NCBI GenBank assembly: GCA_963514005.1
Contig: OY740826.1
Location: forward strand, 2,728,001-2,792,000
Source: Raja brachyura
Taxonomy: Eukaryota
Direction of reading: 5' to 3'
DNA: 64,000 nucleotides
In this document: piece by piece, positions 1-64,000 of the stretch
Position numbering within the stretch: position 1 is the stretch's first letter
Layout of the letters: the number at the start of each line of letters is the position of its first letter
Made by a program: the position numbers and the translations under genes
The notes under the pieces: generated by a model
The model's input: only the letters and a program-made list of their open reading frames with translations
What the model was told of the DNA's origin: nothing
Database searches by the model: none

Positions 1-533
1 CAAATACTTTTAGTTAAATATGACTGGATACATCGGTTCACATCGAAATCCCAGTCCCACACGAGCAAGAATGTTTTTACAAGGTACAGAAGTGTGAAAA
101 CGCCCACCTCCAGATTATCAAGGATACGTCTCACCCCCGGTCACTCCCTTTCCTCCTCTCTCCCATCGGGCAAAAGGTACAGAAGTGTGAAAACGCACAC
201 CTACAGATTCAGGGACAGTTTCTTCCCGGCTGTTATCAGGCAACTGAATCATCCTACCACAACCAGGGAACGGTTCTGAACTACTATCTGCCTCAGCAGA
301 AAGACTGTGCATGATTGCAATCGAGCCATTTGCAGAGTATGGATACGTGATAAGGGAATAACGTTTAGTGCAAGGTAAAGCCAGCAAAGTCCAATCAAGG
401 ATAGTCCGATGGGTCACCAGTGATGTCGACAGTAGTTCAACACTGCTCTCTGGTTGTGGTAGGATGGTTCAGTTGCCTGATAACAGCTGGGAGAAACTGT
501 TGAGTGAATGAGTGAATTATACAGAGCACTTAC

Positions 534-899
534 CAGTAACACTGAGCTGTGTTACAGAGTGGTAGCTGTAACGATCTCCCCCTCCAAATTCAACTCTGAA
601 TAAATAAGGACCTGCATCTTGCTGCGTGACGTTGTCTATAACCAGGGAACAGTCGTTGTCTCTCAGGATTCCTGACAGCCGGGTCCGATGGTGAAACTTT
701 GTTGATTCTACACTGGGATTCCCGGAGTGGAAGGCTACAGAATCTTCGTTGTTCGACTCACTTTTATACCAGATTCCAGTCCGTGGTTTATTGTCCAGTT
801 TCGACGGGTACCTGTAGTGACACGGAATCCGTGCACACAAACCATTCTGCGCTGTCACTTTTAGTGGAGTGTCCGCACCCCACTCTCCCGACACCACGG
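534..899 (-). CDS. Siglec/MAG/CD22-like N-terminal V-set Ig domain exon
   Basis: Translation (A)VVSGEWGADTPLKVTAQNGLCARIPCHYRYP...GIWYK...RTRLSGILRDNDCSLVIDNVTQQDAGPYLFRVEFGGGDRYSY...VTQLSVT has the Siglec pattern: GLCxxIPC, an E-strand Cys (DCSL), no F-strand Cys, and the sialic-acid-binding Arg in FRVE. It is bounded by acceptor ttccttctctcctcAG (901-900) and donor G|GTAAGT (533); 366 nt, phase 1/1. The gene presumably continues beyond the window start. Confidence 0.92.
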
Positions 900-1033
900 C
901 TGAGGAGAGAAGGAACAATCTTTAGCAGTGAACACCCTGTCAGTTCACTGGGCTTTCCACACCTTTTATCCTGCGCTGTGGACCTGGTGTGAACAGAGCG
1001 TAGAAGAGCGGCATGGTGGCGTAGTGGTAGAGC

Positions 1034-1602
1034 CTCCCTCCTCACCGCCCCTCCCACAGTGCATCACTCCCTCCTCACCGCCCCTCCCACAGTGCATCAC
1101 TCCCTCCTCACCGCCCCTCCCACAGTGCATCACTCCCTCCTCACCGCCCCTCCCACAGTGCATCACTCCCTCCTCATCGCCCCTCCCACAGTGCATCACT
1201 CCCTCCTCACCGCCCCTCCCACAGTGCATCACTCCATCCTCACTGCCCCTCCCACAGTGCATCACTCCCTCCTCACCGCCCCTCCCACAGTGCATCACTC
1301 CCTCCTCACCGCCCCTCCCACAGTGCATCACTCCCTCCTCACTGCCCCTCCCACAGTGCATCACTCCCTCCTCACCGCCCCTCCCACAGTGCATCACTCC
1401 CTCCTCACCGCCCCTCCCACAGTGCATCACTCCTTCCTCACCGCCCCTCCCACAGTGCATCACTCCCTCCTCACCGCCCCTCCCACAGTGCATCACTCCC
1501 TCCTCACCGCCCCTCCCACAGTGCATCACTCCCTCCTCACCGCCCCTCCCACAGTGCATCACTCCCTCCTCACCGCCCCTCCCACAGTGCATCACTCCCT
1601 CC
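1034..1602. repeat. 33-bp minisatellite, about 17 copies, intronic
   Basis: Unit CTCCCTCCTCACCGCCCCTCCCACAGTGCATCA repeated with few substitutions. It accounts for the repetitive ORFs 928..1833, 966..1595 and 1059..1787. Confidence 0.95.
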
Positions 1603-1794
1603 TTTGCTACACATTATTCCATCTGCCACTTCCCTGCCCACTCTCCCAACTTGTCAAAGTCCTTCTGCAGAGTCCCTGCTTTCTCTGCACCACCAGCCCC
1701 TCCACCGATTTTCGTATTATCTGCAAACTTGGCCACAAAGCCTTCAATCCCCTCGTCCAAATCATTAATATACAACGTGAAGATTAGTGGTGCA

Positions 1795-2335
1795 CAAGAA
1801 AGAACTGCAGATGGTGGTTTAAACCGAAGATAGACACAAAAATCGGTATTATCTCAGCGGGCCAGGCAGCATCTCTGGAGAGAAGGAATGGGTGATATTT
1901 CGGGTCGAGATCCTTCTTCAGACTGAACGTCACAGGAAAGGCAAACGAGAAATATAGATGATGATGTAGAGAGACAGAACAATGAATGAAAGATATGCAA
2001 AAAAGTAATGATAAAGAAAACAAGCCATTTGTTAGCTTTTTGTTGGGTGAAAACGAGAAGCTGGTGGACTTGGGTGGGGGAGGGATAGAGAGAGGGGGAA
2101 TGCCAGGGTCACTTGAAGTGAGAGAAATCAGTATTCATATCACTGGGTTGTAAGCTGCCCAAGCAAAATATGAGATGCTGCTCCTCCAATTTGCATTTGG
2201 CCTCTCTCTGCCCGTGGAGGAGGCCCAGGACATAAAGGTCTGTGTGGGAATGGGAAGGGGAATTAAAGTGTTTGGCAACCGGGAGATCAGGTAGGTCCAG
2301 GCGGACTGATCGAAGATGTTCAACAAAACGATCGT
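1795..2335 (-). mobile_element. Penelope-like retroelement 3' fragment (GIY-YIG C-terminus plus terminal region)
   Basis: The minus strand encodes VLGLLH...EAKCKLEEQHLIFCLGSLQP, a typical Penelope GIY-YIG tail, followed by a CTGAAGAAGG...CCCGAAA hammerhead-like core (about 1897-1923). Related fragments lie at about 6740-7110, 10050-10420, 27300-27615, 30955-31310 and 47090-47500. Confidence 0.75.
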
Positions 2336-2438
2336 AGTGGCCCCAGCACCGACCCCTGCGGAACTCCGCTAGTCACTGGCAGCCAACCAGTAAAAGCCTC
2401 CTCGCCCGTAAACACTTCTGAGTTGTTGCTGATGGTAC

Positions 2439-2478
2439 CTTGGAGAAGGGAGAGGAGGAAGAACGATCTCCCGATCAT
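2439..2478 (-). CDS. Signal-peptide coding part of the Siglec-like gene (whole exon 2439-2520)
   Basis: ATG at 2478 gives MIGRSFFLLSLLQ + G, followed by donor AAG|GTACCA (2438). The phase-1 join to the V-set exon reads MIGRSFFLLSLLQAVVSGEW. An upstream acceptor ctttctcttccAG lies at 2522-2521. Not in the ORF track. Confidence 0.85.
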
Positions 2479-2579
2479 TGTCCGATCCCAGATATCCCGT
2501 CAGCTACCCGATCTCCCGGTCTGGAAGAGAAAGTTATTGCAGTAAAACTCCAGCAACCAATATACATTAAACAACATGG

Positions 2580-3335
2580 ATGCAACGCTGGGGCTCTATG
2601 AGGCGCTGGTGAGGCCGCATTTGGAATATTGTGAGGAATTTTGAGCCCTGTATCTGATGAAGGATGTGTTGGCTCTGGAGAGGGTCCAGAGGAGGCTTAC
2701 AAGAATAGTCCCAGGAATGAGTGTGTTTACATATGAGAGCGTTTGACTGCACTGGGTCTGTACTAGCTGGAGTTGAGGAAGAATGAGGAAGGACCGCATT
2801 GAATCTTACCGAATAGTGAAAGGCTTGGATAGAGTGGATGTGGATAGGACCTTTCCACTAATGGGAGAGGTCATAGCCTCAGAATTAGATTTTCTTTTAG
2901 GAAGGAGATGAGGAGGAATTTCTTTAGTTCTGGGTCTGTACTAGCTGGAGTTTAGAAGAATGAGGAAGGACCGCATTGAATCTTACTGAATAGTGAAAGG
3001 CTTGGATAGAGTGGATGTGGATAGGACTTTTCCACTAATGGGAGAGGTCATAGCCGTAGAATTAGATTTTCTTTTAGGAAGGAGATGAGGAGGAATTTCT
3101 TTAGTGAGAGGGTGGTGAATCTGTGAAATTCTTTGCCACAGAAGGCTGTGGCGGCCCAGGCAGTGGATATTGTTAAGGCAGAGATAGATAGATTATAAAT
3201 TATACGGGTGTCAGGGGTTATGGGGAGAAGGCAGGAGAATGGGGTTAGGAGGGGTTAGGAGGGAGAGAGAGATAAGCCATGATTAAAAGGCAGAGTAGAA
3301 TGGATGGGCTGAATGGCCTAATTCTGCTCCAATCC
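2580..3335 (+). mobile_element. Degenerate CR1 LINE 3' fragment with an internal tandem duplication of about 180 bp
   Basis: LYEALVRPHLEYCEEF...LERVQRRLTRIVPGM-type CR1 RT C-terminus; about 2752-2928 is repeated at about 2929-3105. Confidence 0.8.
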
Positions 3336-3720
3336 ATGACCGTAAATATCACCAACACTGTTGGGTTGCATCACACTTTGGTTTTGGACCAACTCTGCCC
3401 AAGACCACAAGAGATTGCTGAGAGGTTAGTTTAGTTTATCGATACAGCACACAAACACGTTCCCACAGCCCACCGAATCCATGCCGACCAGTGATCACCC
3501 GTTCACACACTAGTTCTATGTTTCGTTTTTGAGATACAATGTGGAAACAGGCCCTTCGACCCACCGAGTCTGTGCCGACCAGCGATCCCCGCACACTAAC
3601 ACTGTCCTAACTAGGGACAATTTACAATTTTGCCAAGCCAATAAAACCTACAAACCTGCACGTCATTGGAACGTGGGAGGAAACCAGAAAATACCCAAGC
3701 AGGTCAAGAGTTCAGATTCA

Positions 3721-4255
3721 CCGGCTTAATAATAGGAAAAAAACTCATCTTAAAATTCTGGAAAAATGCTCCTATACCAACATTAAATATGTGGATTTCA
3801 ACTAGGTTTGAAACACTACATTTGGAAGATATGAGACTCTGCCTGGAAGGAAAATCAGAACGCTTCTATCAGACGTGGTCTGCATTTATAGAATTACTAC
3901 AAGGATAGGGTGCGGGAGTACCTCGGGCGTTGGTAGGGGGGGATGAAAAACGATCGAGTTGGTGGATTCCTTTTGCGTGATATATATAACATAGTAACTG
4001 GCTTTTTTTTTCTTTTTCCTTTTCTTTTTTTAGGGTCTATCTCTTAACCCCCTTTCTCTAATTCTTTGACCAAGGGTTTCTTCTCCCCTTTGGCACGCTC
4101 TTTCACTATCACAACTCTTTTCACCTATTTCATTCTCTTTCTTTCTATTCTGTTTCTTTAACAGCCATAAAATGATGGGGTACAATGATTGGAACAATAT
4201 ATATGTGAAGTACATTGATGTATTTACCTCTAATAAATAAAATACATTGTTAAAA
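3721..4255 (+). mobile_element. 5'-truncated L1 3' end with target-site duplication
   Basis: Encodes GLIIGKKLILKFWKNAPIPTLNMWIS..., homologous to the L1 C-terminus at 62695..63294, and ends in AATAAA and an A-rich tail. Flanked by AAGAGTTCAGATTCA (about 3706-3720) and AAGAGTCCAGATTCA (about 4256-4270). Confidence 0.85.
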
Positions 4256-5334
4256 AAGAGTCCAGATTCAAGAATGTTTTATTGTCACATGTCCCAGATA
4301 GTACAATGAGATTCTTACTTGCGGCAGCACAAAACAATCTGTAAATGGGCAAACTCCGTACAGGCAGCACCCAAAGTCAGGATCGAACCCGGGTCTCTGG
4401 CTCTGTGAGGCAGCAGCATTACCACTGCTCCACCGTGCCGCCCCTAACGTGGATATCGCCCAGTCCATCACATAAAGCGGTCTCCCCATTCCACCCCCTG
4501 AAGGGCCTTTTAGAAAGCATTTTATCAGGATGCATTGCAGCTTGCTTTGGGAACAGCTGGAGAATGGAGTTAGGAGGGAGAGATAGATCAGCCATGATTA
4601 AAAGGCGGAGTCGATTTGATGGGCTGAATGGCCTAATTCTGCTCCTATCACATGTCCGTAAATATCACCAACAGAACACGCTGCACCAACTACATTGAAG
4701 CCGTGGTCAATAAAGCAAACTGATGTCTCATCTTGCTCAAAAAATGAAGGAAGTTCAGCATTTCTCCAGTGACTCACACCAACTTCTCCACATGAACTGT
4801 GAAAGAACACTGTTAGGTTGCATCACACTTTGGTTTTGGACCAGCGCACCCAAGACCACAAGAGATTGCTAAGAGGTTAGTTTAGTTTAGAGGTACAGCA
4901 CACAAACAGGTTCCCACGGCCAACCGAGTCCATGCCGACCACTTCACACACTAGTTCTATGTTTAGTTTTTGAGATACAACACGGAAACTGGACCTTCAG
5001 CCCACTGAGTCCATGCCAACCATCGATCACCCGTTCACACACTAGTTCTGTGTTTAGTCTAGAGATCCAACGTGGAAACAGGCCCTTTGACCCACCGGCC
5101 CCGCACACTAACACGATCCTACACACGCTAGGGATAATTTACAATTTTACCAAGCCAATTAGCCTACAAACCTGCATATCACTGAAAATAGAAAATAAAC
5201 AAGCAGGTCAAGTGTCCAGATTCAAGAATGTTTTATTGCCACATGTCCCAGATAGTACAATGAGATTCTTACTTGCGGCAGCACAAAACAATATGTAAAC
5301 GGGCAAACTCCGTGCAGGCAGCACCTGACGTCAG

Positions 5335-7690
5335 GAGGGTGAGTGTGTGAGGGAAGGGGTGTGTGGGGAGGGGGTTCTGGGGTTGTTTGGCTAGGGGGTG
5401 TTGAGTGGGTGGGGGCGGGCGTGTGTGTGGGAGTGGGGGGAGGGATGTGGGTGGTGGGGGGGAGGTGTGGGTGTGGGGAGAGGTGTGTGGTGGAGGCGGG
5501 TGTGGGGGGGGGAGTGTGTGGTGTGGGGGACGGGGAGTGTGGGGAGGGGGAGTGCGTGGGTGTGGGGGACGGGGGGTTGTGGGGAAGGTCGGTGTGTGGG
5601 GGTGTGTGGGAGGGGGGTGAGGGTGGGGGATTTAGTGGGGGTGTGTGTAGGGGAGGGGGGTGGTTCATGGGAAGAGGGGTGTAGAGAAGGGGGGGTGTAG
5701 GGGAGGGGGTGGTGCATGGGAAGAGGGGTGTAGGGAAGGGGGGGTTATAGAGGAGGGGGGGTGTAGGGGAGGAGGGGTGAAGGGGGAGGGGGGGTGTAGG
5801 AATGGGGTCCACACCCACACTCCGCTGCTTCAGCTTTAATATCGGCGGCTTCTGGACGGTCGCCATCTGAACCGTTTTTGAGCAAATTTAAAAACACCGC
5901 AGACCGGAAGTGGTCAAGATGAGAGTTTTAGTAACAGTATACATAGAAGATAGATTTTATCAGGATACATCGCAGCTTGCTTTAGGAACAGCTCCATCCA
6001 AGACCACAACAGGTCCTTCGGCCCACTATGTCCATGCCAGCCCTTTTTTCGACCCATCTATTGGTATCATTGTATAATTGCCATGTGTGCCAGAATTCAG
6101 TGTTTGTACGCAACCCAGGCAAGTCGTACTGTATAAGGTCATAAGTGATAGGAGCAGAATTAAGCCGTTCGGCCCATCAAGTCTGCTTCACCATTCAATC
6201 ATGGCCGATCTGTCTCTATCTCCTAACCCCATTCTCCTGCCTTCTCCCCATAACCTCTGACACCAGTACAAATCAAGAATCTATCCATCTGTGCCTTAAA
6301 TAATCCACTGACTTAGCCTCTACAGTCCACTGTGGCAAAGAATTCCACAGATTCACCACCTTCTGACTGAAGATATAATTCCTCATCTCCTTCCTAAAAG
6401 AACATCCTTTAATTCTGAGGCTGTAATCTCTAGTCCTAGACTCTCCCACCAGTGGAAACATCCTCTCCACATTCACTCTACCCAAGCCTTTCACTATTCT
6501 GTGTGTTCCCCCCTCATTCTTCTAAACTCCAGTGAGTACAGACCCAGTGCTATCAAACGCTCATCATATGTTAACCCACTCATTCCTGGGATCATTCATG
6601 TAAACCTCCTGTGGACCCTCTCCAGAGTCAGCACATCCTTCCTCAGATATGGAGCAAAATTGCTCACAATATTGAGTACAATACATACTGAGAGTCATGG
6701 GAGAGGGAGACACAGAAATACTTTTCTGATCTTTCTGTCCTGGGCCTCCTTTACCATTAGAGTCAGGCCCAATGCAAATTGGGGAACAGCACCTCATATT
6801 TCGCTTAGGCAGCTTACATCGGTACGATTATCGCCTTCTTTAACTTCGTAGCCTTGCTTTCCCTCTTTCTCCATCCCTCCCCTTTCTTATTCTGCGACTA
6901 GTCCGACCGTCCACTTGATTAAATCTTATCTGTTTGCTTCGTTGTCACCTTCTCCTAGCTAACAATGATCTATTCTACATTTTCATCCAACCTCATTCCC
7001 TTTGTCTTGTTTTCACACCTTCACTTCCTTATCTCTGTGTCCCCCCTCTTCCCCGAATCTCAGTCTGAAAAACGGTCTTGACCCAAAACATCACCCATTC
7101 CTTCTTTCCAATTCTCAGATTCGGGGACAGTTTCTTCCCAGCTGTTATCAGACAACTGAAGCATCCGACTACACCCAGAGAGCAGCGCTGAACTACTGTC
7201 TACCTTTTTGATGACCCTCGTGTCTATCTTCAGTGTGAACCAGCATCTGAAGTTACATTAATACACAAAGTATTTCAGTGATCAGACTCTGCACAAAGTC
7301 GCAACTCAGCTGAACTGGTGGTCGTTCGTGGGAACGAGCGACAGACACGGAATTACGTACCTGGGTTCTACCCGCTGGTCGAGTATCGACTGACAAACAC
7401 TCAGGGGACCAGTGTCGTCATCCTCAGGGGCCGTCACTGTGTGGAGAACACGAATGTGTAGAGGAGTAGATTTGCATCTAGAAACGGAAATAAAATAAGG
7501 AAGTATTCTTTTATCAGCAAACGGTTAAGTAAATAAGTAAGTAAGTTTATTGGCCAAGTATTCACGTACAAGGAATTTGCCTTGGTGCTCCGCCCACAAG
7601 TAACAACATGACATACAGTGACAGTTATGAATGACTCAGAAAACACTAAACAATAATAATAATAATAATAAAACATTAATGATAAAACAC
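5335..7690. repeat. Tandem segmental duplication, copy 1 (paired with about 8135-11110)
   Basis: Same ordered mosaic in both copies: G-rich Helitron-like 5' fragment, CR1 fragment, Penelope fragment, promoter/exon island and Rex1 3' tail. Confidence 0.9.
7361..7510 (-). promoter_or_regulatory. Candidate promoter and non-coding first exon of the Siglec-like gene
   Basis: An island of non-repeat sequence ending in donor CAG|GTACGT (7360). It contains a perfect octamer ATTTGCAT (7470-7477; ATGCAAAT on the gene strand) and ETS-like cores ACGGAAA (about 7484-7490) and AGGAAGT (7498-7504). The acceptor at 2521 requires an upstream exon. Confidence 0.6.
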
Positions 7691-8135
7691 CACTGATCAA
7701 GCATGAGAACCAACAAAATACCAGATCAAAGGGAGGCTACAGATTTTTGGCTGTTCAGTAGAGCAACTACTCGTGGATAAAAACTGTTTTTGTATCTGGC
7801 TGTGGCAGCTTTGACAGTCTGGAGTCGCCTTTCAGATGGAAGTGATTCAAAGAGTATGTGGCCAGGGTGAGAGGGGTCAGAGATGATTTTGTCCCCTCGC
7901 TTCCTGGCCCTTGCAGTGTACAGTTCATCAATGGAGGGAAGGTTGCAGCCAATAACCTTCTCAGCTGATCGGACGACTCGCTGCAGCCTCCAGGTGTCGT
8001 GCCTGGTGGCTGAGCCAAACCAGACCATGATGAAGAAGGTGAGAACAGACTCTACGATGGCCGTGTAGAACTGGACCATCATTGCAAGTGGCAGATTGTG
8101 GTTCCTCAGCTGCCGTAGGAAGTACATCCTCTGTT
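7527..8135 (-). mobile_element. Rex1/Babar-type LINE 3' end
   Basis: ORF 7726..8127 MYFLRQLR...FYTAIVESVLT...RLQRVVRSAEKVIG...DPSHPGH...YKNSFYP is the typical Rex1/Babar C-terminus; (ACTT)n tail at about 7527-7546. Confidence 0.85.
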
Positions 8136-11110
8136 GTGGGGTGGGGAGGTGGGGTGTCTAGGGGAGGGGGATGATGTATGAGAGGAAGGTGTAGGGGAGG
8201 GGGGTGTAGGGGAGGGGGGTGTGGAGGAGGGGGTTGGGGGAGGGGTGTGTAGGGGTGGGGTGAGAAGGGGAGGGGGTGGTGTATGGGAAGGGGGGTGTAG
8301 GGAGGGGGGGTGTATGGGAGGGGAGTGTATGGGAGGGGAGTGTAGGGGAGGGGGCGTGTAGGGGAGGGGAGTGTAGGGGGGGGCGTGTAGGGGAGGGGGT
8401 GTAGGGGAGGGGGTGTAGGGGAGTGGGGTCCACAGACACACTCTGCTGCTTCAGCTTGATTCTCGGCGGCTTCTGGACGGGCGGCATCTGAACCGTTTTT
8501 GAGCAAATTTAAAAACAACGCAGAGCGGAAGTGGTCAAGATGAGAGTTTTAGTAATAGTATAGATAGAAGATAGATATTATCAGGATACATTGCAGCTTG
8601 CTTTGGGAACAGCTCCATCCAAGACCACAACAGGTTGTTCGGCCCACCACGTCCATGCCAGCCCTTTTATTGGCCCATCTATTGGTATGATTGTATAATT
8701 GCCATATGTACCAGAATTCAGTGTTTGTACGCAACCCAGGCAAGTCGTACTGTATAAGGTCATAAGTGATAGGAGCAGAATTAAGCCATTCGGCCCATCA
8801 AGTCTGCTTCACCATTCAATCATGGCTGATCTATCTCTATCTCCTTACCCCATTCTCCTGCCTTCTCCCCATAACCTCTGACACCAAAAACAAATCAAGA
8901 ATCTATCCGTCTCTGCCTTAAATAATCCACTGACTCAGCCTCTACAGTCCACTGTGGCAAAGAATTCCACAGATTCACCACCCTCTGACTGAAGATATCC
9001 TTCCTCATCTCCTTCCTAAAAGAACATTCTTTAATTCTGAGGCTGTAATCTCTAGTGCTAGACTATCCAACTAGTGGAAACATCTTCTCCACATTCACTC
9101 TATCCAAGCCTTTCACTATTCTGTATGTTCCCCCCTCATTCTTCTAAACTCCAGCGAGTACAGACCCAGTGCTATCAAACGCTCATCATATGTTAACCCA
9201 CTCATTCCTGGGATCATTCATGTAAACCTCCTCTGGACCCTCGCCAGAGCCAGCACATCCTTCCTCAGATACTGTGCACAGTTCCCTGAAGGTGGAATCT
9301 CATGTGGATATGGTGGTAAAGGAAGCTTTTGGTGTGCTGGCCTTTATAAATCAGAGCATTGAGTATAGAAGTTGGGATGTAAAGTAAAAATTGCACAAGG
9401 CCAATTCTGGAGTATGGTGTACAATTTTGGTCACCAAATTATAGGAAAGATGTCAACAAAATAGAGAGAGTACAGAGGAGATTTACTAGAATGTTGCCTG
9501 CGTTTCAGCAACTAAGTTACAGAGAAAGGTTGAACAAGTTAGGTCTTTATTCTTTGGAGAGCAGAAGGTTAAGGGGGGACTTGATAGATGTCTTTAAAAT
9601 GATGAGAGGGATAGACAGAGTTGACGTGGATAAGCTTTTTCCATTGAGAGTAGGGAAGATTCAAACAAGAGGACATGATTTGAGAATTAAGGGACAGAAG
9701 TTTAGGGGTAACATGAGGGGAAACTTCTTTGCTCAGAGAGTGGTAACTGTGTGGAATGAGCTTCCAGTGGAAGTGGTGGAGGCAGGTTTGATTTTTATAA
9801 TTTAAAAATAAATTGGATAGGTATATGGACAGGAAAGGAAAGGTTATGGTCTGAGTGCAGGTAGATGGGACTTGGTGAGAGGAAGTGTTCGGCACGGACT
9901 AGAAGGGCCGAGATGGCCTGTTTCCGTGCTGTAATTGTTATATGGTTATATTGTCATATGGTTATATGGAGCCAAATTTGCTCACATTATTGAGTACAAT
10001 ACATACTGAGAGTCATGGGAGAGGGAGACACAGAAATACCTTTCTGTCCCGGGCCTCCTTCACTGTTGCAGTCGGACCCAACGCAAATTAGGGAACAGCA
10101 CCTCATATTTCGTTTGGGCAGCTTACATCGGTACGCTTATCGACTTCTCTAACTTCGTAGCCTTGCTTTCGCTGTTTCTCCATCCCTCCACTTACCTATT
10201 ATACGACCAGTCTGACCGTCCCCTTGATCAAATCATATCTCTGTTTGCTTCGTTGTCACCTTCTCCTAGCTAACAACGATCTATTCTACATTTTCATCCA
10301 ACCTCATTCCCTTTGTCTTGTTTTCACACCTTCACTTCCTTATCTCTGTGCCTCTCTCTCCCCTGACTCTCAGTCTGAAAAATGGTCTTGACCCAAAACA
10401 TCACCCATTCCTTCTCTCTGATTCTCAGATTCGGGGACAATTTCTTCCCAGCTGTTATCAGACAACTGAATCATCCGACTACACCCAGAGAGCAGCGCTG
10501 AACTACTGTCTACCTTTTTGATGACCCTCGGACTATCCTTGATCAGACTTTGCTGGTTTTACCTTGCACTAAACGCTATTCCAAAATCTGTACACTGTAA
10601 ATGGAACAATTGTAATTATGTGTAGGATGGCGCTGAGTTACTCCAGCGCTTTGTGTCTATCTTCAGTGTAACCAGCATCTGCAGTTACATTAATACACAA
10701 AGTATTTCAGTGATCAGACTCTGCACAAAGTCGCAACTCAGCTGAATTGGTGGTCGTTTGTGGGAACGAGCGACCGACATGGAATTACGTTCCTGGGTTC
10801 TACCCGCTGGTCGAGTGTCGACTGACAAACATTCAGGGGACCAGTGTCCTCATCCTCAGGGGCCATCACTGTGTGGAGAACACAAATGTGTAGATATGCA
10901 TCTGGAAACGGAAATAAAATAAGGAAGTATTCTTTTATCAGCAAACGGTTAAGTAAATAAGTAAGTAAGTAAGTTTATTGGCCAAGTATTCACGTACAAG
11001 GAATTTGCCTTGGTGCTCCGCCCACAAGTAACAACATGACATACAGTGACAGTTATGAATGACTCAGAAAACACTAAACAATAATAATAATAAAACATTA
11101 ATGATAAAAT
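8135..11110. repeat. Tandem segmental duplication, copy 2, with an extra CR1 insertion
   Basis: Aligns by eye to 5335-7690. It carries a plus-strand CR1 3' fragment at about 9272-9965 that is absent from copy 1, plus about 125 bp (about 10530-10655) missing from copy 1. Confidence 0.9.
9272..9965 (+). mobile_element. CR1 LINE 3' fragment from a second family
   Basis: ORF 9491..9805 LSYRERLNKLGLYSLESRRLRGDLI...RGNFFAQRVV..WNELP, with a TATATGGT-like repeat tail. Confidence 0.85.
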
Positions 11111-12200
11111 GCCAGGGTTACGTTTCTGATTTTCAAACCTGCAGTAAAACTCATTCAGGTCATTGGTCAGCTGATGATTGTCCAAGTTCTGAGTTCAGCA
11201 ATGAACCAAGGCTTGTTGTTGTTGAACCATGTCCGAATCTTAGTTTGAATGCAACTGTCCTCGGAAAAGCTGTCATAAGATGATGCAGTGTCCGTATACT
11301 CATCGAGGCTTGTGGTTGCTTCCCTGAACACATTCCAATCCGTGCAGTCAAAGCAGGATTGTAGGTTCTCAATGCCCTCGCTTGTCCATCTTTTGGTTGT
11401 TCTGACCACAGGCTTAGCAGCTTTTAGTTTCTGCCTGTAGGTCGGAATAAGGTGAACAAGACAATGATCAGAGAGACCCAGACCCGCCCGGGGAATAGAG
11501 CTATATGCGTTCTTGATTGCCGTATAATACTGATCGAGTGTTCTCTCCCCTCTGGTGGGGCAGGCAACATGAAGTCTGTATTTTAGAAGGTCACGGCTGA
11601 GGGTAGCTTTGTTAAAGTCCCCAAAACAATAACCTTGGAGTCCGGGAAGTCACTCTCTACCCTCATTACCTGGTCAGCGAGTTGCGTTTGCGCCTCACGT
11701 ACGCAGGCTTGGGGGGGGAATGTAATCTCCAGCGAGAATAAAGGAATTAAATTCCCTCAGAGAGTAGAAGGGTTTGCAGTTTATTAAGAGGGATTCTAGG
11801 TTGAGAGAGCAGAAATTTGACAGTACCCTGATGTCGCTCCACCAGCCCTGGTTGGTATAGAAGCATATTCCACCGCCTCTTGATTTCCCCGCTGCCTCCA
11901 CTTCGCGGTCCGCTCTGTGAAGTTGGTAGCCAGCCTGTTGCAGCGCGCTGTCGGGGGTCAACTCACAAAGCCAGGTCTCGGTGAAACACAGGGCAGCAGC
12001 TGGAGAGAAGCCCTTGTTTGTCCGATGCGGGAGTTGCAGTTCGTCCACTTTGTTCTTGAGAGAACGTACGTTTGCCAGGAATATGCTGGGGAGTGGTGTG
12101 CGTGATCCTCGTCGCGGAGTCGATGAGTGCTCCAGAACGCTTCCCACGGGTCCTCCTCCATATCAAGACCTTGAATGCAACTACAGTCCCGCCGACGAGT
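10950..12200 (-). mobile_element. Internally deleted Rex1/Babar LINE (APE endonuclease region joined to the 3' UTR)
   Basis: ORF 11695..12147 PLPSIFLANVRSLKNKVDEL...LCFTETWL...GKSRGGGICFY and ORF 11167..11409 [13 protein letters not shown]...NNKPWF. The sequence jumps directly to the 3' UTR and (ACTT)n tail at about 11110. Confidence 0.85.
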
Positions 12201-12303
12201 ATGTCATAGAAACATAGAAACATAGAAAATAGGTGCAGGAGTAGGCCATTCGGCCCTTCGAGCCTGCACCGCCATTCAATGTGATCATGGCTGATCATCC
12301 AAC

Positions 12304-15300
12304 TCAGTATCCCGTACCTGCCTTCTCTCCATACCCCCTGATCCCTTTAGCCACAAGTGCCACATCTAACGCCCTCTTAAATATAGCCAATGAACTGGCC
12401 TCAACTACCTTCTGTGGCAGAGAATTCCAGAGACTCACCACTCTCTGTGTAAAGAATGTTTTCCTCATTTCGGTCCTAAAGGAATTCCCCCTTATCCTTA
12501 GACTGTGACCCCTTGTTCTGGACTCCCCCAACATCGGGAACAATCTTCCAGCATCTAGCTTGTCCAACCCCTTAAGAATTTTGTAGGTTTCTATAAGATC
12601 CCCCCTCAATCTTCTAAATTCCATCGAGTACAAACCGAGTCTATCCAATCTTTCCTCATATGAAAGTCCTGACATCCCAGGAATCAGTCTGGTGAATCTT
12701 CTCTGTACCCCCTCTATGGCAAGGATGTCTTTCCTCAGATTTGGAGACCAAAACTGTACGCAGTACTCCAGGTGTGGCCTCACCAAAACCCTGTACAACT
12801 GCAGTAGAACCTCCCTGCTCCTATACTCAAATCCTTTCGCTATGAATGCTAACATACCATTTGCTTTCTTCACTGCCTGCTGCACCTGCATGCCTACTTT
12901 CAATGACTGGTGTACCATGACACCCAGGTCTCGTTGCATCTCCCCCTTACCTAATCTGCCACCATTCAGATAATAGTCTACCCTCATGTTTTTGCCACCA
13001 AAGTGGATAACCTCACATTTATCCACATTGTACTGCATCTGCCATGCGTCTGCCCATTCACTCAGCCTATCCAAATCACCCTGCAGCCTCCAAGCATCCT
13101 CCTCACCCCTAACTATACCCCCCAGCTTGGTATCATCTGCAAATTTGGAGATGTTGCATTGAATTCCCTCGTCCAAATCATTAATATATATTGTAAATAG
13201 CTGGGGTCCCAGCACTGAGCCTTGCGGCACCCCACTAGTCACTGCCTGCCATTCTGAAAAGGACCCGTTTACTCCTACCCTTTGCCTCCTGTCTGCTAGC
13301 CAGTTCTCTATCCACATCAATACTGAACCCCCAATACCGTGTGCTTTAAGTTTGTATGCTAATCTCTTATGCGGGACCTTGTCGAAAGCCTTCTGAAAGT
13401 CTAGATATAACACATCCACTGGTTCTCCCTTATCCACTCTACTAGTTACATCCTCGAAAAATTCTATCAGATTTGTCAGACATGATTTACCTTTCGTAAA
13501 TCCATGCTGACTTTGTCCAATGATTTCACCACTTTCCAAATGCGCTGCTATCCCATCTTTAATAACTGACTCTAGCAGTTTCCCCACTACCGATGTTAGA
13601 CTAACTGGTCTGTAATTCCCCGCTTTCTCTCTCCCTCCTTTTTTAAAAAGTGGGGTTACATTAGCTACCCTCCAATCCTCAGGAACTACTCCAGAATCTA
13701 AGGAATTTTGAAAAATTATCACTAATGCATCCACTATTTCTGTGGCTACCTCCTTGAGTACTCTGGGATGCAGACTATCTGGCCCTGGGGATTTATCGGC
13801 CTTCAATCCGTTCAATTTACCCAACACCACCTCCCGGCTAACCTGGATTTCACTCAGTTCCTCCATCTTATTTGACCTCCGTTCAACTGCTATTTCCGGC
13901 AGATTATTTATGTCTTCCTTGGTGAAGACAGAACCAAAGTAGTTATTCAATGGTCTGCCATGTCCTTGTTCCCCATGATCAATTCACCTGTTTCTGACTG
14001 CAAGGGACCAACATTTGTTTTAACTAGTCTCTTTCTCTTTACATATCTATAAAAACCTTTGCAGTCAGTTTTTATGTTCCCTGCCAGTTTCCTTTCATAA
14101 TCTATTTTCCCTTTCCTAATTAAGCCCTTTGTCCTCCTCTGCTGGATTCTGAATTTCTCCCAGTCCTCCGGTAGGCTGCTTTTTCTGGCAAATTTGTATG
14201 CCTCATCTTTTGTTTTTATACTATCCCTGATTTCCCTTGTTATCCATGGATGCACCACCTTCCCCGATTTATTCTTTTGCCAAACTGGTATGAACAACTT
14301 TTGTACTTCATCCATGCAGTCTTTAAATACCTTCCATTGCACATCCACTGTCAACCCTTTAAGAATCACCTGCCAGTCTATCTTGGCCAATTCACATCTC
14401 ATACCTTCAAAGTTACCTTTGTTCAAGTTCAGAACCCTTGTTTCTGACTTAATTTTGTCACTCTCCATCCTAATGAAGAACTCAACCATATTATGGTCAC
14501 TCTTGCCCAAGGGGCCACGCACAACAAGACTGCTAACTAACCCTTCCTCATTACTCAATACCCAGTCTAGAATAGCCTGCTCTCTCGTTGGTTCCTCCAC
14601 ATGTTGGTTGAGAAAACTATCCCGCATACATTCCAGGAAATCCTCTTCCTCAGCACCCCTGCCAATTTGATTCACCCAATCTACATGCAGATTGAAGTCA
14701 CCCATTATAACCGTGTTACCCTTGTTGCACGCATTTCTAATTTCCTGTTTGATGCCATCCCCAACTCCAATACTACTGTTAGGTGGCCTGTACACAGTTC
14801 CCACTAGCGTTTTCTGCCCCTTAGAGTTTCGCAGCTCTACCCATATCGATTCCACATCCTCCACGCTAATGTCCTTCCTTTCTATTGCATTAATCTCCTC
14901 TCTCACCAGCAACACTACCCCACCTCCTTTTCCTTTTCGTCTATCCCTCCTGAATATTGAATATCCCTGGATGTTCAGCTCCCACCCTTGGTCATCCTAG
15001 AGCCAAGTCTCCGTGATTCCAACTATAGCATAGTCATTAATCGCTATCTGCACCTTCAACTCATCCACCTTATTACGAATGCTCCTCGCATTGAGACACA
15101 AAGCCTTCAGGCTTGTTTTTACAACACTCTTACTCCTTATACAATTATGTTGACAAGTGGCCCCTTTCACATCGATCCCTATTACACTTGGCCATACTCT
15201 CCTATCCCTTTGTGAGCTTTCTTCCCCGTTAATTCTGGGGTCATTAACCATCGCTTTACTCTCTTTCCCTCTAACTCCGTCCTCGACTATCCCATTTGAT

Positions 15301-15377
15301 ACCCCACCCCCCTTATTCAGTTTAAAACCATCCGTGTAGCAGTGGCAAACCTGCCGGCCAGAATGCTGGTCCCCCAC
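12304..15377 (-). pseudogene. CR1 ORF2 (APE endonuclease plus reverse transcriptase), disrupted
   Basis: LNARSIRNK, GITETWL, MGDFN, SDH, NYRPVSLTS, YLDFQKAFDKV, GVPQGSVLGP and KFADD motifs. Stop at about 14997 and frameshift at about 13947-13950. Confidence 0.93.
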
Positions 15378-16290
15378 CTGTTAAGATGCAATCCGTCCCT
15401 TTTGTACAGTTCCCCCTTACTATAAAAAAAATCCCAGTGATCTAAGAATCTAAATCCCTGCCCCCTGCACCAGTTCCTCAGCCACACATTCAGGTCCCAT
15501 ATCTCCCTGTTCCTGCTCTCGCCAGCACGAGGAACTGGAAGCAAACCGGAGATAACAACCCTGGAAGTCCTGCTTTTCAGCATTTTTCCGAGCTCTCTGA
15601 AGTCCCGCTGCAAAAAATTCATCTCCTTCTTTCCAACATCATTTGTGCCAACATGCACGACCACTTCCGGCTGGTCACCTTCGCCCTTGAGGATTGTCTG
15701 CACTCTGTCCGTAACATCCTGGATCCTGGCACCAGGAAGGCAGCACACCATCCTGGAATCCCGTCTGTTGCCGCAAAAACCCCTGTCCATACCTCTCACA
15801 ATGGAGTCTCCAACTACAATGGCGTTGCCCGACTTTGGCCTCTGTGGGTTTGGCAAGCCAGTCCGCCGCTCAGTGGGATACCGTCTTCTGTCCCGGCAGC
15901 TTCCACGTGGGTGAACCTGTTCACAAGAGGTACAACACCCGGGGACCTTTGCATCCCATGTTTTCCTCCCTTTCTCACCGTCACCCACCTTCTCTCTTCT
16001 AGTGCCTTTGGTGTAACAATCTCGCTGAAGGACTTGTCGAGAAACGACTCAGTTTCTCGAATGAACCCGAGGTCATCCACTTGTTTCTCCAGTTCCCCAA
16101 CACGGTCCTTCAGGAGCTGTACCTGGATGCACTTCTCACATTTGTAGCATCCAGAGGCACCAGCAGTGTCCTTGACCTCCCACATACTGCAAGCATCACA
16201 CTGCATCAGCTTGCTTGACATCTTCTTTTGCCTCGGTCTCGCCCTATCCAGTATTTTGCGCAGCCTCCTCGCCGAAAACTCTCGAGCCAA
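15317..16290 (-). pseudogene. CR1 ORF1 (zinc finger/leucine zipper plus SGNH esterase), frameshifted
   Basis: CDACSMW...CYKCEKC...LKDRVGELEKQV in 15814..16290. VVGDSIVR, CLPGA, VHVGTND and DGLHLN (SGNH blocks) in 15317..15988. Confidence 0.9.
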
Positions 16291-16430
16291 AGACTCACAC
16301 TTTACTCACAGGGCACTTCCCTCACAAGACCACTCCCTCACTGCCTCTCCCCAAGAGCTGCCTTGCTTATATTGACTGTTCAATTGCCTAATTTACAAAC
16401 CAAATTCCTCAGTTTTGAGGAACTGCTTTC

Positions 16431-16833
16431 CCCCTCTGACTCACTGAGAACTCTCCTCCCACTTGGGCTAGAGCCAATCAGTGCTTTCTCCTGCTTCTCT
16501 TTGTTGCTGTTGCTTCAAAATCCACGGGAAGACTGAGTGAAGTCTGCCTGTGCTTTGCCTCTCCTTTTTAACTGCTCTCCCCCTCTGACTCACTGAGAAC
16601 TCTCCTCCCACTTGGGCTAGAGCCAATCAGTGCTTTCTCCTGCTTCTCTTTGTTGCTGTTGCTTCAAAATCCACGGGAAGACTGAGTGAAGTCTGCCTGT
16701 GCTTTGCCTCTCCTTTTTAACTGCTCTCCCCCTCTGACTCACTGAGAACTCTCCTCCCACTTGGGCTAGAGCCAATCAGTGCTTTCTCCTGCTTCTCTTT
16801 GTTGCTGTTGCTTCAAAATCCACGGGAAGACTG
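16431..16833. repeat. About 149-bp tandem monomers (about 2.7 copies) at the CR1 5' end
   Basis: Units start at about 16431, 16580 and 16729, are near-identical, and each contains GAGCCAATCA (a CCAAT box). Confidence 0.9.
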
Positions 16834-17768
16834 TGCAAGGCAGCTCTTGGGAAGACTACCTCCTGTGGCAGCTTGTTCCTTGCACCAACCACCCTTTGTG
16901 AAAAAGTTACCTCTCAGATTCCTATTAACTTTTTTCCCCCCTCTCACCTTAAACCTATTTCTTTTGGTCCTCGATTCACCTACTCTGGGCAAAAGGCTCT
17001 GTGTGTCTACCCAATCTATTCCTCTCATGATTTTATGCACCTCCATAAGAGCACCCATCATCTTCATGCATGCAATGAATAGTATCCCAGCCGACCCATT
17101 CCTGGCAACATCCTCACCAATCTTCTCCGTACCCTTTCCAGCTGTAAACATCTTTCCTATCACACGGTGCCCAGAACTGAATGCACATATTCTAAATGCG
17201 GCTTCACCAACAACGTACACAACTACAACATGACCTCCCAATTTCTAAACTGTGCGAACTGTGTGAGCAGGTGTGAATGGGTCAATTGATAGGTGGATAC
17301 AGGTGAGGGGGGCAGATGATTAGACTAGGTGGGTGAATCTAAGACCAGAGGTCATAGCCCCAGAATTGAAGGATGTTCTTTTGGGAAGGCGATAGAAACA
17401 TACAGTGGCTTGCAAAAGTTTTCATACCACATTTTGTCACGTTACAACCATAAACGTAAATGTATTTTATTGGGATTTTATGTGATAGACCAACACAAAG
17501 TGGCGCATAATTGTGAAGTGGAAGGAAAATGGTACATGGTTTTCAATTTTTTTTTACAAATAAAAAACTGAAAAGTGTGGCTTGCAAAAGTATTCAGCCC
17601 CCTTTACTCTGATACCCCTAAATAAAATCCAGTGCAACCAATTGCCTACAGAAGTCACCTAATTAGTAAATAGAGTCCACTTGTGTGTAATCTAATCTCA
17701 GTATAAATCCAGCTGTTTTGTGAAGGCCTCAGAGGTTTGTTAGAGAACATTAGTGAACAAACAGCATC

Positions 17769-18784
17769 ATGAAGCCCAAGGAACACACCAGACAGGTCAG
17801 GGATAAAGTTGTGGAGAAGTTTAAAGCAGGGTCAGGTTATAAAAAAATATCCCAAGCTTTGAACATCTCACGGAGCACTGTTCAATCCATCATCCGAAAA
17901 TGGAAAGAGTATGGCACAACTGCAAGCCTACCAAGACATGGCCTTCCACCTAAACTGACAGGCCAGGCAAGGAGAGCATTGATCAGAGAAGCAGCCAAGA
18001 GGCCCGTGGTAACTCTGGAGGAGCTGCAGAGATCCATAGCTCAGGTGGGAGAATCTGTCCACAGGACAACTATTAGTCGTGCACTCCACAAATGGGGCCT
18101 TTATGGAAGAGCGGCAAGAAGAAAGCCATTGTTGAAACAAAGCCATAAGGAGTCCCATTTGCAGTTTGCCACAAGCCATGTGGGGGACACAGCAAACATG
18201 TGGAGGAAGGTGCTCTGGTCTGATGAGACCAAAATTGAAGTTTTTGGCCTAAATGCAAAACGCTACGTGTGGCGGAAAACTAACACTGCACATCACCCTG
18301 AACACACCATCCCCACTGTGAAACATGGTGGTGGCAGCATCATGCTGTGCGGATGCTTTTCTTCAGCAGGGACAGGGAAGCTGGTCAGAGTTGATGGGAA
18401 AATGGATGGAGCCAAATACAGGGCATTCTTGGAAGAAAACATGTTAGAGTCTGCAAAAGACTTGAGACTGTGGCGGAGGTTCACCTTCCAGCATGTCAAC
18501 GACCCTAAACATACAGCCAGAGCTACAATGGAATGGTTTAGATCAAAGCATATTCATGCGTTAGAATGGCCCAAAGTCCAGACCTAAACCCAATTGAGAA
18601 TCTCTGGCAAGACTTGAAAATTGCTGTTCACAGGCGCTCTCCATCCAATCTGACTGAGCTTGAGCTATTTTGCAAAGAAGAATGGGCAAAAATTTCAGTC
18701 TCTAGATGTGCAAAGCTGGTAAAGACACACCCCAAAAGACTTGCAGCTGTAATTGTAGAACCACCTTTTGCTGCAAAGTATTGA
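17769..18784 (+). pseudogene. Tc1 transposase, inactivated
   Basis: Paired-like HTH, WSDETK, TVKHGGGSIM and SPDLNPIENLW motifs. The second catalytic Asp motif reads FQHVNDPKH (D replaced by V), and there is a frameshift at about 18570. Confidence 0.92.
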
Positions 18785-19393
18785 CTCAGGGGGGCAGAAT
18801 ACTTTTGCACACCACACTTTTTAGCTTTTTATTTGTAATAAAATTTGGAAACCATGTATAATTTTCCTTCCACTTCACAATTATGCACCACTTTGTGTTG
18901 ATCTATCACATAAAATAGTAAGATTAAACGAGAACTTACCAGTTCGAAGGTTGATCTATATTTCATGAGGAGTTGCGATGAGGTATTTCGTGAAGAACCC
19001 GCCAGCACGCATGCGCGACATTCTTCAAAGTAGCGGTGTGGAATCACAGAAACCAACAACAGAAATGACTTGGCATAGTAAGATTGAAGAGACTCTAATT
19101 ACCAGTTGAGTATGATCGAGGGTTGGGAGTGGAGGGCACGAAATCCCTCATCGCAACTCCTCATGAAATAAAGATCAACCTTCGAACTGGTAAGTTCTCG
19201 TTTAATCTTACTATTTCATTTCGGAGTCACGTGAGTGACTTCGTGAAGACTTCAAAGCTTCTGTGATTGCACGCCCTGGACCACGTCCATGCTGACACAC
19301 CACTAGCAAGGATGGATGGGAGTAAACAATTTTCCAAACTGCTTATACTGAAAAACAAGAATAATATTTATAAATAACAAAGCAAAAAAAACC

Positions 19394-20383
19394 TTATTCG
19401 GGGACATCTCCACGTTCTTGACCTGCATTCAGCATGGCCTCCGCGAACTGTAGAGGAGCAGCAACAGGCTTGTTGTAAAATCGCTGAAATACAGCTTCAT
19501 TCGCCCATCCTGCTGTAGCGAGAATATGGTCCATGGGCACCTCCATGACCCTCGCTGCCGACGTTGATGCAGCCCTGGTGGAATGGGATTTGAAGACATT
19601 AGTGTCGATACCTGACTTACCCAAGACGATCCTGAGCCACCTGGATATCGTCTGGACTGTCACTAGATGGTGAGGTTTCTTGTGAGTGACAAGCAGGTAT
19701 TTCTCCATTCCCCTTATGTTTCTCGTCACCTTGACATAGTGACGGATATGGGCGGCTAAACAGAGCCTTGCATCTGCGGGGTATGCCGGGAACTTCAGCT
19801 GCAGCCCTGTGCACCCAGGTCTATGCTGCTTTAGTAGCTCATCGATAAAGAAGACTACTTCTGCAGGGGTAGAGATCATCCTGTCAATCCGGATTTTATG
19901 CAGTGTCTGTACCCTCTGCGCTGAAGTCAGTGCTAGTAACATCACCAGTTTCATGGTGAGTTTGTCCAGCTCTAGCCCTTCCATGGGCGACCACGTCCTG
20001 AGCAGGGTTAGTACTTTCCTGACATCCCAGGTGATATTATAGCATGGTCTAGGTGGATTCGAATTGAATATACCCCGCATGAGCCTGGACACCAGCCTGT
20101 TGGATCCTACCTCAATATTGAGGTAGAATGACAGTGCGCTTCTGGCGCTGTTGATGGCACTGTAGCTCAAGTGTTCATCATGGTGCAACCCCGCGAGGAA
20201 TTCCAATACGTCGGCTATGGATGCATCGTCATATGTGATTTGAGAGCGGCCACAGTAGGCTTCCCATTTTCGGATGTGGGAGAGGTATTGCCGCCTGGTG
20301 GACTCCCGGCACGATGCTCCAATGGTATCCATAGTTCTGAGTGACAGGCCATACTGCAGTAATGGCCGGTTTAGAATCTGCAA
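19394..20383 (-). CDS. DIRS-A tyrosine recombinase, intact ORF of 329 aa
   Basis: SAM-like N-terminal region (FLAGL...SYSAINSARSALS) and catalytic motifs TSAQRV, HSTRAAS, AGW and FQRFYNKP. Confidence 0.93.
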   Translation of the reverse strand: MQILNRPLLQYGLSLRTMDTIGASCRESTRRQYLSHIRKWEAYCGRSQITYDDASIADVLEFLAGLHHDEHLSYSAINSARSALSFYLNIEVGSNRLVSRLMRGIFNSNPPRPCYNITWDVRKVLTLLRTWSPMEGLELDKLTMKLVMLLALTSAQRVQTLHKIRIDRMISTPAEVVFFIDELLKQHRPGCTGLQLKFPAYPADARLCLAAHIRHYVKVTRNIRGMEKYLLVTHKKPHHLVTVQTISRWLRIVLGKSGIDTNVFKSHSTRAASTSAARVMEVPMDHILATAGWANEAVFQRFYNKPVAAPLQFAEAMLNAGQERGDVPE

Positions 20384-22373
20384 GCCAATAAATTCAGATA
20401 GCTATGGCAAGGATGTGGCTCCCCCGACACAGGGTTAGTGACCAATTGTGGGCAACCCTCTAAGAGGACCCAAGGCTGACTGATCATGTCAAAGACCACC
20501 GGATACCATGGTGGTCAGTCGGGTATAATAAGAATGCCCTTAGCAGCATCCATCTGGATTTTCTGCAATACCCGACTGATGAGGCAAAATGGGGGGAATG
20601 CATAGAAAAACCAATTCCCCCAGTCCAGCGAGAATGCATCCATCGCCATTGCACCAGGATCTGGTTCCCACGAAACGTATGTTGGTACCTGATGGTTCAA
20701 CCGTGACGCAAAGAGGTCGATATCCGGTTTACCAAATTTAGCTGTAATTTTAGCGAAGATTTGAGGATGCAACATCCACTCGATGTTGTCATTAAACTTG
20801 CGTGACCTGGTGTCTGCCACAGTATTGAGCTCACCTGGTAAATAGGTAGCTGAAATCCAAATATTCCGTTGAATACACCAGAGCCAAATTGTATTAGCCA
20901 ATTCATCACATGAAATTGATCTGGTACCGCCCATATGGTTTAAATATGCCACCGCAGTGGTATTGTCTATTTGGATACGGACATGAGCGTCTGTAAGATT
21001 GGAACAATAAGCTCGAAGTCCGTGAAATGCTGCAAGCATCTCCAAATAGTTTATCCCTTGTGACAACAACATAGTAGATTCAAGGGTGTCCCATCTTCCC
21101 CCGCAACTGGAGTAGTTGTCCGTAGCTCCCCAGCCATAGGAGCTTGCATCGGTTTGCAAGTATACCATCGGATTGGGCACAATAATGGGTTTAAATGAGT
21201 CACTAATATGGTCCACCCACCACTGTAACTCAATCTTAGCTTTAAGAGGCAGCTGCATTGATCTATCGAAATGACCGGCGTTCTGTTTTAACGCAGAGAT
21301 CTTGGCTCTTTGCAAATTTTGATAATGCAAAGGCCCATATTGGGCTGCTGGAAACAATGCTACGATCTTGCCAATCACCTTAGCAGTTTGCCTAATTGAT
21401 GGTATACTGGCACAGGCTAAATCTTGACATGCTTGGGTGACATCCCGAACCTTGTTAGCCGGTATGGTGGCCCTCATGCGATTGGAATCCACAGTGAACC
21501 CCAGATAATCCATAACCTGTGAAGGGCAGAACTTCGATTTATCTGGATGGACAATAAACCCCATTTCCTGAAAAAGTGCCACAGTGGCTGAGACTACATG
21601 TTCAGCCGACTCCAGGGTGTTGCCAACAATCAATATATCATCCAAATAGGCCATCACTATATGATGTTGCTTCCGTAGCCTGGCCATAATGGGTTTCAGT
21701 AATTTAGTAAACAATCTAGGGGCGGTAGTAAGCCCATTTGGCAAAGCCCTGTATTGCCAGAGTTGATCCATCCAGACAAATTTTAAGAACTTCCTGTGGT
21801 GTTTCCGAATGGATACAGAATAGTATGCATCTTTTAAATCAATGCATGCCATAAAGCAGCCATGAGAAAGCAATGACTTGGCTGTTTCGAAAGTGTCCAT
21901 TTTGAAATGGGTGTAAGTTACAAAAGTATTCAAATGGGTCAGATCAATAATAACCCGACATCCTACATCCTTCTTGGGCCTGGTAAATATATTTGATACA
22001 AATTCAATTGGTTCGTGTATAGTTTTTTCTATCACGCCTTTTTCTTCTAACCTTAAGATCTCAGCAAGCCTGCTGCCTGGTCAACGGCAGACAGTGTAAA
22101 TGTCCGATTGGGCATATACTGGGATGGAAGAATGTCGCCGTTAATAAATTCAATTTCATGACCTTGAATACTTTGTAAAATAAATTTATCGGAAGTGATA
22201 GTTTCCCACGCCTCCAAGAAAGACCGAAGGCGCCCACCAACATGTGAAGTTAAACACACAGGTACATGAAAACCAGACCGCCTTACCTTCCTGGTTACCG
22301 GCAGTCCCTGACATGTTTGGCGGGTCGTGGAGGTGCTGGGTTGGGCTGGTGCTGTGGCGTCCGCATCTTCCAC
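20370..22373 (-). pseudogene. DIRS-A RT-RNaseH-DNA adenine methyltransferase-like ORF
   Basis: CIDLKDAY, LPNGL and AYLDD (RT); TDASSYGWG, INYLEM and QIDNTTA (RNase H); DIDLFAS and YAFPPF (MT-like). Frameshift at about 22040-22053 and a TGA replacing Trp at 20515-20517. Confidence 0.92.
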
Positions 22374-24091
22374 GGAGGCCGTTGCGGGCCTTGCCCTAAA
22401 AAAGGCCGTGGCTGCTGGGGCTGCTGGTATTGAGGAGGAGCTGGAGCGTAGGTCCGTGTCGGTCTGGAGACAGGGCCTCGTGGCCTAATAAATGGCGCTT
22501 TCTTGGCCGGCGGCCTGGGGGCGATCTGAGACCGCATGAGTCCCACCGTTTTGGCATGTTCATCCAGCTCCTTAACCCTCTTCGGGAGGTCTTCCCTGAA
22601 CAGCTGTCTGGGCGGTGGTGGAGGAGGCGCCTTGCACAACCCAGCAAATTTTGGGTTGAGCGTGGGGCGGATGCTGCTTTTCCTGAAGGCATTTATTTTG
22701 TGCTGAGTAGCACATAGCAGCGCGAGAGCATCCTCCTGCTCTAGGTTGAGGTCCTTTCCATCCACCGACCGCGCAAACACGGTGATTCCAGCCGTGAGCA
22801 GCCTCAGGATGCGTTGGAGCTTGATCTCCTGAGTCCTGATGGCTGTGCCTATGTTGCCCCAGATCGGCGTATTGACCACGGGCACGTTGAGGGAGTTACA
22901 GTTGGATGGGGCTTTGTGCCTGTTGATGGCCTGTGGTAGAACTTCCTCCTGGAGCTGGTGGTTAGTGAGGAAGTCCACAGTGGCAGCCAGTTTGGGGTTG
23001 AGGGGAAGTCCCGCTGTTTCCGGAGAAGCAAATTTCGCCGCCACATCCAGGAGTTCCTCCTGCGGCACCTCGGATGGAACCGGTGTAGGGTCTGAAAATT
23101 CCTCCTCTTCTGGCTGCCTCAGGCTGGCTGTTGAGACTGGTGAAACCTCCCTGTGCCCTTCGATGCTGGATGCCTCCTGCCGTTGGTTCTGTAAAAGGAG
23201 CTCCAACATCCGTTCCATATGGTCAATACGCCCTTCGCCCTGAACACTCGGGCGGTCGGAGTCCTCATGCTCTGATATACTGCTGAGGCTCCTTTCATCG
23301 GCCCGCACCTCGTCGAGGTGAACCCGGTGCCGGAAGTTGTCGCTGCCAGCCGCCGCAGCAAAGCTGAGCGATTCCCGCGCGGGAGGCGTGTTCAAACGCC
23401 TTTGTTTGGCGGAGCCTAATGCCGCTGCCACGGAGGGCAAATGCGGCGGGGAGCCGGCACCCAATGCCTCAGCACGGTGACCCAATGCCCGCGCGGGCTT
23501 GCCGGCTGCCCACATCGTGGACCTTGCCGAAGCATGGTCTCGTCCTCCCATCCATGGGGGACTCGGCGACCGTGGCGGGACTCCTCCCAAATGCCCCGTC
23601 CCGGCCTCGGTGGTTGGGGAGTCAACACTGGACCTCGCAGTGGACTTGAGTCCCGCCTTTGCACCAGTCCGCTGTTTGGCGGCAGGTGATGCCTTTGCCC
23701 CTGAGGGGTTAGGCTTCCGGGCTCCATCCCTCCTTCTTTTCCGAGGGCTGAGGGAGAAGGGCCGTGCAGCCGCACGCGAGCCCTTGCCCAGGTCCGCCAA
23801 CGGGCCCGTTGGCGACCTCAATGCGGAGGCAGGGTCTACCTGCTCCGGCGGCACACCGCAGTCCAGCTCCTCGAACTCCTCCCCGGAGCTGCGGTGTATC
23901 AGCGGGTCTGGTCCTGCAACAACAGGGCTCCCCGGTTTCCCCGCCTTCTTCCCGGCCTGTCTCGCAGGTGCAGCCGATGATGAGGGCTCCGGGACAGGTG
24001 GCCGGCGACTCCGGACGGATGTCTTGCGGCCTCTCGAACTCCCCTCCAACCTCTTGCTGAAAGAGAAAAAAGTACTTGCAGCAAGGACCAA
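22295..24091 (-). CDS. DIRS-A gag-like ORF1
   Basis: Open frame of 598 codons in the ORF1 position. Its C-terminal half (LNPKLAA...PSNCNSLNVPVVNTPIWG...QEIKLQ...IRPTLNPKFAGLC) is homologous to the DIRS-B ORF1 remnants. Confidence 0.85.
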   Translation of the reverse strand: MVLAASTFFSFSKRLEGSSRGRKTSVRSRRPPVPEPSSSAAPARQAGKKAGKPGSPVVAGPDPLIHRSSGEEFEELDCGVPPEQVDPASALRSPTGPLADLGKGSRAAARPFSLSPRKRRRDGARKPNPSGAKASPAAKQRTGAKAGLKSTARSSVDSPTTEAGTGHLGGVPPRSPSPPWMGGRDHASARSTMWAAGKPARALGHRAEALGAGSPPHLPSVAAALGSAKQRRLNTPPARESLSFAAAAGSDNFRHRVHLDEVRADERSLSSISEHEDSDRPSVQGEGRIDHMERMLELLLQNQRQEASSIEGHREVSPVSTASLRQPEEEEFSDPTPVPSEVPQEELLDVAAKFASPETAGLPLNPKLAATVDFLTNHQLQEEVLPQAINRHKAPSNCNSLNVPVVNTPIWGNIGTAIRTQEIKLQRILRLLTAGITVFARSVDGKDLNLEQEDALALLCATQHKINAFRKSSIRPTLNPKFAGLCKAPPPPPPRQLFREDLPKRVKELDEHAKTVGLMRSQIAPRPPAKKAPFIRPRGPVSRPTRTYAPAPPQYQQPQQPRPFLGQGPQRPPWKMRTPQHQPNPAPPRPAKHVRDCR

Positions 24092-24342
24092 CCAACTTAA
24101 GGTTAGTACAACTTACCTTAGCGGTCCCTTATGAAGGACTGGCGGGGAGCGCACCCCACCGCCAGCCGTCGACAGCAACGCGTTGCGATGATATGTCGCG
24201 CATATATGCTGGCGGGTTCTTCACGAAGTCACTCACGTGACTCCGAAATGAAATCCCAATTAAATACATTTACGTTTGTGGTTGTAACGTGACAAAATGT
24301 GGAAAAGTTCAAGGGGTATGAAAACATTTGCAAGCCACTGTA

Positions 24343-27130
24343 GACACAGAAACATAGAAAATAGGTGCAGGAGGAGGTCATTCGGCCCTTCGAGCCAGCA
24401 CCGCCATTCATTGTGATCATGGCTGATCGTCCGCTATCAATAACCCGTGCCTGCCTTCTCCCCATATCCCTTGACCTCACTAGCCCCTAGAACTCTATCC
24501 AACTCGCTCTTAAATCCATCCAGTGATTTGGCCTCCGCTGCCCTCTGTGGCAGGGAATGCCACAAATTCACAAATCTCTGGGTAAAAAGTTTTTTCTCAC
24601 CTCAGTCTTAAATGACATAGAAAATAGGTGCAGGAGTAGGCCATTCGGCCCTTCGAGCCTGCACCGTCATTCAATATGATCATGGCTGATCATCCAACTC
24701 GGTATCCTGTACCTGCCTTCTCTCCATACCCCCTGATCCCTTTAGCCACAAGGGCCACATCTAACTCCCTGTTAAGTATAGCCAATGAACTGGCCTCAAC
24801 TACCTTCTGTGGCAGAGAATTCCAGAGACTCACCACTCTCTGTGTGAAAAATGTTTTCCTCATCTCGGTCCTAAAGGAATTCCCGCTTATCCTTAGACTG
24901 TAACCCCTTGTTCTGGACCTCCCCAACATTGGGAACAATCTTCCTGCATCTAGCCTATCCAACCCCTTAAGAATTTTGTAAGTTTCTAGAAGATCCCCCT
25001 CAGTCTTCTAAATTCTAGCGAGTTCAAGCCAAGTCTATCCAGTCTTTCCTCATGTGAAAGTCCTGATATCCCAGGAATCAGTCTGGCGAACCTTCTCTGT
25101 ACCCCCTCTATGGCAAGAATGCCTTTCCTCAGATTTGGAAACCAAAACTGTATGCAATACTCCAGGTGTGGCCTCACCAAAACCCTGTACAACTGCAGTA
25201 GAACCTCCCTGCTCCTATACTCAAATCCTTTCGCCATGAATGCTAACATACCATTTGCGTTATTCACTGCCTGCTGCACCTGCATGCCTACTTTCAATGA
25301 TTGGTGTACCATGACACCCAGGTCTAGTTGCAGCTCCCCTTTTCCTAATTTGCCACCATTCAGATAATAGTCTACCATCCTGGTTTTGCCACCAAAGTGG
25401 ATAACCTCACATTTATCCACATTATACTGCATCTGCCATGCATTTTCCCACTCACCCAGCCTATCCAAGTCACCTTGCAGCCTCCTAGCATCCTCCTCAC
25501 ACCTAACACTACCCCGCAGCTTAGTGTCATCCGCAAACTTGGAGATGTTGCATTCAATTCCCTCGTCCAAATCATTAATATATGTTGTAAATAGGTGGGG
25601 CTGCAGCACTGAGCCTTGCGGTACCCCACTAGCCATTGCCTGCCATTCTGAAAAGGACCCGTTTACTCCTACCCTTTGCTTCCTGTCTGCCAGCCAGTTC
25701 TCTATCCACATCAATACTGAACCCCCAATACCGTGTGCTTTAAGTTTGTATACTAATCTCTTATGTGGGACCTTGTCGAAAGTCTGAAATTCTAGATATA
25801 ACACATCCACTGGTTCTTCGTTATCCACTCTACTAGTTACATCCTCGAAAAATTCTATAAGATTAATCAGATTTACCTTTCGTAAATCCATGCTGACTTT
25901 GTCCAATGATTTCACCAATTTCCAAATGTACTGCTATCCCATCTTTAATAACTGACTCTTGCCGTTTCCCCACTACCGATGTTAGACTAACTGGTCTGTA
26001 ATTCCCATTTTCTCTCTCCCTCCTTTTTTAAAAAGTGGGGTTACATTAGCTACCCTCCAATCCTCAGGAACTACTCCAGAATCTAAGGAGTTTTGAAAAA
26101 TTATTACTAATGCATCCGCTATTTCTGTGGCTACTTCCTTGAGTACTCTGGGGTGCAGACTATCTGGCACTGGGGATTTATCAGCCTTTAATCCATTCAA
26201 TTTACCCAACACCACTTCCAGGCTAACCTGGATTTCACTCAGTTCCTCCACCTTATTTGACCCCCGGTCCCCTGCTATTTCCGGCAGATTATTTATGTCT
26301 TCCTTAGTGAAGACAGAACCAAAGTAGTTATCCAATTGGTCTGCCATGTCCTTGTTCCCCATGATCAATTCACCTGTTTCTGACTGCAAGGGACCTACAT
26401 TTGTTTTAACTAATCTCTTTCTCTTCACATATCTATAAAAGCTTTTGCAGTCAGTTTTTATGTTCCCTGCCAGTTTTCTTTCATAATCTATTTTCCCGTT
26501 CCTAATTAAGTCCTTTGTCCTCCTCTGCTGGACTGAATTTCTCCCAGGCCTCTGGTAGGCTGCATTTTCTGGCTAATTTGTATGCTTCATCTTTTGTTTT
26601 TATACTATCCCTGATTTCCCTTGTTATCCATGGATACACTACCTTCCCTGATTTATTCTTTTGCCAAACTGGGATGAACAATTGTTGTAGTTCATCCATG
26701 CAGTCTTTAAATATCTTCCATTGCACATCCACTGTCAACCTTTTAAGAATCACTTGCCAGTCTATCTTGGCCAATTCACATCTCATACCTTCAAATTACC
26801 TTTGTTTAAGTTCAGAACCCTTGTTTCTGACTTAATTATGTCACTCTCCATCCTAATGAAGAATTCAACCATATTATGGTCAGTCTTGCCCAAGGGGCCA
26901 CGCACAACAAGACTGCTAACTAACCCTTCCTCATTACTCAATACCCAGTCTAGAATAGCCTGCTTTCTCGTTGGTTCCTCTACATGTTGATTTAGAAAAC
27001 TATCCTGCATACATTCCAAGAAATCCTCTTCCTCAGCACCCCTGCCCATTTGATTCAACCAATCTATATGTAATTTCCTGTTTGATGCCATCCCCAACTC
27101 CACTACTACTGTTAGGTGGCCTGTACACAA
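24343..27130 (-). mobile_element. Two CR1 pieces: a short 3' end (24343-24614) and a 5'-truncated copy of the 12.2-16.8 kb family (about 24615-27130)
   Basis: ORFs 24986..25918, 25982..26428 and 26502..26786 closely match the ORF2 at 12304-14915 but carry more frameshifts; CATAGAAA tails. Confidence 0.92.
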
Positions 27131-27689
27131 GGTGCTGACCTCCGCTTTATTCTAAGACTGTGGCCCCTGGTTCTGGACTCACCCAAAATATTTTTCCTGC
27201 ATCTAGCTTGTCCTGTCCTCAGAGGTGAGGGTGCAACACACACCCTTTATGCATTGAGGAAGCAAAGTGCTGGAGGAACACAGTGGATCTGTGGGGGTTA
27301 GACACAAAGTGCTGGAGTAACTCAGCTGGACGGGCAGCATCTCTGTAGAGAAGGAATGGGTAACGTTTCGGGTCGAGGCCCTTCTTCAGACTGAGAGTCA
27401 GGGGAGAGGGAAACTAGAGATATGGGTGGTGATGTAGAGAGATATAAAACAAATTAATGAAAGATATGCACAAATAGCAACAATGGTAAAGGAACCAAGC
27501 CATTGTTGTCAGTTTACTATGTGAGAACAAGAAGCTGGTGCGACTTGGGTGGGGGAGGGATGGAGAGAGAGAGAATGCAGGAGTTACTTGAAGTTAGAGA
27601 AATCAATATTCATACTAGACCGAGAAGCGGTAAGGAGGCGGTGCAAAAGATTCGACATTTGAAGGTAGGTCTGTCCGACAGAAACAAAA

Positions 27690-28360
27690 CAGAATGAACA
27701 GTCAGTAATTACATATTTGTGGAAAAATGAAAGAAAAAACAGCAATTTTTAAAAAGACACCACACAGCAGTAATTTGGTACAGCAAGTTAGTCCCTGGTG
27801 AGATAGGAGTTTACAGTCCTAATGGCCACTGGGAAGAAACTCCTTCTCATGCTCTCTGTTTTCACAGCATGGCAACGGAGGTGTTTGCCTGAACGTAGCA
27901 GCTGGAACAGTTTTTTGCTGGGGTTGGAGGAGTCCTCTATAATGTTGCTGGCTCTGGATCTGCACCTTCTGATGTATAGTTCCTGCAGGGGGACAAGTGC
28001 AGTTCCCATAGTGCGTTCAGCCGAACGCACTACTGTCTGCAGAACTTTCTTGTCCTGGGCAGAGCAGTTCCCAAACCAGATTGTGACGTTTCCAGACAAG
28101 ATGCTTTCCACATCTGCTGAGTAGAAGCACTGGAGGATCCTCAGAGACACTCTGAATTTCCTCAATGCCCAAGGTGGTAAAGGCGCTGCCTTGCCTTACT
28201 CACCAGTGCGGCAGCGTGTGATGTCCATGTCAGATCCTCTGAGATGTGGACTCTCAGGTATTTAAAGCAGCTCACCATATCCATCGTAAACCCATTTATT
28301 TTCAGTGGTGTGTACGTCCTCGGACGTTGTGCCCTCCTAAAGTCCACGATCAGCTTCTTA
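27690..28360 (-). mobile_element. Rex1/Babar LINE 3' fragment
   Basis: DFRR...FKYLRVHISEDLTW...KARQRLYHL and RKFRVS...FYSADVESIL...VVRSAERTMG...RRSFFP. Confidence 0.85.
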
Positions 28361-28650
28361 GTTTAGTTTAGTTTAAAGATACAGCGCGGAAACAGGCTCT
28401 TTGTCGCACCGAGTCTGCGCCGCCCATCAGTCCCAGCACTATCCTGCACTCAGTAGGGACAATTTACATTTATACCAAGCCAATTGACCTACAAAACTGG
28501 AATGTGGGAGGAAACCGATGAACTCGGGGAAAATACACGCTGGTCACCGGGAGAAGGTACAAACTCCATACAGACCAGCACCCGTAGTCAGGATCGAAGC
28601 TGGGTCTCTGGTGCTGTAATGTGGTAGCTCTACCGCTGCTCCACCTTGCC
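28360..28650 (-). mobile_element. tRNA-derived SINE (elasmobranch HE1/V-SINE-like)
   Basis: The minus strand starts with a tRNA-like head (GGTGGAGCAGCGGTAGAG...TTCGATCC) and ends in (TAAAC)n. Same family as 32405-32690 and 48268-48575. Confidence 0.75.
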
Positions 28651-28708
28651 TCCTGCCCGAATGCACAGAATGTTTTTACCCAGTCAATAGTCAGATTTAT
28701 TCGTCACA

Positions 28709-29742
28709 TCTATATTACTAAAACTAAGATCTTGACCACTTTCTGACTTCCTGTTTTGTTATTTTTGGCCACCTCGCTCAGAGTTCCCCTCCGCTGAGCT
28801 GACCAGAGGATTTTTCCCATCGATGAAACATAAAAGAGTTATTGATGTTTAAAAAATGTTGACATTCTGCTGCCACTGCTGGTGGGAGGGGGGGAGCGAC
28901 AATAAAACAGGAAGAGCTGTGCCTCTAAGTCTCTGCAAGATCGGGGAAGGGAGAGGGTCACGCCGCGAAGTCTGAGCTGTGAATAACACTGAACACATGT
29001 GTACTAAACTGTGAGTGTTATTTTACTGACCTTGAGTGCCCTTAATGTGGTTTGAAAATGAAAATATGGTTGGTTTGAAGTAAAAAGCACTGCAAATGGT
29101 TGTTTGGGGGGTTTTGGGTTGAAGTGAAAAGCACTGCAAATGATTGTTTGGGGGGTTTTGGGTTGAGATCTTTGGCCATCGTACTCAGTCCCCCTCCGCT
29201 CATCATGCGCAGAGGATTCTTCCCATCATTGAAAATTAAAAGTGTTATTAGTGTTTAAAAAATGTCGAGAATCTCTCTCCTGTCAATCACGCCATGAAGG
29301 CCACACCTTTTCCAGTGGGAGGGATTATAAAACCCGGAACTGTGGGTGTGGCTCAGTCTCTGCATGATGGGGGGAGGGGGAGGTCATGACTGTCTGAGCT
29401 GTGAATCAACTGAACACACTGAATGTCTACTGAACTGTGAGTGTGGTGTTTAGTGTGGTTTTATGGTGGTTTCACCCTGCTTAAAATGGTATGAAACTGC
29501 ATTTGAATGTGGTGGCCTTGCACCCTGCTTGAAATGGAATTTCAAGGAATAGCCATGAGTCAACTGCCAGCCCACCAGCCATGAGCGAGCTGCCAGCACA
29601 TCAGACTTGAGGGACTGAGCTGCCACCCCAAGAATCCATTTGGCCCACAATGTCCATACTAGCCCTCTGGAGATCAGTCCCTTCAGCCCACAACACCCAT
29701 ACCAGCACTCCAGAACACCCCGACGGGTCCCACTTAGTCTAG
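28709..29742 (+). mobile_element. Non-autonomous Helitron
   Basis: Starts A|TCTATATTACTAAAACT and ends ...CCCGACGGGTCCCACTTAGTCTAG|T: 5' TC, 3' CTAG, a subterminal GC hairpin, an A/T target and no TSD. Removing it restores GTCACA-TACACAATAAA. Related 5' ends lie on the minus strand at about 5905-5945 and 8527-8568. Confidence 0.8.
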
Positions 29743-31537
29743 TACACAATAAATTGCAGTGAAATGAACTTGCCAGCAGCGGTACAATAAAAAAAAGCAC
29801 ACAATACACAATAAAACATTTAACACAAACATCCACCACAGCATTCATCACTGTGGTGGAAGGTACAAAGTTCAGTCAGTCCTCCTCCATTTTCCCCCGT
29901 GGTCGGGACCACAAACCTCCACAGTCGCCGCTGCGGGTGGCCTGATGTACAGGCAAGGTAAGTCCCGAATCGGTGCTTCCCTACCGGAGACCGCAGCTTC
30001 AAGATGTAGGCTGCAGGCCGGCAGTCTAAGATCTAAGTCCCCGCCGTGCCACAGTTAGAAGCACCGCAGACCGTGGCTTCTAGATGTTGTATCCCATGGG
30101 CCGGCGGTCGGAGACCTTCTCCAGGGATCCCCGGCGAGGGATCCCGTTCCGGATGGTAAGTCCCCGACGCGCCCGCGGTTAGAAGCACCGCCGAGCGCAG
30201 CTTCAAGATGTTGTAGTCCGCAGGCCAGTGGTCGGAGGTCTTCTCCGGGATCCCCAACGAGGGATCCCAGGCTCCGGACGCCGCACCAGCTGGAAGCTCT
30301 GCAGACCGTGGCTTCAGGCTGCCATGGGCCAGTGATCAGAGCACTCCCTTCTGGCGACCTCTGGCGAGGGTTCGCCCACTCCGCGACGAAAAAGTCCACA
30401 GCGCACCCGCTGCTGAAGCTCCGGGCCCTACTCCGGGAAAGGCCGCACCAATCCTTGGTGTTAGGTCACGAGGGAGGCGATATGGAAAAATGTGCCTCCC
30501 CATGGAGGAGGCGACCAAAAGCTGCTCCCCCCTCTTACCCCTCCCTCACCACCCCCTACACAAGACACACCGACAGACATTAAAACACACATTTGGACAT
30601 ACCAAAAAACCCCAAAAAAAGTAGAAATGACTAGCACGCTGCTGGCAGGGCAGCCATCTTGCAGCGCCCCCACCAACCTTTCTTCTATCAGGGCTGGGGA
30701 CTCAAGAACCAGAGGACTTGGGTTTAAGGTGAGCGGGTAAAGATTAAATAGAAACTTGAGGAGCAACTTTTTCACTTACTTGGGGGAGGGTATGTGGAAC
30801 GAGCTGCCATTATATACATTAATTGGCTTGGTATAAAAGTTAAAATCGTTCCTAGCGTAGGATAGTGTTAGTGTGTGGGGATCGCTGGTTCCTGCGAACA
30901 TAGTGGGCCGAAAGGCCTGTTTCTGCGCTCTAAACTAAACTAAACCATTAACAGTGTAGGAAGGAACTGCAGATGCTGGTTTAAACCAAAGTTAGACACA
31001 AAATGCTGGAGTAACTCATTGGGATAGGTAGCATCTCTGGAAAAAAGGAATGGGTGACATTTCGGGTCGAGACCTTTCTTCAGACTGAATCAGGGGAGAG
31101 GGAAATGAGAGATATAGACAGTGAAGTAGAGAGATATAGAACAAAAGAATGAAAGATATGCAAAAAAAAGTAATGATGATAAAGGAAATAATGTTGGCTG
31201 TGTCTTAGGTGAGAACGAGAAGCTGGTGCGACTTGGGTGGGGGAGGGTGGAGAAAGAGAGAGAGAGAATGCAGGGGTTACATTAATTTACAGAAATCAAT
31301 ATTCATACTGGACCGAGAGGGAATGGGTGACGTTTCGGGTAGAGTTCCTTCTTCAATGACAGCATTGATGTGCAGCGGGATCTTGGAGTCCAGGTTCACA
31401 CCTCACTGAAGGAGGCAGCATGACTAGATATTGTTTGTGGTGTTGAGAGAGCCGGGTTCGGCAGTGACCACTCAGACATTCACAGTAACACGGTGAACCC
31501 AGGTGCTTTATTCTATTTACACCGGTAAAAATGTCCA

Positions 31538-31557
31538 CGGCCACATGGGGGCGCTGT
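31538..31557 (+). promoter_or_regulatory. Candidate CTCF site
   Basis: CGGCCACATGGGGGCGCTGT closely matches the CTCF core (GCCAsnAGrkGGCGC) in a short non-repeat island. Motif match only. Confidence 0.4.
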
Positions 31558-32404
31558 TCCTCACCGTCAGAGTGCATGTGTGAAGATGCTGGCAATCTGT
31601 GGCCGAGTGAGTTTGCTGACGACACCAAGATTGGAAGAGTTGCAGTGAGTAAGTAAGCTGTCGGAAGATACGGTGGGATGAAGATCAGATGCAGAAAATG
31701 GCGGAGAAATGGCAGACGTAGTTTAATCCGAGCAAGTGTGAGGTGCGCACTTTGGGAGGTTGAAGGCACAAGGAGAAAGTGTAGAGTTAATGGCAAGACC
31801 ATTAACAGCATTGATTTTTTTTTAGTTTAGTTTAGAGAAACAGCGTGGAAACTATGCAGCACACACTGGGGACAATTTACATTTATACTAAGCCAGTTAA
31901 CCATCAAACTGTACCTCTTTGGAGTGTGGGGGGAAACATAAGATCTCGGAGAAACACACACACACGTACAAACTCCCTACAGACAAGCACCTATAGTCGG
32001 GATTGAAACTGGGTCTCTGGCGCTGTTAGGCCAGATGCTGGTCATCTCGGGCTTGTCCCAACATCTTATTCCTGTGATCTTCAAAGGAGGAGTTGTGGCT
32101 ATCACAGGCTTCTTTCTGCAGTTCACCTTTGCCATAAACAGTGCTGACAGAGCAGATTTCTTCCTGGCAGCTCAACTTTTGAGCTTGAAGAAGTGATGAT
32201 AGCAGTCTCTCGATTATCCTGGCGGCCAGTCTTTGCCTGTGTGTGGGCTAGAAGAATCACTGGCACCTCAGGCTTGCCAAGGCCACTCTATAAGCCTGAG
32301 GTACAAGCCTTGTGTAGGCTTCTACCCAGCAGTCCAGACCTGGTCTTGGGTTTGGCCTTATGGCTCAGTCTTCCTTGAATCTGTGACGGAGGAATCGCAA
32401 GGAC

Positions 32405-32690
32405 GGCAGGGTGGCGCAGCGGAAGAGTTGCTGCCATACATCGCCAGGGACCAGAGTTAGATTCTGCCTATGGGTGCTGTCTGTATCGTGTTGACACATT
32501 CTCCCTGTGACCGGATGTGTTTCCTCCAGGTGCTCTGGTTTCCTCCCATATTCAAAAGACAGACAGGTTTACAGATTAATTGGCCACTGTCAATTGTCCC
32601 TAGTGTGTGGGATAGAACTAATGTAAAGGTGATCGCTGGTCGGCGGGGACTCGGTTCCTGTTTCCACATTGTATCTGGGAATTAAACTTA
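32405..32690 (+). mobile_element. tRNA-derived SINE
   Basis: Head GGTGGCGCAGCGGAAGAGTTGCTGCC, conserved core TGCTCTGGTTTCCTCCCA and CCTGTTTCC...TGTATCT tail. Confidence 0.75.
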
Positions 32691-33643
32691 AATGAAAACT
32701 CTGACTTCTTTTTCTTTCTGTCCTCTCCCGGTCTGTCCATCGGGTGAGAATGAGTGTGTTTCCGCCAGGGGCGATGAGGAGGGAGCACAGAGCTGTTTGT
32801 GGGTTGGGGGGGGGGGGGTGAGGAGGGAGAACTGCTCTTTGGGAGGGGCGGTGAGTAGTGAGCACAGGGCTGTTTGTGGGTGGGGGGGGGGGGGGTGAGG
32901 AGGGAGAACTGCGCTGTCGGAGGGGTGGTGAGCAAGGAGCGCTCCATTGTATTAGGGAGAGTGAGGGGGGAGAGCTACACTGTGGGTGGAGGGGGTGAAG
33001 GAGTGCCGTGTTGTGGGAGGGATGATGATGATGAAGCGCTGTTCTATGAGAGGAACTGTTCACTCCTTACCCTGTCTCCCCATCCCTCAGTCCCTCCTGA
33101 CTTCCCCTCAAACCCTCGTCCAACACAACTCAGACCCTCCTACCTACTGTCCCTCACAACAGTCTCTCTTCACGGAGTCCCGACTCGAAACGTCGCCTAT
33201 CCATGTCCTCCACAAATGCTGCCTGACCCACTGAATTACCCCAATACTGTGTTTATTTGTAATCCAGCATCAGCAGTTCCTTGTGTCTCGCCCTCATTTC
33301 CTGATGCCCTCGCTCTCCCTTCCGCCCACACTCACCGGGGTCCCACACACAAGCACTCGTCGCTCACAGCGAAGGAGTAGCAGGGTCCTCATCACAAGCA
33401 CATCATACACAGACTGGATAAACAGCTTGCATGAGCCGCGTGTGTATCGATGCAGCGTTGCTGAGGGTGATGCCGGCCGGCCTCAGACACATTCTCAAAG
33501 TATACCAGTGGAGTGAAATGGAAGGATCGAAGCAAGGACCTGGTCTCAGAAAGCATTTAGATTTCATGTAGGAGAAAAAAACTCATGTCAGCATGCATCA
33601 TTAGAAAAAAGCAAGTAAAAGGGAAGTCATATTTTCCACAAAC

Positions 33644-33767
33644 CCCAATGGCAAGCACGGCTTCATAATTCTGCTTCATGTTCTTATAACGGACCTTCAC
33701 CCAGTCACTTATTTCTTCAAACTCTTCCTTGGAAAGATAGCCAGCAATGTCTTTGAACGCCAACATC
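33644..33767 (-). CDS. PRDM9/SSX-type ancestral KRAB domain exon
   Basis: MLAFKDIAGYLSKEEFEEISDWVKVRYKNMKQNYEAVLAIG aligns without gaps to the PRDM9 KRAB ([40 protein letters not shown], recalled). Acceptor tttgtttttccAG at 33769-33768; likely donor GG|GTTTGT at 33643. Whether it is functional is unknown. Confidence 0.88.
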
Positions 33768-34162
33768 CTGGAAAAACAAACATTGATACACTTTGGTGCA
33801 TAATCTGAAATAATCAGATATTAATTCCAAAACTAATTTTAAAATATCAATTGTTTATTCAATACAGGACAATTCCAGGATAAAGTGTCAAGAACTTAAA
33901 ATAAAGGCTAAATTCTTCAGGACAGAAATGAGATATTTCTTCACTCAGAATATAGCGAGTTATTTTCTAGGGTTGAAATAAATCAGTTGTTAATTGCATT
34001 CCAGCAAGATCAAAATATTATTGATTCCATGAAGTAATAAACTGAATCTCGGTAAGAGAGGAAACTGCATTTAGGGTACAGGTCAGGCGTGATCTGCCTG
34101 AAAGGTCCAGACCCAAAATGTTGCCTGTAAAGATTCAAGATTGCAGCTTCCAGCCAACAAAC

Positions 34163-37100
34163 ATTTTACTTCGGAGTCACGTGAGTGACTACGTGAAGAC
34201 CCCGCCAGCACGCATGCGCGACATATCGTTGAATGCACTGCGAAGCGACAGGCAGGAGGAGCGTCGCTCCTCCAGCGCAAGTTTAAAAGTGGTCCGCATG
34301 TAAGTATTTACCATTCCTGAGGTAGTTGTCGGCTCTGTTAAGTATTTTTCTTACAGAGCGCACCACCATGCAATCAAGGACGAAGTCCAAACGAGCCGCT
34401 GACAAACTAGCTGCCGAGGACCATGAAGCAGGCAGCGGTCGAGTTCTCCAGGGCTGGTGATACAAACCGCAGCCCCCGACTTCACGCCGCTACAGCCCGC
34501 AGGTGCTCCTCAGACAGGCGGCAAAACCACCCGGAAATCGGGCAGGTCCGCTGACTCGGCTGAGTCCGGACTGGAGGACACCCCGCCGGCGGAAGCGACA
34601 GCGGTCGATTATCCCGCATGGAGCGGATGGTGGAGCAGTTGCTCCAACGTGACCTACTACAGCAGGGGTATGGTCACAGTGGGTCTCCTCGCAGACCCAT
34701 GGCTTCACCCTTTACAGGGCTGCCAAATGTCTCACCCTCCTCGCAGGGGAGCATAAGGTGTCAGAACTGGGCTGACTCTGAAGAGGGGAGTGTGGCTGAA
34801 GAAACACCAATGCTAGGGGTGCCAGAAGAGGAGCTACTGGGCATGGTATCAAAATTTGCGATGCCTACCCAAAAACGGGTGCCGTTGCAGCCGAAGTTGG
34901 CAGCCAGTATAAACTACATGGCAACGAATCAACTTCAGGAACAGGCCATTAATGACACCGCAGCCAAATACCTAGCTCCTGAGAATTGTGTCTCCCTCAA
35001 CTTGCCTGCAGTCAACAACCCCATCTGGGGTGACATGAGCCCTGCCATCAGAAGCCAGGAAGTAAAACTCCAAACAATCCTAAAACTACTAGCTTCTGGG
35101 ATTACGGTCGTTGCCAGGTCAGTGGATGGAGTGGAGATGCCGGAATAGCTACAGGATGCTCTGGCACTCCTCTGTAACACTCAGTTTGAGATCAATTGTT
35201 ACAGAAAGAGTGTCATCCGGCCTGCACTGAACCCCAAGTTCGCGGGGTTGTGCAGACCCAGCAATGCACAGCCGCCTACACTACTATTTGGGGACAACCT
35301 GCCTAAGCAGATAAAAGACCTCGATGAAGAGGCAAAGGCAATAGGCATGATATAAGTGCCGGCTGCCATCCCCATACCTGCGGTGACAGCACCCCTATGC
35401 ATCCACCAGCAGTCCACGCTACCACAGCGACAGAACACCTGCTGGTGAAAGCTCGAAGGCCATCCAACCTGCCCAACGGTCTTTTTTAGACCATGCCCCA
35501 GCACGGCCTTCCTGGAAGATGCGCCACCCCCACACCACAGCGCCTCCACCTCCCAGGAAACAAGGACAGAGGAAACCAACACAGCACCACCGGTAGGTGG
35601 GTCTGGTTGCCTCATGAACATTGCATGTTTAACCTCTTCACGGATTGGGGGACGATTGCACTTGTTTCGGGATGCATGGAGTTCTATAACTTCTGATCCT
35701 TTCATACTGCAAAGTATTCAGGGATACAACATTGAATTTGTTCACAAACTTCACCTTCCTGTTCAGCATACACCTAGTCAAAAGTTTGTGCTTTCACAGA
35801 AAGAAAAGACAGAAGGTCATGCTGAACTCTTAAGACTACATACGAAAGGGGTAATTGAGAAAACCAAAAATGTTTGTATCGAACATCTTCACAAAAAAAA
35901 ACACGGCGGATGCCGCATCATTATTGATTTGACACAACTGAATACTTTCGTGCAGTACGCCCACTTCAAAATGGAACCTTTTGTTACTGCCAAACAACTA
36001 GTTTCCAAGAGATACTTCATGGCTTGCATCGACCTAAAGATGCATGCTATTCAGTACCAATAGACAAAGATCATTGCAGATATTTGAAATTTGCCTGGAT
36101 GGGGCAGCTCTGACAGTGTAAAACGCTGCCTAATGGATTAACATCAGCACCCAGACTGTTTACAACATTATTGAAACCAGCTTTACCATGTCTCAGAAAA
36201 CAAAAACATATTGTTATGGCATACCTCGATGACATTTTAATTGTGGGGAAACCCTTGGAGTTGACCAAATTGACTGTCTCAGCCACTGAGCACTTATTTC
36301 AAAAACTGGGGTTTATCATCCATCCAGACAAATCCAAATTTATGCCTTCTACCACTATGGACTACTTGGGATTCACGATTGACTATGTTCATATGTCTGT
36401 CACTTTGCCACTGAAAAAAGCGTCAGACTTGATAGAAGCATGTAACAGCCTTGCTGGCATCAGTAAACCGTCTATTCGGCAAGTAGCCAGGGTAATTGGG
36501 AAGCTTGTGGCTGCCTTTCCAGCCACACAATTTGGGCCCTTGCATTACTAAAACCTACAAAGAGCAACATTTGCAGCACTCAAAGAGCAAAATTGCACCA
36601 TGCTGGCCATTTTGACAGGCCAATGCAATTACCAGCAAAAGCAAAATTGAAATTACAATGGTGGATAAACAATGCTCGACATTGCTCTAATCCCATTACA
36701 ATCACGAACCCCTCGGTTATACTACAAACTGACGCCAGCGCTCAAGGTTGGGGAGCAACTAATACCACCTCCAGTTGCGGTGGTAGATGGAATGCACATG
36801 AATTAACCTTACTCCCGGCACTGGGAATTAATCATCTAGAAATGCTGGGAGCATTTCATAGATTCCGGGCTTACTGTTCGGACATGCACCATCTGCATGT
36901 ACGCCTACAAATGGATAGTACCACCGTGGTGGCTTACATCAATCATATGGGTGGAATTAAGTCAATATCTTGTGATGAATTGGTCAATACTATCTGGCAC
37001 TGGTGCTAAGAAAGGAACATTTGGATATCAGCCATTTACCTTCCGGGTAAGCTAAATACAGTGGCGGATATCAGGTCACGCAAGTTTAATGACAACACCG

Positions 37101-38980
37101 AATGGATGTTGGACCACAAAGTGTTTGACAATATTGTAGATCGGTATGGAACACCAGATATCGACTTTTTGCATCCAGACTCAATCATCAAATACCAACA
37201 TATGTTGCATGGGAACCAGACCCTGGGGCAGTAGCGATGGACGCTTTCTCGCTGCACTGGGGGGGATTTGTTTTTCTATGCATTTCCCCCCTTCTGTCTC
37301 ATCAGTCGGGTCTTGCAGAAAATTCAACAAGACTCCACATCGGGTATTCTGGTTGTACCAAACTGGCCTACTCAGCCATGGTTCCCTGTGGTACTGGACA
37401 TGGTCTCAGAACCATGCATTCCAATACCCAAACGTCCGAGTTTACTGGTACATCCTGTGATGGGGGAGAGTCACCCATGCCATGACCGGATTAACATATT
37501 GGTTTGCAGGGTTTGAAAAGGCCACTCCTGGATTTCGGATTCTCGGACCAAACAATAAATATCATCACAGCATTGTGCAGGGAGTCGACCAGTAGACAAT
37601 ACGTCACTTACGTCAAGAAATGGGAGGTGTTTTGTACCAAGACAAACACCACATATAACACAGCCACCATTACAGAAATGCTGGAGTTCCTGGCAAGCCT
37701 TCATTTTGATCAAGGTTTCAGCTACAGTGCCATCAACTGTGCCAGGAGTGCCCTATCCTCATATCTCGGACTAGGTTTATATCATCTTGCAGTTGGGTCT
37801 CACCCCTTGGTGTCTAAACTTATGAGGGGTATTTTTAACTCAAATCTCCACAGGCCTAGATATTCCCAGACCTGGGATATTGGCATTGTGCTAACCATGC
37901 TCCGAGGGTAGGCACCAGTAACGTCTCTTTCCCTAGCCAAATTGACATACAAAATGGTAATGCTGATGGCACTTGTGACGGCGCAACGGGTCCAGTCCCT
38001 ACACAAGCTAAGTATGGACGCCATGGTTATAACCAACAATAAGGTAACTTTCTTCATTCAGGGGTTACTCAAACAAAACAGGCCTGGATCATCTGGCCGC
38101 AAGTTGGATTTCCTGGCCTATCCCGTAGACAGCAGCCTATGCATAGTGACCCACCTTTTACACTACATGGAGGTCACCAAGTGTCTCAGGGGCACGGAAA
38201 GGGCTCTGCTTATGTCACAAACGTCCTCATCACAGAGTCACCGTGTAAACTATTTCAAGATGGCTAAGGGTGGTTTTGGGTGCAGAGGGGGTGGACACTG
38301 ATGTTTTTAAATCTCACTCCACCAGGGCTACATCTACATTGGCGGCAAGGATGATGGAAGTTCCTATGGACCACATCCTTGCAACGGCGGGTTGGGCTAA
38401 TGAGAAAACCTTTCAGTGGTTCTATAATAAACCCATGGACGCACCTGAGATGTTTGCAGACACAATATTAAGTTCTGTATTATAATTTCCCCTAAGTAGG
38501 GTATTATTATTGTCATTTGTTAAATAAATACCCTTCTTGGTTTTCAGCACAGTTTCATGTCTGAAATACATTAACATACTTCCTCCATTTGTCATTATGG
38601 TAGTGTGTGAGCATTGTCTTCCTTCCAGGGCATGAAATCACAGCTTTGAAATCTTCACATAGTCACTCACGTGACTCCGAAGTAAAATAGTAAGATTAAA
38701 TGAGAACTTCCAGTTTGAAGTTTGATCTTTATTTTATGAGGCGTTACGATGAGGGATTACGTGCCCTCCGCTCCCAAACCCTCTATTATAAAGATCAACT
38801 GGTATGCTGGTTCTCTTATCTTACTATCTTAGTCAACTCTGTTATCTGTGATTTCACACCGCTGCTTTGAACAATGTCGCGCATGCATGCTGGCGGGGTC
38901 TTCACGTCATCCCTCATCGTAACTCTTCATAAAATAAAGATCAAACTTCAAACGGGTAAGTTCTCATTTAATCTTACTAT
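34163..38980 (+). mobile_element. Second DIRS1-like element, decayed (DIRS-B)
   Basis: Starts ATTTTACTTCGGAGTCACGTGAGTGAC and ends TTTAATCTTACTAT; ICR at about 38650-38770. Fragmented gag (34368-35500), RT/RH/MT (35614-37516; AYLDD, TDASAQGWG, YAFPPF) and YR (37504-38485; HSTRA, FQWFYNKP), with many stops and frameshifts. Confidence 0.93.
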
Positions 38981-39519
38981 CAGTGTCTACATTTCTGGCA
39001 ATGAATACAGTGACTATCATGGGCTTCCACTGCATTGAAGTCAGGAGCAGCACCCAGGGGCTGCTGCTAAACCGCTATTGTGAAAAAGAATAAGTTGTCA
39101 CAGATAAAATCGGAGATAATCAGCAAGCCAGGCAGCAACAACTGAGTGAATGTTTCATTCTTTCCTCACAGATGGGGAAAGTTGCCAGATAGAGACAGAC
39201 ATCTACAGGGATGAGGGAGGTCATCTGACTGGCCTCCCAGTTCAATATTAATGTCAGTGATCCACTCCAGAGCACAGGGAACTCATCCACTCCTCACTGA
39301 CACCATTTCCTGGGGTTGTGATGGTCTGAGATGGAGCAGCAGCATTTCCCCCGTTCCCAGGCCCACGGGAGGACATTTATCCGGCATCTTCTGCCCACTC
39401 TCCATGTCAAAGCTCCCTGGAGTCCTAGCTCCAAGCCCTGCATCCCAGACATGATATTGTCTCTTTCAGCAGCACTTCGGTCTCCCTTCCTGAGCTCAGA
39501 CACCCACTTCTCCTCACAT

Positions 39520-39735
39520 CACCTACTCTCACTCCTCCTCACTTACACACCCACACCTCGACTAAACCCCTCGCCTCAACCAATTCTCATGACTAAACCT
39601 CGCCTTCATTAAACTTCACCTCACACCTAAACCTCAACTCACTAAACTTCACCTCGACTAAACTTCACCTCAACTAAACCTCACACCTTGACTAAGTCCT
39701 TGACTTGACAAAACTTTACCTCACCTCAACTAAAC
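39520..39735. repeat. Low-complexity ACTAAACCTCAC-like degenerate satellite, continuing at about 43297-43706
   Basis: Irregular repeats of ACTAAAC and CTCACC motifs on both sides of the RTE/DNA-transposon nest. Confidence 0.75.
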
Positions 39736-39899
39736 GCCAAAGAAATCCATCCTTGTGGGGACATGGAACATCCGAACCGTGTTCCAGGCTGCCACAATTG
39801 CCAACAAATTGGTGCACAACAATCTCACTCCTGAGCTTGGCTGAAACAAGATGGACACAGTCAGGGGAGACCAAATTGGTCAGCGAGCAGTCCCTTATC

Positions 39900-40417
39900 T
39901 AGGAATGTAACAAAATGTTGAGATTTTAAAAAGCCGGTAATTTATCCCATCAGATAAAGCATAAAAGGAACTTTAATTTGACACATAATTCACTTTCATA
40001 TCTTCAGTATTAAAAAAGCTATGGCCATTATCATCCTCGGAAATTAGCATCTTGTTCCCTATTGCTTTTCCATTGACTTAACACAAAAGCTGTGACCAAG
40101 GACAGTAAAAAGCCAATCTTTCATAAAAATTAAGAGAACTGAATGATATTTTTCAGTTATTATAGATTGAAGCATTCTGAAACAAATATAAAACATCTTA
40201 CTTGGATGACCTGAAATTAAGCATATAATTAGCTAGTTACCTAATTACAAAATTGACAGATTTTTCTTCATCGACTAGCAGCCCGAGGAAATCCCTCTCT
40301 AAAAGCAGTATAAACCTACATTTTAATCCCGCCCCCCCCTCCCCCCAAGGCTCAAAGTTGCGCACAGCCAGTGGCAGATCTGCAGCGCCGCTGAAGGTAG
40401 TTTTTGTAAAATCGCTA
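39900..40417 (+). mobile_element. TAG...CTA TIR DNA transposon, copy A (internally deleted)
   Basis: TAGGAATGTAACAAAA...TTTTGTAAAATCGCTA; TSD is degenerate. Confidence 0.8.
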
Positions 40418-40468
40418 CTTTAATCTACTCTGGACAGGAAGAGCACTTAAGCATCGAAGGAGAAAATG

Positions 40469-43060
40469 TAGCAATGTTACAACATTTGAGATCTTAAAAA
40501 TCAAGTCTGCAATTTATCCCATCAGATAAAGCATAGAAAGAAGTTTAATTTCATTCCTAATTCACTTTCATATCTTCGGTATTAAAAAGGTTATGGCCAT
40601 TTTCAAACTCGGAAATTAGCATCTTGTTCCCCATTGCTTTTCCATTGACTTAACACAAAAGCTGTGATCGAGGACAGTCAAAAACCCATAACTTTCTTAA
40701 AAATCAAGAGAACTGAATGACATTTTCAGTTAATATAGATGGAAGCATTCTGAAACAAATATGAAACATCTTACATAGATGACCTGAAATGGAAGCATAT
40801 AATTAGTTAATTACCTAATTGTAGTTAATTACAAAATTGACCGTTGTGACTGAAATAGTAATAAACACCCAGACTACCTTGAAAATTCAAAAATGTGATA
40901 TTCTGAAGATCAGACCTTTAATATTATTGTATTATATGCTGTAAGTCCGTAACAGATAGGTAAATAAATTACAATTTCTAGCAATAGACCAAGTCTTTAT
41001 GGAGAAGATCAGTTGCTGCCTGGTACATTGGCAAATCATTATCAGTAGCATCATCATACTCCTCAGATTGTAAACAATAAGCAACTCTGTACACCTTGTT
41101 TTTCCTCAACTTTTCAATTTTGGCTACATTGTAAACTACAAGTTTTTGCTCTTCAAACCACGCATGACATGCCTTTCTGCCCACTACTTTCCCATTAAGA
41201 ATGTCCAGTAGATTCCATTTCTTAAGAAAAGGATATTTTCTTTAAATAGCCTAATAACAAACTGATCTGATTCACACAAGAATTCACAATATAACATGAT
41301 TTTTAAATCTCACTGTCATTAATTTATATGGCAGATGGAAGGAATTTAATGTTTAATTCCCACAAATAATCTAGAAACATCCACTCAATATAATTAAATT
41401 ATTATTTTTTTTACAATACATGGGACTAAAACTGATCTTTAGTATAAACATATTGACTATGAGTAGAAAATAACACAAAATATACACGATTTAGATGCTC
41501 TTATGACATAATTGTCCAAAAAAAAGCATTTAAATCATCTTGCGAGTGGGTTTTTCTGGAACGCGATCGATTGGAACGTTGCATTTGCGGTGAATTTGAA
41601 CTCCATATCGGCAGGAAAAACACGGCCGGTTCGTATGGGGCCTAAATCACATTTTCGCATCGTAACATTTGATTAAAGCCATCCCAAGAAGCAAGATTAT
41701 ATGTAAAATACACGACTTACATTTTGTTTTGTCCCTTTCATGTGATCCGTCACGTTGTAGGCGTTGAGGATGTTAGAAGTCGCTTGTTAATTTTAATGTA
41801 ATTATCAAATTGTCTCGCGATTAAATTAAAAAAAAATCTGGAACAGAAGTCGGATGGATAATTTTGAGCAGCTCGCAGCCCGAGGAAGTCCACCTCCGAC
41901 AGGCTGGAGAAGACGGCATTTTAATCCCGCCCCCCCCCCCTCAAAGTAGGTATGTTGCAAAACTTACCTTTAGCGGCGCTGCAGTTCTGCCGCTCCACTT
42001 GTGCGTGACTTTGGCGCCTTTCAGAGGGGGGCGGGCTTAAAGTGCCGTTATTTTCAACAGACCTGGATAATCGATGAATGTCGGGTGATTTCGTTGCGGA
42101 AGAAAAATCGCTCCGACATTTCATCAATAAAGGTATTTTTAAATTACTCTAAATTTTTTATTAACTAGAGTAATTTAAAAATCACCTTCAAAAGCTGTGA
42201 GCACTGACAAACGGAAGGATTTTCCGTAGGGCAGAAAAAAAGGTAAATAGTTTATTTTTATATTAAAAGTTGGTTTTTCGGGAGGCTTTAATATTATTTT
42301 TATGTTGCGAAATGGGGTCCCAAAAAATGTATGAACAAACAGTATTTTTCCTCCCGACTTCACTGCTAACCGCAACGTTCCAATCCACCGCATTCCACTA
42401 AAACCCACTCGCTAGTTGATTTAAATGGCCATTTATTTACAGGCAAAAAACACTAAATTCCTTCCATTTGGCCCAGAAATTCATGAAAATGAGATTTAAA
42501 AATTATGTTATATTGTGGGTTATTGTGTGAATGTTATTTGGACACTTAGGCAATTAAAAAAAAGTTTATCTTTTCTTAAGAAATGGATAAATGTTTAGAT
42601 CCACTCATTGAATTTTGTAATTAGGTACAATTAGATAACTAACTAATTATATGCTTTAATTTCAGGTCATCCAAGTAAGATTGTTTCATATTTGTTTCAG
42701 AATGCTTCAATCTATAACAACTGAAAATTTCATTGAGTTCTCTTAATTTTTAAGAAAGTTATGGGCTTTTAACTTTTCCAGATCACAGCTTTTGCGTTAA
42801 GTCAATTGAAAGGCAATGGGGAGCAAGATGCTAATTTCCGAGTATGAAAATGGCCATAACTTTCTTAATACTGAAGATATGAAAGTAAATTAGGTGTCAA
42901 ATTAAACTTCTTTTTATGCTTTATCTGATGGGATAAATTGCAGACTTGATTTTTTAAATCTCAAAATTTTGTAACATTGCTACTCAAAGGTGTCAAAGTC
43001 GTGCACACAGCCAGTGGCAGAACTGCAGTGCAGCTGAAGGTAAGTTTTGTAACATCACTA
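40469..43060 (+). mobile_element. TAG...CTA TIR DNA transposon, copy B (contains copy C and a coding remnant)
   Basis: TAGCAATGTTACAACA...TTTTGTAACATCACTA; TSD GAAAATG/GAAAATA; minus-strand ORF remnant at 40978..41184. Confidence 0.85.
41947..42982 (-). mobile_element. TAG...CTA TIR DNA transposon, copy C (nested in B, opposite orientation)
   Basis: Perfect 7-bp TSD CTCAAAG at 41940-41946 and 42983-42989. Confidence 0.9.
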
Positions 43061-43735
43061 GAAAATAGAGTAGGATTGGACACACCCTCAGGAAACCTGC
43101 CACAAACATCACCCGGCAAGCCCTGAAATAGAACCCCCAAGGGAAAAGGAAAAGAGGTCGCCCCAGGAACAGACAAATGTCTGAGAATCAGCTCAACTGG
43201 GGAGATCTCGAAAGAACTACCAACAACCGAGTGAGGTGGAAGACATTTGTCAATGGCCTATGCTACCTAGAGGAGCAAAGGGCTTAAGAAGAAGAACTAA
43301 ACCCCTCAACCACCTCGACCAAACATCACCTCAGCTAAACCTGACATCAGCTAAATTTCACACCTCACTAAATCTTGCTTCGATTAAACCCCTAGCTTCA
43401 ACTAAACCTCACATCAACTAAACCTCACACCAAACTACTCCTCACACCTAAACCTCGCTTCAATTAAACTCCTCACCTCAGCTAAACCTCACTGAAACTT
43501 TACCTCACTAAACATCGCCCCCAACTAAACACACCTCACTACTATATTTCACCTCACACCGAGACCAACTAAATCCTCACCTCAACTAAACTTGCCCTCA
43601 CTAAACCTCCCACCTCACAACTACACTTCACCTCAACTACACTTCACCTGAACTAAACCTAAACCTCAGCTAAATTTCACAACTGACCTCAGCTAAACCT
43701 CTCACCTCGCGCTCAATCGCCCGCGCGCCCCTCAC

Positions 43736-43900
43736 CTGACGATATATTTATAGCCCAACGGCGCCTCACGTGAGCGGAGCGGCTCCAACCAGAGCGCGGG
43801 TCACGTGGGCAGCTCGAGCCCTCGGCGGGAAAAGGCGCCAAAAGTCGTCGCGTGTCTCCCGCCATCCTCGCTTTCCCGCCATCCTCGCGGGTGGAGTGCG
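43736..43900 (-). promoter_or_regulatory. CpG-rich promoter and candidate first exon with E2F and E-box motifs
   Basis: Local CpG density; TCACGTGA (43766-43773), CACGTG (43802-43807), GGCGGGAAAA (43824-43833), GGCGCCAAAA (43834-43843), TCTCCCGCC (43855-43863) and TTTCCCGCC (43872-43880). Minus-strand donor CAG|GTGAGG at 43735. Confidence 0.7.
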
Positions 43901-44213
43901 TAGCCCTCCATGGAGTTGCTTTTACAGTGCAGCAGCTGCTGCTGTTGCAGTGTGGTGAAGCTTCTCCAGTTTAGCAACTCCTGCAGTGGAGCATCTCCTG
44001 CAGCAGCAGGGAAAGTTCAAGCCTCCACCATCTCCTCGGGCAGCGTGCCCCAGATTGCAACCACCCTCTGGGTGAGTTTAATCTCATACACGTTCGTTTT
44101 ATTGTTCTGTTATTGAGTATAGTCTGGTCTGCAGTTCCTTGTACCATCATTTTATTTTAATTCTTGACTCCAAATGCTACGTTTCCTCATCTGTTCTTGC
44201 CCCATCAGTGATG

Positions 44214-46309
44214 TAGCAATGTTACAAAATGTTGAGATTTTAAAAATCAAGTCTGCAATTTATCCCATCCGATAAAGCATACAAAGACGTTTAATTTGAC
44301 ACCTAATGCACTTTCAAATCTTCAGTGTTAAAACATTTATGGCCATTTTCATACTCCGAAATTAACATCTTGTTCCCCATTGCCTTTCCATTGACTTAAC
44401 ACAATAAGGTTCTGATCGACGACAGTCAAAAGCCCATAACTTTCTTAAAAATTAAGAGAACTGAAATACATTTTCGGTTATTATAGATTGAAGCATTCTG
44501 AAACTAATATGAAACAATCTTACTTGGATGACCTGAAATGAAAGCATATAATTAGTTAGTTACCCAATTGTAGCTAATTACAAAATTCAATTACTAGCAA
44601 TGTTACAAAATTTTGAGATTTTAAAAATCAAGTCTGCAATTTATCCCTTCAGATAAAGCATAAAAGGAAGTTTAATTTGACACCTAATTTACTTTCATAG
44701 CTTCAGTATTAAGAAAGTTATGGCCATTTTCATACTCGGAAATGAGCATCTTGCTTCCCATTGCCTTTCAATTGACTTAACTCAAAAGCTGTGATCTGGA
44801 AAAGTTAAAAATCCATAACATTCTTAAAAATTAAGATAACTCAATGAAATTTTCAGTTATTATAGATTGAAGCATTCTGAAACAAATATTAAACAATCTT
44901 ACTTGGATTACCTGAAATTAAAGCATATAATTAGTTAGTTATCTAATTGTAGCTAATTACAAAATTCAATGAGTAGATCTAAACATCTATCAATTTCTTA
45001 AGAAAAGATAAACTTTTTTTAAATTGCCTAAGTGTCCAAATAACATTCACACAATAATCCACAATATAACATGATTTTTAAATCTAATTTTCATGAATTT
45101 CTGGGCCAAATGGAAGGAATTTAGTGTTTGATTCCTGTAAATTAATGGCCATTTAAATCAACTTGCGAGTGGGTTTTAGTGGAATGCGGTGGATTAGAAC
45201 ATTGCGGTTAGCGGTGAAGTCGGGGGGAAAAATACTGGGGGTTCATACATTTTTTGGGGACCCCATTTCGCAACATTAAAATATTATTAATGCCTCCCGA
45301 AAAACCAACTTTTGATATAAAAATAAACTATTTACCTTTTTTTCTCCCCTACGGAAAATGCTTCCGGTTGTCTGCGCTCACGGCTTTTGAAGGTGATTTT
45401 TAAATTACTCTAGTTAATAAATAATCTAGAGTAATTTAAAAATACCACCATTCATGAAATGTCGGAGCGATTTTTCTTCAGCAACCAAATCGCCCGACAT
45501 TCATCGATTTGTCCTGCCTGTTGAAAAACGGCACTTTAAGCCCGCCCCCCTCTGCAAGGCGCGAATGTCGCGCACACGGGGAGCGGCAGAAGTGCAGCGC
45601 CGCTAAAGATAAGTTTTGTAACATACCTACAATTACTAGATCTAAACATCTATTCATTTCTTAAGAAAATATTAACATTTTTGTTAAAGCCTAAGTGTCC
45701 AAATACCATTCACACATGAATTGACAATATAACATGATTTTAAAATCTAATTGTCATTAATTTATAAGCCAAATTGAAGGAATTTTGTGTTTAATGCCTG
45801 TAAATTAATGGGCTTTTTAAACAGCTTGCGAGTGGGATTTTCTGGAATGCAATGGATTGGAAAGTTGTGGTTGCGGTGAATTTAAACCCTATATAGGCAT
45901 GTTCATATGAGGACTAAATCACTGTTTCGCAACATTAAATATTGATTAAAGTCCCCTAAACAAGCAAATGTATATGTAAAAATAAACAGCTTTCACTTAC
46001 CTGTCCCCTACGTAAAATCGGTCCCCGTTGTCGGCGTTCACGGCATTAAGAGCTAATTTTTATTTTACTGCAGCGCAGAAATAGTCGGGCGATTTAAAAA
46101 AAAAAAAAAAAATAATAATAATAATAATAACTTACCGGCAGTCGGAACGCATCTCCAGAAATAGATCGCACTCCGACAAAATATTATTCCGGATGGCAAG
46201 GGGAAAGCCGTATTTTAACCCCGCCCCCATCCTTAAAGGCGCCAAAGACGCGCACACGGCCAGCGGGAGAACTGCAGCACCGCTAAAGGTAAGTTTTGTA
46301 ACATACCTA
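44214..46309 (+). mobile_element. TAG...CTA TIR DNA transposon, copy D (contains copy E)
   Basis: Perfect 7-bp TSD AGTGATG at 44207-44213 and 46310-46316; internal poly-A/(AAT)n at about 46096-46128. Confidence 0.9.
44595..45629 (+). mobile_element. TAG...CTA TIR DNA transposon, copy E (nested in D)
   Basis: Perfect 7-bp TSD CAATTAC at 44588-44594 and 45630-45636; 1035 bp and very similar to copy C (1036 bp). Confidence 0.9.
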
Positions 46310-48267
46310 AGTGATGTCCCCTTGGTTCCACCAATCCACCCCAACCCCTCTCTACAACTTGTTTTTGTTCTTTTCTATTCTGGTGAAGGGTCTCTGATCC
46401 AAAACTGAACTGTTTCTTTCTCCAGAACTGCTGTCTAAACTGCTGAATTATTTTAAATGTCTTCTATTTTTATTTCAGATTTTTAGCATCTGCGATTCTT
46501 TACTTTACACTTTCAGTTTTTTGTTGTGACCTGCCAACAACGGATCAAAGGAAATCTGATATGTGATGTTGTAATCTACTGGGATTCAAGTAATTAGTAA
46601 GTGTTTCAATGGGAAGGTTCTACCTAGCCGGGATGGGCCCCCATTTTAGTTTTGTTTAGAGATTAGAGATACAGCGCAGAAACAGGCCCTTCGTCCCACC
46701 GAGCCCACGCTGATCACTGATCCCCGCTCGCTAACACCATCCTACACACACTCAGGACAATTTACACTTGTACCAAACCGATTATTCCTCAAATCTTTAC
46801 GTCTTTGGACTGTGGGTGGAAACTGAAGACCTTGACGAAAATCCACGCAGGTGATAAGTGATTGGAGCAGAATTAGGCCATTCGGCCCATCAAGTCTACT
46901 CCGCCATTCAATCGTGACTGATTGCTCCCTCCCAACCCCATTCTCCTGCTTTCTCCCCATAACCCCAAAATGTCTATTGGCTTGGCCTGCATAGCCTTCT
47001 GTGGCAAATAATTCCACAGAATCACCACCCTCCGAGCTGAAACATCACCATTACTTCTCTCCATTAATGTCTATCTTCGGGAAGAATACTGATTTATCTA
47101 ACTTCATGTAACCCTTTCATCCCCTCTCTCCCTCCCTTCCCTACCTATGTCATTGTACTACTTTCAAAGTCGTCTTGTTGTGTCTCATTGTCTGTAACTC
47201 ATTTTCACCAAGCTCTCAGCTAACAATGACCTATTTCCTTTATCATTGTTACATTTGTTTACATTTCTTTCATTCATTTGTTCCATATCTCACTATACAT
47301 TCAATTTCCCTCCTGGGATAAATAAAGTTCTATCGTATCTCGTATCATACAACCATCTATATCTCTCGTTGCCCCTTCCCTGACTCGACCCGAAACGTCA
47401 CCTGTTCCTTTTCTCCAGAGATGCTGTGTGACCCGCTGAGTTACTCCAGCTTTTTGTGTCTATCTTCGGTTTAAACCAGCATCTGCAGTTCCTTCCTACA
47501 TATAACATGTGTTAATTAGGTATACGGTGAGATTGTGTTGAAACTGTGATGTTTAAAACTTGCAGACTGTGGAAGTCAGAGCACCAGTTGTGACTGTGAG
47601 GCGTGGTGTTGTGTTGGAAGCACACAGATGGCCTGGGACAGAACACTTGCATTAGATGCATCAAGAAGTTGCTATGGAGAAGGTGCAGGACATTCCCCCC
47701 GGTTACAGCAGGGTTCCCTTCCTGGGAACCGTTCCCAAGCGGAACATGCGGCCGTGAATAGAGTTCCCATACGGCAGAAGATGCCTGTCGCCCTGCAGTA
47801 GCCGGTAAATCCATCCCACATCTCCCAGACACTGGCTCATGTGTACGGGCTGTAATTTAATGTGTCTGTAAGCTGGGGACGACCTACACCTCAAACAAGT
47901 CAAATCGGGGCTGGACAACGGTTCATTTTTCACGGTCATGTAGAAACAGACCCTTCGGCCCAACCTGTCCATGCTGATCAAGATGCCTCCTCTAAGCTGA
48001 TCCTATTTGCCCACGTTTCACCCATAGCCCTCTGACCTTTCTCATCCATGTACAAATGTCTTCGGAAAAATGTATTTTCAGATCAATGACCTTCATCAGA
48101 ACTGGATGCAGTCACATGATGTGGCCAGTTCTGATACAAACTGGAAAGGCTTGTTATCTGAAATTGCCCGTATTAATGACGACCTCAAGGATTGCACCAC
48201 ACGCTGAAGTGGTGCTGTTCCGCAAGATTTTGTCGGCTTCGTTGGAACAATGAGAATGGTTTAATCT

Positions 48268-48575
48268 GGGGCGACACGGTGGCGCAGCGGTAGAGTTGCT
48301 GCCTTGCAGCGCCAGAGACCCAGTTCGAACCTGACTACGGGTTCTATCTGTTCGGAGCTTGTACGTCCTCGCCGTGACCTGCATGGATTTTCTCCAAGAT
48401 TTTTGGTTTCCTCCCACACACCAAAGACATACAGGTTTGTAGCTTAAATGGCTTGGTATAACTAAATTCTCCCTGGTGTGTGTAGGATAGTGTTAATGTG
48501 TGGGAATCGTTGGTCACAGTGGACTCGGTGGGCCGACGGCCTGTTTCCGCATTGTACCTGTAAACTAAACTAAAC
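48268..48575 (+). mobile_element. tRNA-derived SINE, full length
   Basis: GGGGCGACACGGTGGCGCAGCGGTAGAG (A box)...GTTCGAACC (B box)...GGCCTGTTTCCGC...(TAAAC)3. Confidence 0.85.
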
Positions 48576-48629
48576 AATGCAGGTGAACTGATATTATGAT
48601 ATGCAATAGCCTGGAAAATCTGCAATTCA

Positions 48630-49066
<437 letters not shown>

Positions 49067-49209
49067 CTGATTAGCAGCAACAAAAAAGAGGTTGATTTGT
49101 CAATCGTAGTTGATGAACTGAGTGCGACAACCAGTCTGCATCACAACAGGACCGATCCCGCACAGTCAGAATATCCCAGTGGGAGCAGTTTAGGCCAGTC
49201 AGAAAATGC

Positions 49210-50850
49210 AGTCTGTATCTGTATCTATATCTTGACGTATAATCACCACCTGTTTTGTTTTGTGGATCCCAGACCAGGAGCAATACTGAAGTTTGGGTCT
49301 TATCAGAGTCTTGCAGGCTATACACTTGGTTCTGTTCTTGCAACAATAAATATTTTTCTCCTGCAATCCCAGCATTCTGTTAGCCTTGGTGATTCTTTGG
49401 TTGATATGCATAGACCATTTAAAATCACTGCTAAGTTCCACTCACATGTAGGGATGATGTTTCACCTGTTCCTGGGTGGAGTGCCCAATCTTGTACTTCA
49501 TGGTAACCGGTTTCCTCCTGTGGGTGACTCTCATACTGAAGCACTTGGAAGAATTGAAAGACATATGCCAATCTCCTTACCATTTGAGTAAAGCATCAAG
49601 GTCTTGTTGGAATCACTCCGAATCTTCAACGGATTGCATTCTATTAAAGGGAACACAGTAATCCGCAAAGAGTCTAACCTTTGAGTGGACCTTTGAAGGC
49701 AGATCATTGATATATGCCAAAAATAGTAGGGTCCCAGGACTCTGCTCTGGGGAATCCCCGATGAAACTTTAGCACTGTTGGAAGAAACACCCTCCATCAC
49801 AACCGGTTTGGAAGGAAAGAATCAATCCGTTTCAATGCGTTGTTTCTAATTCCCATGTGGGGAAGTTTCATCAAAAGACGTCGGTGGGGCACGGAATCAA
49901 ATGCCTTACTGACGTCCATGATGATCAGGTACGCCTGGCCTTTATCATCCATTTTGAGTACAGGCTCCTCTTTTTACAAATGTTTCTCTTGATGGAATTA
50001 TTTATCCAGGGTAATTTCCATCTCAAGGAAGTCATTTTGGAGGGTATAAATTTGTCCATAGCATTCTGAAAAACCCGTTTAAATTCAGTCACCAGCTCAT
50101 TAACAGTCTTTGACTCAATGTAGTCAGAAGTCAACTTCCCACCGAAGTTCCTGAACCTGTCCCCGATGTCTTCAAACTTGGCTTTCTTGCAGAGAAAAAT
50201 CTTGCGCAAGGCTGGCCAGACTAACTTAGGTTCCACTGATACGTTCACAATCACTGCCTCGTGGTCGCTGATACCAGAAATTCTGATGGTGAGCTGATAC
50301 TCACTCTGATGGTGAGTTTTTGAAACACACATCAAGGATGTTAGGTCCAGTCAGTTCCTTCAAGTGCAATTTCCAACATTGCTTTACTAGTTCCAGCAGA
50401 AGATCCACCTTGATTAACTTGAAAATTTCCCAGTCCACGTCAGGAAGATTGAAATCTCCCAAGAGTCACACTGAAGCTTGAGGTGTGGTTATGACGTTGT
50501 TGACATAAAAGATAAATGGAACAAGCTCACCAGCATGTCTTTAGTGATCTTCAAAGGTGAATCAAAAAAGGAGTGACATGCCCAGTGATCCATATCCAAA
50601 ATGGTGGACGGTTGAGTTGTGTTGCTGACGAGATGTCTAAAGGCATAAAAATCTTCTTTAGATGCACATATTTCAAAACGGCCAATGTAAGGTGTAGAAT
50701 CCCCATGGTTGATTGATGTCCAGGCCAAAGTACAGCGAATAAAAATTCCATTTACTTCATAGAAAAGTTAAAGCTCACCAATTTACACACCAGAAAATAC
50801 AGTGGCTGAAATCAAAATGGCTGACGGTGAAAGTCACAACTCTACTGCGC
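49210..50850 (-). mobile_element. Degenerate, internally deleted CR1/L2-group LINE distinct from the dominant CR1 family
   Basis: LGDFNLPDVDW, GISDHEAVI, FIPSK...LPWINNSIKR, VSSGIPQSRVLGP and KANRMLG...LIRPKLQY motifs; (GATACA)n-like tail at about 49211-49232. Confidence 0.75.
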
Positions 50851-51204
50851 ACTGTCGAAAAATAACTCTAAGAAAAGTTAAAAGCATAGGCTTGAAGCGA
50901 TAAAATATCAATTTGTAAACTCAGGAAACATGGATGGCAAAAGATAATTGCTAAAGATTTGGATTAAAAATTTTCTCGCCACCTCGTTAGTACTGGTCGT
51001 TGGTACTTTAATCCCAAGTCTCATAGAAAATAGGTGCAGGTGGAGGCCATGTGACCCTTCAAGCCAGCACCGCCATTCATTGTGATCATGGCTGATCGTC
51101 CCCCTTCAATAACCCATGCCTGCCTTCTCCCCATATCCCTTGATTCCACTAGCCCCTAGAGCTCTAACTCTCTCTTAAATCCATCCAGTGATTTGGCCTC
51201 CACT

Positions 51205-51495
51205 TTTTCGAAGAAAGGATAAAGTTTCTCCGTAAATATATTCCCAGTGAAGGTGTGGAGTTGGGACTTGGTGTCCACATCGTAAAATTAAACTGTCTCG
51301 GACCTGTAACTGTGATAAACTCCCACCCTCCCGGGGATGGGACGGGCGGGGAGAAAGGGATGGAGGAGAGGTGAGTGCATCAAACTCGTCACCCTGCCGC
51401 CTGATGCTCCAGACTCCATCTCCGAGGTCAGTGTGACTCCTCTTCCTCTCCACAGACACTGCAGCGACTCCCAGACTCCAGTACTGACTTCCTGA
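51205..51495 (-). pseudogene. B30.2/PRY-SPRY (TRIM/butyrophilin-like) domain fragment
   Basis: WSLGVAAVSVERKR...GVWSI...FDALTSP, then after a frameshift RVGVYHSYRSETV*FYDVDTKSQLHTFTGNIFTEKLYPFF, which is a canonical SPRY C-terminus. Confidence 0.85.
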
Positions 51496-51724
51496 CAGTC
51501 TAAAGAGGGTCGGACATGCGGCTATGATACCTGTCCCTGGTCCCCAATTCACACAGGGGGTGGGAAACCATGGACCCATCCCTTATACGCCAGACTTCTC
51601 CACGCAAAGTATCATTATAAAGAGGGAAATACAGCAAGTGCCAATATTAATACTGTTTGAAAACAAATAATTACTCAAAGTAATTCAAAGGGAGAGAACT
51701 CCAGCGGTCCTAGACGACAACAAC

Positions 51725-52692
<968 letters not shown>

Positions 52693-52694
52693 AT

Positions 52695-54123
52695 TAGGCA
52701 TGTGCCGTGAGTAATAGATCAGGGTAGGATGTCAGTCGGCTTTTTAAAAAAAACTTAAACCGCCCATGCGCAGATTGTTCTCTCCGTAAAAATATTAAAT
52801 TAAATAAAGACAGTAACAATTCAATTTGCCCCAGGCTGCCAAGTCTCCTTTATTCTGAATTACTGAATGGGTGGGGGGTGAAGAGTGATGGCAGGTGGAG
52901 AGATGGTGGGAAAAAACGGGAGCACAGGGTAAAGTTGAATCAGTTGTCATCTTATTGAATGACAACACTTGGTCAAAGGACCAATTGGGGGACAGTTCCT
53001 TTCACAGCGTGTGGAGAGTCTGTGCCAGGGATAAAGTTGCGGGGAGGGCAGGAGTGTTGAGAAGGAGGGGGTCTGGGATAATGCCAGTAACTCACTCACC
53101 GCTGCTGCAGCGCTCCGGACGTGGAGCCACCGCATTGTAGCTGGGGATAGAATCACCTCAGGTGGCTGCGAGCGGCTGCCAGGACCCGACAGCAAAACCG
53201 GCCGCCACTTCAGCGCCTTCTGTCGGCTCGCTCATCTCTGGCAGTGCTTTCCGTCTGAACACCTCTCACCTGCCGCTCGCCGACTTCGCTCATGTCAGTC
53301 GCTTCCCGCAAATCCTTAAAGTCCCACAGCCGAGTAAACTCAAGCGTGCTATCGGTATTTAAGGTTTAGCGGGAAGCGACTGACATGAGTGAGGCCAGCG
53401 AGCGGCAGGAGAGAGGTTTTTAGATGGAGAGCTGCCAGAGATGAGCGGGGGCACGCAGAAGGCGCTGAAGTGGTGGCCGGTTCCGCTGTCCGGCCCGGCG
53501 GACACTCACAGCCACCCGAGCTACTTCTCCCCCCCCCCCCCCCCCGCCTCAATGTGGTGGCATTGCACGCCTCCATGCAAGGAGTGTTGCAAGAGGCATG
53601 ATCCCGACCCCCTCCTTCACAAGACTCCTGACCTCCCCGCAACTTTACCCCGGGGCAGACTCCATAAACGCTGTGAAAGGAACTCTTTCGCCCCCCAACC
53701 CCGGGAAATACGGTATTTAAAAACATATAGCACTAAGAAATGTACTTACCACATTATTGGTGCACAAACTCCATTCTTCTCTCTTTGTTTCCTAAGATAC
53801 TCTTTAGATAATGGTAATCCATATTTGAAAAACCCGCCAAGATACTAGCGCTGCGCATGCACAGGCAGAATTTCTGCTGCCTTCAGCTCCCCTTGAAATT
53901 GACGGTTTGAAGCAGTGCTGACGGCGCATGGGCTGCACAAATCTTCGTGTCTTACAAGTGCTGAGGGTGAAAGGCACGGAGAATTATGCCTACCTAAGAG
54001 ATCGATCTCTTAGACAGGCATAATTCTCCCATGCCTTTACTATTTATATTTAGTAATTATCATTTTATAATTTTAGTCAGGGTCGGCAGTGCCTACCTTG
54101 CCTACCCTAATGGCACGTGCCTG
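52695..54123. mobile_element. Putative non-autonomous TIR element (hAT-like ends) containing internal palindromes
   Basis: Left end TAGGCATGTGCCGT...CAGGGTAGG versus right end CCTACCCTAATGGCACGTGCCTG; no matching TSD found. Confidence 0.45.
52987..53697. repeat. Diverged inverted repeat with arms of about 335 bp and a spacer of about 37 bp
   Basis: For example CATGTCAGTCGCTTCCCGC (about 53291) versus GCGGGAAGCGACTGACATG (about 53369), and TTCCTTTCACAGCGT versus ACGCTGTGAAAGGAA. Confidence 0.88.
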
Positions 54124-56966
54124 GGGGGCAATGACTGTCGCGCTTCCAGTCCGGGGATCTTGCTGCGGGGAGGGAGCTTCACCATCACTGAGGTCAGGGA
54201 GGTGGGGGTGGGGGTGAGGGTGGGGCTTCTCCTGGTGGTGGATGTAATGTGCCCTGGCTCTCCGCTCCGGCTGACTAATGTGTACCGGAAGGCAGGCAGA
54301 GGGACGTGGAAGTTAAATGTGAAGCTGTTAACCCCAGAGTACATTGAGGAGCTAAAGAGGGACTATGCATGTTGGAGAATGGTGAGGCCCCTCTTTGACT
54401 CCCCGACACACTGGTGGGAAGCAACCCAGGAGAACATCAAGAGGTTCGTCATATTTAAAGGGGTTCACAGAGCAAGACTGGATTGTGTCAACTCCAGACA
54501 GATTTGTAGCAACTGCTCCTTCTGCAGTCGAGAGGGGGGAATGTGAGGGAGGGACCTAGAGAGTTGAAGGGCTGTAAAACTCTGCTCTTTACCTACGAAT
54601 CCTCCGAGATCATCTTCTGATGCAGGGTCCGCCACGTGGAGCAGGATGAGACATGCTCACGCTTCTGCTTCCATAAGGTTCACAGGGGGAGCGCTGTGAT
54701 CAACAGCCTTGGGGAGGAGGACGGCTCGGTAACATCCTTGCAGACGGACATGCTGATGATCTGCACATCCTTTTAGAAACATAGAAACATGGAAAATAGG
54801 TGCAGGAGGAGGCCATTCGGCCCTTCGAGCCAGCACCACCATTCATTGTCATCATGGCTGATCATCCCCTATCAATAACCCGTGCCTGCTTTCTCCCCAT
54901 ATCCCTTGACTCCACTAGCCACTTGCACTCTATCAAATAATCTATCTCTTCAATCCATCCAGTGACTTGGCCTCCAGTGCCCTCTGTGGCAGGGAATTCC
55001 ATGAATTCACAACTCTCAGGGTGAAAAAGTTTTTTCTCACCTCAGTCTTAAATGACCTCCCCTTTATTCTAAGAATGTGGCCCCTGGTTCTGGACTTACC
55101 CAACATTGGGAACGTTTTTCCTGCATCTAGCTTGACCAGTCCTTTTATAATTTTTATACGTTTCCATAAGAACCCCCTCATCCTTCTAAAATCCAGTGAA
55201 TACAAGCCTAGTCTTTTCAATCTTTCCTCGTATGACAGTCCCGCCATCCCAGGAATCAATCTCGTGAACCTACGCTGCACTGCCTTAATCACAAGGATGT
55301 CCTTCCTCAAATTAAGAGACCAAAACTGTACACAATACTCCAGATGTGGTCTCACCAGAGCCCTATACAACTGCAGAAGAATCTCTTTACTCCTATACTG
55401 AAATCCTCTTGTTATGAAGGCCAACATTCCATTAGCTTTCTTCACTGCCTGCTGTACCTGCAAGTCAACTTTCAGTGACCGGTGTACAAGGATGCCCAGG
55501 TCTCAATGCACCTCCCCCTTACCTAACCCCATTGAGATAATAATCTGCCACCTTGTTTTTGCCGTCAAAGTGGGTAACCTCACATTTATCTATATTATAC
55601 TGCATCTGTCACGTATCTGCCCTCTCACTCAACCTGTCCAGATCACCCTGCAGGTTCTATGGATTTGTGCGACAGTAAGGCCACAGCCAGCACTGCCTCC
55701 CAGAACTTCCTGTCCTCTTTCACGGAGGTCTTGGAGGACTGAGTCTGAACCAACAACTAACCCTAACTGGTTCCATCCGTTCCGTTGACTCAGGTAAAAC
55801 TCCCAGAAGCGATGGTTTACCGGCCGAGTTGTACTCGGCTCTGTGGGACTGGGTGGGCCTGGACCTGCTGGAAGTGTACAATGACATGCTTCTAACCGGC
55901 AGCATGTCAGACTCTATGAGGAAGGGCAACATCACCCTAATCTACAGCAGAAGGGGAAATGAATGATTTAAGGAATTGGAGACCCATCACATTATTGAAT
56001 GTTGATTACAAGATCCTGGATAAGGCCATTGCCAACTGGGTCAAGTCTGCCCTGGGACGGGTGATCCACCCAAACGAAACCTGTGCTGTACCTGGCAGAA
56101 ACATCGCAGACAGCCTGAGAGATACCATTGCCTACATGCAGGATAGACAGGTAGATGCCTGCCTAGTCAGCTTGGACCAGGAGAAGGCCTTCGACAGGCC
56201 ATTGCACACGTACATGAAACAACGTGCTCTCCAAAATGGGCGTCGGGGAGAGAATCAGGAATTGGATTCAACTGCTCTACACCGATATCTGTAGTGCAGT
56301 CCAAATCAATGGGTGGGAATCAGACAGCTTCCCCGTCAGGTCTGGAGTCAGGCAAGGTTGCCCTCTCTCCCCTGTCTTGTTCGTCTGTTGTATTAAACCT
56401 TTTTTCGAGTCCATCAGGAAGGATGCGAGCATAAGAGGAGTGACATTGCCAGGCAGTGGGGGCACTCGGGTCAAAACCTCCCAGTACATGTATGATGTCG
56501 CCGTCTTCTGCTTGGATCCAGGGTTGGCCCGCAGATTGATTAGCATCTGCGACCAGTTTGCGTCGGCCACGGGTGCCAGGGTGAACCGCAGGAAGAGTGT
56601 GTCCTTACTCTTTGCAAACTGGCCTGACCGTTCTTCCATCCCCTTCACCATCAAGCCTGAAGCGGCTGGGGATCTGGTTCGAGGGGGCTGAGGCATGTGA
56701 CAAGATTTTGCTGGAGCGGATAGCCAAGGTTGGGAAGAAACTGGAGCTGTGGAAGAAACGCTCCCTCTCTATAACGGGAAAGAACTTGGTCATCAGGTGT
56801 GAGGTGCTCTTGGGAGCTGCTGAACTGGCGCAAGTGTGGCCTGTTCCTCCCTCCTACGCCACAAGGATCACCCGGGCCGTCTTCCAGTTCATCCGGGGGT
56901 CGATGATGGACCGGGTGCGACGGGCCACAATACACAATTTGGCAGAAAAAGGGGGTAAAAGTCTCC
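54124..56966 (+). mobile_element. Tx1-clade L1-like LINE ORF2 fragments, interrupted by CR1
   Basis: GRGTWKLNVKLL...WWE, DLRNWRPITLLNVDYKIL, SLDQEKAFDR, GVRQGCPLSP, YMYDV and LSITGKNLVI. Confidence 0.85.
54775..55650 (-). mobile_element. CR1 3' fragment inserted in the Tx1 element
   Basis: ORF 54942..55463 QVQQAVKKANGML...LVRPHLEYCVQFW; CATAGAAA tail at about 54775-54797. Confidence 0.9.
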
Positions 56967-59900
56967 CAGTGGTGCTATGGAGGGCTAGAGACCAGCGCCA
57001 GCTAGCTCCATGAAAAAATCGCTAAAAACGGGGAGAAAAACGGACCTACCTGCTGTTTTTGCCTACAACGCGTGAGTGACGTCATCAGGCGTGCGACTCT
57101 GTTATGTCTATGCAGCATACCCCCCCCCCCAGGAAACCGAAACGGGTTGCTAAGCAGAAAATGGCACCGGAAGAACAAGGCCCGACTGAAGCCTCGGGCT
57201 CAGGTACAACGTCGTCCCAGGAAGATGTCTCGAAGAAACCAAAGCCCAAAAAATCTGAGCTAGAAGATCTTCGGATTTTTCTATCTCAGGAAATTAAAAA
57301 TATAAAGGAAGAACTAAAGAAAGTGAATGTTAAAGAATAAATTCAAAACTTCAAGGAAGAGTTTAAGGAGTTTAAGTTGGAAATGACGGAAGAAATGAAC
57401 TCCTTCGTCCTTGAATTTTTGGAAAAATGGAAGAATGAAACAGAAGCAAAGCTGAACCAGCAAATTACAGAGATGGATGTGGAGATGGAAGTTGCAATCA
57501 AGTCAGTGGAGTCTAGTTTTAACGAAAGGCTGGATCCTGTCGAGGAATCACTGAATCAACAGGCTGTAGCCATAACCAATTAAGAGGAGATTGCTGCAAC
57601 AAGTGCTGATACAACAAAACAGCTTATCAGAGAAACCCAGCGTTTATCAGAGCTACTGAGCAAAATAACTGAAAAATGCACTGAGCTGGATGGACGTCAG
57701 AGGCGTCAGAACGTAAGAATCGTCGGCATTCAAGAAGGGAGAGAGGGGAAACGAGACCCCCGCGAATTCGCTGCAGACTTACTGCAAAAAGTCTTAAATT
57801 TGGATCAAAAGTCTCTGTTAGCTCGAGCACACAGAGTGATGAGATGTCGCCCCTGGGTGGATGCCCCACCAAGACAAATGACAGTAAAGGTGCAATATGA
57901 CCATGTACTGAAGGAGATGATGAAAAAAAATTGTCCGTACCAGGAATCTCATATAAGAGGGAGATAAGATCAGTATTTACCGAGATTATCCTGTGAAGGT
58001 TCCAGGAAGAGAGCGCTGTTTAAAGAGACAAAAAGAATACTGAAGGATGTGAAAGATCTGAAGTATGGTCTGATGTACCCGGCTACACTAAGAGTTACAA
58101 TAAGAATGAACATATCTTTACTAACCCTGTGGATGGATTGGAGTTCACCCAGAAGATCAAGAATCTGCCTGATGACTGATGATTATCTACAAAATAAATG
58201 ACGCCAACGAACAATGTAACTTTGTAAGATCGGATGGAATTAAGGACCTGTTATACCTAAGGACAATCGTAACTGAAGAAGGATGCTGAATAAGGCGTTT
58301 CCCATGGACGTTACACTCATAGCTACTATTATAATAATATTAACATAAATAACTAACAAATACTAATATCATTGCGTGGTACTATTAATAATAATTATTA
58401 CTAATGGTCACTAATTATTTACAATTGAATTACTTAGAATTAGCTAAACGGTAATTATGAGTGCGGTTGGATTTAAAATTTGATTTCACTTTGTCCCTTT
58501 TTAAAAATATATATTTTTTAATATATATATATTTGACTAATGGAATTTGAATACTTTGGAACCTAAAATGTTCCCCATCCCCCCGGTAAAATATCGCTAT
58601 GGAAATTTCAATTTAAAGAGAGCATGGAGCTAGTCAAGTTTTTTTTTTTTACATCGACTACGGAAGTCGGTAGATGGTTAGCCAATGCTAGTATGGCTAT
58701 CACTAACTACACTACTTATAGATGTAGTTTTTCTTTCTTTTTGCACTTTACTAACCTCTTAATCTATCCCTTTTTTTATATAATACTTTATTATAATTTT
58801 AAGTTTGAATGGAGTTATAAGTTTTATCAAAGGAGATATATACGTGCGAAAGATCAACTGGATTTAAAATTAATCTATCTGATGTTCGGGTGTAATGTCG
58901 GGCTTGTCGAGCTGAACCATTTGCTCTTTTATAGACCTCCCTAAACAAAAGATGCAAGACTCAAATATGAAGATTGGGGGTGAAGGAATAATATTTTGCA
59001 GCTGGAACGTTAAGGGTATTAACGAACCAATTAAGAGAGGTAAAGTATTAGCACATTTAAAAGCACTTAAAACAGATGTAATATTCCTCCAAGAAACTCA
59101 CCTAAAAAAGGTTGCAGAACATAGATTGAAAGCTAAATAGATTGATAAAGCGTATCATTCTTCATTTACACATAAATCCAGAGGTGTTGCAATACTAATC
59201 CGTAAAGGGATACCTTTTAAACATATATCAACTATAACGGACAGTGATGGTAGATACATTATATTAATAGGTGAATTATATGCACAAAAATTGGCTCTTA
59301 TTAATGTTTATGGACCAAATTTTGATAGTCCTTTGTTTTTTAAGAAAATATTTAATACAATTCCGGAATTAGCACAACACAATTTAATAATTGGAGGAGA
59401 CTTAAATTGTACATTAGATCCCTATTTAGATAGGTCATCAAGACAACGGAAAACAAAATCGCACTCCAGTGACTTATTAAACGCATATATAGATACTAGT
59501 AATATCAAAGATGTTTGGAGAATAGAAAACCCAACTGGATGAGAATATTCATTTTATTCACCGGTACATAAAACATATTCAAGAATAGATTATTTTTTAG
59601 TGGATTCTAAGCTTATTCCATTTACTTATAATTCGAAATACCACAATATTAAAATTTCGGATCATGCCCCTTTAACATTTATGATTAAAATAAATGGAAG
59701 GACGGAGAAACAGGTACAATGGGAACTTAACCCACAAATTTTAAAGGAAAAGGCATCTCAGGAATATCTTACTAAACAGATTAACACGTTCTTTGAAATA
59801 AATGATAACCCTGAGACATCTGCCTCCTTACTATGGGAAACATTTAAAGCATTTACTCGTGGAACCATGATCTCCTCCCAAGCATTTCATAATAAAAAGA

Positions 59901-62900
59901 ATCGGGTGATACAACAGGCATTGGAAAGGGAAATTGAACAATTAGACATAGAGAAAGCATCTACACCAACCATGATAAAACACAATAAAATTGCTGTATT
60001 GAAATATAAATAAAATAAAATATATTCAGACCAAGTTGTAAAATTTTATCAATATACTAAACAATTACATTTTGAATTTGGAGATAAACCTAAAAAATTA
60101 TTGGCTCGTCAATTATGGAAACTGGACAGGGAAAAAAACAATTCATAGGATTAAATCAGACAAAGGAGAACCACTCGTACAACCTAAGGACATTAATGAG
60201 AGATTTCTGCAATGCTATCGAAACCTTTATTCTGCTAAAACTATAGATCACCGGCCAGGTATAGAAGCATTCTTACAAAAATGCAATCTTAAAGGGTTAG
60301 ATTTGAAAGATAGAGAATTATTAGACACTGAAATAACAGTAAAATAAATTGAAGAGTCTATCAGATCTCTAAAAAATGGTAAATCCCCAGGACCAGATGG
60401 CATTCGCTCGGAATTTTATAAAACATTCTATGACCTGATCGTTCCACGTTTAAAGACATTGTATGAACATATCTATACCCAACAGAAATTACCAGAAACG
60501 CTAAATGAATCTATTATAACACTTATACCAAAAATAGATAAGGATCTGGAGGATCCAGGATCATATATAGCTATAGCTCTTCTAAATACTGATCAAAAAA
60601 TATTAACTAAAATCCTAGCACAAAGATTAAGTACAGTGATTAATAAATTAATACACCCGGATCAAACAGGATTTATACCAAAACGGTATTCCTCATATAC
60701 CTGAGATGATTATTCAATATTATATACTCAAAAATAAGTATTAACAAAGACCTAGCAATTATTTTGTTAGATGCTGAGAAAGCTTCGACCAAGTGGAATG
60801 GCCCTATTTATTTTCGGTAATGGAAACTTTTCAACTGAGCGAGAAGTTTAGTACATGGGTAAAACTTTTATATACTAATCCAACAGCTCGAATATCAACA
60901 AATCAAATGCTATCAACTAAATTTAACTTATCTCGAGGCTGTAGATAAGGATGTCCGTTATCTCCGCTATTATTTGCACTTGTAATAGAACCATTGGCAG
61001 AAAGCGTGAGGTCCCATCCTGAAATATATGTGTATAAAACCAAAGATACTGAAAATAAAATCTCCTTATATGGAGACGATGTATTCATTTACATCACAAA
61101 ACCTGAAGTTAGTATCCCTAACTTATTAAATTTAATAATTCAATATGGCTCGTTTTCAGGATACAGAATTAATTGGAATAAAAGTGAAATCATGCCAATA
61201 ATGGAAAGTAACCCACATATATTACAACAATTCCCTTTTAAAATAGTAAATGAAAAACTCAAATATCTTGGAATTTATGTAACAAAGAGATATACTTCTT
61301 TATTTAAATCTAATTTTCCGCCTTTATTGAACAAATTACATAAGAATATTTTATATTGGAAAACATTACCTATTTCAATGTTGGGTAGAATTAATGCGAT
61401 AAAAATGATCTTTCTCCCGCAATTATTGTACCTCGTTCAATTAATCCCGATATATCTCTCAAAAACTTTTTTAAAAAGGTTGACTCTATAGTCACCAACT
61501 TTATCTGGGATTATAAGAACCACAGAATAAACAAAAAACACTTATGTAAATCAAAAATAAATGGAGGTTTAGCACTACCGAATTTTATGTTTTATTTTTG
61601 GGCAGTTAATATTAAAAATATGAATTTTTGGTTGGAAGAATTGGATAAACAACCAGATTGGTTAAAAATGGAAAAGGAAGACTGTTTACCTTTTGAAATT
61701 GGGTCGATTTTATTTGGTATTACTAAATTAAGCAAAAAAACCTATAAAGAAAACCCTATAATAGACAGTGGAATACGTATCTGGAAACAATTAAAGAAGA
61801 CACTAACATTGAATAGTTTACCACTATCTCTTCCCATTGTAAACAATGCTACATTTAAACCCTCAATGATGGATAAAGGTTTTTTACAATGGAAAAACCA
61901 TGGAATTACAAAGATGGGCGATCTCTATAGGGAACGTTCATTTCTTTCATTTCAGGAATTACAACAAATTAATGGGCTTCATTCAACAGACTACTTTAGA
62001 TATTTACAAATTAGTGACTTTGCTACGTCAAATACACAGGACTACAGAAATAGAAAGACAGAAATTCTTGATGAATGTTTGAATAAACACCCGAACACAG
62101 AAAAATTGATATCTTATATTTATAATATTCTATTAGATAATGATGCACCCATGACGGAAATATATAGGCAATCATGGGAAAATGAACTAGATCAAATAAT
62201 AAGGCCAGAAATATGGGATGAAAGCTTACAACATATACATCACTGTTCGTTAAATGCTAGACATTTTTTTTTTTTTAATATATATTTTTATTAGAGGCCA
62301 TACGTATTACAAATAATATGATAATTTTTTCAGATATACATATTACATCTTTCCAAAATTATATAAATATTACCAAGCCATATATATAGGCCTCAACTTT
62401 TTTTAATAGTGTGAAAAAGAAAAAAACAGAATAAAGAAAGAATAGAGAATAATTTAAAGAGTGTGATTATAATTTAGATTAGAAGAGAAAAAGAGAAAGA
62501 GAAAAAAAAAGGAAAAAACATATAACTAATAAACAATTATTATACTTTAAAGATTAAAAAAACAGTACACATCTTAACAATGAATGGAACAATTTCTAAT
62601 TATAATATACGGAGACAACTATATAAAGCTCAGATTAAACCTTTTTGTTTGATCTTATCACCTGGTACTTATTGAGTTTCAATGCCGAGCCCAGCTACCC
62701 CTTCATATAATCAGTGAATGGAGACCATATTTGTTCAAAAAGCTCGTGTTTATCCATTAGGATAAACCTAATTCTCTCCAATTGCAACGTCTCCAACATT
62801 TCCACTGTCCACATTTTAATTGTAGGGGATAATGGTCCCTTCCAAAATTTTAATATTAATTTTTTTCCAATTATTAAACAATAATCCAGAAAGTTTCTTT

Positions 62901-64000
62901 GATTTGCTGTTAATGTTTGATTTGAATCTGAAACACCAAATATTATTAATTTTGGGTCAGGGATTAATGTGATCTTAAGAACTATGGAAATAATTTTGAA
63001 AAGCTCAGTCCAATAACTATTAAGTTTTGTACATATTACAAAACTATGAGTTAAATCAGCTTCTATGTGCTGACATTTATCACACAATGGTGATATATTA
63101 GGAAAAATTCTATTTAATTTCTTTTTTGAGTAATATAATCTATGTAATACTTTGAATTGTATCAAAATATGTCTGGCATTTAACGAACAGCGATGAATTC
63201 GTTGTAAGCTTTCTTCCCAAAAATCTTCTGATATCGGTAAAACCAGTTTCATTTTCGCATTTTTGTCGAAATGATTCAGTTGTTGGTATTTCACTGTCCA
63301 AAAGAATGTTATATATATATGCTATTAATTTTTCTGTGTTTGGATGCTTATTAAGTACTTCATCCAGTAAACCTGGATCTCTATTTCTGTAATCTAGCGT
63401 ATTTAATTTGACATAATCTCTGATTTGTATCTAAATAAATTATTTGCTTGCAATCCATAAATCTCTTTCAACTCCTGAAATGAGAGAAATTTCCCATTCC
63501 TGTAAAGATGTTCTATCCTTATTATTCCTAAATTTTTCCAATGTCTAAACCCCACATCCAATGTCGAGGGCTTAAACAGAGGATTATTCATAATTGGTAA
63601 ACAAAGCGGCATAGTTTCTAAATGTAAAGTCTTAACGATTTGTTTCCAAATACGTATATTATTTAAAATTATAGGATTTTCTTATATTATAAGACATTCT
63701 GTGATACAATTTAAAGTATTTCACAGATTGCACTATTCAAAAACCAAATTAAACAGAATTTTCCCATGCGTATCACCTATCTGTGATAAATGTCAACACT
63801 TAGAGGCTAATCTAACGCACACATTTGTAAGCTGTATAAAAAAATAATCATTTTTGGACGGAAATTTTTAAGATAATTTCGGAAGTCGTCAATACCAAAT
63901 TGGTTCCTGATTCAAAATTAATAATATTAGGAATACTAGAACAAAATCAATTATTTACAACGAACCAAAGAACCTTTATCGATTATAGTTTAATAATTGG
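56967..64000 (+). mobile_element. Near full-length decayed L1 LINE, running off the window end
   Basis: Coiled-coil ORF1 remnants (about 57160-58180; RQRRQNVRIVGIQEG) and an AT-rich spacer. ORF2 from 58952 has SWNVKGIN, FLQETHL, SDHAP, LIHPDQTGFIP, GCPLSPLLF, LYGDD and LGRINAIKM, with many stops and frameshifts. Confidence 0.92.
62266..63691 (-). mobile_element. 5'-truncated L1 inserted antisense into the larger L1
   Basis: Poly-T at about 62264-62277; ORFs 62695..63294 and 63403..63612; TSD AGACATT at 62259-62265 and 63692-63698. The host frame resumes NARHSVIQFKVFHRLHYSK. Confidence 0.9.

Follow-up and report, generated by a model that had tools for sequence, protein, structure and literature searches.

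The window that we analysed is a stretch of 64,000 nucleotides (G000:C50:2728001-2792000) whose minus strand carries the 5′ portion of a PRDM9 gene. Window positions 33514-49214 are colinear with C9:82427336-82436170 at ~79-87% identity once insertions are skipped, and this colinearity with the 5′ end and upstream region of the C9 PRDM9 gene takes in decayed finger pieces at 48.7-49.1 kb. The C9 gene, which lies near the end of C9, has a promoter, a KRAB exon, exon 4, a further exon, an SSXRD exon, three SET exons and fingers, and 25 kb separate its KRAB and SET exons. In the assembly this SET-complete gene carries a TAG that may not be real, and a gap lies at C9:82604674. Its SET exons resemble those of shark proteins, which suggests a cartilaginous fish as the host. 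The features of the locus are as follows.

48686-49067 and 52177-52689, minus strand: decayed PRDM9 finger-exon pieces of the same duplicated block, upstream of the promoter
43759-43880, minus strand: PRDM9 promoter core, GC-rich, 85% identical to the C9 PRDM9 promoters
43705-43752, minus strand: TATAAA (43752) and two candidate first-exon donors, with GT at 43735 and 43705
43321-43680: tandem repeat (unit ~16 nt), also present after the promoter of PRDM9 and of its copies, resuming at 39592-39684 past inserted elements
39899-43060: nested high-copy inverted-repeat elements, putatively MITE-like
39429-39452, minus strand: end of the likely ancestral start exon (ATG, 8 codons in total, phase 0)
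34162-38979, plus strand: decayed DIRS-like retrotransposon of 4.8 kb, within the intron
33644-33767, minus strand: PRDM9 KRAB-A exon (124 nt) that has lost 2 nt at exon position 10 and gained 2 nt at position 123
33557-33766, minus strand: ORF of 69 codons from the accidental ATG, if the KRAB donor is read through
33482-33643, minus strand: KRAB intron remnant, up to a breakpoint at ~33482
33193-33481, minus strand: PRDM9 3′ flank, ~730-1050 nt past the finger-array stop, 76% identical to C9:82373602-82373285
32030-32250: dispersed repeat with 378 candidates in the genome
31330-31715: high-copy repeat with 3400 candidates, containing AATAAA (31512-31507)

A preliminary description of this DNA had proposed a SET-less PRDM9 derivative with its own promoter, and both the PRDM9-type KRAB exon and the promoter prove to be real, with the SET exons missing. 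Judged by its sequence, the exon is an ancestral PRDM9-type KRAB-A exon, since a phmmer run of its translation against 1.84 billion representatives yielded 57 hits that are mostly PRDM9/7-like proteins of deer and sharks (14 of the 57 scanned). The ten hits that were looked up are named PRDM9/7-like or KRAB proteins from sharks or deer with 54-68% identity over the KRAB region. Its DNA is 87% identical to the C9 PRDM9 KRAB exon. The Pfam KRAB score of the translation is 15.8 bits, under the cut-off of 20.4, and a PDB sequence search with the KRAB region returned nothing significant (best match ZNF568, E 0.99).

The promoter core carries two CACGTG E-boxes (43807 and 43772) and three E2F-type sites (GGCGGGA/TTCCCGCC; 43880, 43863 and 43831), and matches 54 places in the genome, including the C9 loci. 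It thereby presents CACGTG and TCCCGC within a CpG-rich promoter, as do PRC1.6-type germline promoters according to the motif definitions of two mouse studies, neither of which mentions Prdm9 (PMC8639735; PMC8195999). The first-exon donor previously placed at 43735 does exist as CAG GTGAGG, but it is only ~12 nt past the TATA box and is missing from 9 of 9 aligned paralogous promoters. Should that TATA box be used, this donor would lie too near it to be included in the transcript, and the site at 43705 appears to be the better candidate for a first-exon donor.

Between the promoter and the KRAB exon lies an interval of 10 kb that is, as had been described, mostly composed of transposons. The DIRS-like element has RVT_1 and Phage_int_SAM_4 matches and terminal inverted repeats, and its site is empty in paralogs. 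An exon that had been suggested near 34124 turns out to be intron sequence common with PRDM9. At the C9 loci, the start exon reads MSGTQGSE and is followed by a gtcaga donor, which is gtgaga in the C51 copies; the ATG, the seven further codons and the phase-0 GT donor are kept at both C9 loci and in many copies. Shark PRDM9 N-termini gave no significant match to the 8-codon exon, and so its likely role as the ancestral start exon rests on its phase and its conservation among copies. In the window copy and its twin, the GT of this donor has become CT. The likely ancestral coding route is broken twice in the window, by the lost donor at 39428 and by a stop at codon 17 of the KRAB exon when read in the ancestral frame.

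The KRAB acceptor at 33767 reads ttccag/G ATG TTG GCG TTC on the minus strand, which bears out the observation that an ATG sits one base into the exon, and the 3′ end of the exon reads ATT GGG/gtttgt at 33644. PRDM9 and most copies open this exon with four codons read in phase 0 (ag/GAT GCT GAC CAT TTC), with the ATG out of frame, and leave it in phase 1. The 2-nt deletion at exon position 10 puts the ATG in frame, and the 2-nt insertion at position 123 turns the exit phase to 0; each is present in the C50 pair only (2/71 copies), and neither PRDM9 nor any of the remaining 69 copies has the ATG in frame. The in-frame ATG is an accident of this private deletion. Contigs of unrecorded kind from three runs (at most two samples) cover introns and repeats. 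In runs X1 and X2, contigs span the deletion with no gap, and thus it is not an assembly slip, unless those runs are the source of the assembly. The insertion is known from the two copies in the assembly and is bridged by no listed run contig. At the position of the ATG, one X1 contig (depth 13) reads ATT, whereas ATG is found in X2, which comes from the same sample.

From the new ATG, the KRAB frame runs for 41 codons without a stop. Possible products have 69 residues (read-through), 55 residues (acceptor at 33539) or 74 residues (acceptor at 32380), and the three tails that were tested are short and unrelated. Word-index protein searches found no homologue with the length of the 69-codon ORF.

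Downstream of the KRAB exon, an internal deletion with its breakpoint at ~33482 joins the KRAB intron to PRDM9's own 3′ flank. The 33 nt at 33514-33482 were considered as filler and rejected, as they are intron sequence common with sister copies. Neither of the two downstream stretches previously called non-repeat islands fits that label: 33481-33193 is the PRDM9 3′ flank, which has 31 genome matches, and the 32030-32250 part of the second is the dispersed repeat listed above. The CG GTGAGT donor noted in the first of them is present at 33333, within a conserved CCCG GTGAGT. The minus-strand AATAAA is likewise present, but it lies inside a high-copy repeat, and this hexamer occurs on the minus strand at 0.6 per kb. 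A stretch wider than 31330-31715 is common to C51 copies at 81-88% identity.

The preliminary description had found no SSXRD, PR/SET or finger exons downstream and had suggested a profile scan for them, and a scan with the genome's own PRDM9 exons, run over the 264 kb of C50:2.588-2.852 Mb, agrees: exon 4, SSXRD and the SET exons gave no match there. The SSXRD query was the exon of this genome, which scores 17.8 bits with Pfam SSXRD at C9. The same 264 kb hold no intact finger array downstream, and contain only the decayed upstream pieces and their twin copies. A genome-wide Pfam SSXRD search returned no matches; because it also missed the real SSXRD exon of C9 PRDM9, this result was dropped as evidence. 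A search with PF21549 for SET gave 60 genome matches, none of them on C50 or C51.

The KRAB exon belongs to a large family. Its peptide has at least 114 matches in the genome (101 at E<0.001), from which 71 exon copies were recovered and examined. Of 24 matches to the third SET exon, a single one, at C9:82387058, is whole and of PRDM9 type. The PRDM9 3′ flank lies downstream in 25 of the 71 copies, within 250 nt in 21, and nearly all of these are on C51. In a tree of 57 distinct rows, built from the exon and 170 nt of intron, the deletion-type copies form 18 distinct rows on one side of a branch valued 89/68 (not starred), which is compatible with what may be a single origin. The C50 copy branches first in this group and has its longest end branch. 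The window copy has a twin 92.2 kb away that is 99.88% identical over 12.5 kb and could reflect either recent tandem duplication or a haplotype duplication in the assembly; a Siglec-like gene is copied along with the locus in this 92-kb block. On C51, KRAB copies adjoin NLR genes, an adjacency that prompted us to consider a KRAB-NLR fusion there.

We measured selection by pairwise and distinct-allele counts among copies within this genome. Between the window exon and the PRDM9-linked exon at C9:82626668 there are 11 non-synonymous and 3 synonymous differences, and nine comparisons gave pN/pS values of 0.63-2.95, with two lacking any synonymous change. Mean pairwise pN/pS was 1.08 across the full set of 49 distinct exons; it was 0.92 among deletion-type exons (15), 1.04 among open-frame exons (29) and 1.06 among exons of both kinds at once (11). 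Of the distinct alleles, a share of 0.21-0.25 was synonymous, compared with a neutral range of 0.21-0.245. No purifying selection on KRAB is evident from these counts, although a test of 111 nt has little power for a single copy or for a few constrained copies. An open phase-0 frame and the acceptor are kept in 41 of 71 copies; the other 30 have a stop, a frameshift or a lost acceptor.

Relative to introns, divergence is lower for the KRAB exon in 23 of 34 comparisons (means 0.106 vs 0.131) and for the promoter in 32 of 34 (0.076 vs 0.131), where the comparisons share one branch and are not independent. The promoter motif columns hold 30 extra alleles in 43 columns and the other columns 69 in 79. 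An unmethylated, CpG-rich promoter mutates slowly without selection. Since the motif columns are hardly steadier than the others, the low divergence may reflect such a slowly mutating promoter rather than selection. The open 41-codon frame, together with the lower divergence of the KRAB exon and promoter, was counted against a pseudogene verdict, as was the fact that the ATT allele comes from a single contig.

We consider it most likely that the locus arose as a duplicate of the 5′ end of PRDM9, has lost the middle and finger exons through deletion, and is now a non-coding pseudogene, possibly transcribed; it is a truncated PRDM9 copy and not a new KRAB-only gene. Because its promoter and introns are colinear with those of C9 PRDM9, it is a genomic duplicate and not a retrocopy, and it retains the promoter and introns of its parent as unprocessed pseudogenes do. 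Disabling lesions and neutral divergence, the usual marks of a pseudogene, are both present: the window copy has lost its start-exon donor and has two 2-nt indels, transposon insertions and the internal deletion. The reading that the preliminary description held only as a fallback, a pseudogene, is thus the one favored by the deletion, the lost donor, the private indels and a pN/pS of ~1.

In the order of events that we propose, PRDM9 would have been situated near a chromosome end, in DNA prone to duplication, and its 5′ end would then have spread to ~100 places via segmental duplication. One copy would have lost everything from exon 4 through the finger array and become the founder of a C50/C51 subfamily, after which the window copy would have decayed further. 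Germline transcription of the truncated copy is plausible given that the E-box/E2F promoter core is the least diverged part of the locus. Factors of the MAX/MGA and E2F types would still recognise the promoter, which may be active in germ cells. If a peptide of 55-74 residues is made from the new ATG, it would be an unselected by-product. The stop of the 55-residue form is ~160 nt before the 33333 donor, and a stop well before a used donor is a decay signal; a transcript spliced onward at 33333 would likely be degraded by nonsense-mediated decay.

An unlikely alternative is that the protein is dead whereas the promoter has been kept, either for a germline non-coding RNA or as an alternative promoter for a Siglec-like gene reached via the 33333 donor. 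The candidate for such promoter capture, to which we likewise assign a low probability, is a Siglec-like gene 33 kb downstream on the same strand, onto which transcripts would be spliced from 33333. The low divergence of the promoter core is consistent with this proposal, as is the finding that the PRDM9 flank, the window copy and 7 recovered hits have the same 22 nt at the 33333 donor, and a Siglec V-set exon follows the nearest C51 copy at a distance of 19.5 kb, in the same orientation. However, the motif columns vary about as much as the others, one E-box is changed in the twin, and slow mutation may account for the promoter without selection. Furthermore, the Siglec-like gene has an ATG leader exon of its own, and the splice from KRAB to V-set is out of frame in the window copy. 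A KRAB-Siglec fusion was rejected for the window copy on account of this frame.

It is less likely still that the C50/C51 subfamily is an independent KRAB-only gene family of cartilaginous fish, in which a PRDM9 promoter drives a ~51-residue peptide and some members titrate PRDM9 partners. The anatomy for such a peptide exists, comprising the 8-codon start exon, the KRAB exon and a stop two codons into the intron. By hand count, this stop is present in 14 of 25 deletion-type copies vs 0 of 45 other readable copies, and the ATG exon, GT donor and open KRAB frame are all kept in 6 of the 25. Were it so, the window copy would be a decayed or re-started member of an SSX-like invention outside mammals, a notion that we regard as similarly improbable. 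Although a family of this kind is anatomically possible, the pN/pS values near 1 make it unlikely.

We give even less credence to a functional KRAB-only micro-protein that starts at the new ATG and competes for PRDM9's KRAB partners. The idea draws on mouse PRDM9, whose KRAB domain is required in meiosis and interacts with CXXC1 in two-hybrid assays (PMC5688218), and on the open KRAB frame, the ATG adjoining the acceptor and the intact promoter motifs. However, the ATG is in frame only in the window copy and its twin, an ATT allele is seen at that position, pN/pS is near 1, and the three possible tails are short and unrelated. Furthermore, WEK has become WVK and KRNY has become KQNY, at positions kept in shark and mammal PRDM9, and SSXRD is missing. 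The KRAB-only or SSX-like competitor advanced in the preliminary description is not supported for the window copy, given that the ATG is in frame in 2 of 71 copies, that the SSXRD exon is missing and that no purifying selection is seen. Neither a conserved start codon nor purifying selection, as a KRAB-only gene should exhibit, was found, with the caveat of low power for one copy.

That the exon instead opens the coding sequence of a longer KRAB-zinc-finger or PRDM9 gene, with the other exons far downstream, is highly improbable, despite the long introns of this genome (25 kb from KRAB to SET at C9) and finger remnants 73 kb downstream, because those remnants belong to the twin block, where they duplicate the decayed upstream pieces and hold stops, no PRDM9 middle exon occurs in 264 kb, the exon is already joined to the PRDM9 3′ flank, and its exit phase of 0 conflicts with the phase 1 of PRDM9 exon 4.

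As a truncated pseudogene, this single locus is of little weight alone, and the expansion of the family is more notable. PRDM9 paralogues usually number just a few per species, according to PMC8835667, in contrast to this genome, where the KRAB exon occurs in ~100 copies and the promoter has 54 matches, but a single locus is SET-complete. In the literature searched, which excludes most subscription journals, no description of a KRAB expansion of PRDM9 in rays or skates came to light; duplicates in rays may be listed in the tables of PMC5519329 and PMC8892340. The locus also illustrates that indels can produce a misleading ATG beside a KRAB acceptor, and that gene models labelled 'KRAB-only' or 'PRDM9-like' by automated annotation of sharks and rays may represent debris of duplication. 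Intact meiotic promoters, dozens of which are scattered among Siglec-like and NLR genes, provide raw material for new germline transcripts. The copies are also a natural example of a way in which KRAB might become separated from PRDM9, and the detached KRABs of this genome appear to be drifting.

Among known systems, SSX genes consist of aKRAB-A plus SSXRD and are described, in Lorenz 2022 (PMC8835667), as mammal-only and protein-coding. The window copy resembles them as a SET-less, multi-copy N-terminal fragment derived from PRDM9, but it is not SSX-like because it has no SSXRD exon, and it shows no coding constraint. The same work describes more than 200 aKRAB zinc-finger paralogues in coelacanth, usually single-exon, which likewise constitute a large expansion of ancestral KRAB outside tetrapods. 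In contrast, KRAB here is a separate exon amid PRDM9 introns, with no intact finger partner in the examined copies and a pN/pS of ~1, and it is not in frame with a finger array as in a KRAB-zinc-finger gene. Table S1 of that paper also lists two SET-less aKRAB models of bamboo shark, A0A401RS11 and A0A401RS19. Like the window, they have a PRDM9-type KRAB exon annotated without other PRDM9 domains, and A0A401RS11 is the closest to the window exon by identity (68%) among the 10 of 57 phmmer hits looked up. Unlike the window, they are automated models attached to unrelated sequence.

PRDM9 itself (aKRAB-SSXRD-PR/SET-C2H2) is likewise among the closest systems. The 124-nt KRAB-A exon is homologous, the promoter and introns are those of C9, and the shark PRDM9/7-like proteins XP_072326191.1 and XP_078093146.1 are 62-64% identical to the window over KRAB. 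Of the parts of a complete PRDM9, however, the window copy has KRAB, frame-shifted and with the start-exon donor lost, and lacks exon 4, SSXRD, PR/SET and an intact downstream C2H2 array. Duplication of PRDM9 is lineage-specific and has been noted for cartilaginous fish, and some duplicates, such as primate PRDM7, are under relaxed selection, as recorded in two surveys (PMC5519329, Baker 2017; PMC8892340, Cavassim 2022). The partial PRDM9 genes that these surveys describe have usually lost the N-terminal KRAB/SSXRD and kept SET under constraint. Measured against those descriptions, the window copy represents the opposite outcome, in that SET and the fingers are lost while an unconstrained KRAB exon is kept, and at a far higher copy number.

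Only one SET-complete PRDM9 locus was found in the R. brachyura genome (G000; C-numbers denote its contigs and L-numbers its loci), and the KRAB exon of this gene contains a TAG. A neighbouring PRDM9 copy has an open KRAB exon, together with exon 4, the SSXRD exon and two SET exons, up to the point where a 200-N gap follows.

G000:C9:82374333-82431132 (L071-L077), SET-complete PRDM9
G000:C9:82604674-82636044 (L080-L083), neighbouring PRDM9 copy

What the assembly shows is either a crippled PRDM9 or the working gene in mis-assembled form.

A second type of deletion is also present, in which the KRAB intron is fused to a portion of the third SET exon, followed by the finger exon, leaving a SET-less layout of KRAB plus fingers. 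The KRAB exit phase does not match the entry phase of the third SET exon, and the C9 copies carry frame-shifts.

G000:C9:82437617, second deletion type
G000:C9:82642766, second deletion type
G000:C123:17051, second deletion type
G000:C47, second deletion type at about ten places

The 92-kb tandem block on C50, which holds the window locus and its twin, has an identity of 99.3% between its two copies (G000:C50:2641137-2705648 versus 2733346-2797861), and one E-box differs in the twin promoter. The PRDM9-type promoter core is frequently arranged as an inverted pair with arms 100-300 nt apart (G000:C9:82431002-82431338 and C51:3452519-3452850, among others). This arrangement suggests a bidirectional promoter. 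The window promoter has a single arm of such a pair.

An additional KRAB subfamily occurs on many chromosomes (G000:C12, C20, C21, C31, C37, C38 and C40; L085, L117, L120-L124, L126, L127 and L129), frequently close to their ends. Its members mostly have two exons spaced 1.2 kb apart, with a frame-shift in the second.

Three Siglec-type V-set exons lie in the 264-kb block around the window. The window holds two DIRS-like retroelements with reverse transcriptase and tyrosine recombinase.

520-1014, minus strand, start of a Siglec/CD22-like gene (ATG leader exon at about 1014, V-set exon from 899)
19397-24112, DIRS-like element whose long open frames span 335 and 521 codons
34162-38979, DIRS-like element, fragmented

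NACHT (NLR) exons and promoter-plus-KRAB units alternate along one strand at G000:C51:0.98-1.08 Mb (L061-L070); for two KRAB exons, the distance to the NACHT exon downstream is about 17 kb.
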